From the NCBI GenBank assembly GCA_041741035.1, contig JBGSKZ010000251.1, forward strand, positions 1 to 34,079: a DNA stretch of 34,079 nucleotides, in the 5' to 3' direction. Position numbers and translations under genes: made by a program. Below are positions 1 to 34,079 of the stretch, piece after piece. Numbering within the stretch: the first letter of the stretch is position 1; every line of letters begins with the position of its first letter. The DNA is from Treponematales bacterium. Lineage in GTDB: Bacteria; Spirochaetota; Spirochaetia; Treponematales; UBA12059. The notes beneath the pieces are model-generated. The model ran no database searches and was not told the origin of the DNA. It saw nothing but the letters and a program-made list of their open reading frames with translations.

Positions 1-138
1 CAGGATGAACCCGGCGTATGCCGCGTGTTCAAGATGACCGTGCTTACGGGAATAGGCGTGGGCATTCCCAAGGCGGCGCCCTTCGTGGATCATTGGACCG
101 GCGACTCGTATAGGATGCTGGTTTCGAACCTGAAATAG
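1..138 (+). CDS. 3' end of a CDS entering from upstream of the window; product unknown
   Basis: Frame 1 is open from the window edge to TAG 136-138 (...FVDHWTGDSYRMLVSNLK*). The 45 visible residues contain no diagnostic motif. Confidence 0.35.
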   Translation, partial: QDEPGVCRVFKMTVLTGIGVGIPKAAPFVDHWTGDSYRMLVSNLK

Positions 139-350
139 GGCGCCGCTCCTGCAAGGATCATAAAAAGGATGGAAGCGCCCGGGAGGGAAGGGAAAGCTTC
201 ACTTCTCTCCCGGACAGTAGCATCAGAGCTTTACAGGCCTTCATGTCCTGTATCGATAGTGTCCGGTACTTCTACGGCTAAGGACCGCGGCTACGTAGCC
301 ATAGTCTGTGATACTGCGACGTTGAAGACCCATAAGACGGCGAGGGAACG

Positions 351-605
351 ATGAAATCCATCCATGCAGTTATTCTCGGAGTTGTAATAGGTGGCGGCCT
401 TTTCTATTGGCTGTTTGACCAGTCCATGAAGAATGAACGCTTATTCTTTTATACAATCGCTTCGTGGATCATAGGCGCTAAACCGCAAGCCGGCGATGGC
501 GCTTTTCATGTGCCGCTTGCCTGGCTTCTAATGCTTGCGCTGTCGATCGCTATGGGGGTCCTCTCGACCTGCCTGTTGAAGCGCTTTGTTATTTTCCATA
601 AATAG
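351..605 (+). CDS. small hydrophobic protein, 84 aa (predicted membrane protein)
   Basis: ATG 351 to TAG 603-605. Three hydrophobic stretches (AVILGVVIGGGLFYWLF, FFYTIASWIIGA, LAWLLMLALSIAMGVLSTCLL). No recognisable family. Confidence 0.4.
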   Translation: MKSIHAVILGVVIGGGLFYWLFDQSMKNERLFFYTIASWIIGAKPQAGDGAFHVPLAWLLMLALSIAMGVLSTCLLKRFVIFHK

Positions 606-617
606 ACGCGCCGCTTC

Positions 618-1418
618 TCATAGCGGGAGGGGAGGGCGCTCGGCTTCCTCTTTACCGCCCCGCAGCACCTTCCTTACGCCGCCGCGCGGATTTGGCGCAT
701 CGCCTGAGTAGCGCGGTATTACGTGCAGGTGCGCATGGAATACCGTCTGGCCTGCCGCCTCTCCAATATTGAAGCCTATATTATATCCGTCTGGCGCGCG
801 CGTCTTCTCGATCGCGTTCCTGGCCCTGTCCACCGCGGCCATGAGCTCGGCCCGTTCCTCGGGCGTGGCGTCGAACAGGGTAGGCGCATGGCGCTTGGGT
901 ATGAGGAGGGCGTGGCCGGGCGATACAGGGTGGGAGTCCCATATGCCGACCACGAGCTTTCCATCGTAAAAGAGCTGATCCTTTGGCAGGCCGCAGAAGG
1001 GGCAGGCAGGCCGCGTCGCGAGGCTCTCCACGACCGGCATATCGGCGGGCGCCCAGTCGAGGCCGTAGAGCTCGTCGGGCTTAAGCCAGCGTATGGCCGC
1101 GTGCTCGTTAAGGCTGGGTTCCCCCGTAATAATGCGAGCCCGGTATACATGCATGGTTATAAAAAAGCTTTCATAGCGGTGGCGCACGGTCATGAGGAAA
1201 GAGCCGGCTTGGATGCTGAGCCCCAGTTCTTCGCGTAGCTCGCGTTCCAGTGCCTCTAGGCGCGTTTCGCCTGGTTCCACCTTGCCGCCGGGGAATTCCC
1301 ACTTAAGCGGCAAGTCGCCGCCGGGCTTTCTCTGGGCGCAGAGCAGTTTCCCCTCATGCTCGATGACGGCCGCGACGACTTCGTGGCGCGGCATAGTATC
1401 CGGTATGCTTTCTTGCAT
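618..1418 (-). CDS. NUDIX hydrolase fused to a HIT-family (histidine triad) nucleotide hydrolase/transferase domain
   Basis: 266-aa ORF. The N-terminal half carries a Nudix box (GGKVEPGETRLEALERELREELGL = GX5EX7REUXEEXGU). The C-terminal half carries CPFC plus GHALLIPKRH and the histidine triad HAHLHVIP. Stop TGA 618-620. Confidence 0.85.
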   Translation of the reverse strand: MQESIPDTMPRHEVVAAVIEHEGKLLCAQRKPGGDLPLKWEFPGGKVEPGETRLEALERELREELGLSIQAGSFLMTVRHRYESFFITMHVYRARIITGEPSLNEHAAIRWLKPDELYGLDWAPADMPVVESLATRPACPFCGLPKDQLFYDGKLVVGIWDSHPVSPGHALLIPKRHAPTLFDATPEERAELMAAVDRARNAIEKTRAPDGYNIGFNIGEAAGQTVFHAHLHVIPRYSGDAPNPRGGVRKVLRGGKEEAERPPLPL

Positions 1419-1611
1419 GTTCAGTAGCGTACACCATGCCTACTACTGTGTCTATTCGGGATGGGGGGCAGGCAAAGATGGACAGTCAAGTGGGCAAATT
1501 ATCCGTCCGTAGCCATGCTTATCTAGATATTGCATGTACTGACGGGCACTATTGCGCCAACCGTATGCCGGAATGTGCGCTATAATGGATATGGAGCTCG
1601 AGGAGGCAGCC

Positions 1612-2970
1612 ATGGCGCATAACACCATCAAATCGAGCTACGCGACCCTGACGGAACGGCTCAATCGCTTCCCGCAGGGCGCGCCGCCCTCAGACCTGCT
1701 GTTCGCCATACTAAGGCAGCTTTTCAGCGAGAAGGAGGCCGGCATGGTCTCCCTGCTGCCGATCAGGCCTTTTGACGCGGCTAGGGCCGCCGCCATCTGG
1801 CGGACGACGCCGGCCGAGGCAAAAAAGACGCTGGACGAACTGGCAAGCCGGGCGCTGCTCATCGACACCGAGCGCGAAGGAAATACGACCTATTGCCTCC
1901 CGCCGCCCATGGCCGGATTCTTCGAGTTCTCGATGATGCGCGTTAGGAGCGACCTGGATCAGAAGGCCCTGGCCGAAATGTTCTATCAATACATGAATGT
2001 GGAAGAAGACTTTATCAAGGCGCTGTTCACGGAGGGCCAGACCCAGCTCGGCCGGGTGTTCGTCCAGGAACCCATGCTGCCAAGGCGATCCGGCCCGCAG
2101 GATACGGCCGATAAAAAAGCGCCTGGGACGGTGCGCTTCACGAGCCTGGAACCTGCGCCCGGAGACCGTGACCTTCTGGTGCTCGATTACGAGCGCGCCA
2201 GCGAAGTTATCAAGACGGCCTCGCATATCGGCGTAGGCATGTGCTACTGCCGCCATAAGATGATGCACCTGGGCCGGGCCTGCGACGCGCCCATAGACAT
2301 CTGCATGACGTTTAATAGCTCCGCTGAATCGCTGACCAGGCACGGGCATGCACGCGCGATAAGCGTTGCCGAGTGCATGGCGCTGCTCGATACCGCGTAC
2401 GAGCGCGGGCTTGTGCAGTTCGGCGAAAACGTGCAGAGGCGCGTCAACTTCATCTGCAATTGCTGCGGCTGCTGCTGCGAGGCGCTTATCGCCCAGCGCC
2501 GCTTCGGCATGCTGCATCCGGTGCATACCACCAACTGGATACCGCAGGTTCTCGAGGAAAAATGCACCGGCTGCGGCAAGTGCGTCGATGCCTGCCCCGT
2601 CGAAGCGATGGCGCTGGTATCGGCTGAGGATCCCAAGCATCCGAAGCTGCGGAAAGCCAAGGTCCTTGATAACGCGTGCCTAGGCTGCGGCGTATGCGTA
2701 CGCGCCTGCAAGACCGGCGCGCTATCGCTTCGCGCGCGGCCCGGGCGCGTGCTTACGCCCGTCGATTCGACCCACCGCGCGGTGATCATGGCCATCGAGC
2801 GCGGGAAGCTTCAGAACCTGATCTTCGATAACGGCGCCCTGGCGAGCCACCGCGCCATGGCAGCCATACTGGGGGTTATCCTGCGCTTGCCGCCGATTAA
2901 ACAAGCTATGGCCAGCGAGCAGATGAAGAGCAAGTACCTGCTGAAGCTGCTGTCGCTCGTCAAGCCTTAG
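1612..2970 (+). CDS. cysteine-rich Fe-S protein with two 4Fe-4S ferredoxin-type motifs
   Basis: The frame is open from 1552. ATG 1612 is preferred because AGGAGG (1601-1606) lies 5 nt upstream and TATAAT sits at 1581-1586. Motifs: CTGCGKCVDACP, CLGCGVCVRACK, a CNCCGCCC cluster and CYCRHK..C..C. Stop TAG 2968-2970. Confidence 0.8.
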   Translation: MAHNTIKSSYATLTERLNRFPQGAPPSDLLFAILRQLFSEKEAGMVSLLPIRPFDAARAAAIWRTTPAEAKKTLDELASRALLIDTEREGNTTYCLPPPMAGFFEFSMMRVRSDLDQKALAEMFYQYMNVEEDFIKALFTEGQTQLGRVFVQEPMLPRRSGPQDTADKKAPGTVRFTSLEPAPGDRDLLVLDYERASEVIKTASHIGVGMCYCRHKMMHLGRACDAPIDICMTFNSSAESLTRHGHARAISVAECMALLDTAYERGLVQFGENVQRRVNFICNCCGCCCEALIAQRRFGMLHPVHTTNWIPQVLEEKCTGCGKCVDACPVEAMALVSAEDPKHPKLRKAKVLDNACLGCGVCVRACKTGALSLRARPGRVLTPVDSTHRAVIMAIERGKLQNLIFDNGALASHRAMAAILGVILRLPPIKQAMASEQMKSKYLLKLLSLVKP

Positions 2971-3038
2971 GCTCGGCCGTGAAGATCGGCTTAACCAACG
3001 CGGGCCAGCGCAGAGCATCATCTCTCTTATTAAGGTCC

Positions 3039-4292
3039 ATGGGCCGAATATCCGCGCGCGCCGCCCTCGGCGATCCCCTCGTACGGCTGGCGTCGGCTAT
3101 TCTCCAGCCCTACCGGGCCAATCAGGAACAGCGCGAGCTTGTCGCGAAGGGCTATGCCCAGCTATTCCCCGATTCAACGGAGCCGAGTGACCAGGCTAGG
3201 CGCATGCGGCGCAATCCCATAGGACAGGTGCGGAAGCTCGTTTTAGAGTGCACGACGCGCTGCAACTATTCCTGCAAGCATTGCTACAATTCCGGCGTGG
3301 AGCGCGTCACCGAGACGAGGCTCGATGCCCTATCGGCCGCCATCGATACCTTCGCCGGATTAGGGCTAAGGGAGTTCGCTTTCATAGGCGGCGAAGTAAG
3401 CAAGTATGGCGACGGTTGGCTGGGCTTGGCGCGGAAGGCGAGGGACTCGGGGGCGGCCATCGTGAGCGTGCTCAGTAACGGCTGGTTCCTTGGCGGGTCT
3501 GCCTTCGTGGCCGCCGGGCAGCGCTATGCCGATGATGGCGCGTACCTTCGGGAGCTAAAGGCGCACGGTATTACCCATATCTCCTTCAGCATCGATGGCC
3601 GCGGCCTAGCCCATGATGCGTCCCGCGGCATGCCAGGTTCGTATGCTCGTATACTCAAGGGCTTCGAAACGGTACTCGACGCCGGCCTTCAGCCTCGGGT
3701 TTCGCTCCTCGCGCGAAGCGGCAGCCGCGAAGGGGTACTCAGGCATTTCGAAGAGCTATCGATGCGCATGTACAGGAAGGATGCCGGCGCGGCCTCGCTG
3801 TTCTTCGACAATACCAACGCCATCAACGATTTCGTAGACCTTGGGAACCATGAAGAGCCCGAGGGCGGCCCTGCGGCAGAAGCCTTCGGCTACGCGCTAA
3901 GTGCGCTGCGCTGTCCCGGCTTTTATCGGCCGTCCCCGCAGCTCACCTTAAAGGCCAATGGCCAACTGGCCACCTGCCGCCTCGCCGACGCGGGCGAGGG
4001 CTACGGGAATATCCATGAGCGGCCGCTGCTTGATATCCTCAATAGCATGCACGACAGCTTTATATACCAGCTGCACGCCGAGCGGAGGATAGGCGATTAC
4101 CTTCGATTCGTAAACCCGCATATCTTCGGCAGCCGCTTCGCGCATCTATGCGCCCTCCGGGCCGTCTGCACGATGATAGCCCGCCGCATGCACGAGTGGG
4201 ACGTCGAGCCCGACGATGCCGCGGGCGTGGCGCGGATAAATAAAGAGGTGGCAGCCGTTACGGGTCGAATCATGGCTCCTTCCGCGTCTTGA
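3039..4292 (+). CDS. radical SAM protein
   Basis: CX3CX2C motif in LECTTRCNYSCKHCYN. The start is ambiguous: ATG 3039, or GTG 2979 (the ORF-track start), whose GTG overlaps an in-frame TGA of the upstream frame. Stop TGA 4290-4292. Confidence 0.8.
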   Translation: MGRISARAALGDPLVRLASAILQPYRANQEQRELVAKGYAQLFPDSTEPSDQARRMRRNPIGQVRKLVLECTTRCNYSCKHCYNSGVERVTETRLDALSAAIDTFAGLGLREFAFIGGEVSKYGDGWLGLARKARDSGAAIVSVLSNGWFLGGSAFVAAGQRYADDGAYLRELKAHGITHISFSIDGRGLAHDASRGMPGSYARILKGFETVLDAGLQPRVSLLARSGSREGVLRHFEELSMRMYRKDAGAASLFFDNTNAINDFVDLGNHEEPEGGPAAEAFGYALSALRCPGFYRPSPQLTLKANGQLATCRLADAGEGYGNIHERPLLDILNSMHDSFIYQLHAERRIGDYLRFVNPHIFGSRFAHLCALRAVCTMIARRMHEWDVEPDDAAGVARINKEVAAVTGRIMAPSAS

Positions 4293-4333
4293 AGCCTGCC
4301 CTGATTTGATAATTGCAGCTCTTCTGAAGTATA

Positions 4334-5977
4334 ATGATTACTATGATAGTCAAATTAAGAACGGGTTTTCGTACGCGTTTTTTGGGCTTAGCCCTCGCGT
4401 TGACGCTTGGAAGCTTCCATGCCTTTGGACAGGGCACCCAGGGACAGCCCTTCGCTATGGGTATTAACCTTGGCGGATTGGCCGATTGGGGCACGGAACT
4501 GCCTTTCGTGGACCTTATGAAAAACGCGCGGCAGTGGTATACCAAGGATCAGGGAAATCCCCGGGAGCCTTGGAACTCTGAACAAATCGGCGGCATTCGG
4601 CTACGGCCCGATGGCTACCCTCTGGAAATCCCCCAGATGGTATCAAGCGCCCAGTATCCCCAAGAGGTCGCGACCATATGGGCCGTGACCGATGGCTGGC
4701 CGCGGGGGACCTACGCCGTTTTATACGACGGCGAGGGCGAGCTTACCTTTTCCGGCTCTCCCCAGAGGGTTCAGGCGCTAAGCCCGGGCAAACTTACCTT
4801 CGATCTGCCGGAGCCCAAGGGCGGCCAGGTTGAAATGCGAATCCGCCGCTCGGCCAAGGCTGATCCGGTGCGAAATATTCGGGTTTTAATGCCGGGCTCC
4901 GAGCGTACTTACCTGGACCAGCCTTTTAATCCCCTGTGGATTCAAAAGGTGAGGGCCTTTGGCTCGGTACGCTTTATGGATTGGGGCAGTACCAACAGCT
5001 GGGGCCAGGCAGAGCCTTGGCAGTGGGAGGGCACGGTCCAGCTAGGCTGGGAGCAGCGGGCTAGGATGGATTACTACACCTGGGCAACGCCCAAGGGCAT
5101 ACCCTACGAGATGATGATCAGGCTCATGAACGACTATGACCTTGACGGCTGGGTGTGTATCCCCCATGTGGCCAATCCCGCCTATGCCGAGGAAATGGGG
5201 CGGCTGTTCGCGCGCGGCCTTGAGCCTGGCAGAGCCTTGACGGTGGAGTTCTCCAATGAGTTATGGAACTGGATGTTCGGCCAGACCCAGTGGCTAAACC
5301 GGTATGGCGACCAGGCCGAGCCTTGGCCCGAGCGGATAGTCCCGTATATCCAAACAGCCTTGGATTCCTTTACGAAGGGCTTCGGCGGCGCGTCCGCCAG
5401 GCTTAAGAGGGTGGTTGGCGTCCAAACCGCCTGGCTCGATGTGAGCCAGCGCATCGTCAGATCCATTGATCGCGCCAGCATAGACGCCGTCGCCCCGGCT
5501 TGGTATTTTGGCCTCAGCGAGGAGGCCGACGCGGCCTTGGATGCCTTGGGCCGCCGCGCCGCCGTTGGCGATATTGCCCGCCTCGTTAGGGCAAATTGGG
5601 AGGCCAATGAAAAACGCTGGATTAGCGATATCAGAGATCAGCTTGCGAGTCCCCTCAATCTGCCGCTGGCTTTTTATGAGGGTGGCCAGCATTTGACGGC
5701 GCATCCCTTTGGCGAAGAGCCAAGCTACGCCCAAGCTCTACTGGATATACAGCGGGCGCCTGAAATGCGGGCCTTGTATACTGAGTGGCTCACCTGGCTG
5801 TCCGGCCTGCAGAGTCCCCAGGACCCCCCGCTGGTCCTCATGCATTTTAGCCTGGTTGCGTCGCTGAGCGCCCGTTATGGAAGCTGGGGGCTCCTGGAAA
5901 CCCTAGACCAGGACCTGAAGCTTGTTCCGGCTCCGAAGTGGTCTGCCTTGGAACCCTACATCAAAAAGGTTCCTTGA
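4334..5977 (+). CDS. secreted protein, possibly a clan GH-A (TIM-barrel) glycoside-hydrolase-like enzyme
   Basis: 547-aa ORF 42 nt after the radical SAM stop. N-terminal signal peptide (KLRTGFRTRFLGLALALTLGSFHAFG-QG). An Asn-Glu motif in a beta-strand context (LTVEFSNELWNW) resembles the acid/base NE of clan GH-A. The function is inferred only. Confidence 0.65.
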   Translation: MITMIVKLRTGFRTRFLGLALALTLGSFHAFGQGTQGQPFAMGINLGGLADWGTELPFVDLMKNARQWYTKDQGNPREPWNSEQIGGIRLRPDGYPLEIPQMVSSAQYPQEVATIWAVTDGWPRGTYAVLYDGEGELTFSGSPQRVQALSPGKLTFDLPEPKGGQVEMRIRRSAKADPVRNIRVLMPGSERTYLDQPFNPLWIQKVRAFGSVRFMDWGSTNSWGQAEPWQWEGTVQLGWEQRARMDYYTWATPKGIPYEMMIRLMNDYDLDGWVCIPHVANPAYAEEMGRLFARGLEPGRALTVEFSNELWNWMFGQTQWLNRYGDQAEPWPERIVPYIQTALDSFTKGFGGASARLKRVVGVQTAWLDVSQRIVRSIDRASIDAVAPAWYFGLSEEADAALDALGRRAAVGDIARLVRANWEANEKRWISDIRDQLASPLNLPLAFYEGGQHLTAHPFGEEPSYAQALLDIQRAPEMRALYTEWLTWLSGLQSPQDPPLVLMHFSLVASLSARYGSWGLLETLDQDLKLVPAPKWSALEPYIKKVP

Positions 5978-5990
5978 GAGGACGGCTTAT

Positions 5991-6265
5991 TTATAGCTCT
6001 GCCGGCTCATCCTCGTAGCCAGCGCGGCCAAGCTTCTCAGTCCCTCCCCGCAGCACCTTCCTGACACCGCCGCGCGGATTGGCCACGTCTCCGGCGTAGC
6101 GCGGGATTACGTGCAGATGCAGATGGAAGACCGTCTGTCAAGCCGCCTCCCCTATATTGAAGCCCACGTTATAGCCATCGGGCGCGCGTGTCTTCTCGAT
6201 CGCGTTTCTGGCTATGTCCACCGCTACCATGAGCTCGGCCCGTTCTGCTGGCGTAGCGTCGAACA
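5991..6265 (-). pseudogene. 5'-truncated HIT-domain gene fragment, paralogous to the 3' end of 618..1418
   Basis: The nucleotide sequence roughly 6040-6262 is alignable by eye with roughly 640-905. It translates as QVFDATPAERAELMVAVDIARNAIEKTRAPDGYNVGFNIGEAA*QTVFHLHLHVIPRYAGD.... An in-frame TGA (6138-6140) replaces the Gly codon of GQTVFH. Homology stops abruptly at about 6265, where base composition changes. Confidence 0.75.
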
Positions 6266-6606
6266 CTTGTCATTCTTTAGCCAAAGTTCAAGCGCCCTAA
6301 TTCGATTTACCCTTGAGTATACGAACGACCTCCTGGCAACGATTCATGCCCAGGAAAACGTCCGCGCATTCAAAGCTGACGATGGGTGCCTTGTTAAATA
6401 TCATTGGCTTGCCTACTCTTGGTAAACGAGGTAAGCTAGTTGACCAAAATGGAAGTATCTTCCTCACATTACCTTGCCTTACCACAGGTATGTCAGTCGG
6501 AACTGCCGTTCAGGTTAATTGATTCCAATGCCGGGCATGTAGCCTGATCAGCGAAAAGAATATATGATACCAATCAGAGTGCAGCCATTACAGAACCTGG
6601 GGGCAA

Positions 6607-7308
6607 ATGATGGCAACTGCTGAAGTCCAAAAATCGATACTCCTGGTTGAGGACGACGCCATAGTTGCCATGTCAGAAAAAACGGCCCTTGAAGAATACG
6701 GATATGCCGTATGTACCGTGAATTCCGGTGAGAAGGCGATCCAGGCTTTCAAGGAAGCCAGCACTTTCGATCTGGTATTGATGGATATCAACCTGGGACA
6801 GGGTCTAGATGGAACGGAAACCGCGAAATTGATCCTGATGGATCAGGATATCCCTATAGTATTCCTGTCGAGCCACACAGGGCCTGAAACAGTTGAAAAA
6901 ACTGAGAAAATTACTTCTTACGGCTATGTAGTCAAAAACTCCTCCATTACTGTCCTGGATGCATCCATAAAGATGGTCTTCAAGCTATTCGGTGCAAAGA
7001 AGCAGATGGCCCAGGCGGCTGAGCAATTCAGGGCAATAGTCGAAAACACCTCTGATTGTATCGTCCGTTACAACCGGGAAGTACGACCTGTCTACGGTAA
7101 TCCATCGATACTTACAGCCTTGGGCATCTCCCTTGAACAGTTTGTGGGGAAGAGTCACCGCGAACTTGGCTTTCCCGAAAATTGGTGCCTGCTTTGGGAT
7201 ACTGCGATCGGTGGAGTGTTCCAGACCGGGATCCCAACAACGATAGAATCAGAGGTGGTGCTTGCCCGGGGAGAACTGATCAAGAAGCCTTTTGACCTGT
7301 ACATCTAG
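6607..7308 (+). CDS. response regulator receiver (REC) + PAS protein, ended by a TAG that is in frame with 7309..7542
   Basis: REC motifs: ILLVEDDAIV...DLVLMDINLGQGLDG...PIVFLSSH. PAS-like: FRAIVENTSDCIVRYNREVRPVYGNPSILTALGISLEQFVGKSH. TAG at 7306-7308. Confidence 0.75.
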   Translation: MMATAEVQKSILLVEDDAIVAMSEKTALEEYGYAVCTVNSGEKAIQAFKEASTFDLVLMDINLGQGLDGTETAKLILMDQDIPIVFLSSHTGPETVEKTEKITSYGYVVKNSSITVLDASIKMVFKLFGAKKQMAQAAEQFRAIVENTSDCIVRYNREVRPVYGNPSILTALGISLEQFVGKSHRELGFPENWCLLWDTAIGGVFQTGIPTTIESEVVLARGELIKKPFDLYI

Positions 7309-7542
7309 CCAGAGTATCGGGACAAATATTACCTGCACCGCAGGCAATTGTTCCTGACTGGCACCCTGCAGGACTGCGGATTGCACATGCGGCGGCAGGA
7401 CGGTAGCGCCTTTTTTGCAGTTCTGAGGGCAACCAGGGCAGAGGATGATGACGGCGAACCTGTATGCCTCGTGGTTGCGATGGAATTGGAGCACAATGAG
7501 CCAGGGAGAGCTGGATTCGGGGATGATAAGCCTGGAATTTAG
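7309..7542 (+). other. in-frame continuation of the REC-PAS ORF beyond the amber codon (PAS C-terminal-like segment)
   Basis: Same frame as 6607..7308 and open for 77 codons (PEYRDKYY...HMRRQDGSAFFAVLRATRAEDDDGEPVCLVVAMEL). It ends TAG 7540-7542, then GGA, then TGA 7546-7548, which overlaps ATG 7545. Confidence 0.5.
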
Positions 7543-7544
7543 GG

Positions 7545-8501
7545 ATGAAAAAGGAAAGGCGTACCATGAAAGAAGAAATCAAAGCCGATGAAGAGGCTAC
7601 GCCACCGGATGACAGCTTCCCGATAGTGGGCATCGGCGCATCGGCCGGGGGGCTGGCAGCTTTCGAAGCCTTCTTTTCAGGCCTGCCCGCCGAGCTTGAC
7701 CCCGGCATGGCCTTTATCCTGGTGCAACACCTGGCTCCGGATCACAAGAGCATCCTGACTGACCTTGTCAGGCGATATACACGGATGCAGGTCTTTGAGG
7801 TCGAAGACGGCATGAAGGTCCAGGTCAATTGTGCGTATATCATCCCGCCTGGCTATGACATGGCCTTCATCAACGGTTGCCTGCAATTGCTTGAGCCCAG
7901 CGCCCCCCATGGTCTGCGCCTGCCCATAGACTTCTTCTTTCGATCCCTGGCCCAGGACCAGCGGGAACGTTCTATCGGCATAGTGTTGTCCGGATCCGGC
8001 TCGGATGGCAGTCTCGGCGTGCGTTCGATCAAGGGAGAAGGTGGCATGGTGATGGCCCAGTGTCCGGAGAGTGCCGAGTATGACGGGATGCCCAGAAGTG
8101 CCATAGCCACCGGCATGGTTGATTTTGAATTGCCGCCCGCCGAGATGCCGGCTTCGTTGATGGCCTTCACTGCTCAAGCCTTCGGAAAAATATCAATGCA
8201 AAGCATGCCAACGAGTGAAAAATCGAATACCTTGAAGAAAATTTTCATCCTGCTTCGGGACGGGACTGGTCACGATTTTTCACAGTACAAGCCAAGCACC
8301 ATCCTGCGGCGGATCGAACGGCGCATGGCTGTACATCAGATCGCCAGTATACATGCATATGTCAGGTACCTGCAGCAGAACAAGCCTGAAATCGACGCGC
8401 TGTTCCGTGATCTGCTGATCGGTGTGACCAACTTCTTCCGCGATCCCGAAGCTTTTGCCGAGCTCGAGACGAAGATTATCCCGAAAATTTTCGAAGGTTA
8501 G
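7545..8501 (+). CDS. CheB-type methylesterase domain plus the N-terminal part of CheR; 5' portion of a CheB/CheR-PAS-histidine kinase gene split by an in-frame TAG
   Basis: CheB-like: FPIVGIGASAGGLAAFEAFF...ILVQHLAPDH...VLSGSGSDGSLG...EYDGMPRSAI. CheR N-domain: GHDFSQYKPSTILRRIERRM...NFFRDPEAF. TAG 8499-8501 is in the same frame as 8502..10817. Confidence 0.85.
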   Translation: MKKERRTMKEEIKADEEATPPDDSFPIVGIGASAGGLAAFEAFFSGLPAELDPGMAFILVQHLAPDHKSILTDLVRRYTRMQVFEVEDGMKVQVNCAYIIPPGYDMAFINGCLQLLEPSAPHGLRLPIDFFFRSLAQDQRERSIGIVLSGSGSDGSLGVRSIKGEGGMVMAQCPESAEYDGMPRSAIATGMVDFELPPAEMPASLMAFTAQAFGKISMQSMPTSEKSNTLKKIFILLRDGTGHDFSQYKPSTILRRIERRMAVHQIASIHAYVRYLQQNKPEIDALFRDLLIGVTNFFRDPEAFAELETKIIPKIFEG

Positions 8502-10817
8502 GAAGCAGGCTCAGTCATCCGTGTCTGGTCTTCCGGGTGTTCCACGGGGGAAGAAGCCTATTCCATCGCAATGCTCCTGGTAGAGGGCATGGAAAAAGCC
8601 AAACAAAAGTTTACCCTTCAGGTTTTTGCTACTGACATCGACTCCCAGGCCATAGCCGTTGCCAGGTCCGGGACCTATCCTGCGAGTATAGCGATGGACA
8701 TCACTGAGGAACGATTGTCCCGCTTTTTTACCCCGGAGCCTTCCATGCTGGATGAAAAACCCCTTTCGTACCGCATCAACAAGAGCATACGTGATTTACT
8801 GATCTTCTCGGAGCAGGACGTATTACGGGATCCTCCGTTCTCGAGGCTGGACCTCATCAGCTGCCGCAATCTCATGATATACCTGGACGGGGATTTGCAG
8901 AAGAAACTCATTCAGCGCTTCCACTATGCCTTGAATCCAGATGGCCTACTTTTTCTTGGTACCTCCGAAACAGTCGGTGAGTCTGCCGATCTCTTTGCAG
9001 TCCTGGACCGAAAGGCCAGGCTGTACCAACGCAAGAAGAATACTTCCAGTACCGGCAACTCGTTCCCCGGCGCTTATCTCGCAGCCCGCAAGACTCCGGA
9101 TGAGGTACGACCTGGTTATGTAGGAAAAAATATGAAAGCCGATAAAATTTCGTTGAAGGAACTTGCAGAACAGACGCTGTTGAAGAGGCTTGCGCCGTCA
9201 AGTGCCCTGGTGAACGGCCAGGGCGACATCTTCTACCTTCATGGCCGCACCGGCATGTACCTGGAGCCGCCTACTGGTGAAGTCGGTGCATACAATATTC
9301 TGAGCATGGCCCGGGAAGGCTTGACGAACGAGCTTGCTACGGCGCTTCGCAAGGCTGTCCATACCGGAGACATCGTCCGCTGTCCTGGGCTCCGGGTGAA
9401 GACAAATGCCCATTTTACACCAGTGGACCTGAGCATCTGCCCTGTCGGGAATGATTCCGGGGATTCCTCTTCCCCAGTCCTGTATCTGGTCCTGCTGCAG
9501 GAAGGGCAGGAGATCGAGACTGGGCATGATCAGGACCTTGCCTTGCAGACAGGCAGCCCGGAAGACAGCATCATCATTTCCCTGAAGCAGGAACTGAGGG
9601 CAAAGGAAGAATACCTGCAGAGTGCCAATGAAGAACTGGAGACTGCCAACGAGGAGCTTAAGTCATCCAATGAAGAAATGCAGTCAGTCAACGAGGAACT
9701 TCAATCCACCAATGAGGAGCTGGAAACCTCAAGGGAGGAATTGCAGTCGGTGAACGAGGAACTGGCAACGGTCAATACCGAACTTCAGAGCAAAGTGGCC
9801 GACCTGTCAATCATCAACAACGATATGAACAACCTCCTGTCTGGTACCGGCATAGCTACCGTCTTCGTCGACCATCAGATGTGTATCCTGCGCTATACAC
9901 CGACAGTAACCGTGATAATTAACCTGGTCAAAGGAGATGTCGGGCGTCCCATTCACCACTTTGTCAACAATCTGGTCGGTTACGAGACCATGATAGAAGA
10001 TATCCAGGCGGTGCTGGATACCCTGATCCCCAAAGAACTGGATGTGGTAACCATGCATGGAATCTGGTTCACCATGCGTATCCAGCCGTACCGCACGATA
10101 GATAACATCATCGAGGGTGCCGTGATCAACTTCGTGGATATCACCGATCGGAAACAGGCGGAAGACAAAGTGGGGCTCCTGCTTTCCGAGAAGGAACTCA
10201 TTCTCAGGGAAGTCAATCATCGCATCAAGAACAACATGTGCACCATGAAGGCCATGCTTGACCTGCAAGCCAGGGGCATGGCTGACAAGAAAGCCTCTGC
10301 CGCCCTGCTGGATGCCAGCAGCCGCATGCACAGCATGGAAATCCTGTATGACAAACTGTACCAGTCCAGCAACTTCTCGGAGCTATCGGTCAGGGAGTAC
10401 CTGTCCTTCCTGGTTGACGGGATTACGAGAAACTATTCAGGTGTACTGAATCTGACTGTTGTAAAACAATTTGACGATTTCATCCTTGATGCCGAGCGTT
10501 TACAGCCCCTGGGCATCATCATCAACGAACTGCTGACCAACGCGATGAAATACGCCTTTATAGGCAGGCCCAGTGGGGTGGTCAAGGTGGAAGCAGGTCT
10601 TGTTGGAGGCAGGGTTTCAGTGGCCGTCGCGGATGACGGCAAGGGCATGCCGGAATCCATCGATTTTGAAAATTCCACGGGCTTTGGCCTGATGCTTGTG
10701 CAAGGCTTGGCAATGCAGATAAAGGCAAGCACCCGGATAGAACGGGAGAAGGGAACCAGGATTAGCCTGGAGTTCGATCTGAACCACCCCGGGTTTACCG
10801 GAGACCGTATTATCTGA
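8502..10817 (+). CDS. CheR methyltransferase core, coiled coil, PAS and HisKA_2/HWE-type histidine kinase; 3' portion of the split CheB/CheR-PAS-HK gene
   Basis: Directly after the TAG the frame reads EAGSVIRVWSSGCSTGEEAYSIAMLL, the canonical CheR SAM-binding motif. The first ATG is at 8571 (the ORF-track start). Also present: an NEEL heptad coiled coil (about 9600-9800), a PAS segment, EVNHRIKNNM (HisKA_2 H-box) and an ATPase with DDGKGMP and GFGLMLV. Stop TGA 10815-10817. Confidence 0.85.
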   Translation, partial: EAGSVIRVWSSGCSTGEEAYSIAMLLVEGMEKAKQKFTLQVFATDIDSQAIAVARSGTYPASIAMDITEERLSRFFTPEPSMLDEKPLSYRINKSIRDLLIFSEQDVLRDPPFSRLDLISCRNLMIYLDGDLQKKLIQRFHYALNPDGLLFLGTSETVGESADLFAVLDRKARLYQRKKNTSSTGNSFPGAYLAARKTPDEVRPGYVGKNMKADKISLKELAEQTLLKRLAPSSALVNGQGDIFYLHGRTGMYLEPPTGEVGAYNILSMAREGLTNELATALRKAVHTGDIVRCPGLRVKTNAHFTPVDLSICPVGNDSGDSSSPVLYLVLLQEGQEIETGHDQDLALQTGSPEDSIIISLKQELRAKEEYLQSANEELETANEELKSSNEEMQSVNEELQSTNEELETSREELQSVNEELATVNTELQSKVADLSIINNDMNNLLSGTGIATVFVDHQMCILRYTPTVTVIINLVKGDVGRPIHHFVNNLVGYETMIEDIQAVLDTLIPKELDVVTMHGIWFTMRIQPYRTIDNIIEGAVINFVDITDRKQAEDKVGLLLSEKELILREVNHRIKNNMCTMKAMLDLQARGMADKKASAALLDASSRMHSMEILYDKLYQSSNFSELSVREYLSFLVDGITRNYSGVLNLTVVKQFDDFILDAERLQPLGIIINELLTNAMKYAFIGRPSGVVKVEAGLVGGRVSVAVADDGKGMPESIDFENSTGFGLMLVQGLAMQIKASTRIEREKGTRISLEFDLNHPGFTGDRII

Positions 10818-10861
10818 GAGGATACGGTTATGGAAAAGACAAACAGGTTTCCACAAGAGAT

Positions 10862-11219
10862 CAAAGATCGGCGGCTCCCCCGAAACGCTTAGGAGTTGGA
10901 TCCGCCAATGCGAACGATATCCTCAGACTGGCTTCAGCCGGAATCGATGGCGATGCCTACGGCAACGTGCTTGCTGAGACTATCAATGGGCTCTACAAGG
11001 CTGAAGTACTCCACCGCTTGGGACCTTGGAAAAACACAGCCGCAGTCGAAGCTGCTGCCCTGGACCGGGTCCACTGGTTCAATACCCGAAGGATTCTCGA
11101 GCCGATTGGGCACATTTCTCCATAAGATTATGAAGATATGTATGATACTGAACAGGCGGGCTTGCCCTTAGTGGCTGGACTCAAATGAACGAGTCTCCGG
11201 TTAAACCCGGGGCGGTTCA
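10862..11219 (+). mobile_element. 5'-truncated remnant of an IS3-family insertion sequence (transposase C-terminus plus right terminal inverted repeat)
   Basis: Frame 2 reads ...GIDGDAYGNVLAETINGLYKAEVLHRLGPWKNTAAVEAAALDRVHWFNTRRILEPIGHISP*DYEDMY..., the characteristic C-terminus of IS3-family OrfB (DDE/rve). It contains an in-frame TAA at 11123-11125. The element ends ...CCCGGGGCGGTTCA at 11219, the reverse complement of TGAACCGCCCCGGG, which matches my recollection of IS3-group termini. Confidence 0.7.
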
Positions 11220-11257
11220 CTCTTGGCATTATGATTGACGACCTCGATTCCGGGCGG

Positions 11258-12793
11258 CTACGAAGGGAGGGCAGAGCCTTCAGCCGGCAGGGAGAAATAA
11301 AAGGTGGCGCCTGCGCCTTCTTCTCCTTCAGCCCAGACTGTACCGCCATGGCGCCTGACTATCCTTTCGACAATTGACAGTCCGATACCGGTGCCGGCAA
11401 AATCGCTGGTGGAGTGGAGGCGCTGGAAAACGCCGAACAGCTTGTGTGCGTAAGCAGGATTGAATCCCACTCCGTTGTCCTGCACTGAAAAAATAGTGAA
11501 ATTGGCTTCGCAGAGGCCCTTGATGCTTATTCTGCGTTCACTCCTGGGCTTGGTGAACTTTACTGCGTTCATGATCAGATTTGTCCAGACTTGATACAGC
11601 AGCAGGCTGTCTCCATGAACGGCAGGCAATTCGTCCATGGTTATTTCAAGCTCCCCATCTGCTTCCGTTTCCGTAATCTTCTCGACAATCGATTTTACCA
11701 GGGCCTGCATGTCCACGACCTGCTTCCGGAAATCCGAGCGTGTGTACCTGGAAAGGGAAAGCAGGGCAGATATCAGGCTGCCCATATGCTGCACTCCCGC
11801 TCGGATTTCATCCAGGAATCCAAGGCCCTTGTCGCCCAGGATGCCAGAAAAATCTTCTGCAAGCATGGCCGAGTATCCATCTATGGTGCGCAGTGGAGCT
11901 CGAAGGTCATGTGAAACCGAATACGAGAAAGATTCCAGTTCTTTATTCGCATATTCAAGCTCTCTTGTCCGATCGGCTACCCGCTGTTCCAATTCAGAAT
12001 TGAGACGAAGGATTTCGTCCTCCGCCTGTTTTCGCTGTGTTATATCCCTGACATTGCATTGCATGATGTCCCGGTGGTTTACCCGGTAAACAGTTCGGAC
12101 GACTTCGACGGCAAGGCTTTTGCCTGCCTTGCTTGTCACATACTTGATGACGGTGGTGTTGTATATCTGGAAGTCATGAACAGGTTGATCCGGCAGTATG
12201 CAGGCAATGGCATCCTGTGAAGCAAGCTCAAATGTTTTCATGCCAAGATACTCATCAGGCGAGGTTTCAAGGAGCTTTGCCAAGGCGGGATTAATATCGA
12301 TGATCCTGTTGCTCTGGAGATCAATGATCAGTATGCCGTCCTGGGCGGTCTCGAAAAGTCGGCGGTACTTTATTTCAGACGCACGGAGGTTGTCCTCCCG
12401 CATTTCAAGATGGACCTTGATCCTGGATCTGACTACATCCGGATCAATAGGTTTAGCGATGAAATCGACAGCTCCGACTACGAATCCTTCCTGTTCGGTC
12501 GTGGTCCTGTCGGTGGCGGACATGAATATAACCGGTATGGTCGATCCTTCTTCATCCTGTTTGATCCTGCGGCAGGTCTCGAAGCCATCCATGCCGGGCA
12601 TGGAGATATCCAGGAGGATCAGGTCTGGATGAGGAGCGGCTCTTGCGATCTTCAGGCCTTCTTCTCCGCTGGTTGCGATCTTTATCCGGTAATCGGCCTT
12701 GAGCACTTCCTTGAGTACCACGATGGAATCGGGAACATCATCCACGATGAGTACGGTTTTTTTTAGCTCCGGCAATCCAGGTGACTTTCTCAT
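11258..12793 (-). CDS. REC-PAS-histidine kinase (HisKA + HATPase_c)
   Basis: REC: VLIVDDVPD...DLILLDISMPGMDGFE. PAS segment present. H-box: SFSYSVSHDLRAPLRTI. ATPase: NLIMNAVKFT, DNGVGF, GTGIGLSIV. Its ATG overlaps the upstream TAA by 1 nt (TAATG). Stop TAG 11258-11260. Confidence 0.9.
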   Translation of the reverse strand: MRKSPGLPELKKTVLIVDDVPDSIVVLKEVLKADYRIKIATSGEEGLKIARAAPHPDLILLDISMPGMDGFETCRRIKQDEEGSTIPVIFMSATDRTTTEQEGFVVGAVDFIAKPIDPDVVRSRIKVHLEMREDNLRASEIKYRRLFETAQDGILIIDLQSNRIIDINPALAKLLETSPDEYLGMKTFELASQDAIACILPDQPVHDFQIYNTTVIKYVTSKAGKSLAVEVVRTVYRVNHRDIMQCNVRDITQRKQAEDEILRLNSELEQRVADRTRELEYANKELESFSYSVSHDLRAPLRTIDGYSAMLAEDFSGILGDKGLGFLDEIRAGVQHMGSLISALLSLSRYTRSDFRKQVVDMQALVKSIVEKITETEADGELEITMDELPAVHGDSLLLYQVWTNLIMNAVKFTKPRSERRISIKGLCEANFTIFSVQDNGVGFNPAYAHKLFGVFQRLHSTSDFAGTGIGLSIVERIVRRHGGTVWAEGEEGAGATFYFSLPAEGSALPS

Positions 12794-13902
12794 TAGGCTT
12801 GTACACCCTGGTCATTGAATGACTTGACTATCTCCACAAACTGCGGGCAGATATCAATGAAGGCAGATAGCACTTCCGGGTCGAAATGGCTGCCGGATCC
12901 CTTGCGTATGATTTCCACTGCTTCTTCATGGGGGAAGGCGTCTTTGTAGACGCGCTTGCTTATGAGGGCGTCGTACACATCGGGTATGGCCATGAGCAGG
13001 GCGGGAATGGGGATATCAGCTCCGGAGCAGCCGCAGGGATAGCCGCTTCCATCCCACTTTTCGTGGTGGCTTCCGGCAATCTCCCGGGCAAAGTGCAGGA
13101 AGGTAACCGGGCAATCAAGACGTTTCTCCGCTGCGGCTATGGCAGCCTGTCCAAGGGTGGTATGGGTCTTCATTATATCGAATTCTTCTGGAGTGAGCTT
13201 GCCAGGTTTCATGAGGATGCTGTCCGGAATGCCCACTTTTCCGATGTCGTGCAACGGGGCGGATTTATACAGGAGTTCGATGTTCTCGTCTGTAAGGAAG
13301 TTCCTGAATCTCCTCTTGTCCCTCAGGCGGAGGGCAAGTGCCCGTACATAGTGCTGGGTACGGCGGATATGATTCCCCGTCTCGTTGTCCCGGGTCTCCG
13401 CCAGGGATCCAAGGGCAACCATAGTGACATCCTGGATCTGCTGGACTTCCATGGTTCGCCGGGCGACTTCCTTCTCCAGGTATTCATTCTTGTCCTTCAG
13501 GAAATCTCTGAGGGTTTTCAGGTGAAGGTGGTTCCTGATTCTGGCCTGCACGATTGCCGGGCTGAGGGGCTTGGTGATGTAGTCTTCTGCCCCCAGATCA
13601 AGCCCCTGCTGTTCATCCCTTTCCTCGTTCTTGGTGGTCAGGAATATTATTGGTATATCCGCCGTCCGCGGATCCTGCTTGAGCCTTCGGCATACTTCAT
13701 AGCCATCCATGCCCGGCATCATTACATCAAGAAGGATGAGATCAAGCTCGTCTCCACGCTGTGCGACTTCAAGAGCCATCTGGCCAGAGACCGCCACCTT
13801 TATCCTGTACGTATTCCGGAGCACTTCCTTAAGCAGAATAATGTTGTCGACGGTATCGTCGACAATAAGTATGGTGGCCTGTCTGTCAGAGTGGTTTCCC
13901 AT
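12793..13902 (-). CDS. response regulator with HD-GYP domain (predicted c-di-GMP phosphodiesterase, RpfG-like)
   Basis: REC: [10 protein letters not shown]...[20 protein letters not shown]: [10 protein letters not shown] and [11 protein letters not shown]. Start chosen at ATG 13900-13902 (MGNHSDRQ), preceded by AAAGGA; the ORF track extends to 13995 inside the upstream gene. Confidence 0.9.
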
Positions 13903-16870
13903 TGGCAAATCCTTTTCCGGTTGTATCTGGAGGGTCAAGGGTACTGATGATCTTTCTGGCCGCGGCAAAATTATAGGCTCCCAGGGCGGTTGCAAGCAGG
14001 ATTACCATTTCGGCGGAAAGTGACTTCTTTAGCTGGCTCTGGATGGAAACGAAGTAATCAACCGCCTCGCTGTCATTCTCTTCTATGAGGAACTTCAGCC
14101 TGGCGTACATCTCGGCCCCTGAAAGTAGCTGCCCGCTTTCCTGTGGTGTTTCCGCATCCGGTTCCTTCACTTCATGCAACGTTGATGTGATGGTGCTTAT
14201 AAGTGCGGTCAGCAGGGATGAGAGCTGGGCAAGGTGGCGGTTGGTTACGGTGGTGTCTTCCTTTGCAGCGATCGAAGTTTCAAGCAACTCCGCTACCTGC
14301 TGTACTTTCGTTGCGCCGATAGTACCCGCCACCCCCTTGAGCGTGTGGGCAGCCCGCTCGGCACTGTTCCGGTCGCCACTTTCCAGATGTCGCCTGATGG
14401 TATCGACCGCGGCTTCCTGGCCATCGACAAAGCGGCGGAGCAGGTCTATATACAGTTGCCTGTTCCCATTCACATGGGTGCGGCCGACCCCGGTATCTAT
14501 GCCCGCCATTCCTGGAAGCCAGGTGGATACGGTACCCGACGTTTGCTTCTCTTCCGACTGCCCTCCGAAGGACGAACCGGATTGGTAGAACTTCTCTAGC
14601 GTCTTGAACATGGTCGGGGGGTCGATAGGCTTGCTGATGTATCCGTTCATGCCGGCAAGCCTGGTCTTCTCCCGATCGGTATCCAGGACGTGGGCGGTCA
14701 TGGCGATGACCGGTAGGTCGGCAAAGCGCTCCTGTGCCCGTATCCGCCGCAGGGTTTCATAGCCGTCCATGCCAGGCATCTGTATATCCAGGAGGACGAT
14801 GTCGTAATGCGCTTCCGTATCTTCCAGCATATGTAGGGCTATCAAGCCAGATTCTGCTACATCGACCTTCACTCCCTCGCTGAAGAGCAATTCTGAGGCC
14901 ACTTGCTGGTTCATCGCATTATCTTCCACCAGCAGGACCCTGGCTCCTTCGAGTGTCTGCCCGGAGCTGCTGTCAGGCTTGAGCGTACCAGCAGCGGAAC
15001 CTGGCGAGGGTTTGAAAACATTTATGATCGCATCGAACAGCATCGAGCAGGTTATAGGCTTGAGCAGGAAGGAAGTGGCCCCGGCGTTTCTTGCGGCCTT
15101 GCGTTCCGCTTCTCCTTCACTCCAGCCGCTGAGCATTATGACCACAGGAATATTCTTCAGTTCGCCGCCGTGAATGATGCACTTTGTGGTTTCTATGCCA
15201 TCGATCCCGGGCATTATCCAGTCCATGAGGACAAGGTTGTAAGGATCCTGAGCATCGGCCTGCTTGACCAGGTCAATCGCCTGCTCGCCTGAGTCTGCAA
15301 CCTCTACCCTGAAGTGCTGGGCCAGCAGGATCTGCTGGATGAAGTTCCTTGTTATAAAATTATCATCAACTACAAGGATTCTCAAACCCTTCATGGTGGA
15401 TGGGAAGACAAGCTTGTGCTGGCTGTTCTGCGCTTCAAAACCGAAGCTGGCAGAAAAACTGAAGGTACTGCCTGCTCCTGGTTCGCTCCGTACCTGGATC
15501 CGGCCACCCATCATCCCTACCAGTTTCTTTACAATGCTCAGGCCAAGACCCGTGCCGCCATATCTTCGGGACATGGAGTTGTCGGCCTGGGAAAAGGGCT
15601 GGAACAGTTTGCCGAGTTGTTCCTCTGTCATGCCTATACCGGTATCCCTCACGGTAAAGAGGACCCTGACCGCAGTAGTGCTTTTTTCAAGGACTTCAAG
15701 CCGCAGTTCGATCTCGCCTTTTTCGGTGAACTTAACGCCGTTGCTGACAAGGTTTACCAGGATTTGCTGAAGCCGGTATGGATCCCCTACAAGATTCGAA
15801 GGCAGATCCGGTGGTACGGTAAGTATGAACTCCAGACCCTTGGCGTTCGCATTGACCGTAGTGAATGACACTACCGCGTCCAGCACGATGTCCATGGTAA
15901 AGGCTACTTGTTCAATAGTCAGGCGTCCTGCTTCTATCTTTGAAAAATCAAGGATATCGTTGATGGTGGCAAGCAGGGTCTTGCCCGCGAGATGAATCTT
16001 GTCGATATAATCCTTTTGCCTGGGCTCAAGGCTGGTTTTCAGGGCAAGGCTTGAAAAGCCGATCACCGCGTTCAGGGGTGTCCTGATCTCGTGGCTCATG
16101 GCGGCCAGGAAATCGCTCTTTGCGTTGTTTGCCTGTTCGGCACTGAGCCTGGCGGCCTCAAGCTCCTCGTTTGCTGCCTGTAACTGGCTTGTACGTTCAA
16201 GGACACGGTTTTCGAGTTCGGCATTGAGGATCCGGATTTCCTCGGCCGCGTGCTTGCGTTCGGCCATCTCAAGCCGTAATGCTTCCGTCCTGGTTCTTAC
16301 TAGTTCCTCCAAATGATCGTTCAGGGTCTCCAGTTCGCCTTCAGCTTCCATGAGTTCCTTGTTCCTCATAACGGCAGCCTCATACGATGAAAGGAGCAGG
16401 CTGAACAACTGGGAAGCTTTTACGGTAATGGTGTGCTTGCCGGCGGCAATTGGTACTTCAAGGGTAAGTTCCGTCCCGGGGATTGCCAGGTTTTTGGTAA
16501 TTCCGCCCGATAGTATCCGGGGCAGCAGTTCAACCAGGTACTGTTCATTGAAGGGTTTCGTTACATAGAAATCCGCACCGCATTCAAGACCGGCCAGTAC
16601 ATCTTCAGCCTCACCGAGGGAGGTAAGGAGTATCACCGGCACATCCCTGGTCTTTTCCCCGTCCTTGATCTGCCGACATAGCTCATACCCGCTCATTTCC
16701 GGCATTATGATATCGCTGATGACAAGGGATGGCAGGTGTTCCTCAAGCCGTGCCAGGGCTTCGGAGGCTCTGCCCGCTGATATGATACGGTATGGCATTT
16801 GTTCCAGTACATGCCGCAACAGTTCGAGCTGGGTGGGGCTGTCATCAACGATGAGTATTTCATGGTCCAT
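13886..16870 (-). CDS. hybrid sensor histidine kinase: REC, coiled coil, HisKA, HATPase_c, REC, REC, Hpt
   Basis: REC: [10 protein letters not shown]...[12 protein letters not shown]-box: [17 protein letters not shown]. ATPase: DTGIGM and [10 protein letters not shown]. Two further receivers: [19 protein letters not shown] and [20 protein letters not shown]. Hpt: [13 protein letters not shown]. Start taken at ATG 16868-16870 ([10 protein letters not shown]) after GGGAGG; the longer track ORF overlaps cheB. Confidence 0.9.
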
Positions 16871-17936
16871 GGAAGGCCTCCCGTGATTTTCCGGCAAGGG
16901 ATGAAAGCAGAGTGGCAATGCACTCCGGAGAAAGGATATACCTAGCTGCTTGGATTTTGTTTGCTTCTCCAGGCATACCATAGACCACCGAGCTTTTCTC
17001 ATCCTGGGCTATGGTGAGTGCGCCTGCTTCCTTCATGGCTTTCAGTTCGTCTGCGCCATCCCGCCCCATGCCGGTCAGCAGGACACCTGCTGCCTGGGAG
17101 CCAGACTCGATCAGAACGGATCGGAAGAGGTGCCCCACTGAAGGGCGTATCCCGTTATAGACAGCTGAATGTTCACATAATTGTATACGCATTCCGCCCT
17201 GGACTCCCAGATGGTAGCCGTCAGGGGCGACATAGGCACGGCCAGGTGAAATGGCTTGGCCTTGTGTGGCGATACGTACCGGAAAGCCTGATGCTCCGGA
17301 CAACCATTCTGCAAATCCCTGGACGAAGCCCTCCGCTATATGCTGGGCTATGAGTATGGGCAGGGGAAAATCATGCGCCAAACCGGAGAGCAGATTCTTA
17401 AGGGCAAGGGGACCGCCGGTGGAGGCGCCTATGGCAACGATCCTGATTCCGGAACTGGCTTCATACTCTTTCAGGGGCATTGTATGTCCTGGAATGCATC
17501 CCGGATCGCGTCGGGGGATCCTCCGTACGACTTTTATTTCAGACATCATCTTCACGGTGTGCAGCAGTTCTCTTGCCAGCGATCCGGATGATCCATCATG
17601 GAAACCAGGAGGACGCAGAACCACCGCGAGAGCCCCGGCTTCCAGGGCCTGGAAGGTGAAGGCAAGCTCTTCCATCACCGTGTTACCGCTGACTACCACA
17701 ATCGGGACGGGTGAAGTTTCCATTATACGGCGGGTTGCTTCCAGCCCGTCCATGACCGGCATGTTTATATCCATGGTCACGACCGATGGACGAAGCAGTC
17801 TGGCAGCCCGTACGGCTTCTTCTCCGTTATGGGCCAGTCCCGCGATCTCAAAATCCGGGTCGGATCTGAAGATATGCGCGAGGAATTCCCGGATGACCGG
17901 TGAATCTTCAACGATGAGGACCCTGATGGGCTTCAT
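16860..17936 (-). CDS. cheB: chemotaxis response regulator protein-glutamate methylesterase CheB (REC + methylesterase)
   Basis: REC: [12 protein letters not shown]...[12 protein letters not shown]. Esterase: [40 protein letters not shown]. Its ATG overlaps the cheA stop as ATGA. Confidence 0.9.
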
Positions 17937-18862
17937 AGCAACCTGCCGATGGTTTCAAGGAGGTTGCTCTGGTCAAAACTGCTTTTGACTATATAGGCAT
18001 CGGCACCAACCTCGATGCCCCGTTCAATATCATCCCGAGATTCCAGCGCCGTGACAAGGATGACCGGGATACCGGCCAGCCGCGGGTCGCCGCGGACCTT
18101 TGCACACAACTCGAATCCGCTCATGCGGGGCATGTCGACATCCGAGACAAGAAGGTCGAAATCTTCCGCCAGTGCCCTGGAATATGCTTCAACGCCATCG
18201 ACTGCGGTAGCTACCTGGTATCCGGCGGTCTGTAGCATGGTCCTCAGCAGGGAACGGGCGGTGATCGAGTCATCGGCCACCAGAATGTTCCTGACCTTCC
18301 CCTCTGGCTGTCCGGATCCCTGTTCCAGGGGTTTTAGTGGAGCAGTTCCTCTGCTTGCCTCGATCCTCACGGCCGACTGCATCAGCTCCGAGGTGTTGAG
18401 GATGGGTACTATCCTTCCGTCTTCGAGAAAGGCTGTTCCCGAGATGTTGCGTACCCGCTTCAGGAGGGGGCCCAGATTCTTCTGGATGATTTCCTGTTCG
18501 TCGATGAGTTCGTCTATCTGGAAGGCGACGCTGTGGTCGGCGGAGGACATGACCAGAACCAGCATGAATCCGTCGGCCTGTCCGGAGCCCTGCATGCCCT
18601 GCCCTCCCGGTCTGGCCAGCCTGGGCAGACCCAGGGCATCGGCCAGGGGCAGGAGTGCCATATCCTGTCCCTGCAGGCTGACCATCATGGAGGTTCCGAG
18701 GCTTCTGACCTCATGTGATGCTATCCTGGCTACGCGAGCCACGTTCCGGGTTGGAAGGATGAACTCCCTGTCCCCTGTACGGACCAGCATGCCCCGAAGG
18801 GTGGATACAGTCATTGGGACCTGGATGATGAAGGTGGTCCCGATCTGGGGCTGCGACTCCAC
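17933..18862 (-). CDS. cheA: CheA C-terminal portion (end of ATPase, CheW-like domain, C-terminal REC), separated from the N-terminal portion by a frameshift
   Basis: Upstream of the track start this frame reads GNITVESQPQIGTTFIIQVPMTVSTL (end of the CheA ATPase). A CheW-like regulatory domain follows, then REC (ILVADDSITARS...LLVSDVDMPRMSGFE). WspE-like architecture. Confidence 0.85.
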   Translation of the reverse strand: MESQPQIGTTFIIQVPMTVSTLRGMLVRTGDREFILPTRNVARVARIASHEVRSLGTSMMVSLQGQDMALLPLADALGLPRLARPGGQGMQGSGQADGFMLVLVMSSADHSVAFQIDELIDEQEIIQKNLGPLLKRVRNISGTAFLEDGRIVPILNTSELMQSAVRIEASRGTAPLKPLEQGSGQPEGKVRNILVADDSITARSLLRTMLQTAGYQVATAVDGVEAYSRALAEDFDLLVSDVDMPRMSGFELCAKVRGDPRLAGIPVILVTALESRDDIERGIEVGADAYIVKSSFDQSNLLETIGRLL

Positions 18863-18864
18863 TG

Positions 18865-20184
18865 TTATGTTGCCCCGAGGGCGGTGATTTTCTCATGCAC
18901 GATCGGAAGACCCAGGCCTCTGCCTGAAATATCGGTGAGCATCGTGCTGGTCGAGACGCCGGACTGGAAAATGAGCTTGACCGCTTCCCCGGATTCCAGG
19001 GCATCAATGGTTTCTTTGGGGAAGATCCCTGCTTTGATGGCAGCGGATCGGACCTGGGCCTGGTCAATGCCTTCGCCATCGTCTGATACTCGTAGTTCCA
19101 TCCGTTGACTGTCAATCGCGGTAAAGGCGGCGGTAATGGTTCCCCTGGGCGGCTTGCCCTGTTTGCAGCGCTTGTCGGCAGCAAGCATGCCATGATCCAC
19201 ACAATTGCGTATCAGATGGATCAGGGGATCCTTCAATCCATCCAGCACCCGCTTGTCACACGCAAGATCGTCACCGTGTATGACCAGATCCACTGCCTTG
19301 CCCTGGTCGCGCGCAAGGTCCCGAACCAGTACCGGGAACAGCTGCATCAGGCTTGCTGCCGGCAGCATCAGGGCTCCTCTCATGTTTTCAAGATGTTCAT
19401 CCACCAACCGGTCCAGCTGGTACCGGTTCTGCGACGAGGCCTGGGTCATTGTAGTCATGCGGTCCTGGAAGCCATCCAGAATGGACTCACATCGGTCATG
19501 CCACCCTTCATCACGCATGTTCATGGCAGAGGCCCCGCTGGCCTTCCGTTGCGAGGCTTCATGTTTCCAGGTCTGCAGGTCCTGACATATGGCATTCAGT
19601 TCCATCGCCTGGTGACGGGCTGTCATCTTGAGTGCCACCAGCTCCTCAGCCTGGTGCATGAGCTCATCCAGCCGTTCGAGGGGCAGGCGCACGGTGCTTT
19701 TTTCAAGCAGCTTCATTTCCGCGACAGGAGGAAGTACGACAGTGTCATTGTCATTTGCTTCTGGGGAGGCTTCGCCGGTAATTGCCCTGTCCAGATCCTT
19801 GACAACCTCCTTTGCCTGTTCCTGGTCCGGGATCGTACCCTCCAGGTCGGGAGTCGAAATTATCCTGGCAATGAGGTCGATGCTCCTGTGCAGTACGTCG
19901 AAACGGGCGGGTGTAGGCACGATTGAACCTAGTTTCAGGGCGGAGAAGACAGCCTCCAGGGGCCGGCAGATCGATTCGACCAGCTTGAGGCTGACTGAAC
20001 GGGCTGCTCCTTTCAGGCTGTGGGTTTCCCTGAATACCTGCTCGGTCAGTCTGGTCCAGGTTGCGGGATCCGGTGACTGTTCCATGCCAATCAGGCAATC
20101 CGATATGGACTGGATATGCTCGTCCGCCTCGGCCCGGAAGGTGGTTCTGAGGTGTTTCAGGAATTCACGATCACTGGTGCCCAT
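18865..20184 (-). CDS. cheA: CheA N-terminal portion (Hpt, dimerisation, ATPase up to the G2 box), ending prematurely through a frameshift
   Basis: Hpt: ETHSLKGAARSV. N-box: HLIRNCVDHG. G1: SDDGEGID. G2: GRGLGLPIVHEKITALG, then AT*. The protein continues in the other frame (see 17933..18862). Confidence 0.85.
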   Translation of the reverse strand: MGTSDREFLKHLRTTFRAEADEHIQSISDCLIGMEQSPDPATWTRLTEQVFRETHSLKGAARSVSLKLVESICRPLEAVFSALKLGSIVPTPARFDVLHRSIDLIARIISTPDLEGTIPDQEQAKEVVKDLDRAITGEASPEANDNDTVVLPPVAEMKLLEKSTVRLPLERLDELMHQAEELVALKMTARHQAMELNAICQDLQTWKHEASQRKASGASAMNMRDEGWHDRCESILDGFQDRMTTMTQASSQNRYQLDRLVDEHLENMRGALMLPAASLMQLFPVLVRDLARDQGKAVDLVIHGDDLACDKRVLDGLKDPLIHLIRNCVDHGMLAADKRCKQGKPPRGTITAAFTAIDSQRMELRVSDDGEGIDQAQVRSAAIKAGIFPKETIDALESGEAVKLIFQSGVSTSTMLTDISGRGLGLPIVHEKITALGAT

Positions 20185-20203
20185 CAGGTCTCCTCATACG
20201 ATC

Positions 20204-20812
20204 CTATCCAAGTTCATCGTTTACGACCAACGCTTCGTCTCCGAGGATTTTTGCCGCGTCGAGGATGAAGCCTCCGGAATGAATCCTGGCTATGTACCCC
20301 GCAGCTGATCCGGCCAACGCCTGTAAAGGGGGCCGGGTATCCTGGTATGGAATGCTCCGTGTTCCCAGGATACGATCCGCCAGAATCCCGAGTTCCATGA
20401 CCCCATCGCTCAGGATGAGTATCCTGTTCAATTCACCAAGCCCCCTTGACGGTACTTTGAGCAGTTCCCTCAGATCAACCAGTGCCAGTACATGCCCGCG
20501 TATATTGGTGATGCCGGCAATGAAGGATGGAATCCCGGGCAGCGATGTCAGGTTCTTCAGTGGATGAACCTCCCGGACAAATCGGCACTCCATGGCGTAG
20601 ACACTGGCAGCCAGACTGAATTCGATGATGTTCATGCATTGCCCCTCGATAGGGCCTGAATCCAGGGGCTTGGCGAGTTCCCGTGCCCTTTCTTGAAGGA
20701 TACGGTCCGGTTCGGCTGGAGAAGCTCCTGGTCCATGATCCAGAGCAGTCTTCAGTGCTTCGATCCGGGCCCGTATCGCGTCCCAGTCTGTGTCCCCCAA
20801 GGTTCCACTCAT
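20204..20812 (-). CDS. cheW: CheW-like coupling protein with an N-terminal extension
   Basis: 202 aa. CheW fold motifs: IIEFSLAASVYAMECRFVREV...PGIPSFIAGITNIRGHVLALVDLRELL. Its ATG overlaps the mcp stop as ATGA. Stop TAG 20204-20206, 19 nt before the cheA ATG. Confidence 0.85.
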   Translation of the reverse strand: MSGTLGDTDWDAIRARIEALKTALDHGPGASPAEPDRILQERARELAKPLDSGPIEGQCMNIIEFSLAASVYAMECRFVREVHPLKNLTSLPGIPSFIAGITNIRGHVLALVDLRELLKVPSRGLGELNRILILSDGVMELGILADRILGTRSIPYQDTRPPLQALAGSAAGYIARIHSGGFILDAAKILGDEALVVNDELG

Positions 20813-22863
20813 GTTTTGTACTGGTCGACCAGGCTTTTAAGCTTCAGCCCAAGCTCGTTCAGGTTCTGGGCCACTTGTTCAGCCTGGTGCATGCTGGTAA
20901 CGGTCTGGGTTCCGGCCTGGCTGATATTGGTCATGGCAATTCCTATCTGGTCCATGCCGATGACCTGCTGGCGGCTTGAGGCCACTATCTGTATGGCTGT
21001 CTGGGTGGCTTCGGCGCTGCTTTCCGTCAGGATCCCTATCGCCTCGCCGGCCTTGGAGGATTGGTCGACCCCCGCGTCCACGGCCTTTGTCCCTTCTTCG
21101 GCGGCTGTCACCGCAGCGCTGGTGGCTTTCTGTACATCCCCCAGGATGCTGCGGATCTGTATGGTGGCCTGTTTTGACTGCTCGGAGAGATTCCTGATTT
21201 CCTGGGCTATAACGGTAAACCCTTTTCCCTGGTCACCCGCCCGGGCTGCCTCTATGGCCGTGTTTACAGCCAGCAGGTTTGACTGGTCGGCAAGGTCGGT
21301 TACGGTGGCAATGATGCCGCCGATGGACTGACTCTGTTCACTCAGCCGGACAATCGTATGGGCGATGGTCTCCATCTGGTCCCGGATGTGGAGCATGGCA
21401 TCCATGGTATCGTTGACCGCTTTCTGGCCGGATTCCGAGGTGTCGTTCACATGCCTTGCGTTGTCAGAGACATTCTGAGCCTTCTCGGCTGACAACTGGG
21501 CAGCCTGCCGTACCTGTTCAACCGTAGCGGTGGTCTGATTTATAGCACTCGCGGTTTCCGTGGTTCCTGCGACGATCTGGGTTGTGGAGGCGAGTATCTC
21601 GCTCCCTGCGGAGGTAAGGACGTTCACACCGTCGCTGATGGACCGCAAGTGGCCCTGGAGCCTGTCCACCATGGCCGAGAAGGCTTTCCCAAGCTGGTCC
21701 TGCTCCGAAAGGGGGCTGACCTGTACAGCCAGATCTCCTCCGGATATCCTCTCAGCGACCTGGGCCATCCCCCTGAGCCAGGTCAGCATGGTGGCGAAGG
21801 CCTTGGCCAGGCTGCCTATCTCGTCGTGCCGCGAGGTGTATTCCACGTCAATGCAAAGGTTGCCTTGCGCAATGGCATTGGCCGCGCCGACTACCTTGTT
21901 GAGCGGATTGACGATGCTCCGGGAAAAGAAGAACAGTATTGTGGCCGCTGCCAGCAGAGCCACCAATCCAAGGAGGACAATCTGGTTCCGGATCATGGTA
22001 GCCGATGAATACAGGTCGTCCTCTTCTATGGTAACCGCGACACTCCAGCCAGTGAGGGGAACCGGTGCCATTCCGGCCAGCTTTGCCACCCCGTTGCGTG
22101 TGTACTCGACTATGCCGTGTCCGCCTCGCTTAACCATCTGCGCATAGGGTTCCATCCCTGGAATTTCCGCAATATTCTCGCTAAGGATGTTTTCCTTGAC
22201 GGGATGGGCAATAACCAGGCCGGAACCTTCCGTAATGGTCGCATAGCCGGTCTTCCCTACCTTGGCCTTGTCGATCAAGTCCGTGAGGTACTTTATTTCC
22301 ATTCCTATTGCCACAGCGCCGATTATCGTCTTTCCGTCGGGCGCGTAGACAGGGCTTCCTGCGGTGCTGATGATTCTGCCGGTGAATTTGGATATTACAA
22401 TGGAACCGACGCTTGCCTGGCCTTTCAAGGCGGATATCATGTAGTCACGGGTGGACAGGTCACCGCCAAGATTGGCAGTGTTGGTTGAGGCGAAGATGAT
22501 CCCGTCCCGGCCGCAGACATTGATGCTTGAACAGTTTTCGCCAATGTTATCCTTGATCCTCGTGAATTCTTCTTCCGCTTCAGAATATGTAGCCAGCTTG
22601 ACACCGCGTTGTAATCGTTCCTGCGCGGCCGCCTGGATTGTCCGCAAACCTGCCATATTCCTGACCATGATGAGTTGGTCCTGCATGCCTACTTCAAGCG
22701 TGTTTGCCAGACCCTCCGCCATGATGGAAAGATCGTTCTGTGCCATGGTGCTGATGCCGCGCGTGGATTCCACGACACTGACAAATCCGATGATCATGAT
22801 CGGAATCACCAGCAACGCCAATCCGCCGATCAGGAATTTTGCGCCTAGTCCTGGATGTTTCAT
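20809..22863 (-). CDS. methyl-accepting chemotaxis protein with a large periplasmic (double-Cache-like) sensor, HAMP and MA signalling domain
   Basis: Two TM segments (FLIGGLALLVIPIMIIGFV; VLLGLVALLAAATILFFF) flank about 270 aa. HAMP follows. Conserved hairpin tip: LADQSNLLAVNTAIEAARAGDQGKGFTVIAQEIRNLSEQS. Confidence 0.9.
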   Translation of the reverse strand: MKHPGLGAKFLIGGLALLVIPIMIIGFVSVVESTRGISTMAQNDLSIMAEGLANTLEVGMQDQLIMVRNMAGLRTIQAAAQERLQRGVKLATYSEAEEEFTRIKDNIGENCSSINVCGRDGIIFASTNTANLGGDLSTRDYMISALKGQASVGSIVISKFTGRIISTAGSPVYAPDGKTIIGAVAIGMEIKYLTDLIDKAKVGKTGYATITEGSGLVIAHPVKENILSENIAEIPGMEPYAQMVKRGGHGIVEYTRNGVAKLAGMAPVPLTGWSVAVTIEEDDLYSSATMIRNQIVLLGLVALLAAATILFFFSRSIVNPLNKVVGAANAIAQGNLCIDVEYTSRHDEIGSLAKAFATMLTWLRGMAQVAERISGGDLAVQVSPLSEQDQLGKAFSAMVDRLQGHLRSISDGVNVLTSAGSEILASTTQIVAGTTETASAINQTTATVEQVRQAAQLSAEKAQNVSDNARHVNDTSESGQKAVNDTMDAMLHIRDQMETIAHTIVRLSEQSQSIGGIIATVTDLADQSNLLAVNTAIEAARAGDQGKGFTVIAQEIRNLSEQSKQATIQIRSILGDVQKATSAAVTAAEEGTKAVDAGVDQSSKAGEAIGILTESSAEATQTAIQIVASSRQQVIGMDQIGIAMTNISQAGTQTVTSMHQAEQVAQNLNELGLKLKSLVDQYKT

Positions 22864-24359
22864 GGTACCTCCATATAGTACCGTTGCGTGGAGCCCAACG
22901 GTGCATGCTTCCTCATGGTAGCGGATAGTAGTTCCCTGAACCGCCCCACGGTCAGGCCTCCGGCTTCGGGAAGGATTTCGTCATCCGGCCATTGGGCAAG
23001 CAAGGTCAGTGTGTTTCTGAGCCAGCGGATGCCCGTTGGCCTGTCGCCGGTGCGCAGTGCCAGGTTGCCAAGCATGAAACTGGCCACCAGGGACTGCGGA
23101 TCCAGATACAGAGCCTTCTTCAGCGATGCCGTGGCCTCCGCATCCCGGTTGAGTTCCTGGAGTATCGCCGCCTCCAGGAAGTGGAAGCGGGCGTTCACCC
23201 TGTCATTACTGATCAAGGTCCGGCACAGTGCCAGGGCCTCATCAAGATGCCCTGCATCGGCAAGTTCCTGTACGCTGAGCTCCTCCAATGGTGTGGACTC
23301 CGGCAAAGGTCGGGCGGGCATGCCCACCGGTCCGGTAGTACTGGCTGGTATTGCGGCGGTGACCGCTTTAGTTTTGGGCTTTTCACGGTCCCGGGAGTTC
23401 TTTCCGGCGCTCCTGTGATGCTCCGTGGCAGGGTGCTTCAACGGGGTCTTCGCCAGAGGCTTGGGGTGTACGGCTGCAGGTGCCATGTGAGGCGGTGTCG
23501 CTGTACCAGGCATACCTTTACGGTATGCTGTAGCCTCGGGGAAGGAGACTACCTCAAAGCCTCTGAACAAGACCTGGGAACATTCACAGGCAGCCGGTAT
23601 CATCCATCCCCCATCGACAAGAGACAATCCCATTCTTTCCACAATCCAGCGCGCGCGGTCGGGGGTGAAATACATGAGTACATTCCTGCAGAATATGATA
23701 TCCATGGCAGTCGTATCATTGAGGGTGGATGGATACATGCCGTCGGCAAGGTTCAGATACGAGAACATGACCATGGAACGCACCGCCGGAATGACCGTTC
23801 GTTTCTTCCTCCCGGCATCCAGGAAGTAGTCTGCCGTCAGCCAATCCGGGGCATTCCTGAACGACCACTCCCCATAGGTTCCGAGTTCTGCCTTCCTGAG
23901 CGTTGAGGGGTTTATGTCCGTAGCCAGGATGGTGATGTTCCAGTTGTCGACGGTGGGCAGGCCCCGCCGGAGGGCTATGGCGATGGAATACGCCTCGTCC
24001 CCGGACGAACAGCCGGCACACCAGAGCCGGAGTATCCTGTTGCCTTGGGCTTCCTTTCCCTGGATCAAACCAGGCAGGATTGATCCTTCCAGGGCATCGA
24101 ACACCCGGGGTTCACGCCAGAAATAGGTCTCGCTGGTGGTCAGCTGGCCTGCAAGGATCTCCTTTCGCTCTTCGGTGACAGGGGATGACATGAGTTCCTG
24201 GCTGAACGCAGCCGCATCAGGGTATCCCAGCAGTTTCGCCGCTACCCCGACCCCTGCTTCAAGCTCGCCCCAACGGGGCGGGGGGAAATGCAGTGCCAGC
24301 TGTGCCTCGATGAATTCACTGAGCCGTGCAAGCTGGTGTCCCGGGAGTATATGCTTCAT
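22860..24359 (-). CDS. cheR: CheR-type protein-glutamate O-methyltransferase with a C-terminal TPR-like extension
   Basis: Motifs: ETYFWREPRVF and LRLWCAGCSSGDEAYSIAIAL. The C-terminal 130 aa are helical-repeat-like (LDEALALCRTLISNDRVNARFHFLEAAILQEL...). ATGA overlaps occur at both ends. Confidence 0.9.
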   Translation of the reverse strand: MKHILPGHQLARLSEFIEAQLALHFPPPRWGELEAGVGVAAKLLGYPDAAAFSQELMSSPVTEERKEILAGQLTTSETYFWREPRVFDALEGSILPGLIQGKEAQGNRILRLWCAGCSSGDEAYSIAIALRRGLPTVDNWNITILATDINPSTLRKAELGTYGEWSFRNAPDWLTADYFLDAGRKKRTVIPAVRSMVMFSYLNLADGMYPSTLNDTTAMDIIFCRNVLMYFTPDRARWIVERMGLSLVDGGWMIPAACECSQVLFRGFEVVSFPEATAYRKGMPGTATPPHMAPAAVHPKPLAKTPLKHPATEHHRSAGKNSRDREKPKTKAVTAAIPASTTGPVGMPARPLPESTPLEELSVQELADAGHLDEALALCRTLISNDRVNARFHFLEAAILQELNRDAEATASLKKALYLDPQSLVASFMLGNLALRTGDRPTGIRWLRNTLTLLAQWPDDEILPEAGGLTVGRFRELLSATMRKHAPLGSTQRYYMEVP

Positions 24360-24817
24360 GCCGTTTCTGCCGCCATAGCGGCGTCCAGTTGGTCTTCTTC
24401 ATCCAGGGAGAGCAGCGCATCCAGGTCGTAGATGAGGGCCATGCCATCCTCAAGCCGCGCCACCCCCCTCAGGTGATCGGTAAAAGACAAGGATTCCGCC
24501 GCGTCCGTGATTAGTTCGCCAGGAATCATCCGGATGCCCTCCACATCATCAACAACCAGCACAAGCGTGCGCCTAGGAGTCCTCGCAACCAGGAATTTCG
24601 TTGAGCAAGCCAGGGGCTGTGGCGGCAGCTTGAAGAGGGAGCGCATATCCATAACTGGCAGGACCTTTCCATGCATGTTGATGATGCCAAGGACTTTCCG
24701 GGGAGCATCGGGTAAGGGAGAAATCTCCACAGCCCTGGTCACGCACTCAACGACAGGCAAAGGAAGGATGTACCGGGATTGGTCAAGAGAAAACTGGATG
24801 CCCGGTCCTGGCTACAT
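24356..24817 (-). CDS. cheW: CheW-like coupling protein; the best start (ATG 24815-24817 behind GGAGGAGG) is immediately followed by an in-frame TAG
   Basis: Reading from ATG: M-TAG-PGPGIQFSLDQSRYILPLPVVECVTRAVEISPLPDAPRKVLGIINMHGKVLPVMDMRSLF..., a full CheW N-terminus. The ORF track starts at TTG 24760, which would delete the first beta-strand. SD (CCTCCTCC on +) lies at 24825-24832. Confidence 0.75.
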
Positions 24818-25029
24818 GGGATATCCTCCTCCGCTCACCTGCCATGATGGTCCAGCCACTATTTGGTGAAAGGACTGCTTCCCTCACGTTTTTCATTTTC
24901 TGTCTTGCTGATCAGTCCATATATAAGCATATGCCGTATCCCGGCAAAAGCAAGGGCAGCCATTGCAAGGGGGGAGGGGTGCGTCGAACCAGGGAGAAAT
25001 CCATCAGCCCACCCGGTGAAGCGCCTGGA

Positions 25030-25783
25030 TGTACCCTGCTGGAAGCAGTGCTTGAAACCGCATTGGAGCATAGTGGGGACAGCATCATCTTTGCCCTGGA
25101 TCGTGGGTGCCGCTATATTGACTTCAATAGCATGCACAGACAGGAGATGTGCAGGGTCTGGCATGTCGGGATACGGCTTGGCGACTCGATACTGGATCAG
25201 CTGACTATACCCGGGTTGCGGGAAGAAGCACAGCAGACTTCCGAGCGGGGTCAGGCCCGGTGCTCGAGGTGCTCGTCATAGTCACGGGCATGACCGAAGC
25301 GTCCAGGTAGAGGAAGGCCGACGAGAAGCTGAACCATGACCTGGACGCCTTCGCCAGGGCAATCTCGAATGAGCTGAAGGTGCACATCTGAGGAATCGAC
25401 GAGGTCCAGTTGGATCTGGCCGAGTTACCATATTGCAACGGCGATCCGACACTGTTGCGCAAGGTATGGGAGGGCGCTTGCTGGACAACGCGCTCAAGTT
25501 CAGCATAGGCCAGGTACGGCGGGTCATTTCGATATTCGCGGAGACCACCGGTAGCGGGATCAGGTACTGCATCAAGGATACAGGCATAGGCTTCAATGAA
25601 GCGTACAACGATTAACTGTTCACAGCCTTCGAACACTTGCATTTATATGGAACATACGGAGGATGCGATGCGGGGCTGGCCATGGTGAAATGTATCATTG
25701 TACTGCACTAAGGCAGTGTCGGCGCTGCCAGTGAAGAAGGGAAAGGCGCATTGTTCTGGCTTGCACTACCGAAGATTGGGTGA
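25030..25783 (+). pseudogene. decayed PAS-histidine kinase gene
   Basis: PAS-like LLEAVLETALEHSGDSIIFALDRGCRYIDFNSMH lies in frame 1. An H-box remnant LDAFARAISNELKVHI-TGA(25389-25391) and GDPTLLRKVWE lie in frame 0. LLDNALKFS...IKDTGIGFNEAYND-TAA(25613-25615)-LFTAFEHLH...GLAMVKCIIVLH-TAA(25709-25711)-GSVGAASEEGKGALFWLALP lies in frame 2. Confidence 0.8.
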
Positions 25784-25869
25784 AGTCCAGAATGTGCTAA
25801 TAAGCCTTGGCAGACAAACGAGCGTAACAAGAAGTACGAGCTTACGGTACATTGGTTAGAACTGAAATT

Positions 25870-25900
25870 TGAACCGCCCCGGGATCGCCTGAGTATTGCC
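25870..25900 (+). repeat. solo IS3-family terminal inverted repeat (left-end type) with almost no element body
   Basis: TGAACCGCCCCGGGATCGCCTGAG... The first 14 nt are identical to the reverse complement of the IS terminus at 11206-11219. The interior would lie to the right, but a converging membrane-protein gene ends at 25958. Confidence 0.55.
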
Positions 25901-25957
25901 TAGGTGATTACGGTTCCTGCGGCATGGCCCTCTTGCTTAGCATAGTATCCCTCGCTC

Positions 25958-26695
25958 CTATGTTTTCGGCGTTCCCGGCCGGCACACCCTGCGTGTAAGC
26001 AGGAATACCAGAGTCGGGCTTACGAGCAGCCCTCCTATTGGGGTAAGGCCGAGTTTGGTGAACATGGTCGGCATTAAGCGGGAGTAGGCCCACAGGCCCT
26101 GGTCGAAGGCGCTGATCTCCAGATAGATGAGGAAGGCTACGCATATGAAGGTAGAGATCGCATAGCCGACCCAAGGCCGTACAGGCAGGGATCGCAAGCC
26201 GAATAGATGCCCACCCTTGGAGAACCAGAACCGCTCTCGCAGTATCGCCAAAGTAAGGAGATGGGCGCCTACTAGGAGCAATGCGTCCAGGAAGGCGGCC
26301 CGCCAGAAGGTTTGAACGAAGAAGAGCTTCATTTCCACGGTGTTTTCCCCAAAGTAGGGTATGCCGCGGTTTATTCCTTCATACATAGGCACCTGAGATA
26401 CCTCCCAGAAGAAGTTAAAGAAGAAACCGAAGATCACGATAAGGATTTCCGGCTGTATAAGGAAGCGCAGGGCGGGGTTCTTTAGCCCTGGATCCGCGAC
26501 GGTTTCCGGGGGAATGTACTGCCCTGCCTTGCGGAGGGCTACGTTCACGAGTGCCCCAAGGCCAAGCCCGGCCAGGATCACGGCGATGCCTAAGAACATG
26601 CGGGGAAGGTTCGCCAAGCCCGTGAAAACCAGGAAAGCCCCGACTAGGATACCGGAGGTGCGGACAAGGGTTCTAAGAATGACGAGCGGTTTCAT
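25958..26695 (-). CDS. polytopic integral membrane protein, function unknown
   Basis: 245-aa ORF with about 6-7 hydrophobic segments. No catalytic motif recognised. Stop TAG 25958-25960. Confidence 0.7.
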   Translation of the reverse strand: MKPLVILRTLVRTSGILVGAFLVFTGLANLPRMFLGIAVILAGLGLGALVNVALRKAGQYIPPETVADPGLKNPALRFLIQPEILIVIFGFFFNFFWEVSQVPMYEGINRGIPYFGENTVEMKLFFVQTFWRAAFLDALLLVGAHLLTLAILRERFWFSKGGHLFGLRSLPVRPWVGYAISTFICVAFLIYLEISAFDQGLWAYSRLMPTMFTKLGLTPIGGLLVSPTLVFLLTRRVCRPGTPKT

Positions 26696-26780
26696 GGGCT
26701 GGCTCCTCAGCTAAGATTACGCCAGTATAACTCAGGTCGTAGAACAGCGCGAGAAAAACCAATATCTACCAAGGTTATGT

Positions 26781-26919
26781 CGGGCCCGGCGGATTCGGCT
26801 TCCGCGCGTCGCCATCCTGGCGACGGCGCTCCAGCCCGCCTCGTTCGCTGACGGTGCCATCCCTGGCACCTTTTCGTCGCTTCGCGACGCGCTCGCTCGG
26901 TTCGAATCCGTCCAGCCCG
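26781..26919. repeat. 139-nt tRNA-Pro-3'-end-derived repeat, unit A
   Basis: It starts CGGGCCCGGCGGATTCGG and ends CGGTTCGAATCCGTCCAGCCCG (inverted termini copying the tRNA-Pro T-arm and acceptor end). The core holds three short hairpins. It is near-identical to 32965..33104. Confidence 0.8.
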
Positions 26920-26928
26920 TCCGGATAT

Positions 26929-26968
26929 AAAAACAACGGGCCACCCAGTAAGGTGACCCGCTGTTTTT
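26929..26968. terminator. A-tract / GC hairpin / T-tract (bidirectional intrinsic-terminator-like)
   Basis: AAAAACAACGGGCCACCC-AGTAA-GGTGACCCGCTGTTTTT, with one stem mismatch. It is a copy of the hairpin downstream of tRNA-Pro. Confidence 0.55.
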
Positions 26969-26972
26969 ATGA

Positions 26973-27111
26973 CGGGCTGGGCGGATTCGGTCTACGGGGC
27001 TCGACCTCCTGTCTCGCCCCTCCGACCCGCCTACGCGCTTCTCGGCGCATCCCTGCGCCTCGCCCTCGCGTTCGCTCGGGACAGCGCTCCGGTTCGAATC
27101 CGCCCAGCCCG
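26973..27111. repeat. 139-nt tRNA-Pro-3'-end-derived repeat, unit B
   Basis: It starts CGGGCTGGGCGGATTCGG and ends CGGTTCGAATCCGCCCAGCCCG. The core diverges from unit A but keeps the GCA-TCCC-TGC type hairpin. It lies exactly 192 nt after unit A. Confidence 0.75.
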
Positions 27112-27118
27112 TCTGGAT

Positions 27119-27161
27119 ATAAAAACAGCGGGTCACCCAGGAAGGTGACCCGCTGTTTTTA
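27119..27161. terminator. A-tract / GC hairpin / T-tract (bidirectional intrinsic-terminator-like)
   Basis: AAAAACAGCGGGTCACC-CAGGAA-GGTGACCCGCTGTTTTT, a 12-bp perfect stem. Confidence 0.6.
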
Positions 27162-27163
27162 CG

Positions 27164-27208
27164 TCGGGCTGGGCGGATTCGAACCGCCGGTCTCTTGGTC
27201 CCGAACCA
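27164..27208 (-). pseudogene. orphan 3' 45 nt of tRNA-Pro(CGG) (att-like direct repeat)
   Basis: TCGGGCTGGGCGGATTCGAACCGCCGGTCTCTTGGTCCCGAACCA is identical to 33157..33201 of the intact tRNA-Pro. Identity ends at 27208, and the 5' half of the tRNA is absent. Confidence 0.85.
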
Positions 27209-27583
27209 CTGCTTACGCAAAGACAATCGAAAATATTCCATATTATACAACGAATTAGCTGGCGGGTCAATAACAAGTGAAAATAGAATATTTCATATTC
27301 GTTAACGTTTTTGTTGACGTTTATTGACAATGCAGAGTCAGGGAATAAAGCAATTAGGTAATGGTTCTAGGAACAGGGGCTCGGGCGCTATCAAGAGCTT
27401 GTAGTATGCGGCAGGGTTGGGGTTTTGTATAGCGGAGAATGGGGAAGTTTAGTGCAGTTCCTTAATGCTTGTTACAGTAAATATTCAGCATATTTTGAAA
27501 TAGACTATTGTGTTAATGCAAAAATAGCACCATAATTGCATTAGTGATAAGTGCTATTTCTAGAATTGAGAAAGGAGAAGGGG

Positions 27584-28741
27584 ATGCATGAGAGATCGAG
27601 CGGGCGCTATGTCGATATCTCCGTAGCGGGAGAAAAGGCTTGCGCCTTCATTCCGGCTCCCCTCCCTCCAGCAATTTCGCCCTCCCCCGGGCTGCGGCGG
27701 AAGCTGGACGAGGCTCTCCACGCGCTTGGAGGACTTTCCGCCGCCACGCCATTTTTCCCCGACCGCGCCCTTCTTCTCTACCTTTATGTACGGAAAGAGG
27801 CGGTGCTCTCATCGCAGATCGAGGGGACGCAGTCGAGTCTAGCCGACCTGCTGCTCTACGAGCAGGAAGCCATGCCGGGCGTGCCAATCGACGATGTCGA
27901 GGAAGTATCGAGTTACGTAGCCGCGTTGAATTATGGATTCGAGCGCCTTCGTGGGGGAATGCCCCTGTCCAAGCGCCTCCTAAGGGATATCCATAGGATA
28001 CTACTCTCGACCGGGCGTGGCTCAGATATGACGCCGGGAGAGTTCAGGAGGGTCCAGAACTGGGTGGGCGGGACATCGCCATCGCGGGCTTCCCACGTTC
28101 CGCCTCCCCCAGAGGAGGTGGAGCCCTGCATGGATGCCCTTGAGAGCTACTTCCATTCCCCTGAAGCGGAAGACGCGCCGCTCCTCTCGGCCGCTTTTGC
28201 CCATGTCCAGTTCGAGACCATCCATCCCTTCTTAGACGGTAACGGCAGGGTAGGCCGACTTCTTATCGCCCTTATACTCACTGAGGCAGGCCTCCTGACT
28301 GAGCCCATTCTCTACCTCTCCCTCTATTTCAAGTCCCACCGCGACGAGTACTTTCGCCTGCTTAATGGCGTACGCGCCGAGGGCGGATGGGAGCCTTGGC
28401 TCGAGTTCTTCGCCACGGCGACGAGGGACTGCGCCCGCCAGGCAGTAGAGACGGCCCATCGCGTCACGGTCCTCATCCAAGCGGACCGGGAGCGTCTTTC
28501 TACTCTTGGCCGGGCTATGCCCAAGGCGCTAGCCATTTTCGAGCTTTTCCGCACGAGCCTCACGAGAACCATCGCCCAGCTGAGCAAGGCGACCGGGTTC
28601 TCCCCCAACACCGTGGCGAGCGCGATAGCCGACCTTGAAGGACTCGGGATACTGCGCGAGCTTACGGGCAAGAAACGCGACCGGGTCTATGTATACGCGC
28701 CTCTCCTCGACGTGCTGGAGGAGGGGACCGAACCATTGTGA
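27584..28741 (+). CDS. Fic-family protein (class II, N-terminal inhibitory helix; predicted AMPylase) with a C-terminal wHTH-like region
   Basis: Fic motif: HPFLDGNGRVGRLL (HxFx[D/E]GNGRxxR). Inhibitory motif: SSQIEG ([S/T]xxxE[G/N]) upstream. ATG 27584 is preferred (AAGGAGAAGGGG just upstream) over the track GTG 27551. Confidence 0.9.
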   Translation: MHERSSGRYVDISVAGEKACAFIPAPLPPAISPSPGLRRKLDEALHALGGLSAATPFFPDRALLLYLYVRKEAVLSSQIEGTQSSLADLLLYEQEAMPGVPIDDVEEVSSYVAALNYGFERLRGGMPLSKRLLRDIHRILLSTGRGSDMTPGEFRRVQNWVGGTSPSRASHVPPPPEEVEPCMDALESYFHSPEAEDAPLLSAAFAHVQFETIHPFLDGNGRVGRLLIALILTEAGLLTEPILYLSLYFKSHRDEYFRLLNGVRAEGGWEPWLEFFATATRDCARQAVETAHRVTVLIQADRERLSTLGRAMPKALAIFELFRTSLTRTIAQLSKATGFSPNTVASAIADLEGLGILRELTGKKRDRVYVYAPLLDVLEEGTEPL

Positions 28742-28940
28742 AAAGGATGATAGCACGACGAGCATATGGAGCAGCTTTCTGCCTGCGGAGTTTAAAAACA
28801 TACTATACTGAGTAGAAAGGTCTGGCTGTAGGAACCAAACTTATATAACAAGAACTCAGGAGAATCTGGAGCGGTTAAATAATACTAAAGCCTGAAAAAC
28901 CGGAATAATAAGGTCGTTCAATGATGAAGAGAAGATCATT

Positions 28941-30191
28941 ATGAGCAAGTCTATAGCTCTCGCTGTCATCTGTCTTAGCACCTTTGTCTACTTTTCCTGC
29001 CTCTCTACAGAGGCTGCCCATACCTACAAGGAGTTAGCGCCGGACATAGCCCCCCATATGGTGTCCATGGATTCAGTCCCTGATTCTCCTCAGAATAGAG
29101 ACATGCGCTATCTTTACGATCAAATGATGGGAACTTACCCCTTCCTCCCTATGCTCAAGCGTGCAGGCATAGACTGGGAACAACGCGCCAAAGACCGCCT
29201 CTCCCGCGATTATTCTGACTATGGTATCCACAGTGACATCTTTCGTAAAACCCTGGATGGCCTCATGGCTGGCGCGCTCGGTCCCTATGGGCACGCAAGG
29301 ATACTTTCCAGCTATGACTATGCCGTCCGTGGCGGGGGCGGTGATTGGGATGAATCCGCTCCGGATTTACCTAAAAAAAGGGCCATGGCCTTCGATCCTG
29401 AGGGACCTTACAAGGACGCAAAGATCCGCGCCCAGATCGGGGGGCCGGTTCTTCCTCCTATGGATCTCTCTATGGAGGATCGAAGCGATTATCTCTACCT
29501 TCGGGTCAAGAGTTTCTCGCTGGCTCCTTCCCAAATGGCCGATTGGAACGATCGAATCTTTTCCTTTTACCGCGACTATTCGGCATATGGAAAGCCGGTC
29601 ATCATCGACATCCGCGGAAATGGAGGCGGCCTTGGATCAGCCATTGCTATACTCTTCGCACCATTCCTGAATGAAGCACGAGGCGCATCCTTTCGCATCC
29701 TGTTCCGAGATAGTCCCCTGACGAGGGAATGGACGGAGGGCTTGGAAGGGATTATGCCTATTACTGAGATATCCGGCCCCATCGCCCATCCTGATGACCT
29801 TGCATCCTTTGACTATTTTGTTAACTTTACCTTTTTCATGGAACCCCTTGACGGCTCAGCCTCCATTCCCCACGGTCCCCTCTACATCATTCAGGATAGG
29901 GGCTGTTTCTCCGCTTCCGACGCTCTCCTTTCATGGGTAAAAGCCACCGGTTTCGCGACCATCGTAGGTGTTGAGAACTCAGGGGGCGATGGGATTCTCT
30001 TCCCCCCTCTCTATTTTAAGCTTCCAAACTCCGGATTCATCGCCAACATCTCTTGGAGTTGTGGCCTCAATCCCGATGGAACTTACAATAATGAGGTGGG
30101 TACGGCTCCTGACATCCTCATCGCCGCGGGCGAAGACCCCATACAAGCCTGCATCAAGGATTTCCTTGGAAAGGGCGTTTTCGTCCCCTGA
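28941..30191 (+). CDS. secreted S41-family (tail-specific/C-terminal processing-like) peptidase
   Basis: Signal peptide: MSKSIALAVICLSTFVYFSCLSTEA. Motifs: VIIDIRGNGGGLGS and RGCFSASDALLSWVKA (Ser nucleophile context), typical of S41. Confidence 0.75.
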   Translation: MSKSIALAVICLSTFVYFSCLSTEAAHTYKELAPDIAPHMVSMDSVPDSPQNRDMRYLYDQMMGTYPFLPMLKRAGIDWEQRAKDRLSRDYSDYGIHSDIFRKTLDGLMAGALGPYGHARILSSYDYAVRGGGGDWDESAPDLPKKRAMAFDPEGPYKDAKIRAQIGGPVLPPMDLSMEDRSDYLYLRVKSFSLAPSQMADWNDRIFSFYRDYSAYGKPVIIDIRGNGGGLGSAIAILFAPFLNEARGASFRILFRDSPLTREWTEGLEGIMPITEISGPIAHPDDLASFDYFVNFTFFMEPLDGSASIPHGPLYIIQDRGCFSASDALLSWVKATGFATIVGVENSGGDGILFPPLYFKLPNSGFIANISWSCGLNPDGTYNNEVGTAPDILIAAGEDPIQACIKDFLGKGVFVP

Positions 30192-30365
30192 TCGCATGAT
30201 GGAGCCCATGTTCCGAAACCACGGACTTTTGGAACGAGAATAAGGAAGGACCATTGGAATTGTCCGCGATTTCGTTAAAAATTGGGCGAATTTAGCGTAG
30301 GTAATATAGTTAAATGGATTGCCGAAGAGCTCTGTAAGGTCTGCTATGCCCAGAGGATAGCGAAT

Positions 30366-30640
30366 GGTAATCCCATCCTCTACCTCTCCCCCTATTTTTT
30401 GTCCCACCGCGCCGAGTACTATCGCCTGCTCAATGGCGTACGCGCCGAGGGCGGATGGGAGCTTTGGATCGAGTTCTTCGCCACGGCGACGAGGGATTGC
30501 GCCCGCCAGGCAGTAGAGACGGCTCATCGCGTCCCGGTCCTCATCCAAGCGGACCGGGAGCGTCTTTCTACGCTCGGTCGAGCTATGCCCAAGGCTCTAG
30601 CCATCTTCGAGCTTTTCCGTACGAGCCTCATGAGAACCAT
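30366..30640 (+). pseudogene. internal fragment of a second Fic-family gene
   Basis: NPILYLSPYFLSHRAEYYRLLNGVRAEGGWELWIEFFATATRDCARQAVETAHRVPVLIQADRERLSTLGRAMPKALAIFELFRTSLMRT closely parallels Fic residues encoded at about 28300-28570. It lacks both the Fic catalytic motif region and the C-terminus. Confidence 0.8.
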
Positions 30641-30739
30641 ACGATTAGTAAGCATAAAGATCGGCGCGCCGCTTACTCTTAGCTCGCCGGTCTTTACTGG
30701 TTTTATAATTATTATGTTATCAGCTTATTATAATAAATA

Positions 30740-31045
30740 TTAAGATGAAGACTCGGGCGATATCAGTACAGCTTCGCGCATGAGTTCCGGAGTTACCTGT
30801 TTGGCTAGTATGAGGTACAGAGATCCCGTGCTTGCTAAGTTGATAGTCTTATCCATTCGTGCTTGAACGGTTTCCGGGCGGAGCTTCCACATGGCGCCCG
30901 TTAGCGGATCGACGATGAGCCAGCCTATGAATCCTCCCAGCAGGAAATTCCCCGCGATGTACCAGCCGCCCTCAAGCGAGCCCGATATCCAGATTTCTTT
31001 CTTATCATAGCCTGGGGATGCGAACTCGATCCGGTAACGGTCTGA
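30740..31045 (-). pseudogene. 5'-truncated remnant of a small membrane/lipoprotein-like gene
   Basis: Open frame with no start codon: SDRYRIEFASPGYDKKEIWISGSLEGGWYIAGNFLLGGFIGWLIVDPLTGAMWKLRPETVQARMDK...*. A stop lies directly upstream (TAA 31046-31048 on -). No ATG/GTG/TTG occurs before the Met of GAMWKL. Confidence 0.4.
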
Positions 31046-31201
31046 TTAAAGGAATCCATCCTAAACAGAATGAATATCATGGTTTTACAAAGCATGTCGG
31101 CTCGTCGCTTGAGAAGCACAATAGTTTGTGCTCCTATTTTTTCTTGACAGGATTATAGCGGCCATCTATGCTTTTAATCAGGAATTATACATTGAGGAAT
31201 T

Positions 31202-31798
31202 ATGAATAAATTACTTGCGCTTTTGTTATTGATGCTTGCGCTATCTTTGGTTCCATTGGCCGCTCAGGGTAATGATTTTTACGTCGAATTTGCCGAGTTC
31301 GGCGGTCCTGTAGTGCCTACGCTCAGCCGTATCCTTGTCGCGATCCCTGTTGAAATGGTCTGGGAAACTCCATTGGCTCGAAGATTCGGCGTTGAGATTT
31401 GGTATATGGCATACTCGCCCTATCTCTGGCCAGATTTATTCTTGGAACTAGGCGCTCAGCTAAACTACTATGCAATTCTTCGTGAGCGGTCTTCGCTCCA
31501 GATAAGCCTAGGTACGGCGTACGAGTACTTTGGGGGAGCCTTTGGAGTACCCTTTAAGGCTGGGTTAAGATGGGAAATTGGCTTGCCTATGCAACTTTGG
31601 ACCGGCCTCGCGTTTGAAGTGCTATTGTGGCCAGGTTCTGGAGGAGTCGAGCTGACTATACCCCTCCGGCTTCGATTGGTTTCGGGTCTCGATTTGTCTT
31701 TTCTTCCTGGAGTAACTGCCTATACCGACCTGGATAGATTTATCGTTAATCCAAGGATTGCTTTAGCAGTTGGCTACCGGTTCAAGGTGTCTAAATGA
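31202..31798 (+). CDS. small secreted protein, possibly an outer-membrane beta-barrel
   Basis: Signal peptide: MNKLLALLLLMLALSLVPLAA-QG. Alternating hydrophobic pattern. Aromatic-rich C-terminus: LAVGYRFKVSK. Confidence 0.65.
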   Translation: MNKLLALLLLMLALSLVPLAAQGNDFYVEFAEFGGPVVPTLSRILVAIPVEMVWETPLARRFGVEIWYMAYSPYLWPDLFLELGAQLNYYAILRERSSLQISLGTAYEYFGGAFGVPFKAGLRWEIGLPMQLWTGLAFEVLLWPGSGGVELTIPLRLRLVSGLDLSFLPGVTAYTDLDRFIVNPRIALAVGYRFKVSK

Positions 31799-32886
31799 AA
31801 CATACCTATGCGCTTATAGCTATTCTTTCTGCCTTGCTTGTTTCTTGTGGAGAAATGCCATTTTATCGTTCTGGAGCTACCCTCGGTCGCTTGACCTTTG
31901 TTACGAGCGATGGAACCGCGCGATCAGCAAGCAGAGGCACTATAGTTGGCTCTGCATCGTCAAGGATGGTTACCGATCCATCCATGGATTATGTAAGCGG
32001 CTTCTATAGTACCTACGGTACGCTTGTTGGCACATACACACCAACAGCCGTGGTGCTTCCAATAGAGCTTGGCGAGATACTCCTGCTTGACGAGGGTAAT
32101 CCTTTCGGGAATATTTTCATACGGAGTCCGGATATCGCTGCTCTTGACGATCCGAGCCAGTTTCTAGCTGATTTTGGCTCGCCTGTTGCCTCGAATTTTA
32201 TAAGCTTGCCGCAGGGTAGCTATGACAAGCTTGAGCTTCGTTTCATGGCAGGACATGGCGTTCACGTCGGGAGAGGCAATCCAAACAGGCCAGACCATAC
32301 GACATGGACTGAGAACCAGATTACCGTCGAACTTCCCGGCTACGGTGGAGCGTTAAGCGATATAGCTTCACGGCTTCCTGTCGAAATAGGTGAGTATATC
32401 TTCGAAGAAGATTTCACATTCAGCTTTTCGGGCGACTTTAGCGCCGAAGGATACCTCGACCAACTCAAGAGGGAGGTTTTCATCCCCGAGCCAGGCCGGT
32501 ACTTCGAACGGAAGGCGCAAGTAGGCGATCTCTATACTTTTACACTTCAGTATCTCTACCCTCGCCAGGTTCCGGCCTCTCAGAAGTATCAGCCTGACTC
32601 TGACACCCATTATGTAGAGTGGCATGTATTCACAAACCAAGTTCCCATGGCACGGACGGCTGAAGACCGGGAATTCGACTACAATACCGATACCCTTCTC
32701 ATGCCCATGGATCCGATTACGCTGTCGCTCGTACGCAAGAAGGCTACTATTGTCGTTTCGCTTGATACCAAGGACTTGATAGAAGTTTATGATAACGGCA
32801 CAGATTTAGATAAGTCAGACGACATCATTGTGCTAGCAGACAAGTACTGGGAGCGTTTCTCGGTCTCTTTGACATATGGAGATTAG
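31795..32886 (+). CDS. lipoprotein, function unknown
   Basis: Lipobox: ILSALLVSC. Its ATG overlaps the upstream TGA as ATGA, implying co-translation with 31202..31798. Stop TAG 32884-32886. Confidence 0.75.
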   Translation: MKHTYALIAILSALLVSCGEMPFYRSGATLGRLTFVTSDGTARSASRGTIVGSASSRMVTDPSMDYVSGFYSTYGTLVGTYTPTAVVLPIELGEILLLDEGNPFGNIFIRSPDIAALDDPSQFLADFGSPVASNFISLPQGSYDKLELRFMAGHGVHVGRGNPNRPDHTTWTENQITVELPGYGGALSDIASRLPVEIGEYIFEEDFTFSFSGDFSAEGYLDQLKREVFIPEPGRYFERKAQVGDLYTFTLQYLYPRQVPASQKYQPDSDTHYVEWHVFTNQVPMARTAEDREFDYNTDTLLMPMDPITLSLVRKKATIVVSLDTKDLIEVYDNGTDLDKSDDIIVLADKYWERFSVSLTYGD

Positions 32887-32964
32887 AGATAGAAACCCAG
32901 TGCAAATATTCAAGTACAATGGTGCTGACTAACGCTGGTTTATAAGTCAGCAACTTTCTAGTAT

Positions 32965-33104
32965 CGGGCTGGGCGGATTCGGCTTCCGCGCGTCGACATC
33001 CTGTCGACAGCGCTCCAGCCCGCCTCGCTCGCTGACGGTGCCATCCCTGGCACCTTTTCGCCGCTACCGCGGCGCGCTCGCTCGGTTCGAATACGTCCAG
33101 CCCG
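32965..33104. repeat. tRNA-Pro-3'-end-derived repeat, unit A' (copy of 26781..26919)
   Basis: It starts CGGGCTGGGCGGATTCGG and ends CGGTTCGAATACGTCCAGCCCG. It differs from unit A mainly by paired (compensatory) changes in two hairpin stems. It lies 193 nt before the tRNA-Pro 3' end. Confidence 0.8.
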
Positions 33105-33111
33105 TGCGGAT

Positions 33112-33153
33112 ATAAAAAAAGCGGGTCACCCGATAAGGTGACCCGCTGTTTTT
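33112..33153 (-). terminator. intrinsic terminator downstream of tRNA-Pro
   Basis: On the - strand: AAAAACAGCGGGTCACC-TTATCG-GGTGACCCGCTTTTTTT. Confidence 0.7.
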
Positions 33154-33156
33154 ACG

Positions 33157-33229
33157 TCGGGCTGGGCGGATTCGAACCGCCGGTCTCTTGGTCCCGAACC
33201 AAGCGCGCTAGCCTCTGCGCTACAGCCCG
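33157..33229 (-). tRNA. tRNA-Pro (anticodon CGG)
   Basis: The - strand folds as CGGGCTG TA GCGC AGAGGCTA GCGC G CTTGG TTCGGGA CCAAG AGACC GGCGG TTCGAAT CCGCC CAGCCCG A. This is a full cloverleaf with G37. CCA is not encoded. Confidence 0.9.
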
Positions 33230-33232
33230 TAA

Positions 33233-33261
33233 AAGAAAAAACCCGCGCAGGGCGCGGGTTT
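33233..33261 (-). terminator. hairpin plus T-run between tRNA-Asp and tRNA-Pro
   Basis: On the - strand: AAACCCGCGC-CCT-GCGCGGGTTTTTTCTTTT. Confidence 0.55.
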
Positions 33262-33335
33262 CGGGAGCGACGGGGATTGAACCCGCGATCTCCGGCTTGA
33301 CAGGCCGGCGCGATAACCAGCTTCGCTACGCCCCC
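33262..33335 (-). tRNA. tRNA-Asp (anticodon GTC)
   Basis: The - strand folds as GGGGGCG TA GCGA AGCTGGTTA TCGC G CCGGC CTGTCAA GCCGG AGATC GCGGG TTCAATC CCCGT CGCTCCC G. The discriminator is G. CCA is not encoded. Confidence 0.9.
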
Positions 33336-33356
33336 ACGTCATCGCTGACAGGCGGC

Positions 33357-33386
33357 ACTATACCGAGCGCGGGGCGTTCGTGTCAA
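33357..33386 (-). promoter_or_regulatory. sigma70-like promoter for the tRNA-Asp/tRNA-Pro unit
   Basis: On the - strand: TTGACA (33386-33381), an 18-nt spacer, TATAGT (33362-33357). This lies about 21 nt upstream of the mature tRNA-Asp 5' end. Confidence 0.6.
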
Positions 33387-33391
33387 GCGCC

Positions 33392-34079
33392 TTAGCTGTC
33401 GCCGCGCGGAAATTTCGTTTCGCCGCGGGGAGGGCGGGGTTTGCCCGTCCTCCCGCCGTGTGGGGGCTTGGGGCTGCGGCCGTCGCTGGGTTTGTGGTAA
33501 GGGCGCGGCGGGCGTTTTGGGGCTTCCCCGGGCGCTTTATGATTTTCCTGCGGCGCTTTTTGGGTTTGATGAGGTGCTTTTGGTGACCTGCCGTAGCTGT
33601 GCTTAGCAGGCGGGGAGGAGGCTGCGGGCTTTAAGGCGGCTTCCGGCTGCCGCTGGGGCAGTGGGGCCGGGGTCATGGAGCTAAAGGCGCGTATGATGAC
33701 GGCGCCGGACTTGGCGTCGCGCTCGCCGTTTATGCCGGGCAGGGGGGCGTCCAGCAGGGCGAGGCTGCCTGAGGGCAGGTCGGCCAGGCTACCGCGTACG
33801 AGGCTGTAGCCGGTTTTGCAGCAGGCGTAGCGGCCGAAGCCGCCGTCGGGCAGGCGGAAGTGGTCGGAAATTATGCGTATGCCGCCCTGCTCGGCGTCTT
33901 TGGGCGGGCTTTTGGGCCTGGCGTAGAGATAGGAGGCTACGAGGCGGTCCTTGGGCAGGCCTACGGACTCGCTGAATTTGATGAGGCGGTCGGGCGCGGC
34001 GTCCGAGGGCAGGGCAAAGTGGCACCAGGGGGCTTTTACGCGGCCGCGGGCGCTCAGCACGCGCTCCAGGGGCGGCCTG
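33392..34079 (-). CDS. 3' part of a CDS continuing beyond the window; globular domain followed by a Pro/Lys/Gly-rich basic tail; function unknown
   Basis: The frame is open from the window edge to TAA 33392-33394. The last 90 or so residues are low complexity (PQRQPEAALKPAASSPPAKH...KPPHGGRTGKPRPPRGETKFPRGDS). Confidence 0.6.
   Translation of the reverse strand, partial: RPPLERVLSARGRVKAPWCHFALPSDAAPDRLIKFSESVGLPKDRLVASYLYARPKSPPKDAEQGGIRIISDHFRLPDGGFGRYACCKTGYSLVRGSLADLPSGSLALLDAPLPGINGERDAKSGAVIIRAFSSMTPAPLPQRQPEAALKPAASSPPAKHSYGRSPKAPHQTQKAPQENHKAPGEAPKRPPRPYHKPSDGRSPKPPHGGRTGKPRPPRGETKFPRGDS

Follow-up and report, generated by a model that had tools for sequence, protein, structure and literature searches.

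Organization of the REC-PAS locus

Investigation of the window, the whole 34,079-nucleotide stretch of DNA analysed here, revealed a REC-PAS response regulator gene on the forward strand whose frame runs from the ATG at 6607 to 7542 and is open except for a single in-frame TAG at 7306-7308 (KKPFDLYI-stop-PEYRDKYY), exactly at the coordinates given in the initial annotation. The start codon and the upstream region of the gene are intact. The truncated open reading frame that ends at this premature TAG (6607-7308, forward strand) encodes 233 amino acids, comprising an intact receiver (REC) domain at residues 11-121, matched by the Pfam family Response_reg with 67 bits over model positions 1-110 of 111, and the front of a first PAS domain (PAS1). 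The PAS1 remnant occupies residues ~139-219 (7021-7263, forward strand), its last strands are gone, and it was recognized from orthologue alignments and from a match to positions 1-43 of 110 of Pfam PAS_4. The junction of a deletion (EVVL/ARGE) lies at about 7261-7272 on the same strand, as placed by alignment with 16 orthologues and with single-PAS relatives, and is followed, in frame and still conserved, by the remnant of a second PAS domain (PAS2) and a C-terminal tail (7264-7539, forward strand). The premature TAG is codon 234, within the PAS2 remnant and 12 codons past the junction.

Translation through the TAG would yield 311 amino acids, since the frame is open for the 77 codons between TAG 7306 and a further TAG at 7540. 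Pfam PAS_3 (positions 17-87 of 89) matches residues 222-290 of this read-through translation and spans the TAG, so the 77 codons are genuine PAS sequence, as their appearance had suggested in the initial annotation. If TAG 7306 terminates, everything past codon 234 is untranslated. The partner gene downstream, encoding a CheB/CheR-PAS-histidine kinase (7545-10817, forward strand), is interrupted by a TAG at 8499-8501 within the CheR domain.

Comparison with orthologous response regulators

A six-frame search of 60 related genomes returned many paralogous REC-PAS genes and one clear orthologue, in genome G011, where a 408-aa REC-PAS-coiled coil-PAS gene (P0002) overlaps a 1004-aa CheB/CheR fusion gene by ATGA and neither gene is interrupted. 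The REC-PAS/CheB-CheR pair was accordingly present in one of the 60 relatives, and it was absent from three genomes of the same genus. A search of a collection of 5.8 billion proteins with the G011 orthologue recovered a coherent Spirochaetota family of 386-415 amino acids; the window's own product is present in this collection as a 232-aa fragment. Related sequences are annotated as 'PAS domain S-box protein' or 'response regulator'.

The 16 orthologues (386-415 aa) all have the architecture REC, PAS, coiled coil, PAS and all are uninterrupted, which bears out the earlier proposal that TAG 7306 splits a former single gene. The column occupied by the TAG, which the initial annotation had suggested comparing among relatives, is occupied in all orthologues by a sense codon of highly variable identity (H, E, M, T, Q, I, F, D, A, C, and V in P0018). 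Regarding the possibility that the gene might naturally end at either of its two TAGs, one orthologue stops at the equivalent of 7542 and none stops near residue 233; the stop at residue 233 is premature because the orthologues do not end there.

Regarding gene order, the REC-PAS gene lies directly upstream of the CheB/CheR fusion in the window, in G011 and in the JGI metagenome contigs L026 and L027, which carry P0005, while the orthologue P0009 on contig L025 has a different downstream gene. The P0002/G011 and P0005 systems share both gene order and the layout of the stop/start junction with the window, and their regulators are 55-61% identical to the window's overall; no relative above 61% identity by which the lesions might be dated was found in the 5.8-billion-protein collection or in the genomes searched. 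Compared with this family, whose members have two complete PAS domains, the coiled coil HQxELQMQNxEL and an uninterrupted length of 386-415 aa, the window's gene has about 100 residues fewer (the end of PAS1, the S-helix linker and the start of PAS2) and a TAG at codon 234. The 77 codons past the TAG retain every residue that is invariant among the orthologues, and the frame is kept across the deletion; such conservation is predicted by read-through, and recent lesions would lead one to expect it just as much.

A further group of REC-linker-PAS proteins with a single PAS domain (P0018, P0023, P0030 and P0057, about 285-295 aa) resembles the 311-aa read-through translation in total length and is very similar in PAS2, as in P0018 (LIKQSFTTYIVPEYQDLYYLHRKKLIETGTLQTCEL) against the window (LIKKPFDLYI-stop-PEYRDKYYLHRRQLFLTGTLQDCGL), with 65-70% similarity as judged by eye. 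In these proteins PAS1 is absent, and the coiled-coil linker is present together with a complete PAS2, whereas the window has two-thirds of PAS1, no linker and a PAS2 that is truncated at its N-terminus. Membership of a natural single-PAS subfamily was rejected on this alignment, the window's gene being a deletion product.

The in-frame deletion and the fused PAS region

Relative to the 16 orthologues, about 100 codons have been lost in frame, so that PAS1 now leads from its front part into the back part of PAS2. PAS1 is missing its last strands and PAS2 its first, the coiled-coil linker HQxELQMQNxEL between them is gone, and the window runs from PAS1 (...TTIESEVVL) directly into the middle of PAS2 (ARGELIKKPFDLYI...); both parent stretches at the junction, ~7261-7272, share a similar short A-x-G/A-R-x. 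The initial annotation had described the PAS region as chimeric, with two C-terminal PAS-like halves joined around 7320-7350. A chimera of two PAS parts is indeed present; the join lies at about 7261-7272, upstream of the TAG, and the parts are the N-terminal portion of PAS1 and the C-terminal portion of PAS2. Pfam reflects this composition, with only positions 1-43 of 110 of PAS_4 matched before the join and 17-87 of 89 of PAS_3 after it.

AlphaFold, run with the orthologue alignment, predicted for the read-through chimera a PAS-like sheet formed by PAS1 strands 1-2 and PAS2 strands 3-5 (mean pLDDT 80.6, pTM 0.50), with pLDDT below 50 at the junction (residues 220-223). On this model the read-through product might fold. 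No PAS domain can form in the 233-aa product. The REC part of the model is confident and matches solved receiver domains; this domain dominated a fold search, which was uninformative for the chimeric PAS.

An intact start codon and upstream region, a complete REC domain by Pfam and a confident REC model that resembles solved receivers would also suit a gene whose stop is real and whose 233-aa product works as a shortened single-domain regulator (REC plus tail), for example as a phosphate sink. Against this, no orthologue or relative has such an architecture, all of them retaining at least one complete PAS domain; the partner CheB/CheR kinase gene is interrupted as well; and the conservation past the TAG shows that selection cannot have had time to act on so recent a truncation. 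A functional REC-only product is unlikely on this balance.

The second TAG and the junction with the CheB/CheR gene

The initial annotation had drawn attention to a second TAG close to the end of the frame and to an ATGA overlap with the next gene, comparing the latter with the coupling of genes in the che operon on the other strand. The order TAG (7540-7542), GGA, TGA (7546-7548), with the TGA overlapping the ATG at 7545-7547 as ATGA, was confirmed, and the che operon of the minus strand does contain four stop/start overlaps of 4 nt (24356-24359, 22860-22863, 20809-20812 and 17933-17936), all involving TGA.

With respect to the codon at 7540 in relatives, the L026 orthologue (P0005) has a TAG, a 2-nt spacer and the next start, its gene ending GTA TAG CC GTG AAA, which in frame reads TAG CCG TGA; the equivalent in the window is ATT TAG GG ATG AAA, with the same layout. 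The junction in G011 reads GCA TGA AAA AAA (preceded by CAA) and that in L026 GTGAAAAAG; L026 and L027 share the same gene spacing, the sequence having been read in L026. The C-terminal tails of the orthologues are unconserved and variable in length, and none in the alignment of 16 is longer than the window's. As judged from these junctions, the TAG at 7540-7542 (forward strand), 2 nt 5' of the CheB/CheR start, is the gene's ordinary, original stop and needs no special explanation.

The TGA at 7546 arises because the CheB/CheR protein begins Met-Lys-Lys in the window, G011 and L026, so that the start reads NTG-A: the start is ATG AAA in the window and G011, and GTG AAA in L026, giving GTGA. 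The ATGA at 7545-7548 (forward strand), in which the CheB/CheR start provides a TGA in the upstream frame, is therefore not evidence of read-through coupling.

Occurrence of the lesions in independent contigs

The source assembly is a fragmented metagenome-assembled genome (MAG) of 844 contigs with 5.5% contamination, which also holds near-duplicate contigs at 85-97% protein identity; its organism is an uncultured hot-spring spirochaete. In an assembly of this kind the lesions could in principle stem from sequencing or assembly errors, or from a minority allele in a population whose gene is undeleted and has a sense codon at 7306. Two runs of one study (biofilm; hot-spring sample) nevertheless yielded Logan contigs with 0 differences from the window: X1 covers all of 6600-8700, X2 covers 6600-7795 and 8003-8700 together with a short piece at 7773-7937, and both span the deletion junction and all three TAGs (7306, 7540 and 8499), at none of which a variant is listed in these assembled contigs. 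The contigs of the two samples are independent and identical through the junction and the TAGs, and the PAS1 and PAS2 DNA is too dissimilar for an assembler to have collapsed the two. The sequence cannot be put down to a quirk in the assembly of this MAG, and an artefact or minority allele is exceedingly improbable as the origin of the lesions.

Lesions across the chemosensory island

The REC-PAS gene belongs to a chemosensory island at about 6-33 kb, which has a GC content of 50-59% against a genome mean of 61% and adjoins two tRNA genes. The genes for REC-PAS, CheB/CheR and CheW are otherwise intact, each with a single in-frame TAG, within the 34-kb window. The TAG at 8499 in the CheB/CheR gene corresponds to Lys in G011 and Arg in L026, and that in the first CheW gene is codon 2 (24812-24814), directly after a strong Shine-Dalgarno sequence and an ATG; for the CheW of the che operon, no close orthologue was found in 40 relatives. 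Lesions of other kinds are also present: in CheA a run of G (about 18873-18876) carries a 1-nt frameshift that splits the gene within its ATPase domain, and a kinase remnant in the island has one frameshift and two TAA stops.

Two of the three in-frame TAGs share the context AT(C/G)-TAG-CCAG. This motif, AT(C/G)TAGCCAG, occurs in 10 copies genome-wide, three of them in the window, and the other seven are not in-frame gene interruptions, on which grounds a functional motif was rejected and the shared context is probably due to chance.

Amber decoding capacity of the genome

Recoding of TAG through pyrrolysine or amber suppression occurs in Methanosarcinales and in some Desulfobacterota and Firmicutes, and TAG recoding also occurs in phages. 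The window resembles such systems in that conserved coding sequence follows its in-frame TAG, and amber read-through or recoding had been implied in the initial annotation. A genome-wide search for RF1, tRNA(CUA) and pyl genes gave this no support, finding RF1 intact and the others not detected.

At 532 bits the RF1 gene (prfA) lies above its cut-off of 423, and it has an open frame of 383 aa with the PxT (PST) and GGQ motifs, so that loss of RF1 is rejected; RF2 is also present. In the genome, which is 94.5% complete, neither PylS (TIGR02367, best 23.5 bits against a cut-off of 178.15) nor PylD (TIGR03911, best 19.5 bits against a cut-off of 150) was detected, and a Pyl system was rejected on these negative searches; among the control genomes of the Pyl searches only Methanosarcina exceeded each family's cut-off (Methanosarcina acetivorans in the PylS search). 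ARAGORN found 39 ordinary tRNAs and, under default and relaxed settings, no tRNA(CUA). A literature search returned nothing relevant on amber suppression in spirochaetes.

Regarding stop codon usage, TAG ends 861 of 2724 coding-looking frames (about 32%). In a codon-usage model, stops flanked on both sides by coding-looking sequence make up 7.4% for TAG, 9.0% for TAA and 4.4% for TGA, and those additionally spanned by a paralogue alignment number four, five and five, respectively; in the low-GC island this model lacks sensitivity, and the window's own cases went unflagged by it. The raw BLAST screen alone is noisy because the shadow frames of paralogues also align. A genome-wide excess of in-frame TAG was rejected by the codon-usage model combined with the paralogue-spanning BLAST screen. 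Unlike the known pyrrolysine and amber-suppression systems, the window's genome is without PylS, PylD and tRNA(CUA), has an intact RF1 and uses TAG as an abundant terminator, and the in-frame TAG is not conserved in orthologues.

One tRNA-like gene in a prophage (C745:18227-18297) has a 6-nt anticodon loop, UACUAA, that contains CUA. The Rfam covariance model reads this loop as U33-ACU-A37-A38 with position 32 missing, which gives the anticodon ACU and not CUA, and scores the gene at 48.7 bits, where the normal tRNAs of the window reach about 69; the gene is at most 76% similar to host tRNAs, and, as open reading frames under alternative codes indicated, the standard code suffices to give well-formed prophage genes, with no need for TAG recoding. 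It is not a credible amber suppressor on the evidence of Rfam, prophage ORF structure and similarity to host tRNAs.

Programmed or conditional read-through of the TAGs at 7306, 8499 and CheW codon 2 would nonetheless provide full-length proteins under some conditions, the decoders being, for example, near-cognate tRNAs acting in a weak UAG-C context or the C745 tRNA-like gene. Three single TAGs in otherwise intact and conserved genes of one island, the motif shared by two of them, the CUA within the C745 loop, the preserved residues and frame past TAG 7306 and the PAS-like AlphaFold chimera of fair confidence are all in keeping with it. Set against these are the intact RF1, the absence of a Pyl system, the ordinary use of TAG as a terminator, the ACU reading and low score of the C745 gene, the sense codons of all orthologues in the TAG column, the non-TAG lesions of the island and the seven motif copies that interrupt no gene, and read-through of these TAGs is very unlikely. 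Similarly improbable is the wider proposal that conditional amber read-through, via the C745 gene or context-dependent near-cognate decoding, acts as a switch for the accessory chemosensory island; if it held, the island would be a rare example of a bacterial signalling module regulated by stop-codon suppression.

Probable pseudogenization of the REC-PAS gene

The gene has a premature stop and lacks domain parts that all orthologues possess, and the lesion is real in the DNA, as is characteristic of a pseudogene. It is very probable that a REC-PAS-PAS response regulator has recently been pseudogenized here by an in-frame deletion and a nonsense mutation. The ancestral gene would have encoded a regulator of ~400 aa with the architecture REC-PAS-coiled coil-PAS, directly upstream of the CheB/CheR-PAS-kinase gene and in translational coupling with it. 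Inactivation would have followed from two lesions, the in-frame loss of about 100 codons between the short similar stretches of PAS1 and PAS2 and a point mutation to TAG 12 codons past the resulting junction, although the order and recency of these events are inferred. Translation would stop at codon 233 and leave at most the REC domain and a non-folding PAS stub, and full-length protein is presumably not made. The 77 conserved codons past the TAG would be a recent relic, TAG 7540 the original stop and TGA 7546 a by-product of the neighbour's ATG-AAA start, the whole lying in a low-GC accessory chemosensory island that appears to be under relaxed selection, with several genes gathering lesions.

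The identity of the stops is consistent with such decay. From the codon usage of these genes, TAG is expected to make up 46-54% of single-step nonsense mutations, and three TAGs out of three have a probability of about 0.1-0.16. Three nonsense mutations over roughly 20 kb correspond, by our estimate, to neutral divergence of no more than a few tenths of a percent, and with divergence this low every gene would still look conserved downstream of its lesion. Since about half of all nonsense mutations in a GC-rich genome give TAG, clustered in-frame TAGs are not on their own evidence of amber recoding, and caution is needed in reading them so.

The finding is an ordinary decaying gene, with no sign of an unusual genetic code; the locus should be annotated as a pseudogene (deletion plus nonsense mutation) and not as a recoded gene, and its value is mainly for annotation. 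In decaying islands with unitary bacterial pseudogenes, adjacent accessory genes are likewise hit here and there by nonsense mutations, deletions and frameshifts, and the window shares with such islands the atypical composition and the adjacent tRNA genes, with no notable difference. With lesions as recent as these, each gene still looks nearly intact, and the window serves as an example of the decay of a horizontally acquired chemosensory module through several near-simultaneous lesions in genes that otherwise appear whole.

Amber codons and coding sequence integrity

The end of the REC-PAS gene has a counterpart in L026, a JGI metagenome contig in which the orthologous REC-PAS gene upstream of CheB/CheR ends in TAG-CC-GTG with an in-frame TGA one codon on (L026:3560-3575), a TAG-NNN-TGA layout identical to that at 7540-7548 of the window. 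Since the two layouts match, comparison of these sequences indicates that TAG-NNN-TGA is inherited or recurrent among the REC-PAS orthologue family. Regarding the CheB/CheR gene, orthologues keep the Met-Lys-Lys start at 7545 rather than ATG 7566. The latter is a second possible start, with AAGGAAAGG ahead of it (7545-7570).

The 10-mer AT(C/G)TAGCCAG occurs three times in the window (7303-7312 and 22587-22596 on the plus strand and 24808-24817 on the minus strand) against 0.15 copies expected, and only 10 times across the whole 3.95-Mb assembly; two copies correspond to the amber codons lying in frame in REC-PAS and in CheW, and none of the remaining copies in the whole assembly interrupts a gene. 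In the che operon's first CheW gene, the TAG directly follows the ATG (24812-24817, minus strand), the 5' end reading GGAGGAGG-7 nt-ATG-TAG-CCA, and the Pfam CheW domain starts four residues past the TAG. Initiation at TTG 24760, the canonical start that follows, would cost approximately 17 residues of this domain.

CheA is split over two successive frames (18865-18900, minus strand), the first ending in DISGRGLGLPIVHEKITALGAT at TAA 18865-18867 and the next continuing as GNITVESQPQIGTTF, which fits the loss of 1 nt in the G run 18873-18876, within the HATPase domain; the CheW and REC parts are encoded on the downstream ORF. A histidine-kinase ATPase-domain remnant on the plus strand (approximately 25400-25780), with 39% identity to the kinase at 11258-12793, has both a frameshift and two TAA codons in frame, at 25613 and at 25709.

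Prophage tRNA-like gene

The prophage tRNA-like gene on contig C745 of the same assembly (C745:18227-18297, equivalent to L018:2228-2298) scores 48.7 bits against the Rfam tRNA model and has a 6-nt anticodon loop, UACUAA, for which the covariance model assigns the anticodon ACU with position 32 absent. Its identity to host tRNAs is at most 76%.

Island composition and assembly

Because GC content falls at approximately 6 kb from about 0.60 to 0.50-0.59 (6001-33000 versus 1-6000 and 33001-34079) and reaches 0.66 where tRNA-Pro and tRNA-Asp lie as a pair (33157-33335), 6001-33000 is consistent with an acquired island adjoining tRNA genes. Several contig pairs of the assembly, including C2/C524, C88/C152, and C77/C108, encode proteins 85-97% identical, which suggests that two related strains, or duplicated regions, were placed in one bin; contamination (CheckM-type) was 5.5%.

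Follow-up and report, generated by a model that had tools for sequence, protein, structure and literature searches.

We identified a CheB/CheR fusion sensor histidine kinase gene that is interrupted by one in-frame amber codon, and this TAG most probably reflects a genuine nonsense mutation of recent evolutionary origin. Our favoured reading is thus that of a young pseudogene, located in a variable accessory signalling locus under relaxed selection. The window, meaning the whole stretch of DNA that was analysed, comprises 34,079 nucleotides, and the host would be an uncultured spirochaete related to HGW-Spirochaetae-7.

The interrupted reading frame

Translation of positions 7545-10817 of the window gave a frame of 1,090 codons in which TAG 8499-8501 (+) is the single in-frame stop, the ORFs 7545..8501 and 8571..10817 sharing a common frame. 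The codons around the stop are ATT TTC GAA GGT TAG GAA GCA GGC TCA GTC ATC CGT GTC TGG TCT, continuing from TGG TCT with TCC GGG TGT TCC ACG GGG GAA GAA GCC, and the protein across it reads ...IIPKIFEG-stop-EAGSVIRVWSSGCSTGEEAYSIAMLLVEG... The features of the gene are as follows.

7545..8498, + strand: 5' part, 318 codons, encoding the CheB methylesterase and the CheR N-terminal all-alpha domain (Pfam PF01339, E=8e-55; PF03705, E=5e-17)
8499..8501, + strand: premature TAG, at a conserved Lys/Arg position in the loop preceding CheR strand beta-1
8502..10817, + strand: 3' part, 771 codons, fully open up to its natural stop TGA, encoding the CheR SAM-binding domain, a coiled coil, PAS_10, HisKA_2 and HATPase_c (Pfam)
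8571..8573, + strand: first in-frame ATG past the TAG, 23 codons downstream of the stop

The Pfam domains PF01339, PF03705 and PF01739 share one frame and are spread across both sides of the TAG, the CheR SAM-binding domain (PF01739) being matched after the stop from profile position 30. The C-terminal PAS_10, HisKA_2 and HATPase_c module is also present, and the ortholog in the syntenic contig L002 has the identical architecture. This domain order (CheB_methylest, CheR_N, CheR and PAS_10, to which HisKA_2 and HATPase_c may be added) is shared among CheB/CheR fusion sensor proteins, named 'two-component system CheB/CheR fusion protein', from which the window copy differs by its premature TAG, located after CheR_N and ahead of the SAM-binding domain and seen in 0 of 160 related loci. 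The gene belongs to the CheB/CheR fusion sensor histidine kinases in disrupted form, its otherwise uninterrupted coding sequence being broken by TAG 8499-8501.

When mapped on the CheR structures 5Y4R, 5XLY, 5FTW, 1AF7 and 1BC5, the TAG falls immediately ahead of beta-1 and SAM motif I. The stop precedes beta-1, the SAM loop and all later domains, so that an essential portion of the protein is missing, as in a pseudogene. Translation would end after residue 318, giving a fragment with the CheB methylesterase and the CheR N-domain; the methyltransferase fold would be lost, and the PAS-kinase module would be lost too unless translation restarts. A product from ATG 8571 is without beta-1 and the WSxGCSTGEE SAM loop. 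These results agree with a preliminary description made from the sequence alone, which had placed an amber codon inside a CheB/CheR-PAS-kinase gene just 5' of the CheR SAM motif (translation and Pfam), as the sole interruption between two same-frame ORFs and with the motif in the 23-codon gap before the first ATG (translation). It had also argued that initiation at 8571 would abolish the methyltransferase, which the mapping on solved CheR structures bears out.

Could the two pieces work as separate genes? A 318-aa CheB and CheR_N protein would then be made alongside a reinitiated 748-aa PAS-kinase from ATG 8571, with only the methyltransferase lost. The CheB catalytic domain is complete 5' of the stop and PAS_10, HisKA_2 and HATPase_c are complete 3' of it (Pfam), database gene calls give both pieces (311 and 748 aa), and CheB-CheR proteins of ~500 aa without a kinase occur among the homologs. 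However, the break lies inside the CheR fold, off any domain boundary, and thus does not correspond to a natural architecture, and none of the 160 loci contains a homolog broken at that codon. By inspection, moreover, no convincing ribosome-binding site is positioned 5-10 nt from 8571, the sole purine-rich stretch being ~17-26 nt upstream. We therefore consider a working split gene very unlikely. The exact 318-aa product of the 5' part was also called on the Logan contig L001.

The stop-site codon in relatives and the origin of the TAG

The codon at the stop site was AAG in 97 and AAA in 43 of the 160 related loci (140/160 together) and encoded Arg in 13, but it was never TAG, and no stop splits the gene at this codon in any of them. 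At the protein level, the aligned residue was K in 97/120 and R in 17/120 homologs. The preliminary description had proposed that a Lys at this position would fit a one-step mutation, and this is what we observed. Since related loci carry AAG, AAA or Arg codons and never TAG, a single A-to-T change explains the stop; the simplest route would be from AAG (Lys), which is the majority codon and also the one found in the syntenic ortholog of L002.

To what extent has the sequence beyond the stop decayed? The 3' part is 68% identical to the L002 ortholog, the alignment reaching residue 1079 of 1090, and the CheB-CheR part shows 75-76% identity to many homologs. Searches of reference genomes, a protein-guided scan of metagenomes and look-ups of 90% clusters returned no closer ortholog, and a metagenome scan for the exact 33-mer, the mutated base being set to N, gave 0 matches. 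The ratio of divergence after the stop to that before it was 0.95-0.99 against orthologs, compared with 0.92-0.98 among the orthologs themselves. Downstream of the TAG we detected neither a second lesion nor excess divergence, in a comparison that is insensitive as the nearest ortholog is only ~75% identical. The lack of extra divergence fits a very recent mutation, and it equally fits continued expression.

The window gene resembles ordinary single-nonsense pseudogenes in its one-step stop, which is not conserved in relatives, in having independent lesions nearby and in its location in a variable accessory locus. It differs from them in showing no detectable decay past the stop as yet, so that either the lesion is of very recent date or some use of the downstream part may persist. 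Two observations sit less easily with a nonsense mutation: the 771 codons past the stop are intact, and both in-gene stops of the window are TAG and lie in adjacent genes.

The CheB/CheR-kinase ortholog in L002, the nearest named relative, is itself frameshifted, and an unrelated homolog (L055) has its own in-frame TAG at a different site. P0125, with the contigs L084-L089, was discarded as a spurious 50-aa cluster.

We also considered that the TAG might have arisen as an error of sequencing, assembly or consensus calling, or be carried by only a minority of the population, the true gene of the organism being intact. The contig probably derives from a metagenome bin, since the Logan contigs of run SRR28170474 are only 2.8-4.3 kb long, and the contig of one relative (L083) shows several frame changes that may be assembly errors. 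In contrast, a Logan contig of run SRR28170474 is 100% identical over 6575..9404 of the window (2,830 bp), including TAG 8499-8501, and a second one (L082) is 100% identical over 4,266 bp that include a G-run in a neighbouring CheA gene; Logan is the output of a second assembler, although the run may not be independent of the deposited assembly. Substitution errors that create stops in two adjacent genes are, in addition, very unlikely. An artefact or minority allele is thus improbable.

Neighbouring lesions in a variable signalling block

The CheB/CheR-kinase gene forms an operon-like pair with an upstream gene that is likewise interrupted, and a further lesion was found on the minus strand.

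6607..7542, + strand: receiver-PAS (RR-PAS) gene, the upstream member of the operon-like pair (translation, alignment)
7306..7308, + strand: second in-gene TAG, in the RR-PAS gene, within the PAS motif F..FI-x-(P/E)ED.D.YY
18873..18876, - strand: 1-nt deletion in the HATPase_c domain of CheA, at a G4 run; G5 would restore ...ITALGGNITVES...
2973..31059, no strand: variable block of ~28 kb holding all signalling genes (blastn of L083 against the window)

The RR-PAS neighbour is common to L002, L003 and L004, and alignment to these syntenic genes revealed that the window copy also carries an in-frame deletion of ~85-90 aa through which PAS1 and PAS2 are fused. At the position of its TAG, the residue in homologs is T, D, L or C. 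The CheA deletion separates CheA (18865..20184) from its CheW-receiver part (17933..18862, both on the minus strand), and the G4 sequence is identical in L082. The same neighbourhood contains a truncated Fic duplicate. The preliminary description had reported no other lesion, which holds for the CheB/CheR-kinase gene and fails for the window, given the CheA deletion. It had also counted three interruptions of the TAG type. A six-frame scan for single stops between open stretches revealed no third in-gene TAG, just those at 7306 and 8499; the remaining TAG-flanked open stretches of the window are antisense to known genes.

The backbone segments that flank the block lie only ~2.8 kb apart in L083, a 90-93% identical relative, and L090 has different content downstream of an Fe-S gene, the content of the block varying between relatives that are 90-94% identical. 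Because the locus is variable, the CheB/CheR-kinase gene is absent from the close backbone relatives L083, L090 and L091. The signalling genes of this accessory block are gathering independent lesions, which makes a young pseudogene the best reading of the CheB/CheR-kinase gene. The stop, its absence from orthologs, the use of TAG as a terminator in this lineage, the lesions nearby and the variable context are shown by the data, whereas loss of function and relaxed selection are inferred.

These results bear mainly on annotation. The 311/318-aa and 748-aa calls need to be joined into a single entry marked as a disrupted CheB/CheR-PAS-kinase gene, and the neighbouring RR-PAS and CheA genes call for equivalent treatment.

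Possible translation of UAG and its use as a terminator

The preliminary description had left a choice between a recent nonsense mutation and decoding of TAG. If the TAG were translated, as pyrrolysine via pylTSBCD, by an amber-suppressor tRNA or through leaky termination, the full-length 1,090-aa and RR-PAS proteins would be made, perhaps conditionally. Several observations point in this direction. Both in-gene stops are TAG, the two genes are adjacent and co-oriented, and both frames remain open and conserved past their stops. One spirochaete genome is reported to encode PylRS (PMC9630628) and a tRNA-Pyl from a 'Spirochaetales bacterium' exists (PMC7615293), so that Pyl is not impossible in the phylum. 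In addition, the 100 nt 3' of each TAG fold somewhat better than the local background (GC-adjusted percentiles 7% and 3.7%).

This folding tendency, however, is common to homologs with AAG or AAA at the site (median percentile 0.16, with 30% at <=0.07). A PYLIS-like structure is not favoured, as the sense-codon homologs fold equally well, and the RNA structure downstream of the TAG appears from these comparisons to be a generic trait of the CheR coding sequence. A PYLIS-like element is also not known to be strictly needed for Pyl insertion.

In genes that use Pyl (mtmB, mtbB and mttB, with UAG read via tRNA-Pyl and PylRS), one expects orthologs to share the UAG at the same codon. The window gene resembles them in that a UAG lies within the frame of its otherwise conserved ORF. 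It differs in that its UAG is not conserved (0/160 loci), in that its downstream folding tendency recurs in copies without the UAG, and in that it is no methylamine methyltransferase. The 34-kb contig contains no tRNA(CUA), pyl-like gene or methylamine methyltransferase, the only tRNAs found being tRNA-Pro(CGG) and tRNA-Asp(GTC). As the introduction of PMC8629427 states, the bacterial stop reassignments known by then all concern UGA.

Genome-wide reassignment would, moreover, leave TAG rare or absent as a terminator. Instead, TAG terminates 6 of the 24 well-supported genes of the window. In the window as in L083, L090 and L091, the Fe-S backbone gene ends with TAG at the same residue and the sequence beyond is not conserved; ordinary genes in L002 end with TAG too. 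The frequency and conservation of TAG as a terminator in this lineage argue against decoding, as does the real decay nearby, namely the CheA frameshift, which is not a TAG, and the RR-PAS deletion. Consequently, we regard translation of the two stops as improbable. Even less probable would be a spirochaete whose Pyl or amber-suppressor system translates both UAGs, possibly conditionally, with read-through gating the signalling operon; if true, such UAG decoding, in a spirochaete and away from methylamine metabolism, would notably widen Pyl/suppressor biology. Between the two readings left by the preliminary description, a nonsense mutation is thus favoured by the prevalence of Lys codons at the site, the unaltered divergence past the stop and the nearby lesions, whereas decoding is disfavoured by the common, conserved use of TAG as a terminator.

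What looked in L002 like a chain of open frames separated by TAG proved to be a series of consecutive ordinary genes ending with TAG and a GC-rich spurious frame.

The identity of the two stops is compatible with chance. Among the one-step nonsense changes available in the two stopped genes, 47%-54% yield TAG, and the probability that 2/2 stops are TAG is p ~0.22-0.29 (~0.25). Same-type in-frame stops in adjacent genes can therefore mimic recoding where, as here, about half of the possible nonsense mutations produce TAG, and caution is warranted in a locus that carries other kinds of lesion as well.

An in-frame amber codon in the CheB/CheR gene

The gene encoding the CheB-CheR-PAS-histidine kinase protein (7545..10817, + strand) spans 1,090 codons, and its translation contains a sole stop, the TAG at 8499-8501 in the context ...GAA GGT TAG GAA GCA GGC... 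(...IIPKIFEG*EAGSVIRVWSSGCSTGEEAYSIAMLLVEG...). The listed ORFs 7545..8501 and 8571..10817 share one frame, and Pfam domains were found on both sides of the stop:

5' of TAG 8499-8501, + strand: CheB_methylest and CheR_N
3' of TAG 8499-8501, + strand: CheR SAM-binding domain, PAS_10, HisKA_2 and HATPase_c

The preliminary description of one TAG within a common frame, with no other lesion in the gene, was correct, and the observation is real. The window makes up an entire database contig, whose annotation divides the gene into products of 311 aa and 748 aa; a functional split gene is very unlikely. A Logan contig from run SRR28170474 matches the window at 100% identity over 6575..9404, and it encodes the same truncated CheB/CheR product of 318 aa. 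As this contig carries the same TAG, the base at 8499 is not peculiar to one assembler, which argues against an artefact or a minority allele, an explanation we regard as improbable.

Probable ancestral codon and age of the lesion

Of 120 protein homologs, 97 have Lys and 17 have Arg at the residue aligned to the TAG; Lys is one of the residues (Lys, Gln or Glu) named earlier as fitting a one-step mutation. Among 160 loci (80 each from reference genomes and metagenomes), the codon at this site is AAG in 97, AAA in 43, an Arg codon in 13 and another in a few, and TAG in none. Thus, a single A-to-T change, from AAG to TAG, accounts for the stop. When the protein is aligned with CheR proteins of solved structure (5Y4R, 5XLY, 5FTW, 1AF7 and 1BC5), the stop falls in the loop immediately preceding strand beta-1 and the WSxGCSxGEE SAM loop. 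The stop would remove the entire methyltransferase fold, and a product restarted at ATG 8571 would be without beta-1 and the SAM loop, as the claim that such a restart destroys the methyltransferase had anticipated.

Relative to the syntenic orthologs on three spirochaetal contigs (L002, from Spirochaetae bacterium HGW-Spirochaetae-7, L003 and L004), the ratio of identity after the stop to that before it is 0.95-0.99, and 0.92-0.98 between these orthologs themselves, a weak test given that the nearest is only ~75% identical. No second lesion was found in the 771 codons downstream of the TAG. The lack of both excess divergence and a second lesion suggests that the mutation is recent or that the downstream part is still in use.

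In the L002 ortholog (10001-13245) the frame shifts at about 11503-11566, within the linker that joins the CheR and PAS-kinase parts and near a AAAAAGGG run; either this gene is likewise disrupted or the MAG contains an indel error. An unrelated homolog in a Desulfobacterales MAG (L055) carries an in-frame TAG (6134-6136) elsewhere in the gene, at the position of residue 93 of the window protein, which is Gln; this is the only in-frame stop among the 160 related loci. Sporadic lesions do arise in this family in metagenome-derived sequences.

TAG as a terminator or a decoded codon

A second in-frame TAG (7306-7308) interrupts the receiver-PAS gene directly upstream (RR-PAS, 6607..7542, + strand). 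It falls in the PAS motif F..FI-x-(P/E)ED.D.YY, at a position that is T, D, L or C in homologs. RR-PAS also terminates naturally in TAG (7540-7542), and a TGA follows one codon further on. Three TAG interruptions had been counted in this block; we found no third in-gene TAG in the window, leaving only 7306-7308 and 8499-8501. Since TAG makes up 47-54% of the one-step routes to a stop in the two genes (TAA 32-38%, TGA 14%), two TAGs out of two would be expected by chance with p ~0.22-0.29.

TAG terminates 6 of the 24 well-supported window genes, usually with a further stop a few codons on. The backbone Fe-S gene (1552..2970) terminates in TAG at one and the same residue in the window and in three contigs of close relatives (L090, L083 and L091), and the sequence past it is unconserved. 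Ordinary L002 genes, for example thioesterase-like and TsaC/Sua5-like, also end in TAG. The 34,079 bp of the window contain no pyl-like gene, and the only tRNAs there are tRNA-Pro(CGG) and tRNA-Asp(GTC). PMC9630628 reports PylRS genes from 81 bacterial genomes, including a single spirochaete, which makes Pyl conceivable in this phylum, and a tRNA-Pyl of a 'Spirochaetales bacterium' has served in experiments (PMC7615293). According to the introduction of PMC8629427, the bacterial stop reassignments then known all involve UGA; in-frame stops of pseudogenes can mimic reassignment (PMC8629427). Given the ordinary use of TAG as a terminator and the chance expectation, we consider it improbable that UAG is decoded here.

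The 100 nt 3' of each TAG fold somewhat better than the local background (GC-adjusted percentiles 7% and 3.7%). The same region in 80 sense-codon homologs folds alike (median percentile 0.16; 30% at or below 0.07), so the folding is probably a by-product of encoding the CheR motif rather than a TAG-specific signal.

Neighbouring lesions and the variable block

RR-PAS also has an in-frame deletion of ~85-90 aa relative to the syntenic genes of L002, L003 and L004, so that the N-terminal half of PAS1 runs directly into the C-terminal half of PAS2. Other lesions involve the following features:

17933-20184, - strand: CheA gene (Hpt, HATPase_c, CheW, receiver)
27551..28741, + strand: Fic/DOC gene
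30282..30743, + strand: 153-aa ORF that duplicates the C-terminal third of the Fic/DOC gene in truncated form

A 1-nt deletion shifts the CheA frame inside HATPase_c: the run at 18873-18876 is GGGG, and a fifth G (GGGGG) would bring back ...ITALGGNITVES...; a Logan contig (L082) has the same sequence at this run. The duplicate is 80% (aa) and 92% (DNA) identical to the C-terminal part of the full Fic/DOC gene and is missing the Fic catalytic part.

The Fe-S gene product shares 94% identity with a JGI protein and 90% with a protein of 'Spirochaetae bacterium HGW-Spirochaetae-7', with further matches in MAGs of Spirochaetes, Treponemataceae and Rectinemataceae. The best syntenic CheB/CheR orthologs (L002, L003 and L004) are likewise spirochaetal, each with a related RR-PAS gene directly upstream. 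The relatives' contigs L083 and L090 have only the window ends in common: L083 matches 1559-2972 (89.5%) and 31060-32582 (93.4%), spaced by ~2.8 kb versus ~28 kb in the window, and L090 carries the NUDIX-HIT and Fe-S genes, beyond which its content is unrelated. Both contigs lack the ~28-kb block 2973-31059, which holds all of the signalling genes, or have other content in its place, so these genes lie in a variable, accessory block. Situated downstream of the Fe-S gene, this block resembles a variable island or a hotspot of rearrangement.

Of the two options first proposed, TAG decoding is disfavoured by the ordinary terminator role of TAG, and a nonsense mutation is favoured by the putative AAG ancestor and the lesions nearby. 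We therefore consider it likely that a recent nonsense mutation struck an accessory signalling locus that is gathering lesions of several kinds.

A direct-repeat family has two tandem copies at 26780-27208 and one at 32964-33201, the latter adjoining tRNA-Pro (33156-33229) and overlapping its 3' part. The arrangement is reminiscent of an element that integrated at a tRNA gene and duplicated its attachment site, but no integrase was seen. The ORF 26732..27250, lying on the repeats, is probably not a gene. The ORF 33392..34060 (- strand) has no match in Pfam or NCBIfam, and GC content at 33001-34079 is ~66%, compared with ~55% for the window. L083 shows frame changes in its - strand regions 3300-4520 and 7400-8800 (one in an S41 peptidase, two in a hydrogenase-like gene), which may reflect assembly errors or a more widespread pseudogene load across this lineage. 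Just upstream of RR-PAS, L002 (~8600-8680) and L003 (~1150-1200) carry short tandem repeats whose translation in one frame gives LTHS or HLTSP units.

Follow-up and report, generated by a model that had tools for sequence, protein, structure and literature searches.

The first gene of a chemotaxis-like operon in a Treponematales bacterium begins with a strong Shine-Dalgarno (SD) sequence, an ATG and a TAG as its second codon, while the codons beyond the TAG resemble those of a CheW protein. This raises the question of whether the gene has been inactivated, whether its stop codon is read as sense, whether the start and stop codons together form a regulatory element, or whether the TAG is an artefact of the assembly. 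Here, we used the whole stretch of 34,079 nucleotides that carries the locus (the window), the genome bin from which it comes, and homologous loci from genomes and metagenomes to address these alternatives.

The start region of the first cheW gene

The minus strand reads ...gcGGAGGAGGatatcccATGTAGccaggaccgggcatccagttttctcttgac... across the start region, which contains the following features.

24825..24832, minus strand: Shine-Dalgarno sequence GGAGGAGG, 7 nt 5' of the ATG (spacer ATATCCC)
24815..24817, minus strand: native ATG of cheW, with the conserved Phe of the first strand 8 codons further on
24812..24814, minus strand: in-frame TAG at codon 2, an amber nonsense codon where homologues have an ordinary codon, mostly for S, T or G
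24758..24760, minus strand: TTG, the first in-frame canonical start past the TAG, without an SD and at the cost of 19 N-terminal codons
24356..24811, minus strand: remaining, otherwise intact cheW (151 codons plus TGA at 24358-24356)

The arrangement described in an earlier, sequence-only reading (strong SD, 7-nt spacer, ATG, and TAG as codon 2) was borne out, except that the SD begins at 24832 and not at 24833. GGAGG belongs to the strongest class of SD and precedes 17% of the confident genes in this genome. Translated from the ATG, cheW gives M, a stop, and then PGPGIQFSLDQSRYILPLPVVECV..., which stays open to the TGA at 24358-24356; the in-frame codons following the TAG are CCA GGA CCG GGC ATC CAG TTT TCT CTT GAC CAA TCC CGG TAC ATC CTT CCT. 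Reading the sequence also confirmed that the frame from the TAG to the TTG at 24760 contains no ATG, GTG or TTG, and that starting at this TTG removes 19 codons.

The same reading had assigned the codons after the TAG to the first strands of CheW, and the Pfam and PDB matches, as well as an alignment of 24 homologues (see below), agree. In the read-through product, residues 6-138 match the Pfam CheW profile (PF01584) over profile positions 2-136 of 138 (1.7e-25), and CheW chains in the PDB match at 1.5e-10 to 1.4e-7, with alignments that run from residue 5 after the TAG, which corresponds to their first strand. The remainder of cheW is a full-length CheW-like domain that lacks an uninterrupted frame from a start codon.

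Comparison with homologous cheW genes

Database searches returned cheW homologues with up to 57% identity; the best is from a Rectinemataceae MAG (57%), and the closest homologues are scattered across phyla. In the alignment of 24 homologues, 23 begin with M or V (the V being a GTG start translated literally), followed within about 13 residues at most by the conserved strand. The start codon is upstream of the first strand in all of the 83 full-length homologous loci collected from genomes and metagenomes, usually by 9-14 codons; the most frequent distances to the conserved Phe are 9 and 14 codons (8 here). None of the 83 has a stop codon after its start, all being open from there. Because every one of these loci has its start before the first strand, ATG 24817 is the native start of cheW and the codons past the TAG encode its normal N-terminal strands. 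The sequence-only reading had named orthologues that begin at the equivalent of TTG 24760 as evidence that would speak against it, and none truly begins there. One homologue, P0003, was considered as such a case and rejected, as its short N-terminus is the choice of the gene caller: its DNA has the same open GTG upstream as its full-length sister, which the caller passed over to avoid a GTGA overlap.

An exact-protein lookup of the neighbouring CheR and a metagenome scan found no near-identical copy of the cheW block in other samples, the scan revealing only relatives with no more than 45% identity. In the closest homologues a REC gene precedes cheW; a remnant of it was sought here and was not found.

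These comparisons also bear on the idea that ATG-TAG is a regulatory, start-stop minimal ORF, with a shortened CheW produced by re-initiation at TTG 24760 or at ATG 24676. An SD, an ATG and an adjacent stop are indeed the anatomy of functional start-stops in E. coli, as detected by Ribo-RET (bioRxiv 10.1101/520783), and the existing database gene call for the locus (P0001) is a 98-aa product from an internal ATG. Against this, the conserved first strands are encoded in frame directly past the TAG, which makes the ATG-TAG the gene's own ancestral start and no independent element, and none of the 83 homologous loci has a stop there. Neither TTG 24760 nor the next internal ATG is preceded by an SD in the sequence read, and a product lacking the first 19 residues would, judging from a structure alignment, be missing strands one and two of the CheW fold. 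Furthermore, the genome contains 11 sites of the form GGAGG-N4-9-ATG-stop, and a long coding ORF continues in frame from the cheW site alone. A start-stop function is thus very improbable.

Further lesions in the chemotaxis-like block

The operon runs on the minus strand in the order cheW, cheR-TPR, dCache-MCP, cheW, cheA-REC, cheB, hybrid kinase, REC-HD-GYP and REC-PAS-kinase. Its genes past the first cheW, and the other genes of the block in which lesions were found, are as follows.

22860..24359, minus strand: cheR with a TPR tail, its ATG overlapping the cheW TGA as ATGA
20809..22863, minus strand: dCache-HAMP-MCP receptor, from domain search
20204..20812, minus strand: second cheW, terminating at a genuine TAG (20206-20204)
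18865..20184, minus strand: 5' part of cheA, from Hpt to HATPase_c, with HATPase_c cut at profile position 88 of 111 and a stop at TAA 18867
18862..18880, minus strand: 1-nt frameshift of cheA in or next to a GGGG run, within the ATPase domain, from three-frame translation
17933..18862, minus strand: 3' part of cheA in the other frame, with the CheW-like P5 domain and REC
16860..17936, minus strand: cheB, with REC and methylesterase domains, from domain search
11258..17002, minus strand: downstream output genes (hybrid kinase, REC-HD-GYP, REC-PAS-kinase), the last with a genuine TAG stop at 11260
7545..10817, plus strand: CheB/CheR-PAS-kinase fusion, with an in-frame TAG (8499-8501) at a variable loop position of the CheR domain
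6607..7548, plus strand: REC-PAS gene, with an in-frame TAG (7306-7308); the PAS match that spans the TAG is weak
25401..25780, plus strand: decayed histidine-kinase ATPase remnant, just upstream of cheW and divergent from the che operon, with TAA 25613, TAA 25709 and a frameshift

The ATGA overlap of cheR with cheW indicates translational coupling between the two. In cheA, the frameshift lies between ...ITALG and GNITVESQPQIGTTF..., the latter belonging to the C-terminal end of the ATPase domain: frame 0 finishes with ...GRGLGLPIVHEKITALGAT and a stop at TAA 18867, and the domain resumes as GNITVESQPQIGTTFIIQVP... in the other frame. The kinase remnant was detected by tblastn with the kinase encoded at 11258-12793. 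These further, independent lesions are those expected of pseudogenes in a decaying island. Decay of the operon had been named in the sequence-only reading as an argument against its own interpretation, and decay is what the frameshifted cheA and the kinase remnant, with its two TAA codons and a frameshift, exhibit.

The stop in cheW had further been described as the third interruption in the block and, again, a TAG. The TAGs at 8499 and 7306 are real, so the count stands; the special status implied for TAG does not, as TAG is an ordinary stop genome-wide (see below) and lesions other than TAG occur in and beside the operon. With the codon usage of the block, a random nonsense substitution yields TAG with P = 0.46-0.54 each time, and three TAGs in three with P = 0.10-0.16. 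Once the TAA stops of the remnant are counted, the local nonsense spectrum is unremarkable.

The downstream context TAG-CCA-G is common to two of the three in-frame TAGs (7306-7312 and 24808-24814), a post-hoc observation for which no mechanism was found. Mutation at a Dcm-type hotspot (CCAGG to CTAGG) was considered and rejected, since the contexts of the TAGs do not fit.

TAG is an ordinary stop codon in this genome

Several lines of evidence define TAG as an ordinary terminator in this genome. In a gene set from a simple codon-usage gene finder, TAG ends 1161 of 3519 genes (33%), with TAA ending 1186 and TGA 1172, and two genes of the cheW operon itself terminate at TAG (20206 and 11260). 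Release factor RF1 is intact (532 bits, over the cut-off, with its PST and GGQ motifs), and RF2 is present with SPF. The in-frame extensions beyond genes that end at TAG match those beyond TAA: the median length is 20 codons for both, extensions of at least 60 codons make up 22.5% for TAG and 21.3% for TAA, and the mean coding scores are −0.052 and −0.060, respectively. A stop with an in-frame TGA behind it, the TGA overlapping the next start, was found in 3.1% of cases for TAG and 2.6% for TAA; being equally common after TAA, this pattern is regarded as chance. Pairs of called genes in the same frame, split by one stop, number 103 for TAA, 89 for TAG and 47 for TGA. Genome-wide reassignment of TAG is rejected by the intact RF1, the use of TAG as a stop, the extensions and the split-pair counts.

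Decoding of TAG as pyrrolysine is likewise rejected. The best match to the PylS model TIGR02367 reaches 23.5 bits against a cut-off of 178, and with a bin completeness of 94% the absence of PylS is probable but short of certain; a scan of the genome revealed no tRNA whose anticodon loop is normal and carries CUA, and the only tRNA candidate has canonical D and T arms and a loop of 6 nt, unlike tRNA-Pyl. Sequences that span stop codons were also compared by blastp with all ORFs, which gave 549 spanned stops (250 TAG, 159 TAA and 140 TGA). These raw counts were dropped: with a 25-residue flank on the match, 510 remained, and all except 16 were artefacts of non-coding or antisense frames (the frame being taken as the best of six).

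A prophage-borne tRNA and the possibility of readthrough

The candidate tRNA lies in a prophage on contig C745 (18227-18297; L023:5228-5298) and has perfect acceptor, D and T arms. Its anticodon loop has 6 nt, UACUAA, which includes CUA, and ARAGORN labels it '?(Ser|Pyl)'. With Infernal (48.7 bits), position 32 is deleted, which places U33 and gives the anticodon ACU, not CUA. Its nearest relatives in the genome are tRNA-Asp GUC (0.76 identity) and tRNA-Arg UCG (0.75), UCU and CCU (both 0.73), and its anticodon arm resembles those of tRNA-Arg UCU and CCU. The tRNA is absent from 40 relatives, and a search of viral contigs for its anticodon arm gave no match. The prophage encodes a CI-like repressor, an antirepressor and a replisome-organiser; on the contig (49 kb), TAG ends 3 of 36 called genes, as compared with about 33% genome-wide, and its large structural genes showed no TAG inside their frames.

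Useful readthrough of TAG could be imagined through near-cognate tRNAs acting at a weak UAG-C context, through suppression by the C745 tRNA, or as the legacy of a donor that read TAG as sense; in the first two cases, the three amber-interrupted signalling genes would be conditionally expressed. In favour are the identity of the in-gene nonsense codons (TAG in all three, with CCA-G after two), the textbook arms of the C745 tRNA and the CUA within its loop, and the scarcity of TAG among the stops of the C745 genes. The weakest context for termination in E. coli is reportedly a C directly after the stop codon, as Poole, Brown and Tate are said to have found in 1995. Against readthrough are the ACU anticodon assigned by Infernal and the kinship with tRNA-Asp and tRNA-Arg, the confinement of the tRNA to this bin when set against the 40 relatives and the viral contigs, and the lack of internal TAGs in the large prophage genes. 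RF1 is intact and a genome-wide signal of TAG readthrough is absent, the operon itself terminates two genes at TAG, and the frameshift in cheA is beyond repair by any suppressor. The predicted RNA structure beyond the cheW TAG is not stimulatory (z = +0.38), the values after the three in-frame TAGs being inconsistent between sites (z = +0.38, −0.63 and −2.0), and the residues that homologues align to the TAGs are variable. Taken jointly, these forms of readthrough are quite improbable. The more specific proposal that the C745 tRNA weakly suppresses amber codons, such that lysogeny or induction conditionally restores the three interrupted signalling genes, cheW among them, is extremely doubtful; were it true, it would constitute a phage-controlled on-switch for a chemosensory pathway.

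The source assembly and the accessory island

The bin comprises 3.95 Mb in 844 contigs with 60.8% GC, 94% completeness and 5.5% contamination. In the gene set from the simple gene finder, stop codons in this 61% GC genome are used almost exactly one third each; TAA and TAG have higher shares than about 61% GC usually gives. Positions 1-141 of the window recur identically at the ends of contigs C42 and C154, an overlap from a k=141 assembly graph; 141-nt overlaps at contig ends are typical of a short-read graph of this k. Contig C42 also carries copies of window 658-1439 and 4325-5977 at 82-89% identity, and these partial copies point to a related strain or a paralogous island in the bin.

Such features would be compatible with a TAG that arose as an error of the consensus or the assembly, or that represents a minority or strain-specific allele picked up by the assembler, in an organism whose cheW is intact: the bin is fragmented and contaminated, its contigs end in 141-nt overlaps, and related strains or paralogues are present. 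However, substitutions are seldom introduced by short-read assemblers, every one of four independent lesions within 18 kb would have to be an error, and no second copy or other haplotype of the che block is present among the contigs of the bin. An artefact or minority allele is thus unlikely.

The GC content of 1-kb windows between roughly 6 and 33 kb is 0.47-0.60, almost all below the genome value of 0.608. Three genomes of the same genus contain no orthologue of the first cheW. The gene on the left flank (4334-5977) has no homologue in same-genus genomes, and the gene on the right flank (33392-34060), on the far side of tRNA-Asp and tRNA-Pro, has a 77% identical counterpart in one congener; nearly the whole window up to the tRNA-Pro/tRNA-Asp pair therefore looks like variable island DNA. 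The genome contains nine further CheW-domain regions elsewhere, which renders the che system of the window redundant. Repeats of about 200 nt (26775-27208 and 32964-33201) are related to the tRNA-Pro region at 78-91% identity and flank a segment of about 6 kb with Fic and S41 peptidase genes; this arrangement is consistent with serial integrations at tRNA-Pro.

Discussion

Together, the results make a recent amber knockout of cheW, now a pseudogene within a decaying, horizontally acquired accessory island, the likely explanation of the locus. A single-base change would have created the TAG at codon 2; TAG is one step from TCG, GAG, CAG, AAG, TGG, TTG, TAC and TAT. The strong SD would still load ribosomes onto ATG 24817, and RF1 would release fMet at the adjacent UAG, so that no functional CheW would be expected. 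As the cheR start overlaps the cheW stop, loss of coupling, probably with Rho-dependent polarity, may lower expression of the rest of the operon. The lesion is presumably recent, because the remainder of the gene still scores as a normal CheW. Relaxed selection on the island, which lies by tRNA-Pro and tRNA-Asp, would account for the three amber codons, the cheA frameshift and the neighbouring gene remnants. What stands against the knockout is that every in-gene nonsense codon in the otherwise intact genes of the block is a TAG (3/3), that two of these three share TAG-CCA-G and the loop of a prophage tRNA in the bin holds CUA, and that the bin is fragmented and slightly contaminated (844 contigs, 5.5%).

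The locus resembles nonsense pseudogenes of decaying islands in that a single premature stop interrupts an otherwise intact gene with a frameshift and remnants nearby, in a block of atypical GC beside tRNA genes that is absent from congeners. It differs from the usual island pseudogene in that the stop of cheW lies at codon 2 behind a very strong SD, mimicking a start-stop element, and in that the in-gene nonsense codons of the block are all TAG, by chance (P about 0.1-0.16). Start-stop minimal ORFs have been documented in E. coli (Meydan et al., bioRxiv 10.1101/520783), where they occur in leaders or, out of frame, within genes. The cheW site shares with them an SD, a start codon and a stop directly after it; unlike them, its ATG-TAG is the ancestral start of a gene, in frame with a conserved domain, and is not kept in homologues.

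In-frame TAGs in an accessory element, together with an odd phage-borne tRNA in the same bin, also recall the amber-recoded phages and mobile elements with suppressor tRNAs (Borges et al., bioRxiv 10.1101/2021.08.26.457843). Unlike in those elements, genes of the operon still end at TAG in the presence of an intact RF1, the TAGs amount to three in about 6000 codons and coexist with lesions that are not TAG, and the C745 tRNA lacks a normal CUA anticodon loop. In gene content, the operon is akin to the Wsp-type (alternative cellular function) operons, such as Pseudomonas wspABCDEFR, with CheW, CheR-TPR, an MCP, a second CheW, a CheA-REC hybrid and CheB. Unlike Wsp, it places cheW first instead of the receptor, both cheW and cheA are broken in the copy in the window, and its output consists of REC-HD-GYP and extra kinases, with no REC-GGDEF (WspR) among the downstream genes.

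If the TAG were decoded, the locus would be a rare example in which suppression of a stop at the second codon governs a bacterial signalling operon. On the preferred reading, a knockout in a decaying accessory island, the finding is routine. The gene is to be annotated as a pseudogene of cheW that natively starts at 24817, and not as a protein of 98 or 134 aa; and several interruptions that are all TAG call for caution, because they are to be expected by chance in a genome of G/C-ending codons.

What the first reader, a model, noticed from the sequence alone, without database searches (positions are those of the whole stretch)
26781..27208. 192-nt-periodic repeats built from the tRNA-Pro 3' end, with compensatory changes in internal hairpins
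CGGGCTGGGCGGATTCG (the reverse complement of the tRNA-Pro acceptor/T-arm end) recurs at 26781, 26973 and 27165, exactly 192 nt apart. It recurs again at 32965 and 33158, 193 nt apart. Each 139-nt unit ends with the forward copy CGAATCCGCCCAGCCCG, so its termini can pair over about 17 bp, and each is followed by the same A-tract/hairpin/T-tract. Units A (26781) and A' (32965) differ mainly by paired substitutions that preserve stems. GTCGCC-ATCC-TGGCGAC becomes GTCGAC-ATCC-TGTCGAC (C:G to A:T). CGTCGC-TTC-GCGACG becomes CGCCGC-TACC-GCGGCG (T:A to C:G). In unit B the central hairpin GGTGCCA-TCCC-TGGCACC becomes GGCGCA-TCCC-TGCGCC. This covariation argues for selection on structure, either as RNA or as a DNA cruciform/MITE-like element. 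The arrangement recalls the E. coli tyrT-distal 178-bp repeats, which contain the tRNA 3' end. I cannot place it in any RNA family I know.
Basis: seen in the sequence. Interest (0 to 1): 0.65.

Follow-up and report, generated by a model that had tools for sequence, protein, structure and literature searches.

The report
Structured repeats trailing tRNA genes
The repeats are three copies of a conserved, tightly folded 140-base module that sits just behind many tRNA and tmRNA genes in this group of spirochaetes. Each copy is clamped by an inverted and a direct copy of its own tRNA's tail, so it is a spirochaete counterpart of the long-unexplained 'tRNA-linked repeats' of E. coli.

Summary
The three ~140-nt units (A 26779-26922, B 26971-27114, A' 32963-33107, functional strand minus) are not local debris.

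They belong to a family with about 30 copies in this genome. A covariance model finds it in 33 of 41 relatives of the same order, 1-34 copies each (7-34 in the same family).

Copies lie on the tRNA's strand about 40-50 nt behind tRNA or tmRNA genes, singly or in tandem. Each is closed by a helix made of an inverted copy and a direct copy of that tRNA's own 3' end (T loop to discriminator).

Over 124 copies, 94% of predicted pairs are standard and 34 of 37 pairs show compensatory double changes.

Rfam 15 has no match. The closest known thing is the E. coli tRNA-linked repeat (TLR/rtT, RrA/B/F) class, which shares position, tandem arrangement and the cognate 3'-end copy.

The array at 26779-27208 is the original tRNA-Pro trailer. 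A ~5.75-kb insert in the tRNA-Pro gene displaced it, leaving a 67-nt exact repeat.

My best reading is a co-transcribed trailer RNA released by tRNA-processing enzymes, possibly binding CsrA. A DNA-level recombination module is not excluded. I could get no expression data.

The parts
33261..33336 (-). tRNA-Asp(GTC), first gene of the tRNA-Asp/tRNA-Pro pair. A sigma-70-like promoter (TTGACA-18-TATAGT) lies at 33357-33386.
   Evidence: ARAGORN; Rfam; promoter scan
33156..33229 (-). tRNA-Pro(CGG). Its 3' end (T loop to discriminator, here called X) is the sequence copied into the modules.
   Evidence: sequence
33108..33155 (-). Terminator hairpin T (12-bp GC-rich stem at 33120-33147, A-tract before and T-tract after, so it can act in both directions), followed by a TATAT/TATAAG-like spacer.
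   Evidence: sequence
32963..33107 (-). Module A' (134.7 bits). On the minus strand the inverted copy X' is 33085-33105 and the direct copy X is 32965-32983. The core folds into P2 (with hairpins P2a and P2b) and P3.
   Evidence: CM search; single-sequence MFE equals the consensus fold, z = -5.0
27212..32962 (.). Inserted segment of about 5.75 kb with mixed, mostly lower GC. It carries a Fic/DOC gene (27551-28741), an S41 peptidase gene (28941-30191), a partial duplicate of the Fic C-terminus, and two ORFs with no Pfam match. No integrase gene.
   Evidence: repeat D1
27165..27208 (-). Displaced 3' part of tRNA-Pro (44 nt, from the anticodon stem to the discriminator). It lies inside a 67-nt block (27142-27208) that is identical to 33135-33201, an attachment-site-type direct repeat.
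   Evidence: alignment
27115..27164 (-). Second copy of terminator hairpin T.
   Evidence: (I4)
26971..27114 (-). Module B (103.7 bits). It has a perfect 18-bp closing helix. Its core belongs to a different sub-lineage, which clusters with modules behind tRNA-Val(TAC) in other genera.
26923..26970 (-). Third copy of terminator hairpin T.
   Evidence: I5
26779..26922 (-). Module A (126.5 bits), 92% identical to A'. The differences sit mostly in paired positions and are compensated.

Best explanation
The units belong to a conserved family of tRNA/tmRNA-gene-linked structured modules, a spirochaete analogue of the E. coli tRNA-linked repeats.

Read on the tRNA's strand, the layout is:
- the tRNA, ending in X;
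- usually a terminator hairpin T;
- X', the reverse complement of tRNA positions ~52-73;
- the motif GAACCG;
- a ~100-nt core;
- the motif GAAGCC;
- X, a copy of positions 56/57-73 including the discriminator.

This block can repeat one to three times. X' and X pair into a 16-18-bp closing helix P1, which reproduces the stacked acceptor and T stems of the neighbouring tRNA. The core folds into P2, a helix with tandem G.A pairs that carries the GNRA-type hairpin P2a and the hairpin P2b with loop CA(N)GGAUG. A long hairpin P3 has the loop CA(G/C)GANG.

Inferred mechanism, none of it shown:
- The module is transcribed with the tRNA, either by read-through of T or directly where no T is present.
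- It is cut out by the tRNA end-processing enzymes (RNase P at the 5' end, RNase Z at the 3' end), because P1 with its discriminator looks like a tRNA minihelix.
- It then acts as a small RNA whose level follows tRNA-operon transcription.
- The P2b loop matches the high-affinity CsrA consensus. One concrete candidate role is therefore CsrA binding, as reported in vitro and in pull-downs for the E. coli rRNA-linked repeats RrA/B/F.

In this window the two-module array at 26779-27208 is the original trailer of tRNA-Pro(CGG). A ~5.75-kb insert in the tRNA gene pushed it 6 kb away. The insert carries the replacement tRNA 3' part, a T hairpin and module A'.
For: Family and position
- Own genome: 31 nhmmer hits. 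All hits on contigs with a nearby tRNA are on the tRNA's strand, with first copies 39-52 nt downstream, behind 16 tRNA genes.
- Relatives: 33 of 41 genomes and 19 of 24 genera of the same order carry it, with scores up to 142 bits.
- The tRNA sits directly upstream in 23 of 23 non-truncated loci and in 58 of 80 further loci. Three more loci lie behind tmRNA.

Cognate ends
- The direct copy matches its own tRNA at 12.4 of 13 positions on average, against 8.5 of 13 for non-cognate tRNAs.
- The inverted copy matches at 10.2 of 12, against 8.3 (sequences).
- tRNA-Pro(CGG) loci in three genomes (two genera) show the tRNA, X and X' changing together.

Structure
- 124 copies give 94.4% standard pairs, against 37-40% when partners are slid.
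- 34 of 37 pairs show double changes. The covariation score is 0.653, against 0.165 shuffled.
- The MFE fold of A' alone equals the consensus.

Strand and co-transcription
- Tandem G.A pairs and GNRA-type loops make sense only on the tRNA-sense strand.
- Purine-purine mismatches number 111, against 10 pyrimidine-pyrimidine.
- Modules lie between co-oriented tRNA-Ser and tRNA-Arg genes with no terminator (contig C70). In locus L054 a module starts 9 nt after the tRNA.

Age and stability
- Mean identity among own-genome copies is 69%.
- Cores cluster by tRNA identity across genera.

CsrA lead
- CA(N)GGAUG is kept in about 85-90% of P2b loops.
- csrA is present in this genome.
- The E. coli repeats RrA/B/F are transcribed by read-through of T1, processed, and bind CsrA and Hfq (PMC8144298).

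Island
- A 67-nt exact repeat starts in the anticodon stem.
- The same layout occurs on contig C745, where a 39-kb insert separates tRNA-Gly(TCC) from its trailer modules.
Against: - There are no expression data.
- G.U pairs are as rare as A.C (33 versus 38 of 3244 core cells). That is unusual for a functional RNA. It fits selection for strict Watson-Crick pairing, such as on DNA or on both strands.
- Most first copies sit behind a strong intrinsic terminator, so little read-through may reach them.
- GCGAAGC-type hairpins and sheared G.A pairs are also stable in single-stranded DNA (own knowledge).
- The P3 loop is CACGANG, without GGA, in 28% of copies.
- csrA is also present in relatives that lack the module, so the CsrA link is only a lead.
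- A generic processing signal would not need to match the neighbouring tRNA. Cognate ends therefore need a further explanation, such as gene conversion or pairing of X' with the tRNA end.
Confidence: 0.55

Rival explanations
1. The module is a DNA-level element: a gene-less, non-autonomous integrative or recombination cassette that targets the T-loop-to-3'-end segment of tRNA and tmRNA genes.

- The palindrome X-T-X' would fold in single-stranded DNA into a hairpin that imitates the double-stranded target, as in folded attC or CTX-phage attP sites.
- The two direct X copies would be the attL and attR junctions.
- The core structure would be kept for recognition by a recombinase acting in trans.
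For: - The direct repeat starts inside the T loop, exactly as for integrases that cross over in the T loop. The tRNA is restored by the copy next to it.
- tRNA and tmRNA genes are both classic integration targets, and the module follows both.
- Pairing is strictly Watson-Crick, with G.U no commoner than A.C.
- Several unrelated core classes sit between X' and X at other tRNAs, as if the clamp held exchangeable cassettes.
- Some cores at different tRNAs are close relatives: unit B with tRNA-Val units, and Met_C107 with the Gly(TCC) module.
- Islands lie next to such modules here and on contig C745.
Against: - There are no near-identical copies at different loci. Mean identity is 69%.
- Cores cluster by tRNA type across genera, which indicates long vertical residence.
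- No mechanism is known that would rewrite both X and X' for each new tRNA.
- The islands here use the anticodon-stem site, not the X copies.
- The strand-specific features (tandem G.A pairs, purine-rich linkers, one fixed orientation relative to the tRNA) and the placement inside tRNA clusters fit a transcript.
- Core mixing between loci can be explained by gene conversion between resident modules.
Confidence: 0.25
2. The functional product is a small RNA from the opposite strand, convergent with the tRNA. Each unit would be a gene that ends in a tRNA-like T-arm and acceptor 3' end, followed by its own terminator. That terminator is the same bidirectional hairpin T.
For: - On the opposite strand every unit is directly followed by hairpin T with a T-tract, the normal layout of an RNA gene.
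- That strand carries the longer tRNA-like end, 22 nt including the whole T loop (I7-I12).
- Both strands fold well, with z = -6.0 to -6.5.
- There is no G.U versus A.C asymmetry.
Against: - The conserved tandem G.A pairs would become tandem C.U mismatches. The GNRA-type and GGA loops would become UUUC- and UCC-type loops.
- Mismatches would then be mostly pyrimidine-pyrimidine.
- Loci without T (the C70 tRNA cluster, L045, L054) would leave such a gene without a terminator, reading antisense into a tRNA.
- No promoter-like site was found upstream on that strand.
Confidence: 0.1
3. The repeats are passive debris: leftovers of tandem duplication or repeated integration and excision at tRNA-Pro, with no selected function.
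For: - The tRNA 3' part is duplicated by an insertion in this window.
- Arrays can grow and shrink by unequal recombination. Compare tRNA-Val(TAC) in this genome with the same-genus relative G001.
Against: - The family is conserved across at least 19 genera behind more than 15 different tRNAs.
- 34 of 37 pairs are maintained by compensatory changes, and loop motifs are more than 90% conserved.
- Debris would not keep a fold for that long.
Confidence: 0.03

Closest known systems
E. coli tRNA-linked repeats (TLRs; the tyrT-distal 178-bp repeats / rtT RNA, and RrA/B/F behind rrnA/B/D), as described in PMC8144298, which cites Egan & Landy 1978 and Rudd 1999
   Same: - They lie directly behind tRNA (or rRNA) genes on the same strand, with 1-5 tandem copies at several loci.
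- The last 17-19 nt are identical to the 3' end of the upstream gene.
- They sit between or after terminators.
- The tyrT units also hold a 10-nt inverted copy (GGGGAAGGAT), a CGAGCG-AAA-GCGAG hairpin and a GC-rich hairpin. The spirochaete model aligns to all four units in register at 9-17 bits.
- RrB has a hairpin with a CAGGAC loop and binds CsrA.
   Different: - Homology is not established. Rfam RtT does not hit the window, and the spirochaete model finds nothing in a whole-genome scan of MG1655.
- The spirochaete module has a much longer closing helix (16-18 bp) and an extra P3 arm.
- It is far more widespread within a genome (about 16-20 of 49 tRNA genes) and also follows tmRNA.
Csr/Rsm sponge RNAs (CsrB, RsmY/Z) and the TwoAYGGAY motif (RF01731)
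   Same: GGA motifs are presented in hairpin loops. The P2b loop CA(N)GGAUG equals the core of the SELEX consensus RUACARGGAUGU (own knowledge). csrA is present in the genome.
   Different: Each module has only one or two such loops. The P3 loop lacks GGA in 28% of copies. No Rfam hit to these families. In spirochaetes the known CsrA antagonist is the protein FliW (abstracts listed).
attL/attR duplications of integrative elements in tRNA and tmRNA genes
   Same: There is a direct repeat of the tRNA 3' part. The window also holds a genuine case: the 67-nt repeat bracketing the ~5.75-kb insert.
   Different: The modules are 140-nt, gene-less, folded and conserved across genera. Each also carries an inverted copy, and the same core goes with many different tRNAs.
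tRNA-end-clamped modules noted earlier in this scan in other spirochaetes and in CPR bacteria (unchecked AI notes)
   Same: The same design: an inverted plus a direct copy of the host tRNA or tmRNA end closing a folded module of about 120-190 nt.
   Different: The CPR families have other cores. I did not test any relationship to them.

Membership tests
E. coli tRNA-linked repeats (TLR / RtT) | Lies immediately downstream of a tRNA or rRNA gene, in the same orientation | tested here: met
   same strand. First copies 39-52 nt behind the tRNA in the own genome; median 42 nt in 58 further loci.
E. coli tRNA-linked repeats (TLR / RtT) | The 3'-terminal 18-19 nt are identical to the 3' end of the upstream gene | tested here: met
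   a 17-19-nt copy from T-loop position 56/57 to the discriminator. 24 of 35 are perfect over the 13 variable positions.
E. coli tRNA-linked repeats (TLR / RtT) | One to five tandem copies at several loci of one genome | tested here: met
   31 hits behind 16 tRNA genes, with 1-3 copies per locus.
E. coli tRNA-linked repeats (TLR / RtT) | Sequence or structure homology to RtT (Rfam RF00391) or to the E. coli units | tested here: inconclusive
   No RF00391 match at E<=10. Model R1 hits all four tyrT units in register, but at only 9-17 bits. RrB scores 6 bits. Nothing in a whole-genome scan of MG1655.
E. coli tRNA-linked repeats (TLR / RtT) | Transcribed with the upstream gene by terminator read-through and processed to a discrete RNA | not testable with these tools
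Csr/Rsm-type CsrA-binding RNA | Several GGA motifs exposed in hairpin loops | tested here: inconclusive
   the P2b loop has GGA in about 85-90% of 124 copies. The P3 loop has it in 53%, and 28% read CACGA. Overall GGA count is 5.8 per element against 5.1 in shuffles.
Csr/Rsm-type CsrA-binding RNA | Host encodes CsrA | tested here: met
   csrA on own-genome contig C814 and in 39 of 41 relatives. It is also present in genomes without the module, so this does not discriminate.
Csr/Rsm-type CsrA-binding RNA | Binds and titrates CsrA | not testable with these tools
   Needs EMSA or pull-down.
MITE / transposon-derived repeat | Constant terminal inverted repeats, target-site duplication, many near-identical copies | tested here: not met
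   The terminal repeats differ at every locus and equal the neighbouring tRNA end. There is no target-site duplication. Mean identity of copies is 69%.
Remnant of a tRNA-integrating element (att scar) | Direct repeat of the tRNA 3' part bracketing foreign DNA with an integrase or its remains | tested here: not met
   This holds for the ~5.75-kb insert except that it has no integrase. For the modules themselves there is no coding capacity (Pfam negative), and the core is conserved and folded across genera.
tRNA gene or pseudogene | Cloverleaf recognised by ARAGORN or Rfam RF00005 | tested here: not met
   only the two real tRNAs are called.

The most novel reading that the evidence does not exclude
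tRNA-end-clamped modules may form one old, widespread and unrecognised class of RNA genes riding on tRNA, tmRNA and rRNA operons. The class would include this spirochaete family, the E. coli TLRs and the CPR families noted elsewhere in this scan.

Each member would be excised by the tRNA-processing machinery, because its closing helix replicates the host gene's acceptor/T-stem minihelix. Its level would report tRNA-operon transcription to post-transcriptional regulators. In Treponematales it would be the first RNA antagonist of CsrA, alongside FliW.

In a read-through transcript the antisense copy X' could also capture the tRNA's own 3' strand. That would give a switch between making tRNA and making module.
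Probability: 0.15. Interest if true: 0.85.

Novelty: new variant of a known kind. Interest (0 to 1): 0.68.

Why it matters
The E. coli tRNA-linked repeats have been known since 1978 and still have no accepted function. I did not find them described outside Enterobacterales.

This family shares their hallmark, a copy of the host gene's 3' end. It sits in a distant phylum, has many more copies, and has a fold supported by compensatory changes at 34 of 37 pairs. That gives a sound comparative basis for asking three things:
- why such modules carry their own tRNA's end;
- whether they are RNAs or DNA cassettes;
- whether they tie tRNA transcription to regulators such as CsrA.

The family is missing from Rfam, so it is also an annotation gap. 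It also explains a recurring pitfall: triple tRNA-end repeats at island borders are only partly integration scars.

Tried and rejected
- **Pattern scan of genome contigs:** the pattern was too loose. None of the 122 matches lies behind a tRNA. That spent the only scan and gave no organism names and no breadth beyond the phylum.
- **Empty site for the island:** the left flank (25960-26700) has no DNA match in the three same-genus genomes. I could not recover a pre-insertion state.
- **G.U versus A.C strand test on 124 copies:** uninformative, 33 versus 38.
- **MFE energies:** they hardly differ between strands.
- **Coding potential:** the two ORFs spanning the array (26732-27250 minus, 26854-27258 plus) have no Pfam match. 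The indels between copies also argue against coding.
- **Homology to E. coli TLRs:** only weak local hits and none genome-wide. I claim analogy, not membership.
- **csrA presence or absence:** does not track the module.
- **Literature:** searches found no description of such elements in spirochaetes.
Full report
**1. The observation**

The window holds tRNA-Asp (33261-33336) and tRNA-Pro(CGG) (33156-33229), both on the minus strand. The 17-mer CGGGCTGGGCGGATTCG is the reverse complement of the tRNA-Pro 3' end. It is exact at 26973, 27165, 32965 and 33158, and 15 of 17 at 26781. The spacings are 192, 192 and 193 nt.

Each ~140-nt unit ends in the forward copy, with 0-2 mismatches, and is followed by the same A-tract/hairpin/T-tract.

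**2. A family, not local debris**

Sensitive BLASTN and an nhmmer profile find 31 copies in this 3.95-Mb assembly. ARAGORN shows that all hits on contigs with a nearby tRNA lie on the strand of a tRNA gene. The first copy sits 39-52 nt behind the tRNA, and further copies follow in tandem.

The host genes are 16 tRNA genes: Met (two), Ser (three), Ala(CGC) (two), Ala(GGC), Cys, Pro(CGG), Pro(GGG), Leu(CAG), Thr(CGT), Asn, Lys(UUU), and a displaced Gly(UCC). Four more tRNAs (Glu, two genes; Val(UAC); Gly(CCC)) carry the same clamp around other core types.

**3. Layout on the tRNA's strand**

The order is: tRNA ending in X; usually a locus-specific intrinsic-terminator hairpin T; a TATAAG-like spacer; X'; GAACCG; a ~100-nt core; GAAGCC; X.
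- X' is the reverse complement of tRNA positions ~52-73.
- X copies positions 56/57-73, including the discriminator.
- The block T-X'-core-X can repeat. The 192-nt period in the window is one module plus one T.

**4. The ends always match the neighbouring tRNA**

Over 35 tRNA-module pairs I compared the 13 variable positions: the T-stem 3' strand, the acceptor 3' strand and the discriminator.
- X matches its own tRNA at 12.4 positions on average, and 24 pairs are perfect. Other tRNAs' ends match at 8.5.
- X' matches at 10.2 of 12, against 8.3.

tRNA-Pro(CGG) loci from three genomes in two genera have different T stems, and X and X' have changed with them.

**5. Distribution**

A covariance model built from 14 own-genome copies finds the family in 33 of 41 relatives and 19 of 24 genera of the same order. 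Genomes carry 1-34 copies, with scores up to 142 bits.

In an even sample of the phylum it occurs in 33 of 301 genomes. Nearly all are in the same order, with a few strong hits elsewhere. It is absent from the genera with complete 2.8-Mb and 1.1-Mb genomes.

In relatives a tRNA lies directly upstream in 23 of 23 loci not cut by a contig end, and in 58 of 80 further loci with a median distance of 42 nt. Three of the remaining loci lie behind tmRNA genes.

That placement is my inference, not a tool result.

**6. Structure**

RNAalifold on the 14 own copies predicts 37 pairs, 25 of them with compensatory double changes.

On 124 copies aligned to the model:
- 94.4% of cells are standard pairs, against 37-40% when the 3' partners are slid by 1-3 columns.
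- 34 of 37 pairs show double changes.
- The covariation score is 0.653, against 0.165 for shuffles and at most 0.085 for slides.

The alignment was fitted to the model, which favours the structure. However, the unfitted MAFFT alignment and the single-sequence MFE of A' (identical to the consensus, z = -5.0) agree with it.

The fold has these parts:
- P1 is the X':X helix, 16-18 bp.
- P2 is a helix with two tandem G.A pairs. These are replaced by Watson-Crick pairs in some copies.
- P2 carries P2a (CCGAGC-GNRA-GCGAGG, again with a tandem G.A) and P2b (a 6-7-bp GC stem with loop CA(N)GGAUG).
- P3 is a long hairpin with loop CA(G/C)GANG.

Conserved single-stranded stretches are purine-rich.

**7. 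Which strand folds, and RNA or DNA**

In favour of the tRNA-sense strand:
- The tandem G.A pairs and GNRA-type loops would be C.U mismatches and UUUC loops on the other strand.
- Mismatches at modelled pairs are purine-purine 111 times and pyrimidine-pyrimidine 10 times.
- The orientation relative to the tRNA never varies.
- In the C70 cluster the modules lie between co-oriented tRNA genes at ~45-nt spacers with no terminator. In L054 the module starts 9 nt after the tRNA. At least there, it must be part of the tRNA transcript.

Against a simple RNA reading:
- G.U pairs are as rare as A.C (33 versus 38 of 3244 cells).
- Most first copies lie behind a strong terminator.
- The stable motifs also work in single-stranded DNA (own knowledge).

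I could not obtain expression data.

**8. What is known**

Rfam 15 matches only the two tRNAs at gathering scores, and nothing meaningful at E<=10.

The literature search led to the E. coli tRNA-linked repeats (PMC8144298):
- There are 22 repeats at ten loci, with 1-5 per locus.
- Their hallmark is that the last 18-19 bp equal the 3' end of the upstream tRNA or rRNA gene.
- Three of them (RrA/B/F) lie between the dual terminators of rrn operons. They are made by read-through of T1, processed, short-lived, and bind Hfq and CsrA.
- Their function is otherwise unknown.

I fetched the tyrT-tyrV locus of MG1655. Each 178-bp unit ends in the 19-nt tRNA-Tyr end. Each also holds a 10-nt inverted copy (GGGGAAGGAT), a CGAGCG-AAA-GCGAG hairpin and a GC-rich hairpin.

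The spirochaete model aligns full-length, and on the right strand, to all four units. The scores are only 9-17 bits, barely above the tRNA genes themselves. RrB gets 6 bits, and a whole-genome scan finds nothing.

The two families therefore share design and hallmark. Common descent is not shown.

**9. Functional lead**

The P2b loop CA(N)GGAUG on a CA/UG-closed stem matches the core of the CsrA SELEX consensus (own knowledge). It is kept in about 85-90% of 124 copies. The P3 loop is the CsrB-type word CAGGA(U/A/C)G in 53% of copies, but CACGANG in 28%.

csrA is present in this genome and in 39 of 41 relatives, including those without the module. No RNA antagonist of CsrA turned up for spirochaetes in my searches. 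This is a testable lead and no more. I give it about 0.2.

**10. Why the ends might need to be cognate**

A closing helix plus discriminator that replicates the tRNA minihelix would let RNase P and RNase Z excise the module. That alone does not require the neighbour's sequence. Two additions are possible:
- Gene conversion between the tRNA end and X, about 190 nt apart, with X' following by compensation. This fits X being closer to the tRNA than X' is.
- A role for pairing between X' and the tRNA's own 3' strand. In a modelled read-through transcript the minimum-energy fold pairs the tRNA 3' end with X' and lets the downstream X pair with the tRNA 5' strand.

Viewed as DNA, the same layout is a ~190-bp insertion in the T loop that restores the tRNA, as integrative elements do. 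That keeps the DNA-cassette rival alive.

Against recent mobility:
- Copies average 69% identity.
- Cores cluster by tRNA type across genera (Pro(CGG), Ala(CGC), Met).

Some mixing does occur. Unit B groups with tRNA-Val(UAC) modules of other genera. Gene conversion between resident modules would explain it.

**11. The window itself**

A 67-nt block (27142-27208) is identical to 33135-33201. It covers half of T and the last 44 nt of tRNA-Pro, starting in the anticodon stem. The 5.75 kb between the repeats has mixed, mostly lower GC. It holds Fic, S41-peptidase and unknown genes and no integrase.

The array tRNA-fragment/T/B/T/A (27208 down to 26779) is therefore the old trailer of tRNA-Pro. 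The replacement tRNA 3' part, T and module A' came with the insert. A' is 92% identical to A and collinear with it through T, so the insert probably came from a related tRNA-Pro locus.

The same thing happened on contig C745. There a 44-nt tRNA-Gly(UCC) fragment and its modules lie 39 kb from the tRNA.

**12. Verdict**

This is a real, strongly conserved, uncatalogued structured module family. It is best filed as a new variant of the tRNA-linked-repeat kind. The molecule that acts (RNA or DNA) and its function remain open.

Noticed in passing
own-genome contigs C399:1665-1830, C507, C821, C700, C552 (not in the window): A second small repeat (TGCGGTCCGAGACTCGCAGGACCGCAGGGG...GGGGG-CTAG-CCCCC) is nested in, or replaces, the core between X' and X at several tRNAs. 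At least two further core classes share the same clamp behind tRNA-Ala(CGC), Leu(CAG), Gly(CCC) and Glu(UUC).
   Followed up: partly
own-genome contig C745:5033-44480: tRNA-Gly(UCC) is separated from a 44-nt copy of its 3' half and its trailer modules by about 39 kb. This is probably the prophage mentioned in earlier notes on this genome.
   Followed up: partly
window 27242-27270 (minus strand): A near-consensus promoter (TTGACC-17-TATAAT) at the left edge of the insert points outward. It faces the truncated tRNA-Pro fragment, modules B and A, and the ORF at 25958-26695.
   Followed up: no
window 33238-33262 (minus strand): A terminator-like hairpin with a T-tract lies between tRNA-Asp and tRNA-Pro. 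Either the two genes are separate units, or such hairpins are routinely read through.
   Followed up: no
window 28304-28572 and 30372-30640: A 269-nt direct repeat (92% identical) duplicates the C-terminal helix-turn-helix part of the Fic gene as a separate 153-codon ORF (30282-30743).
   Followed up: no
loci L260, L221, L223 (relatives G013, G011, G014): The same module family also follows tmRNA genes, in one case as two tandem copies.
   Followed up: partly
locus L200 (relative G019, contig C1, 8618-9283): Two modules face each other on opposite strands (261-406 plus, 440-588 minus) with no tRNA within 260 nt. This is an exception to the usual layout.
   Followed up: no
locus L188 (E. coli MG1655 rrnB distal region, 535-565): The rRNA-linked repeat RrB contains a hairpin AAATCCGCC-GGGA-GCGGATTTGAAC. 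It looks like a tRNA T-arm 3' strand paired to its inverted copy, although the upstream gene is 5S rRNA.
   Followed up: no
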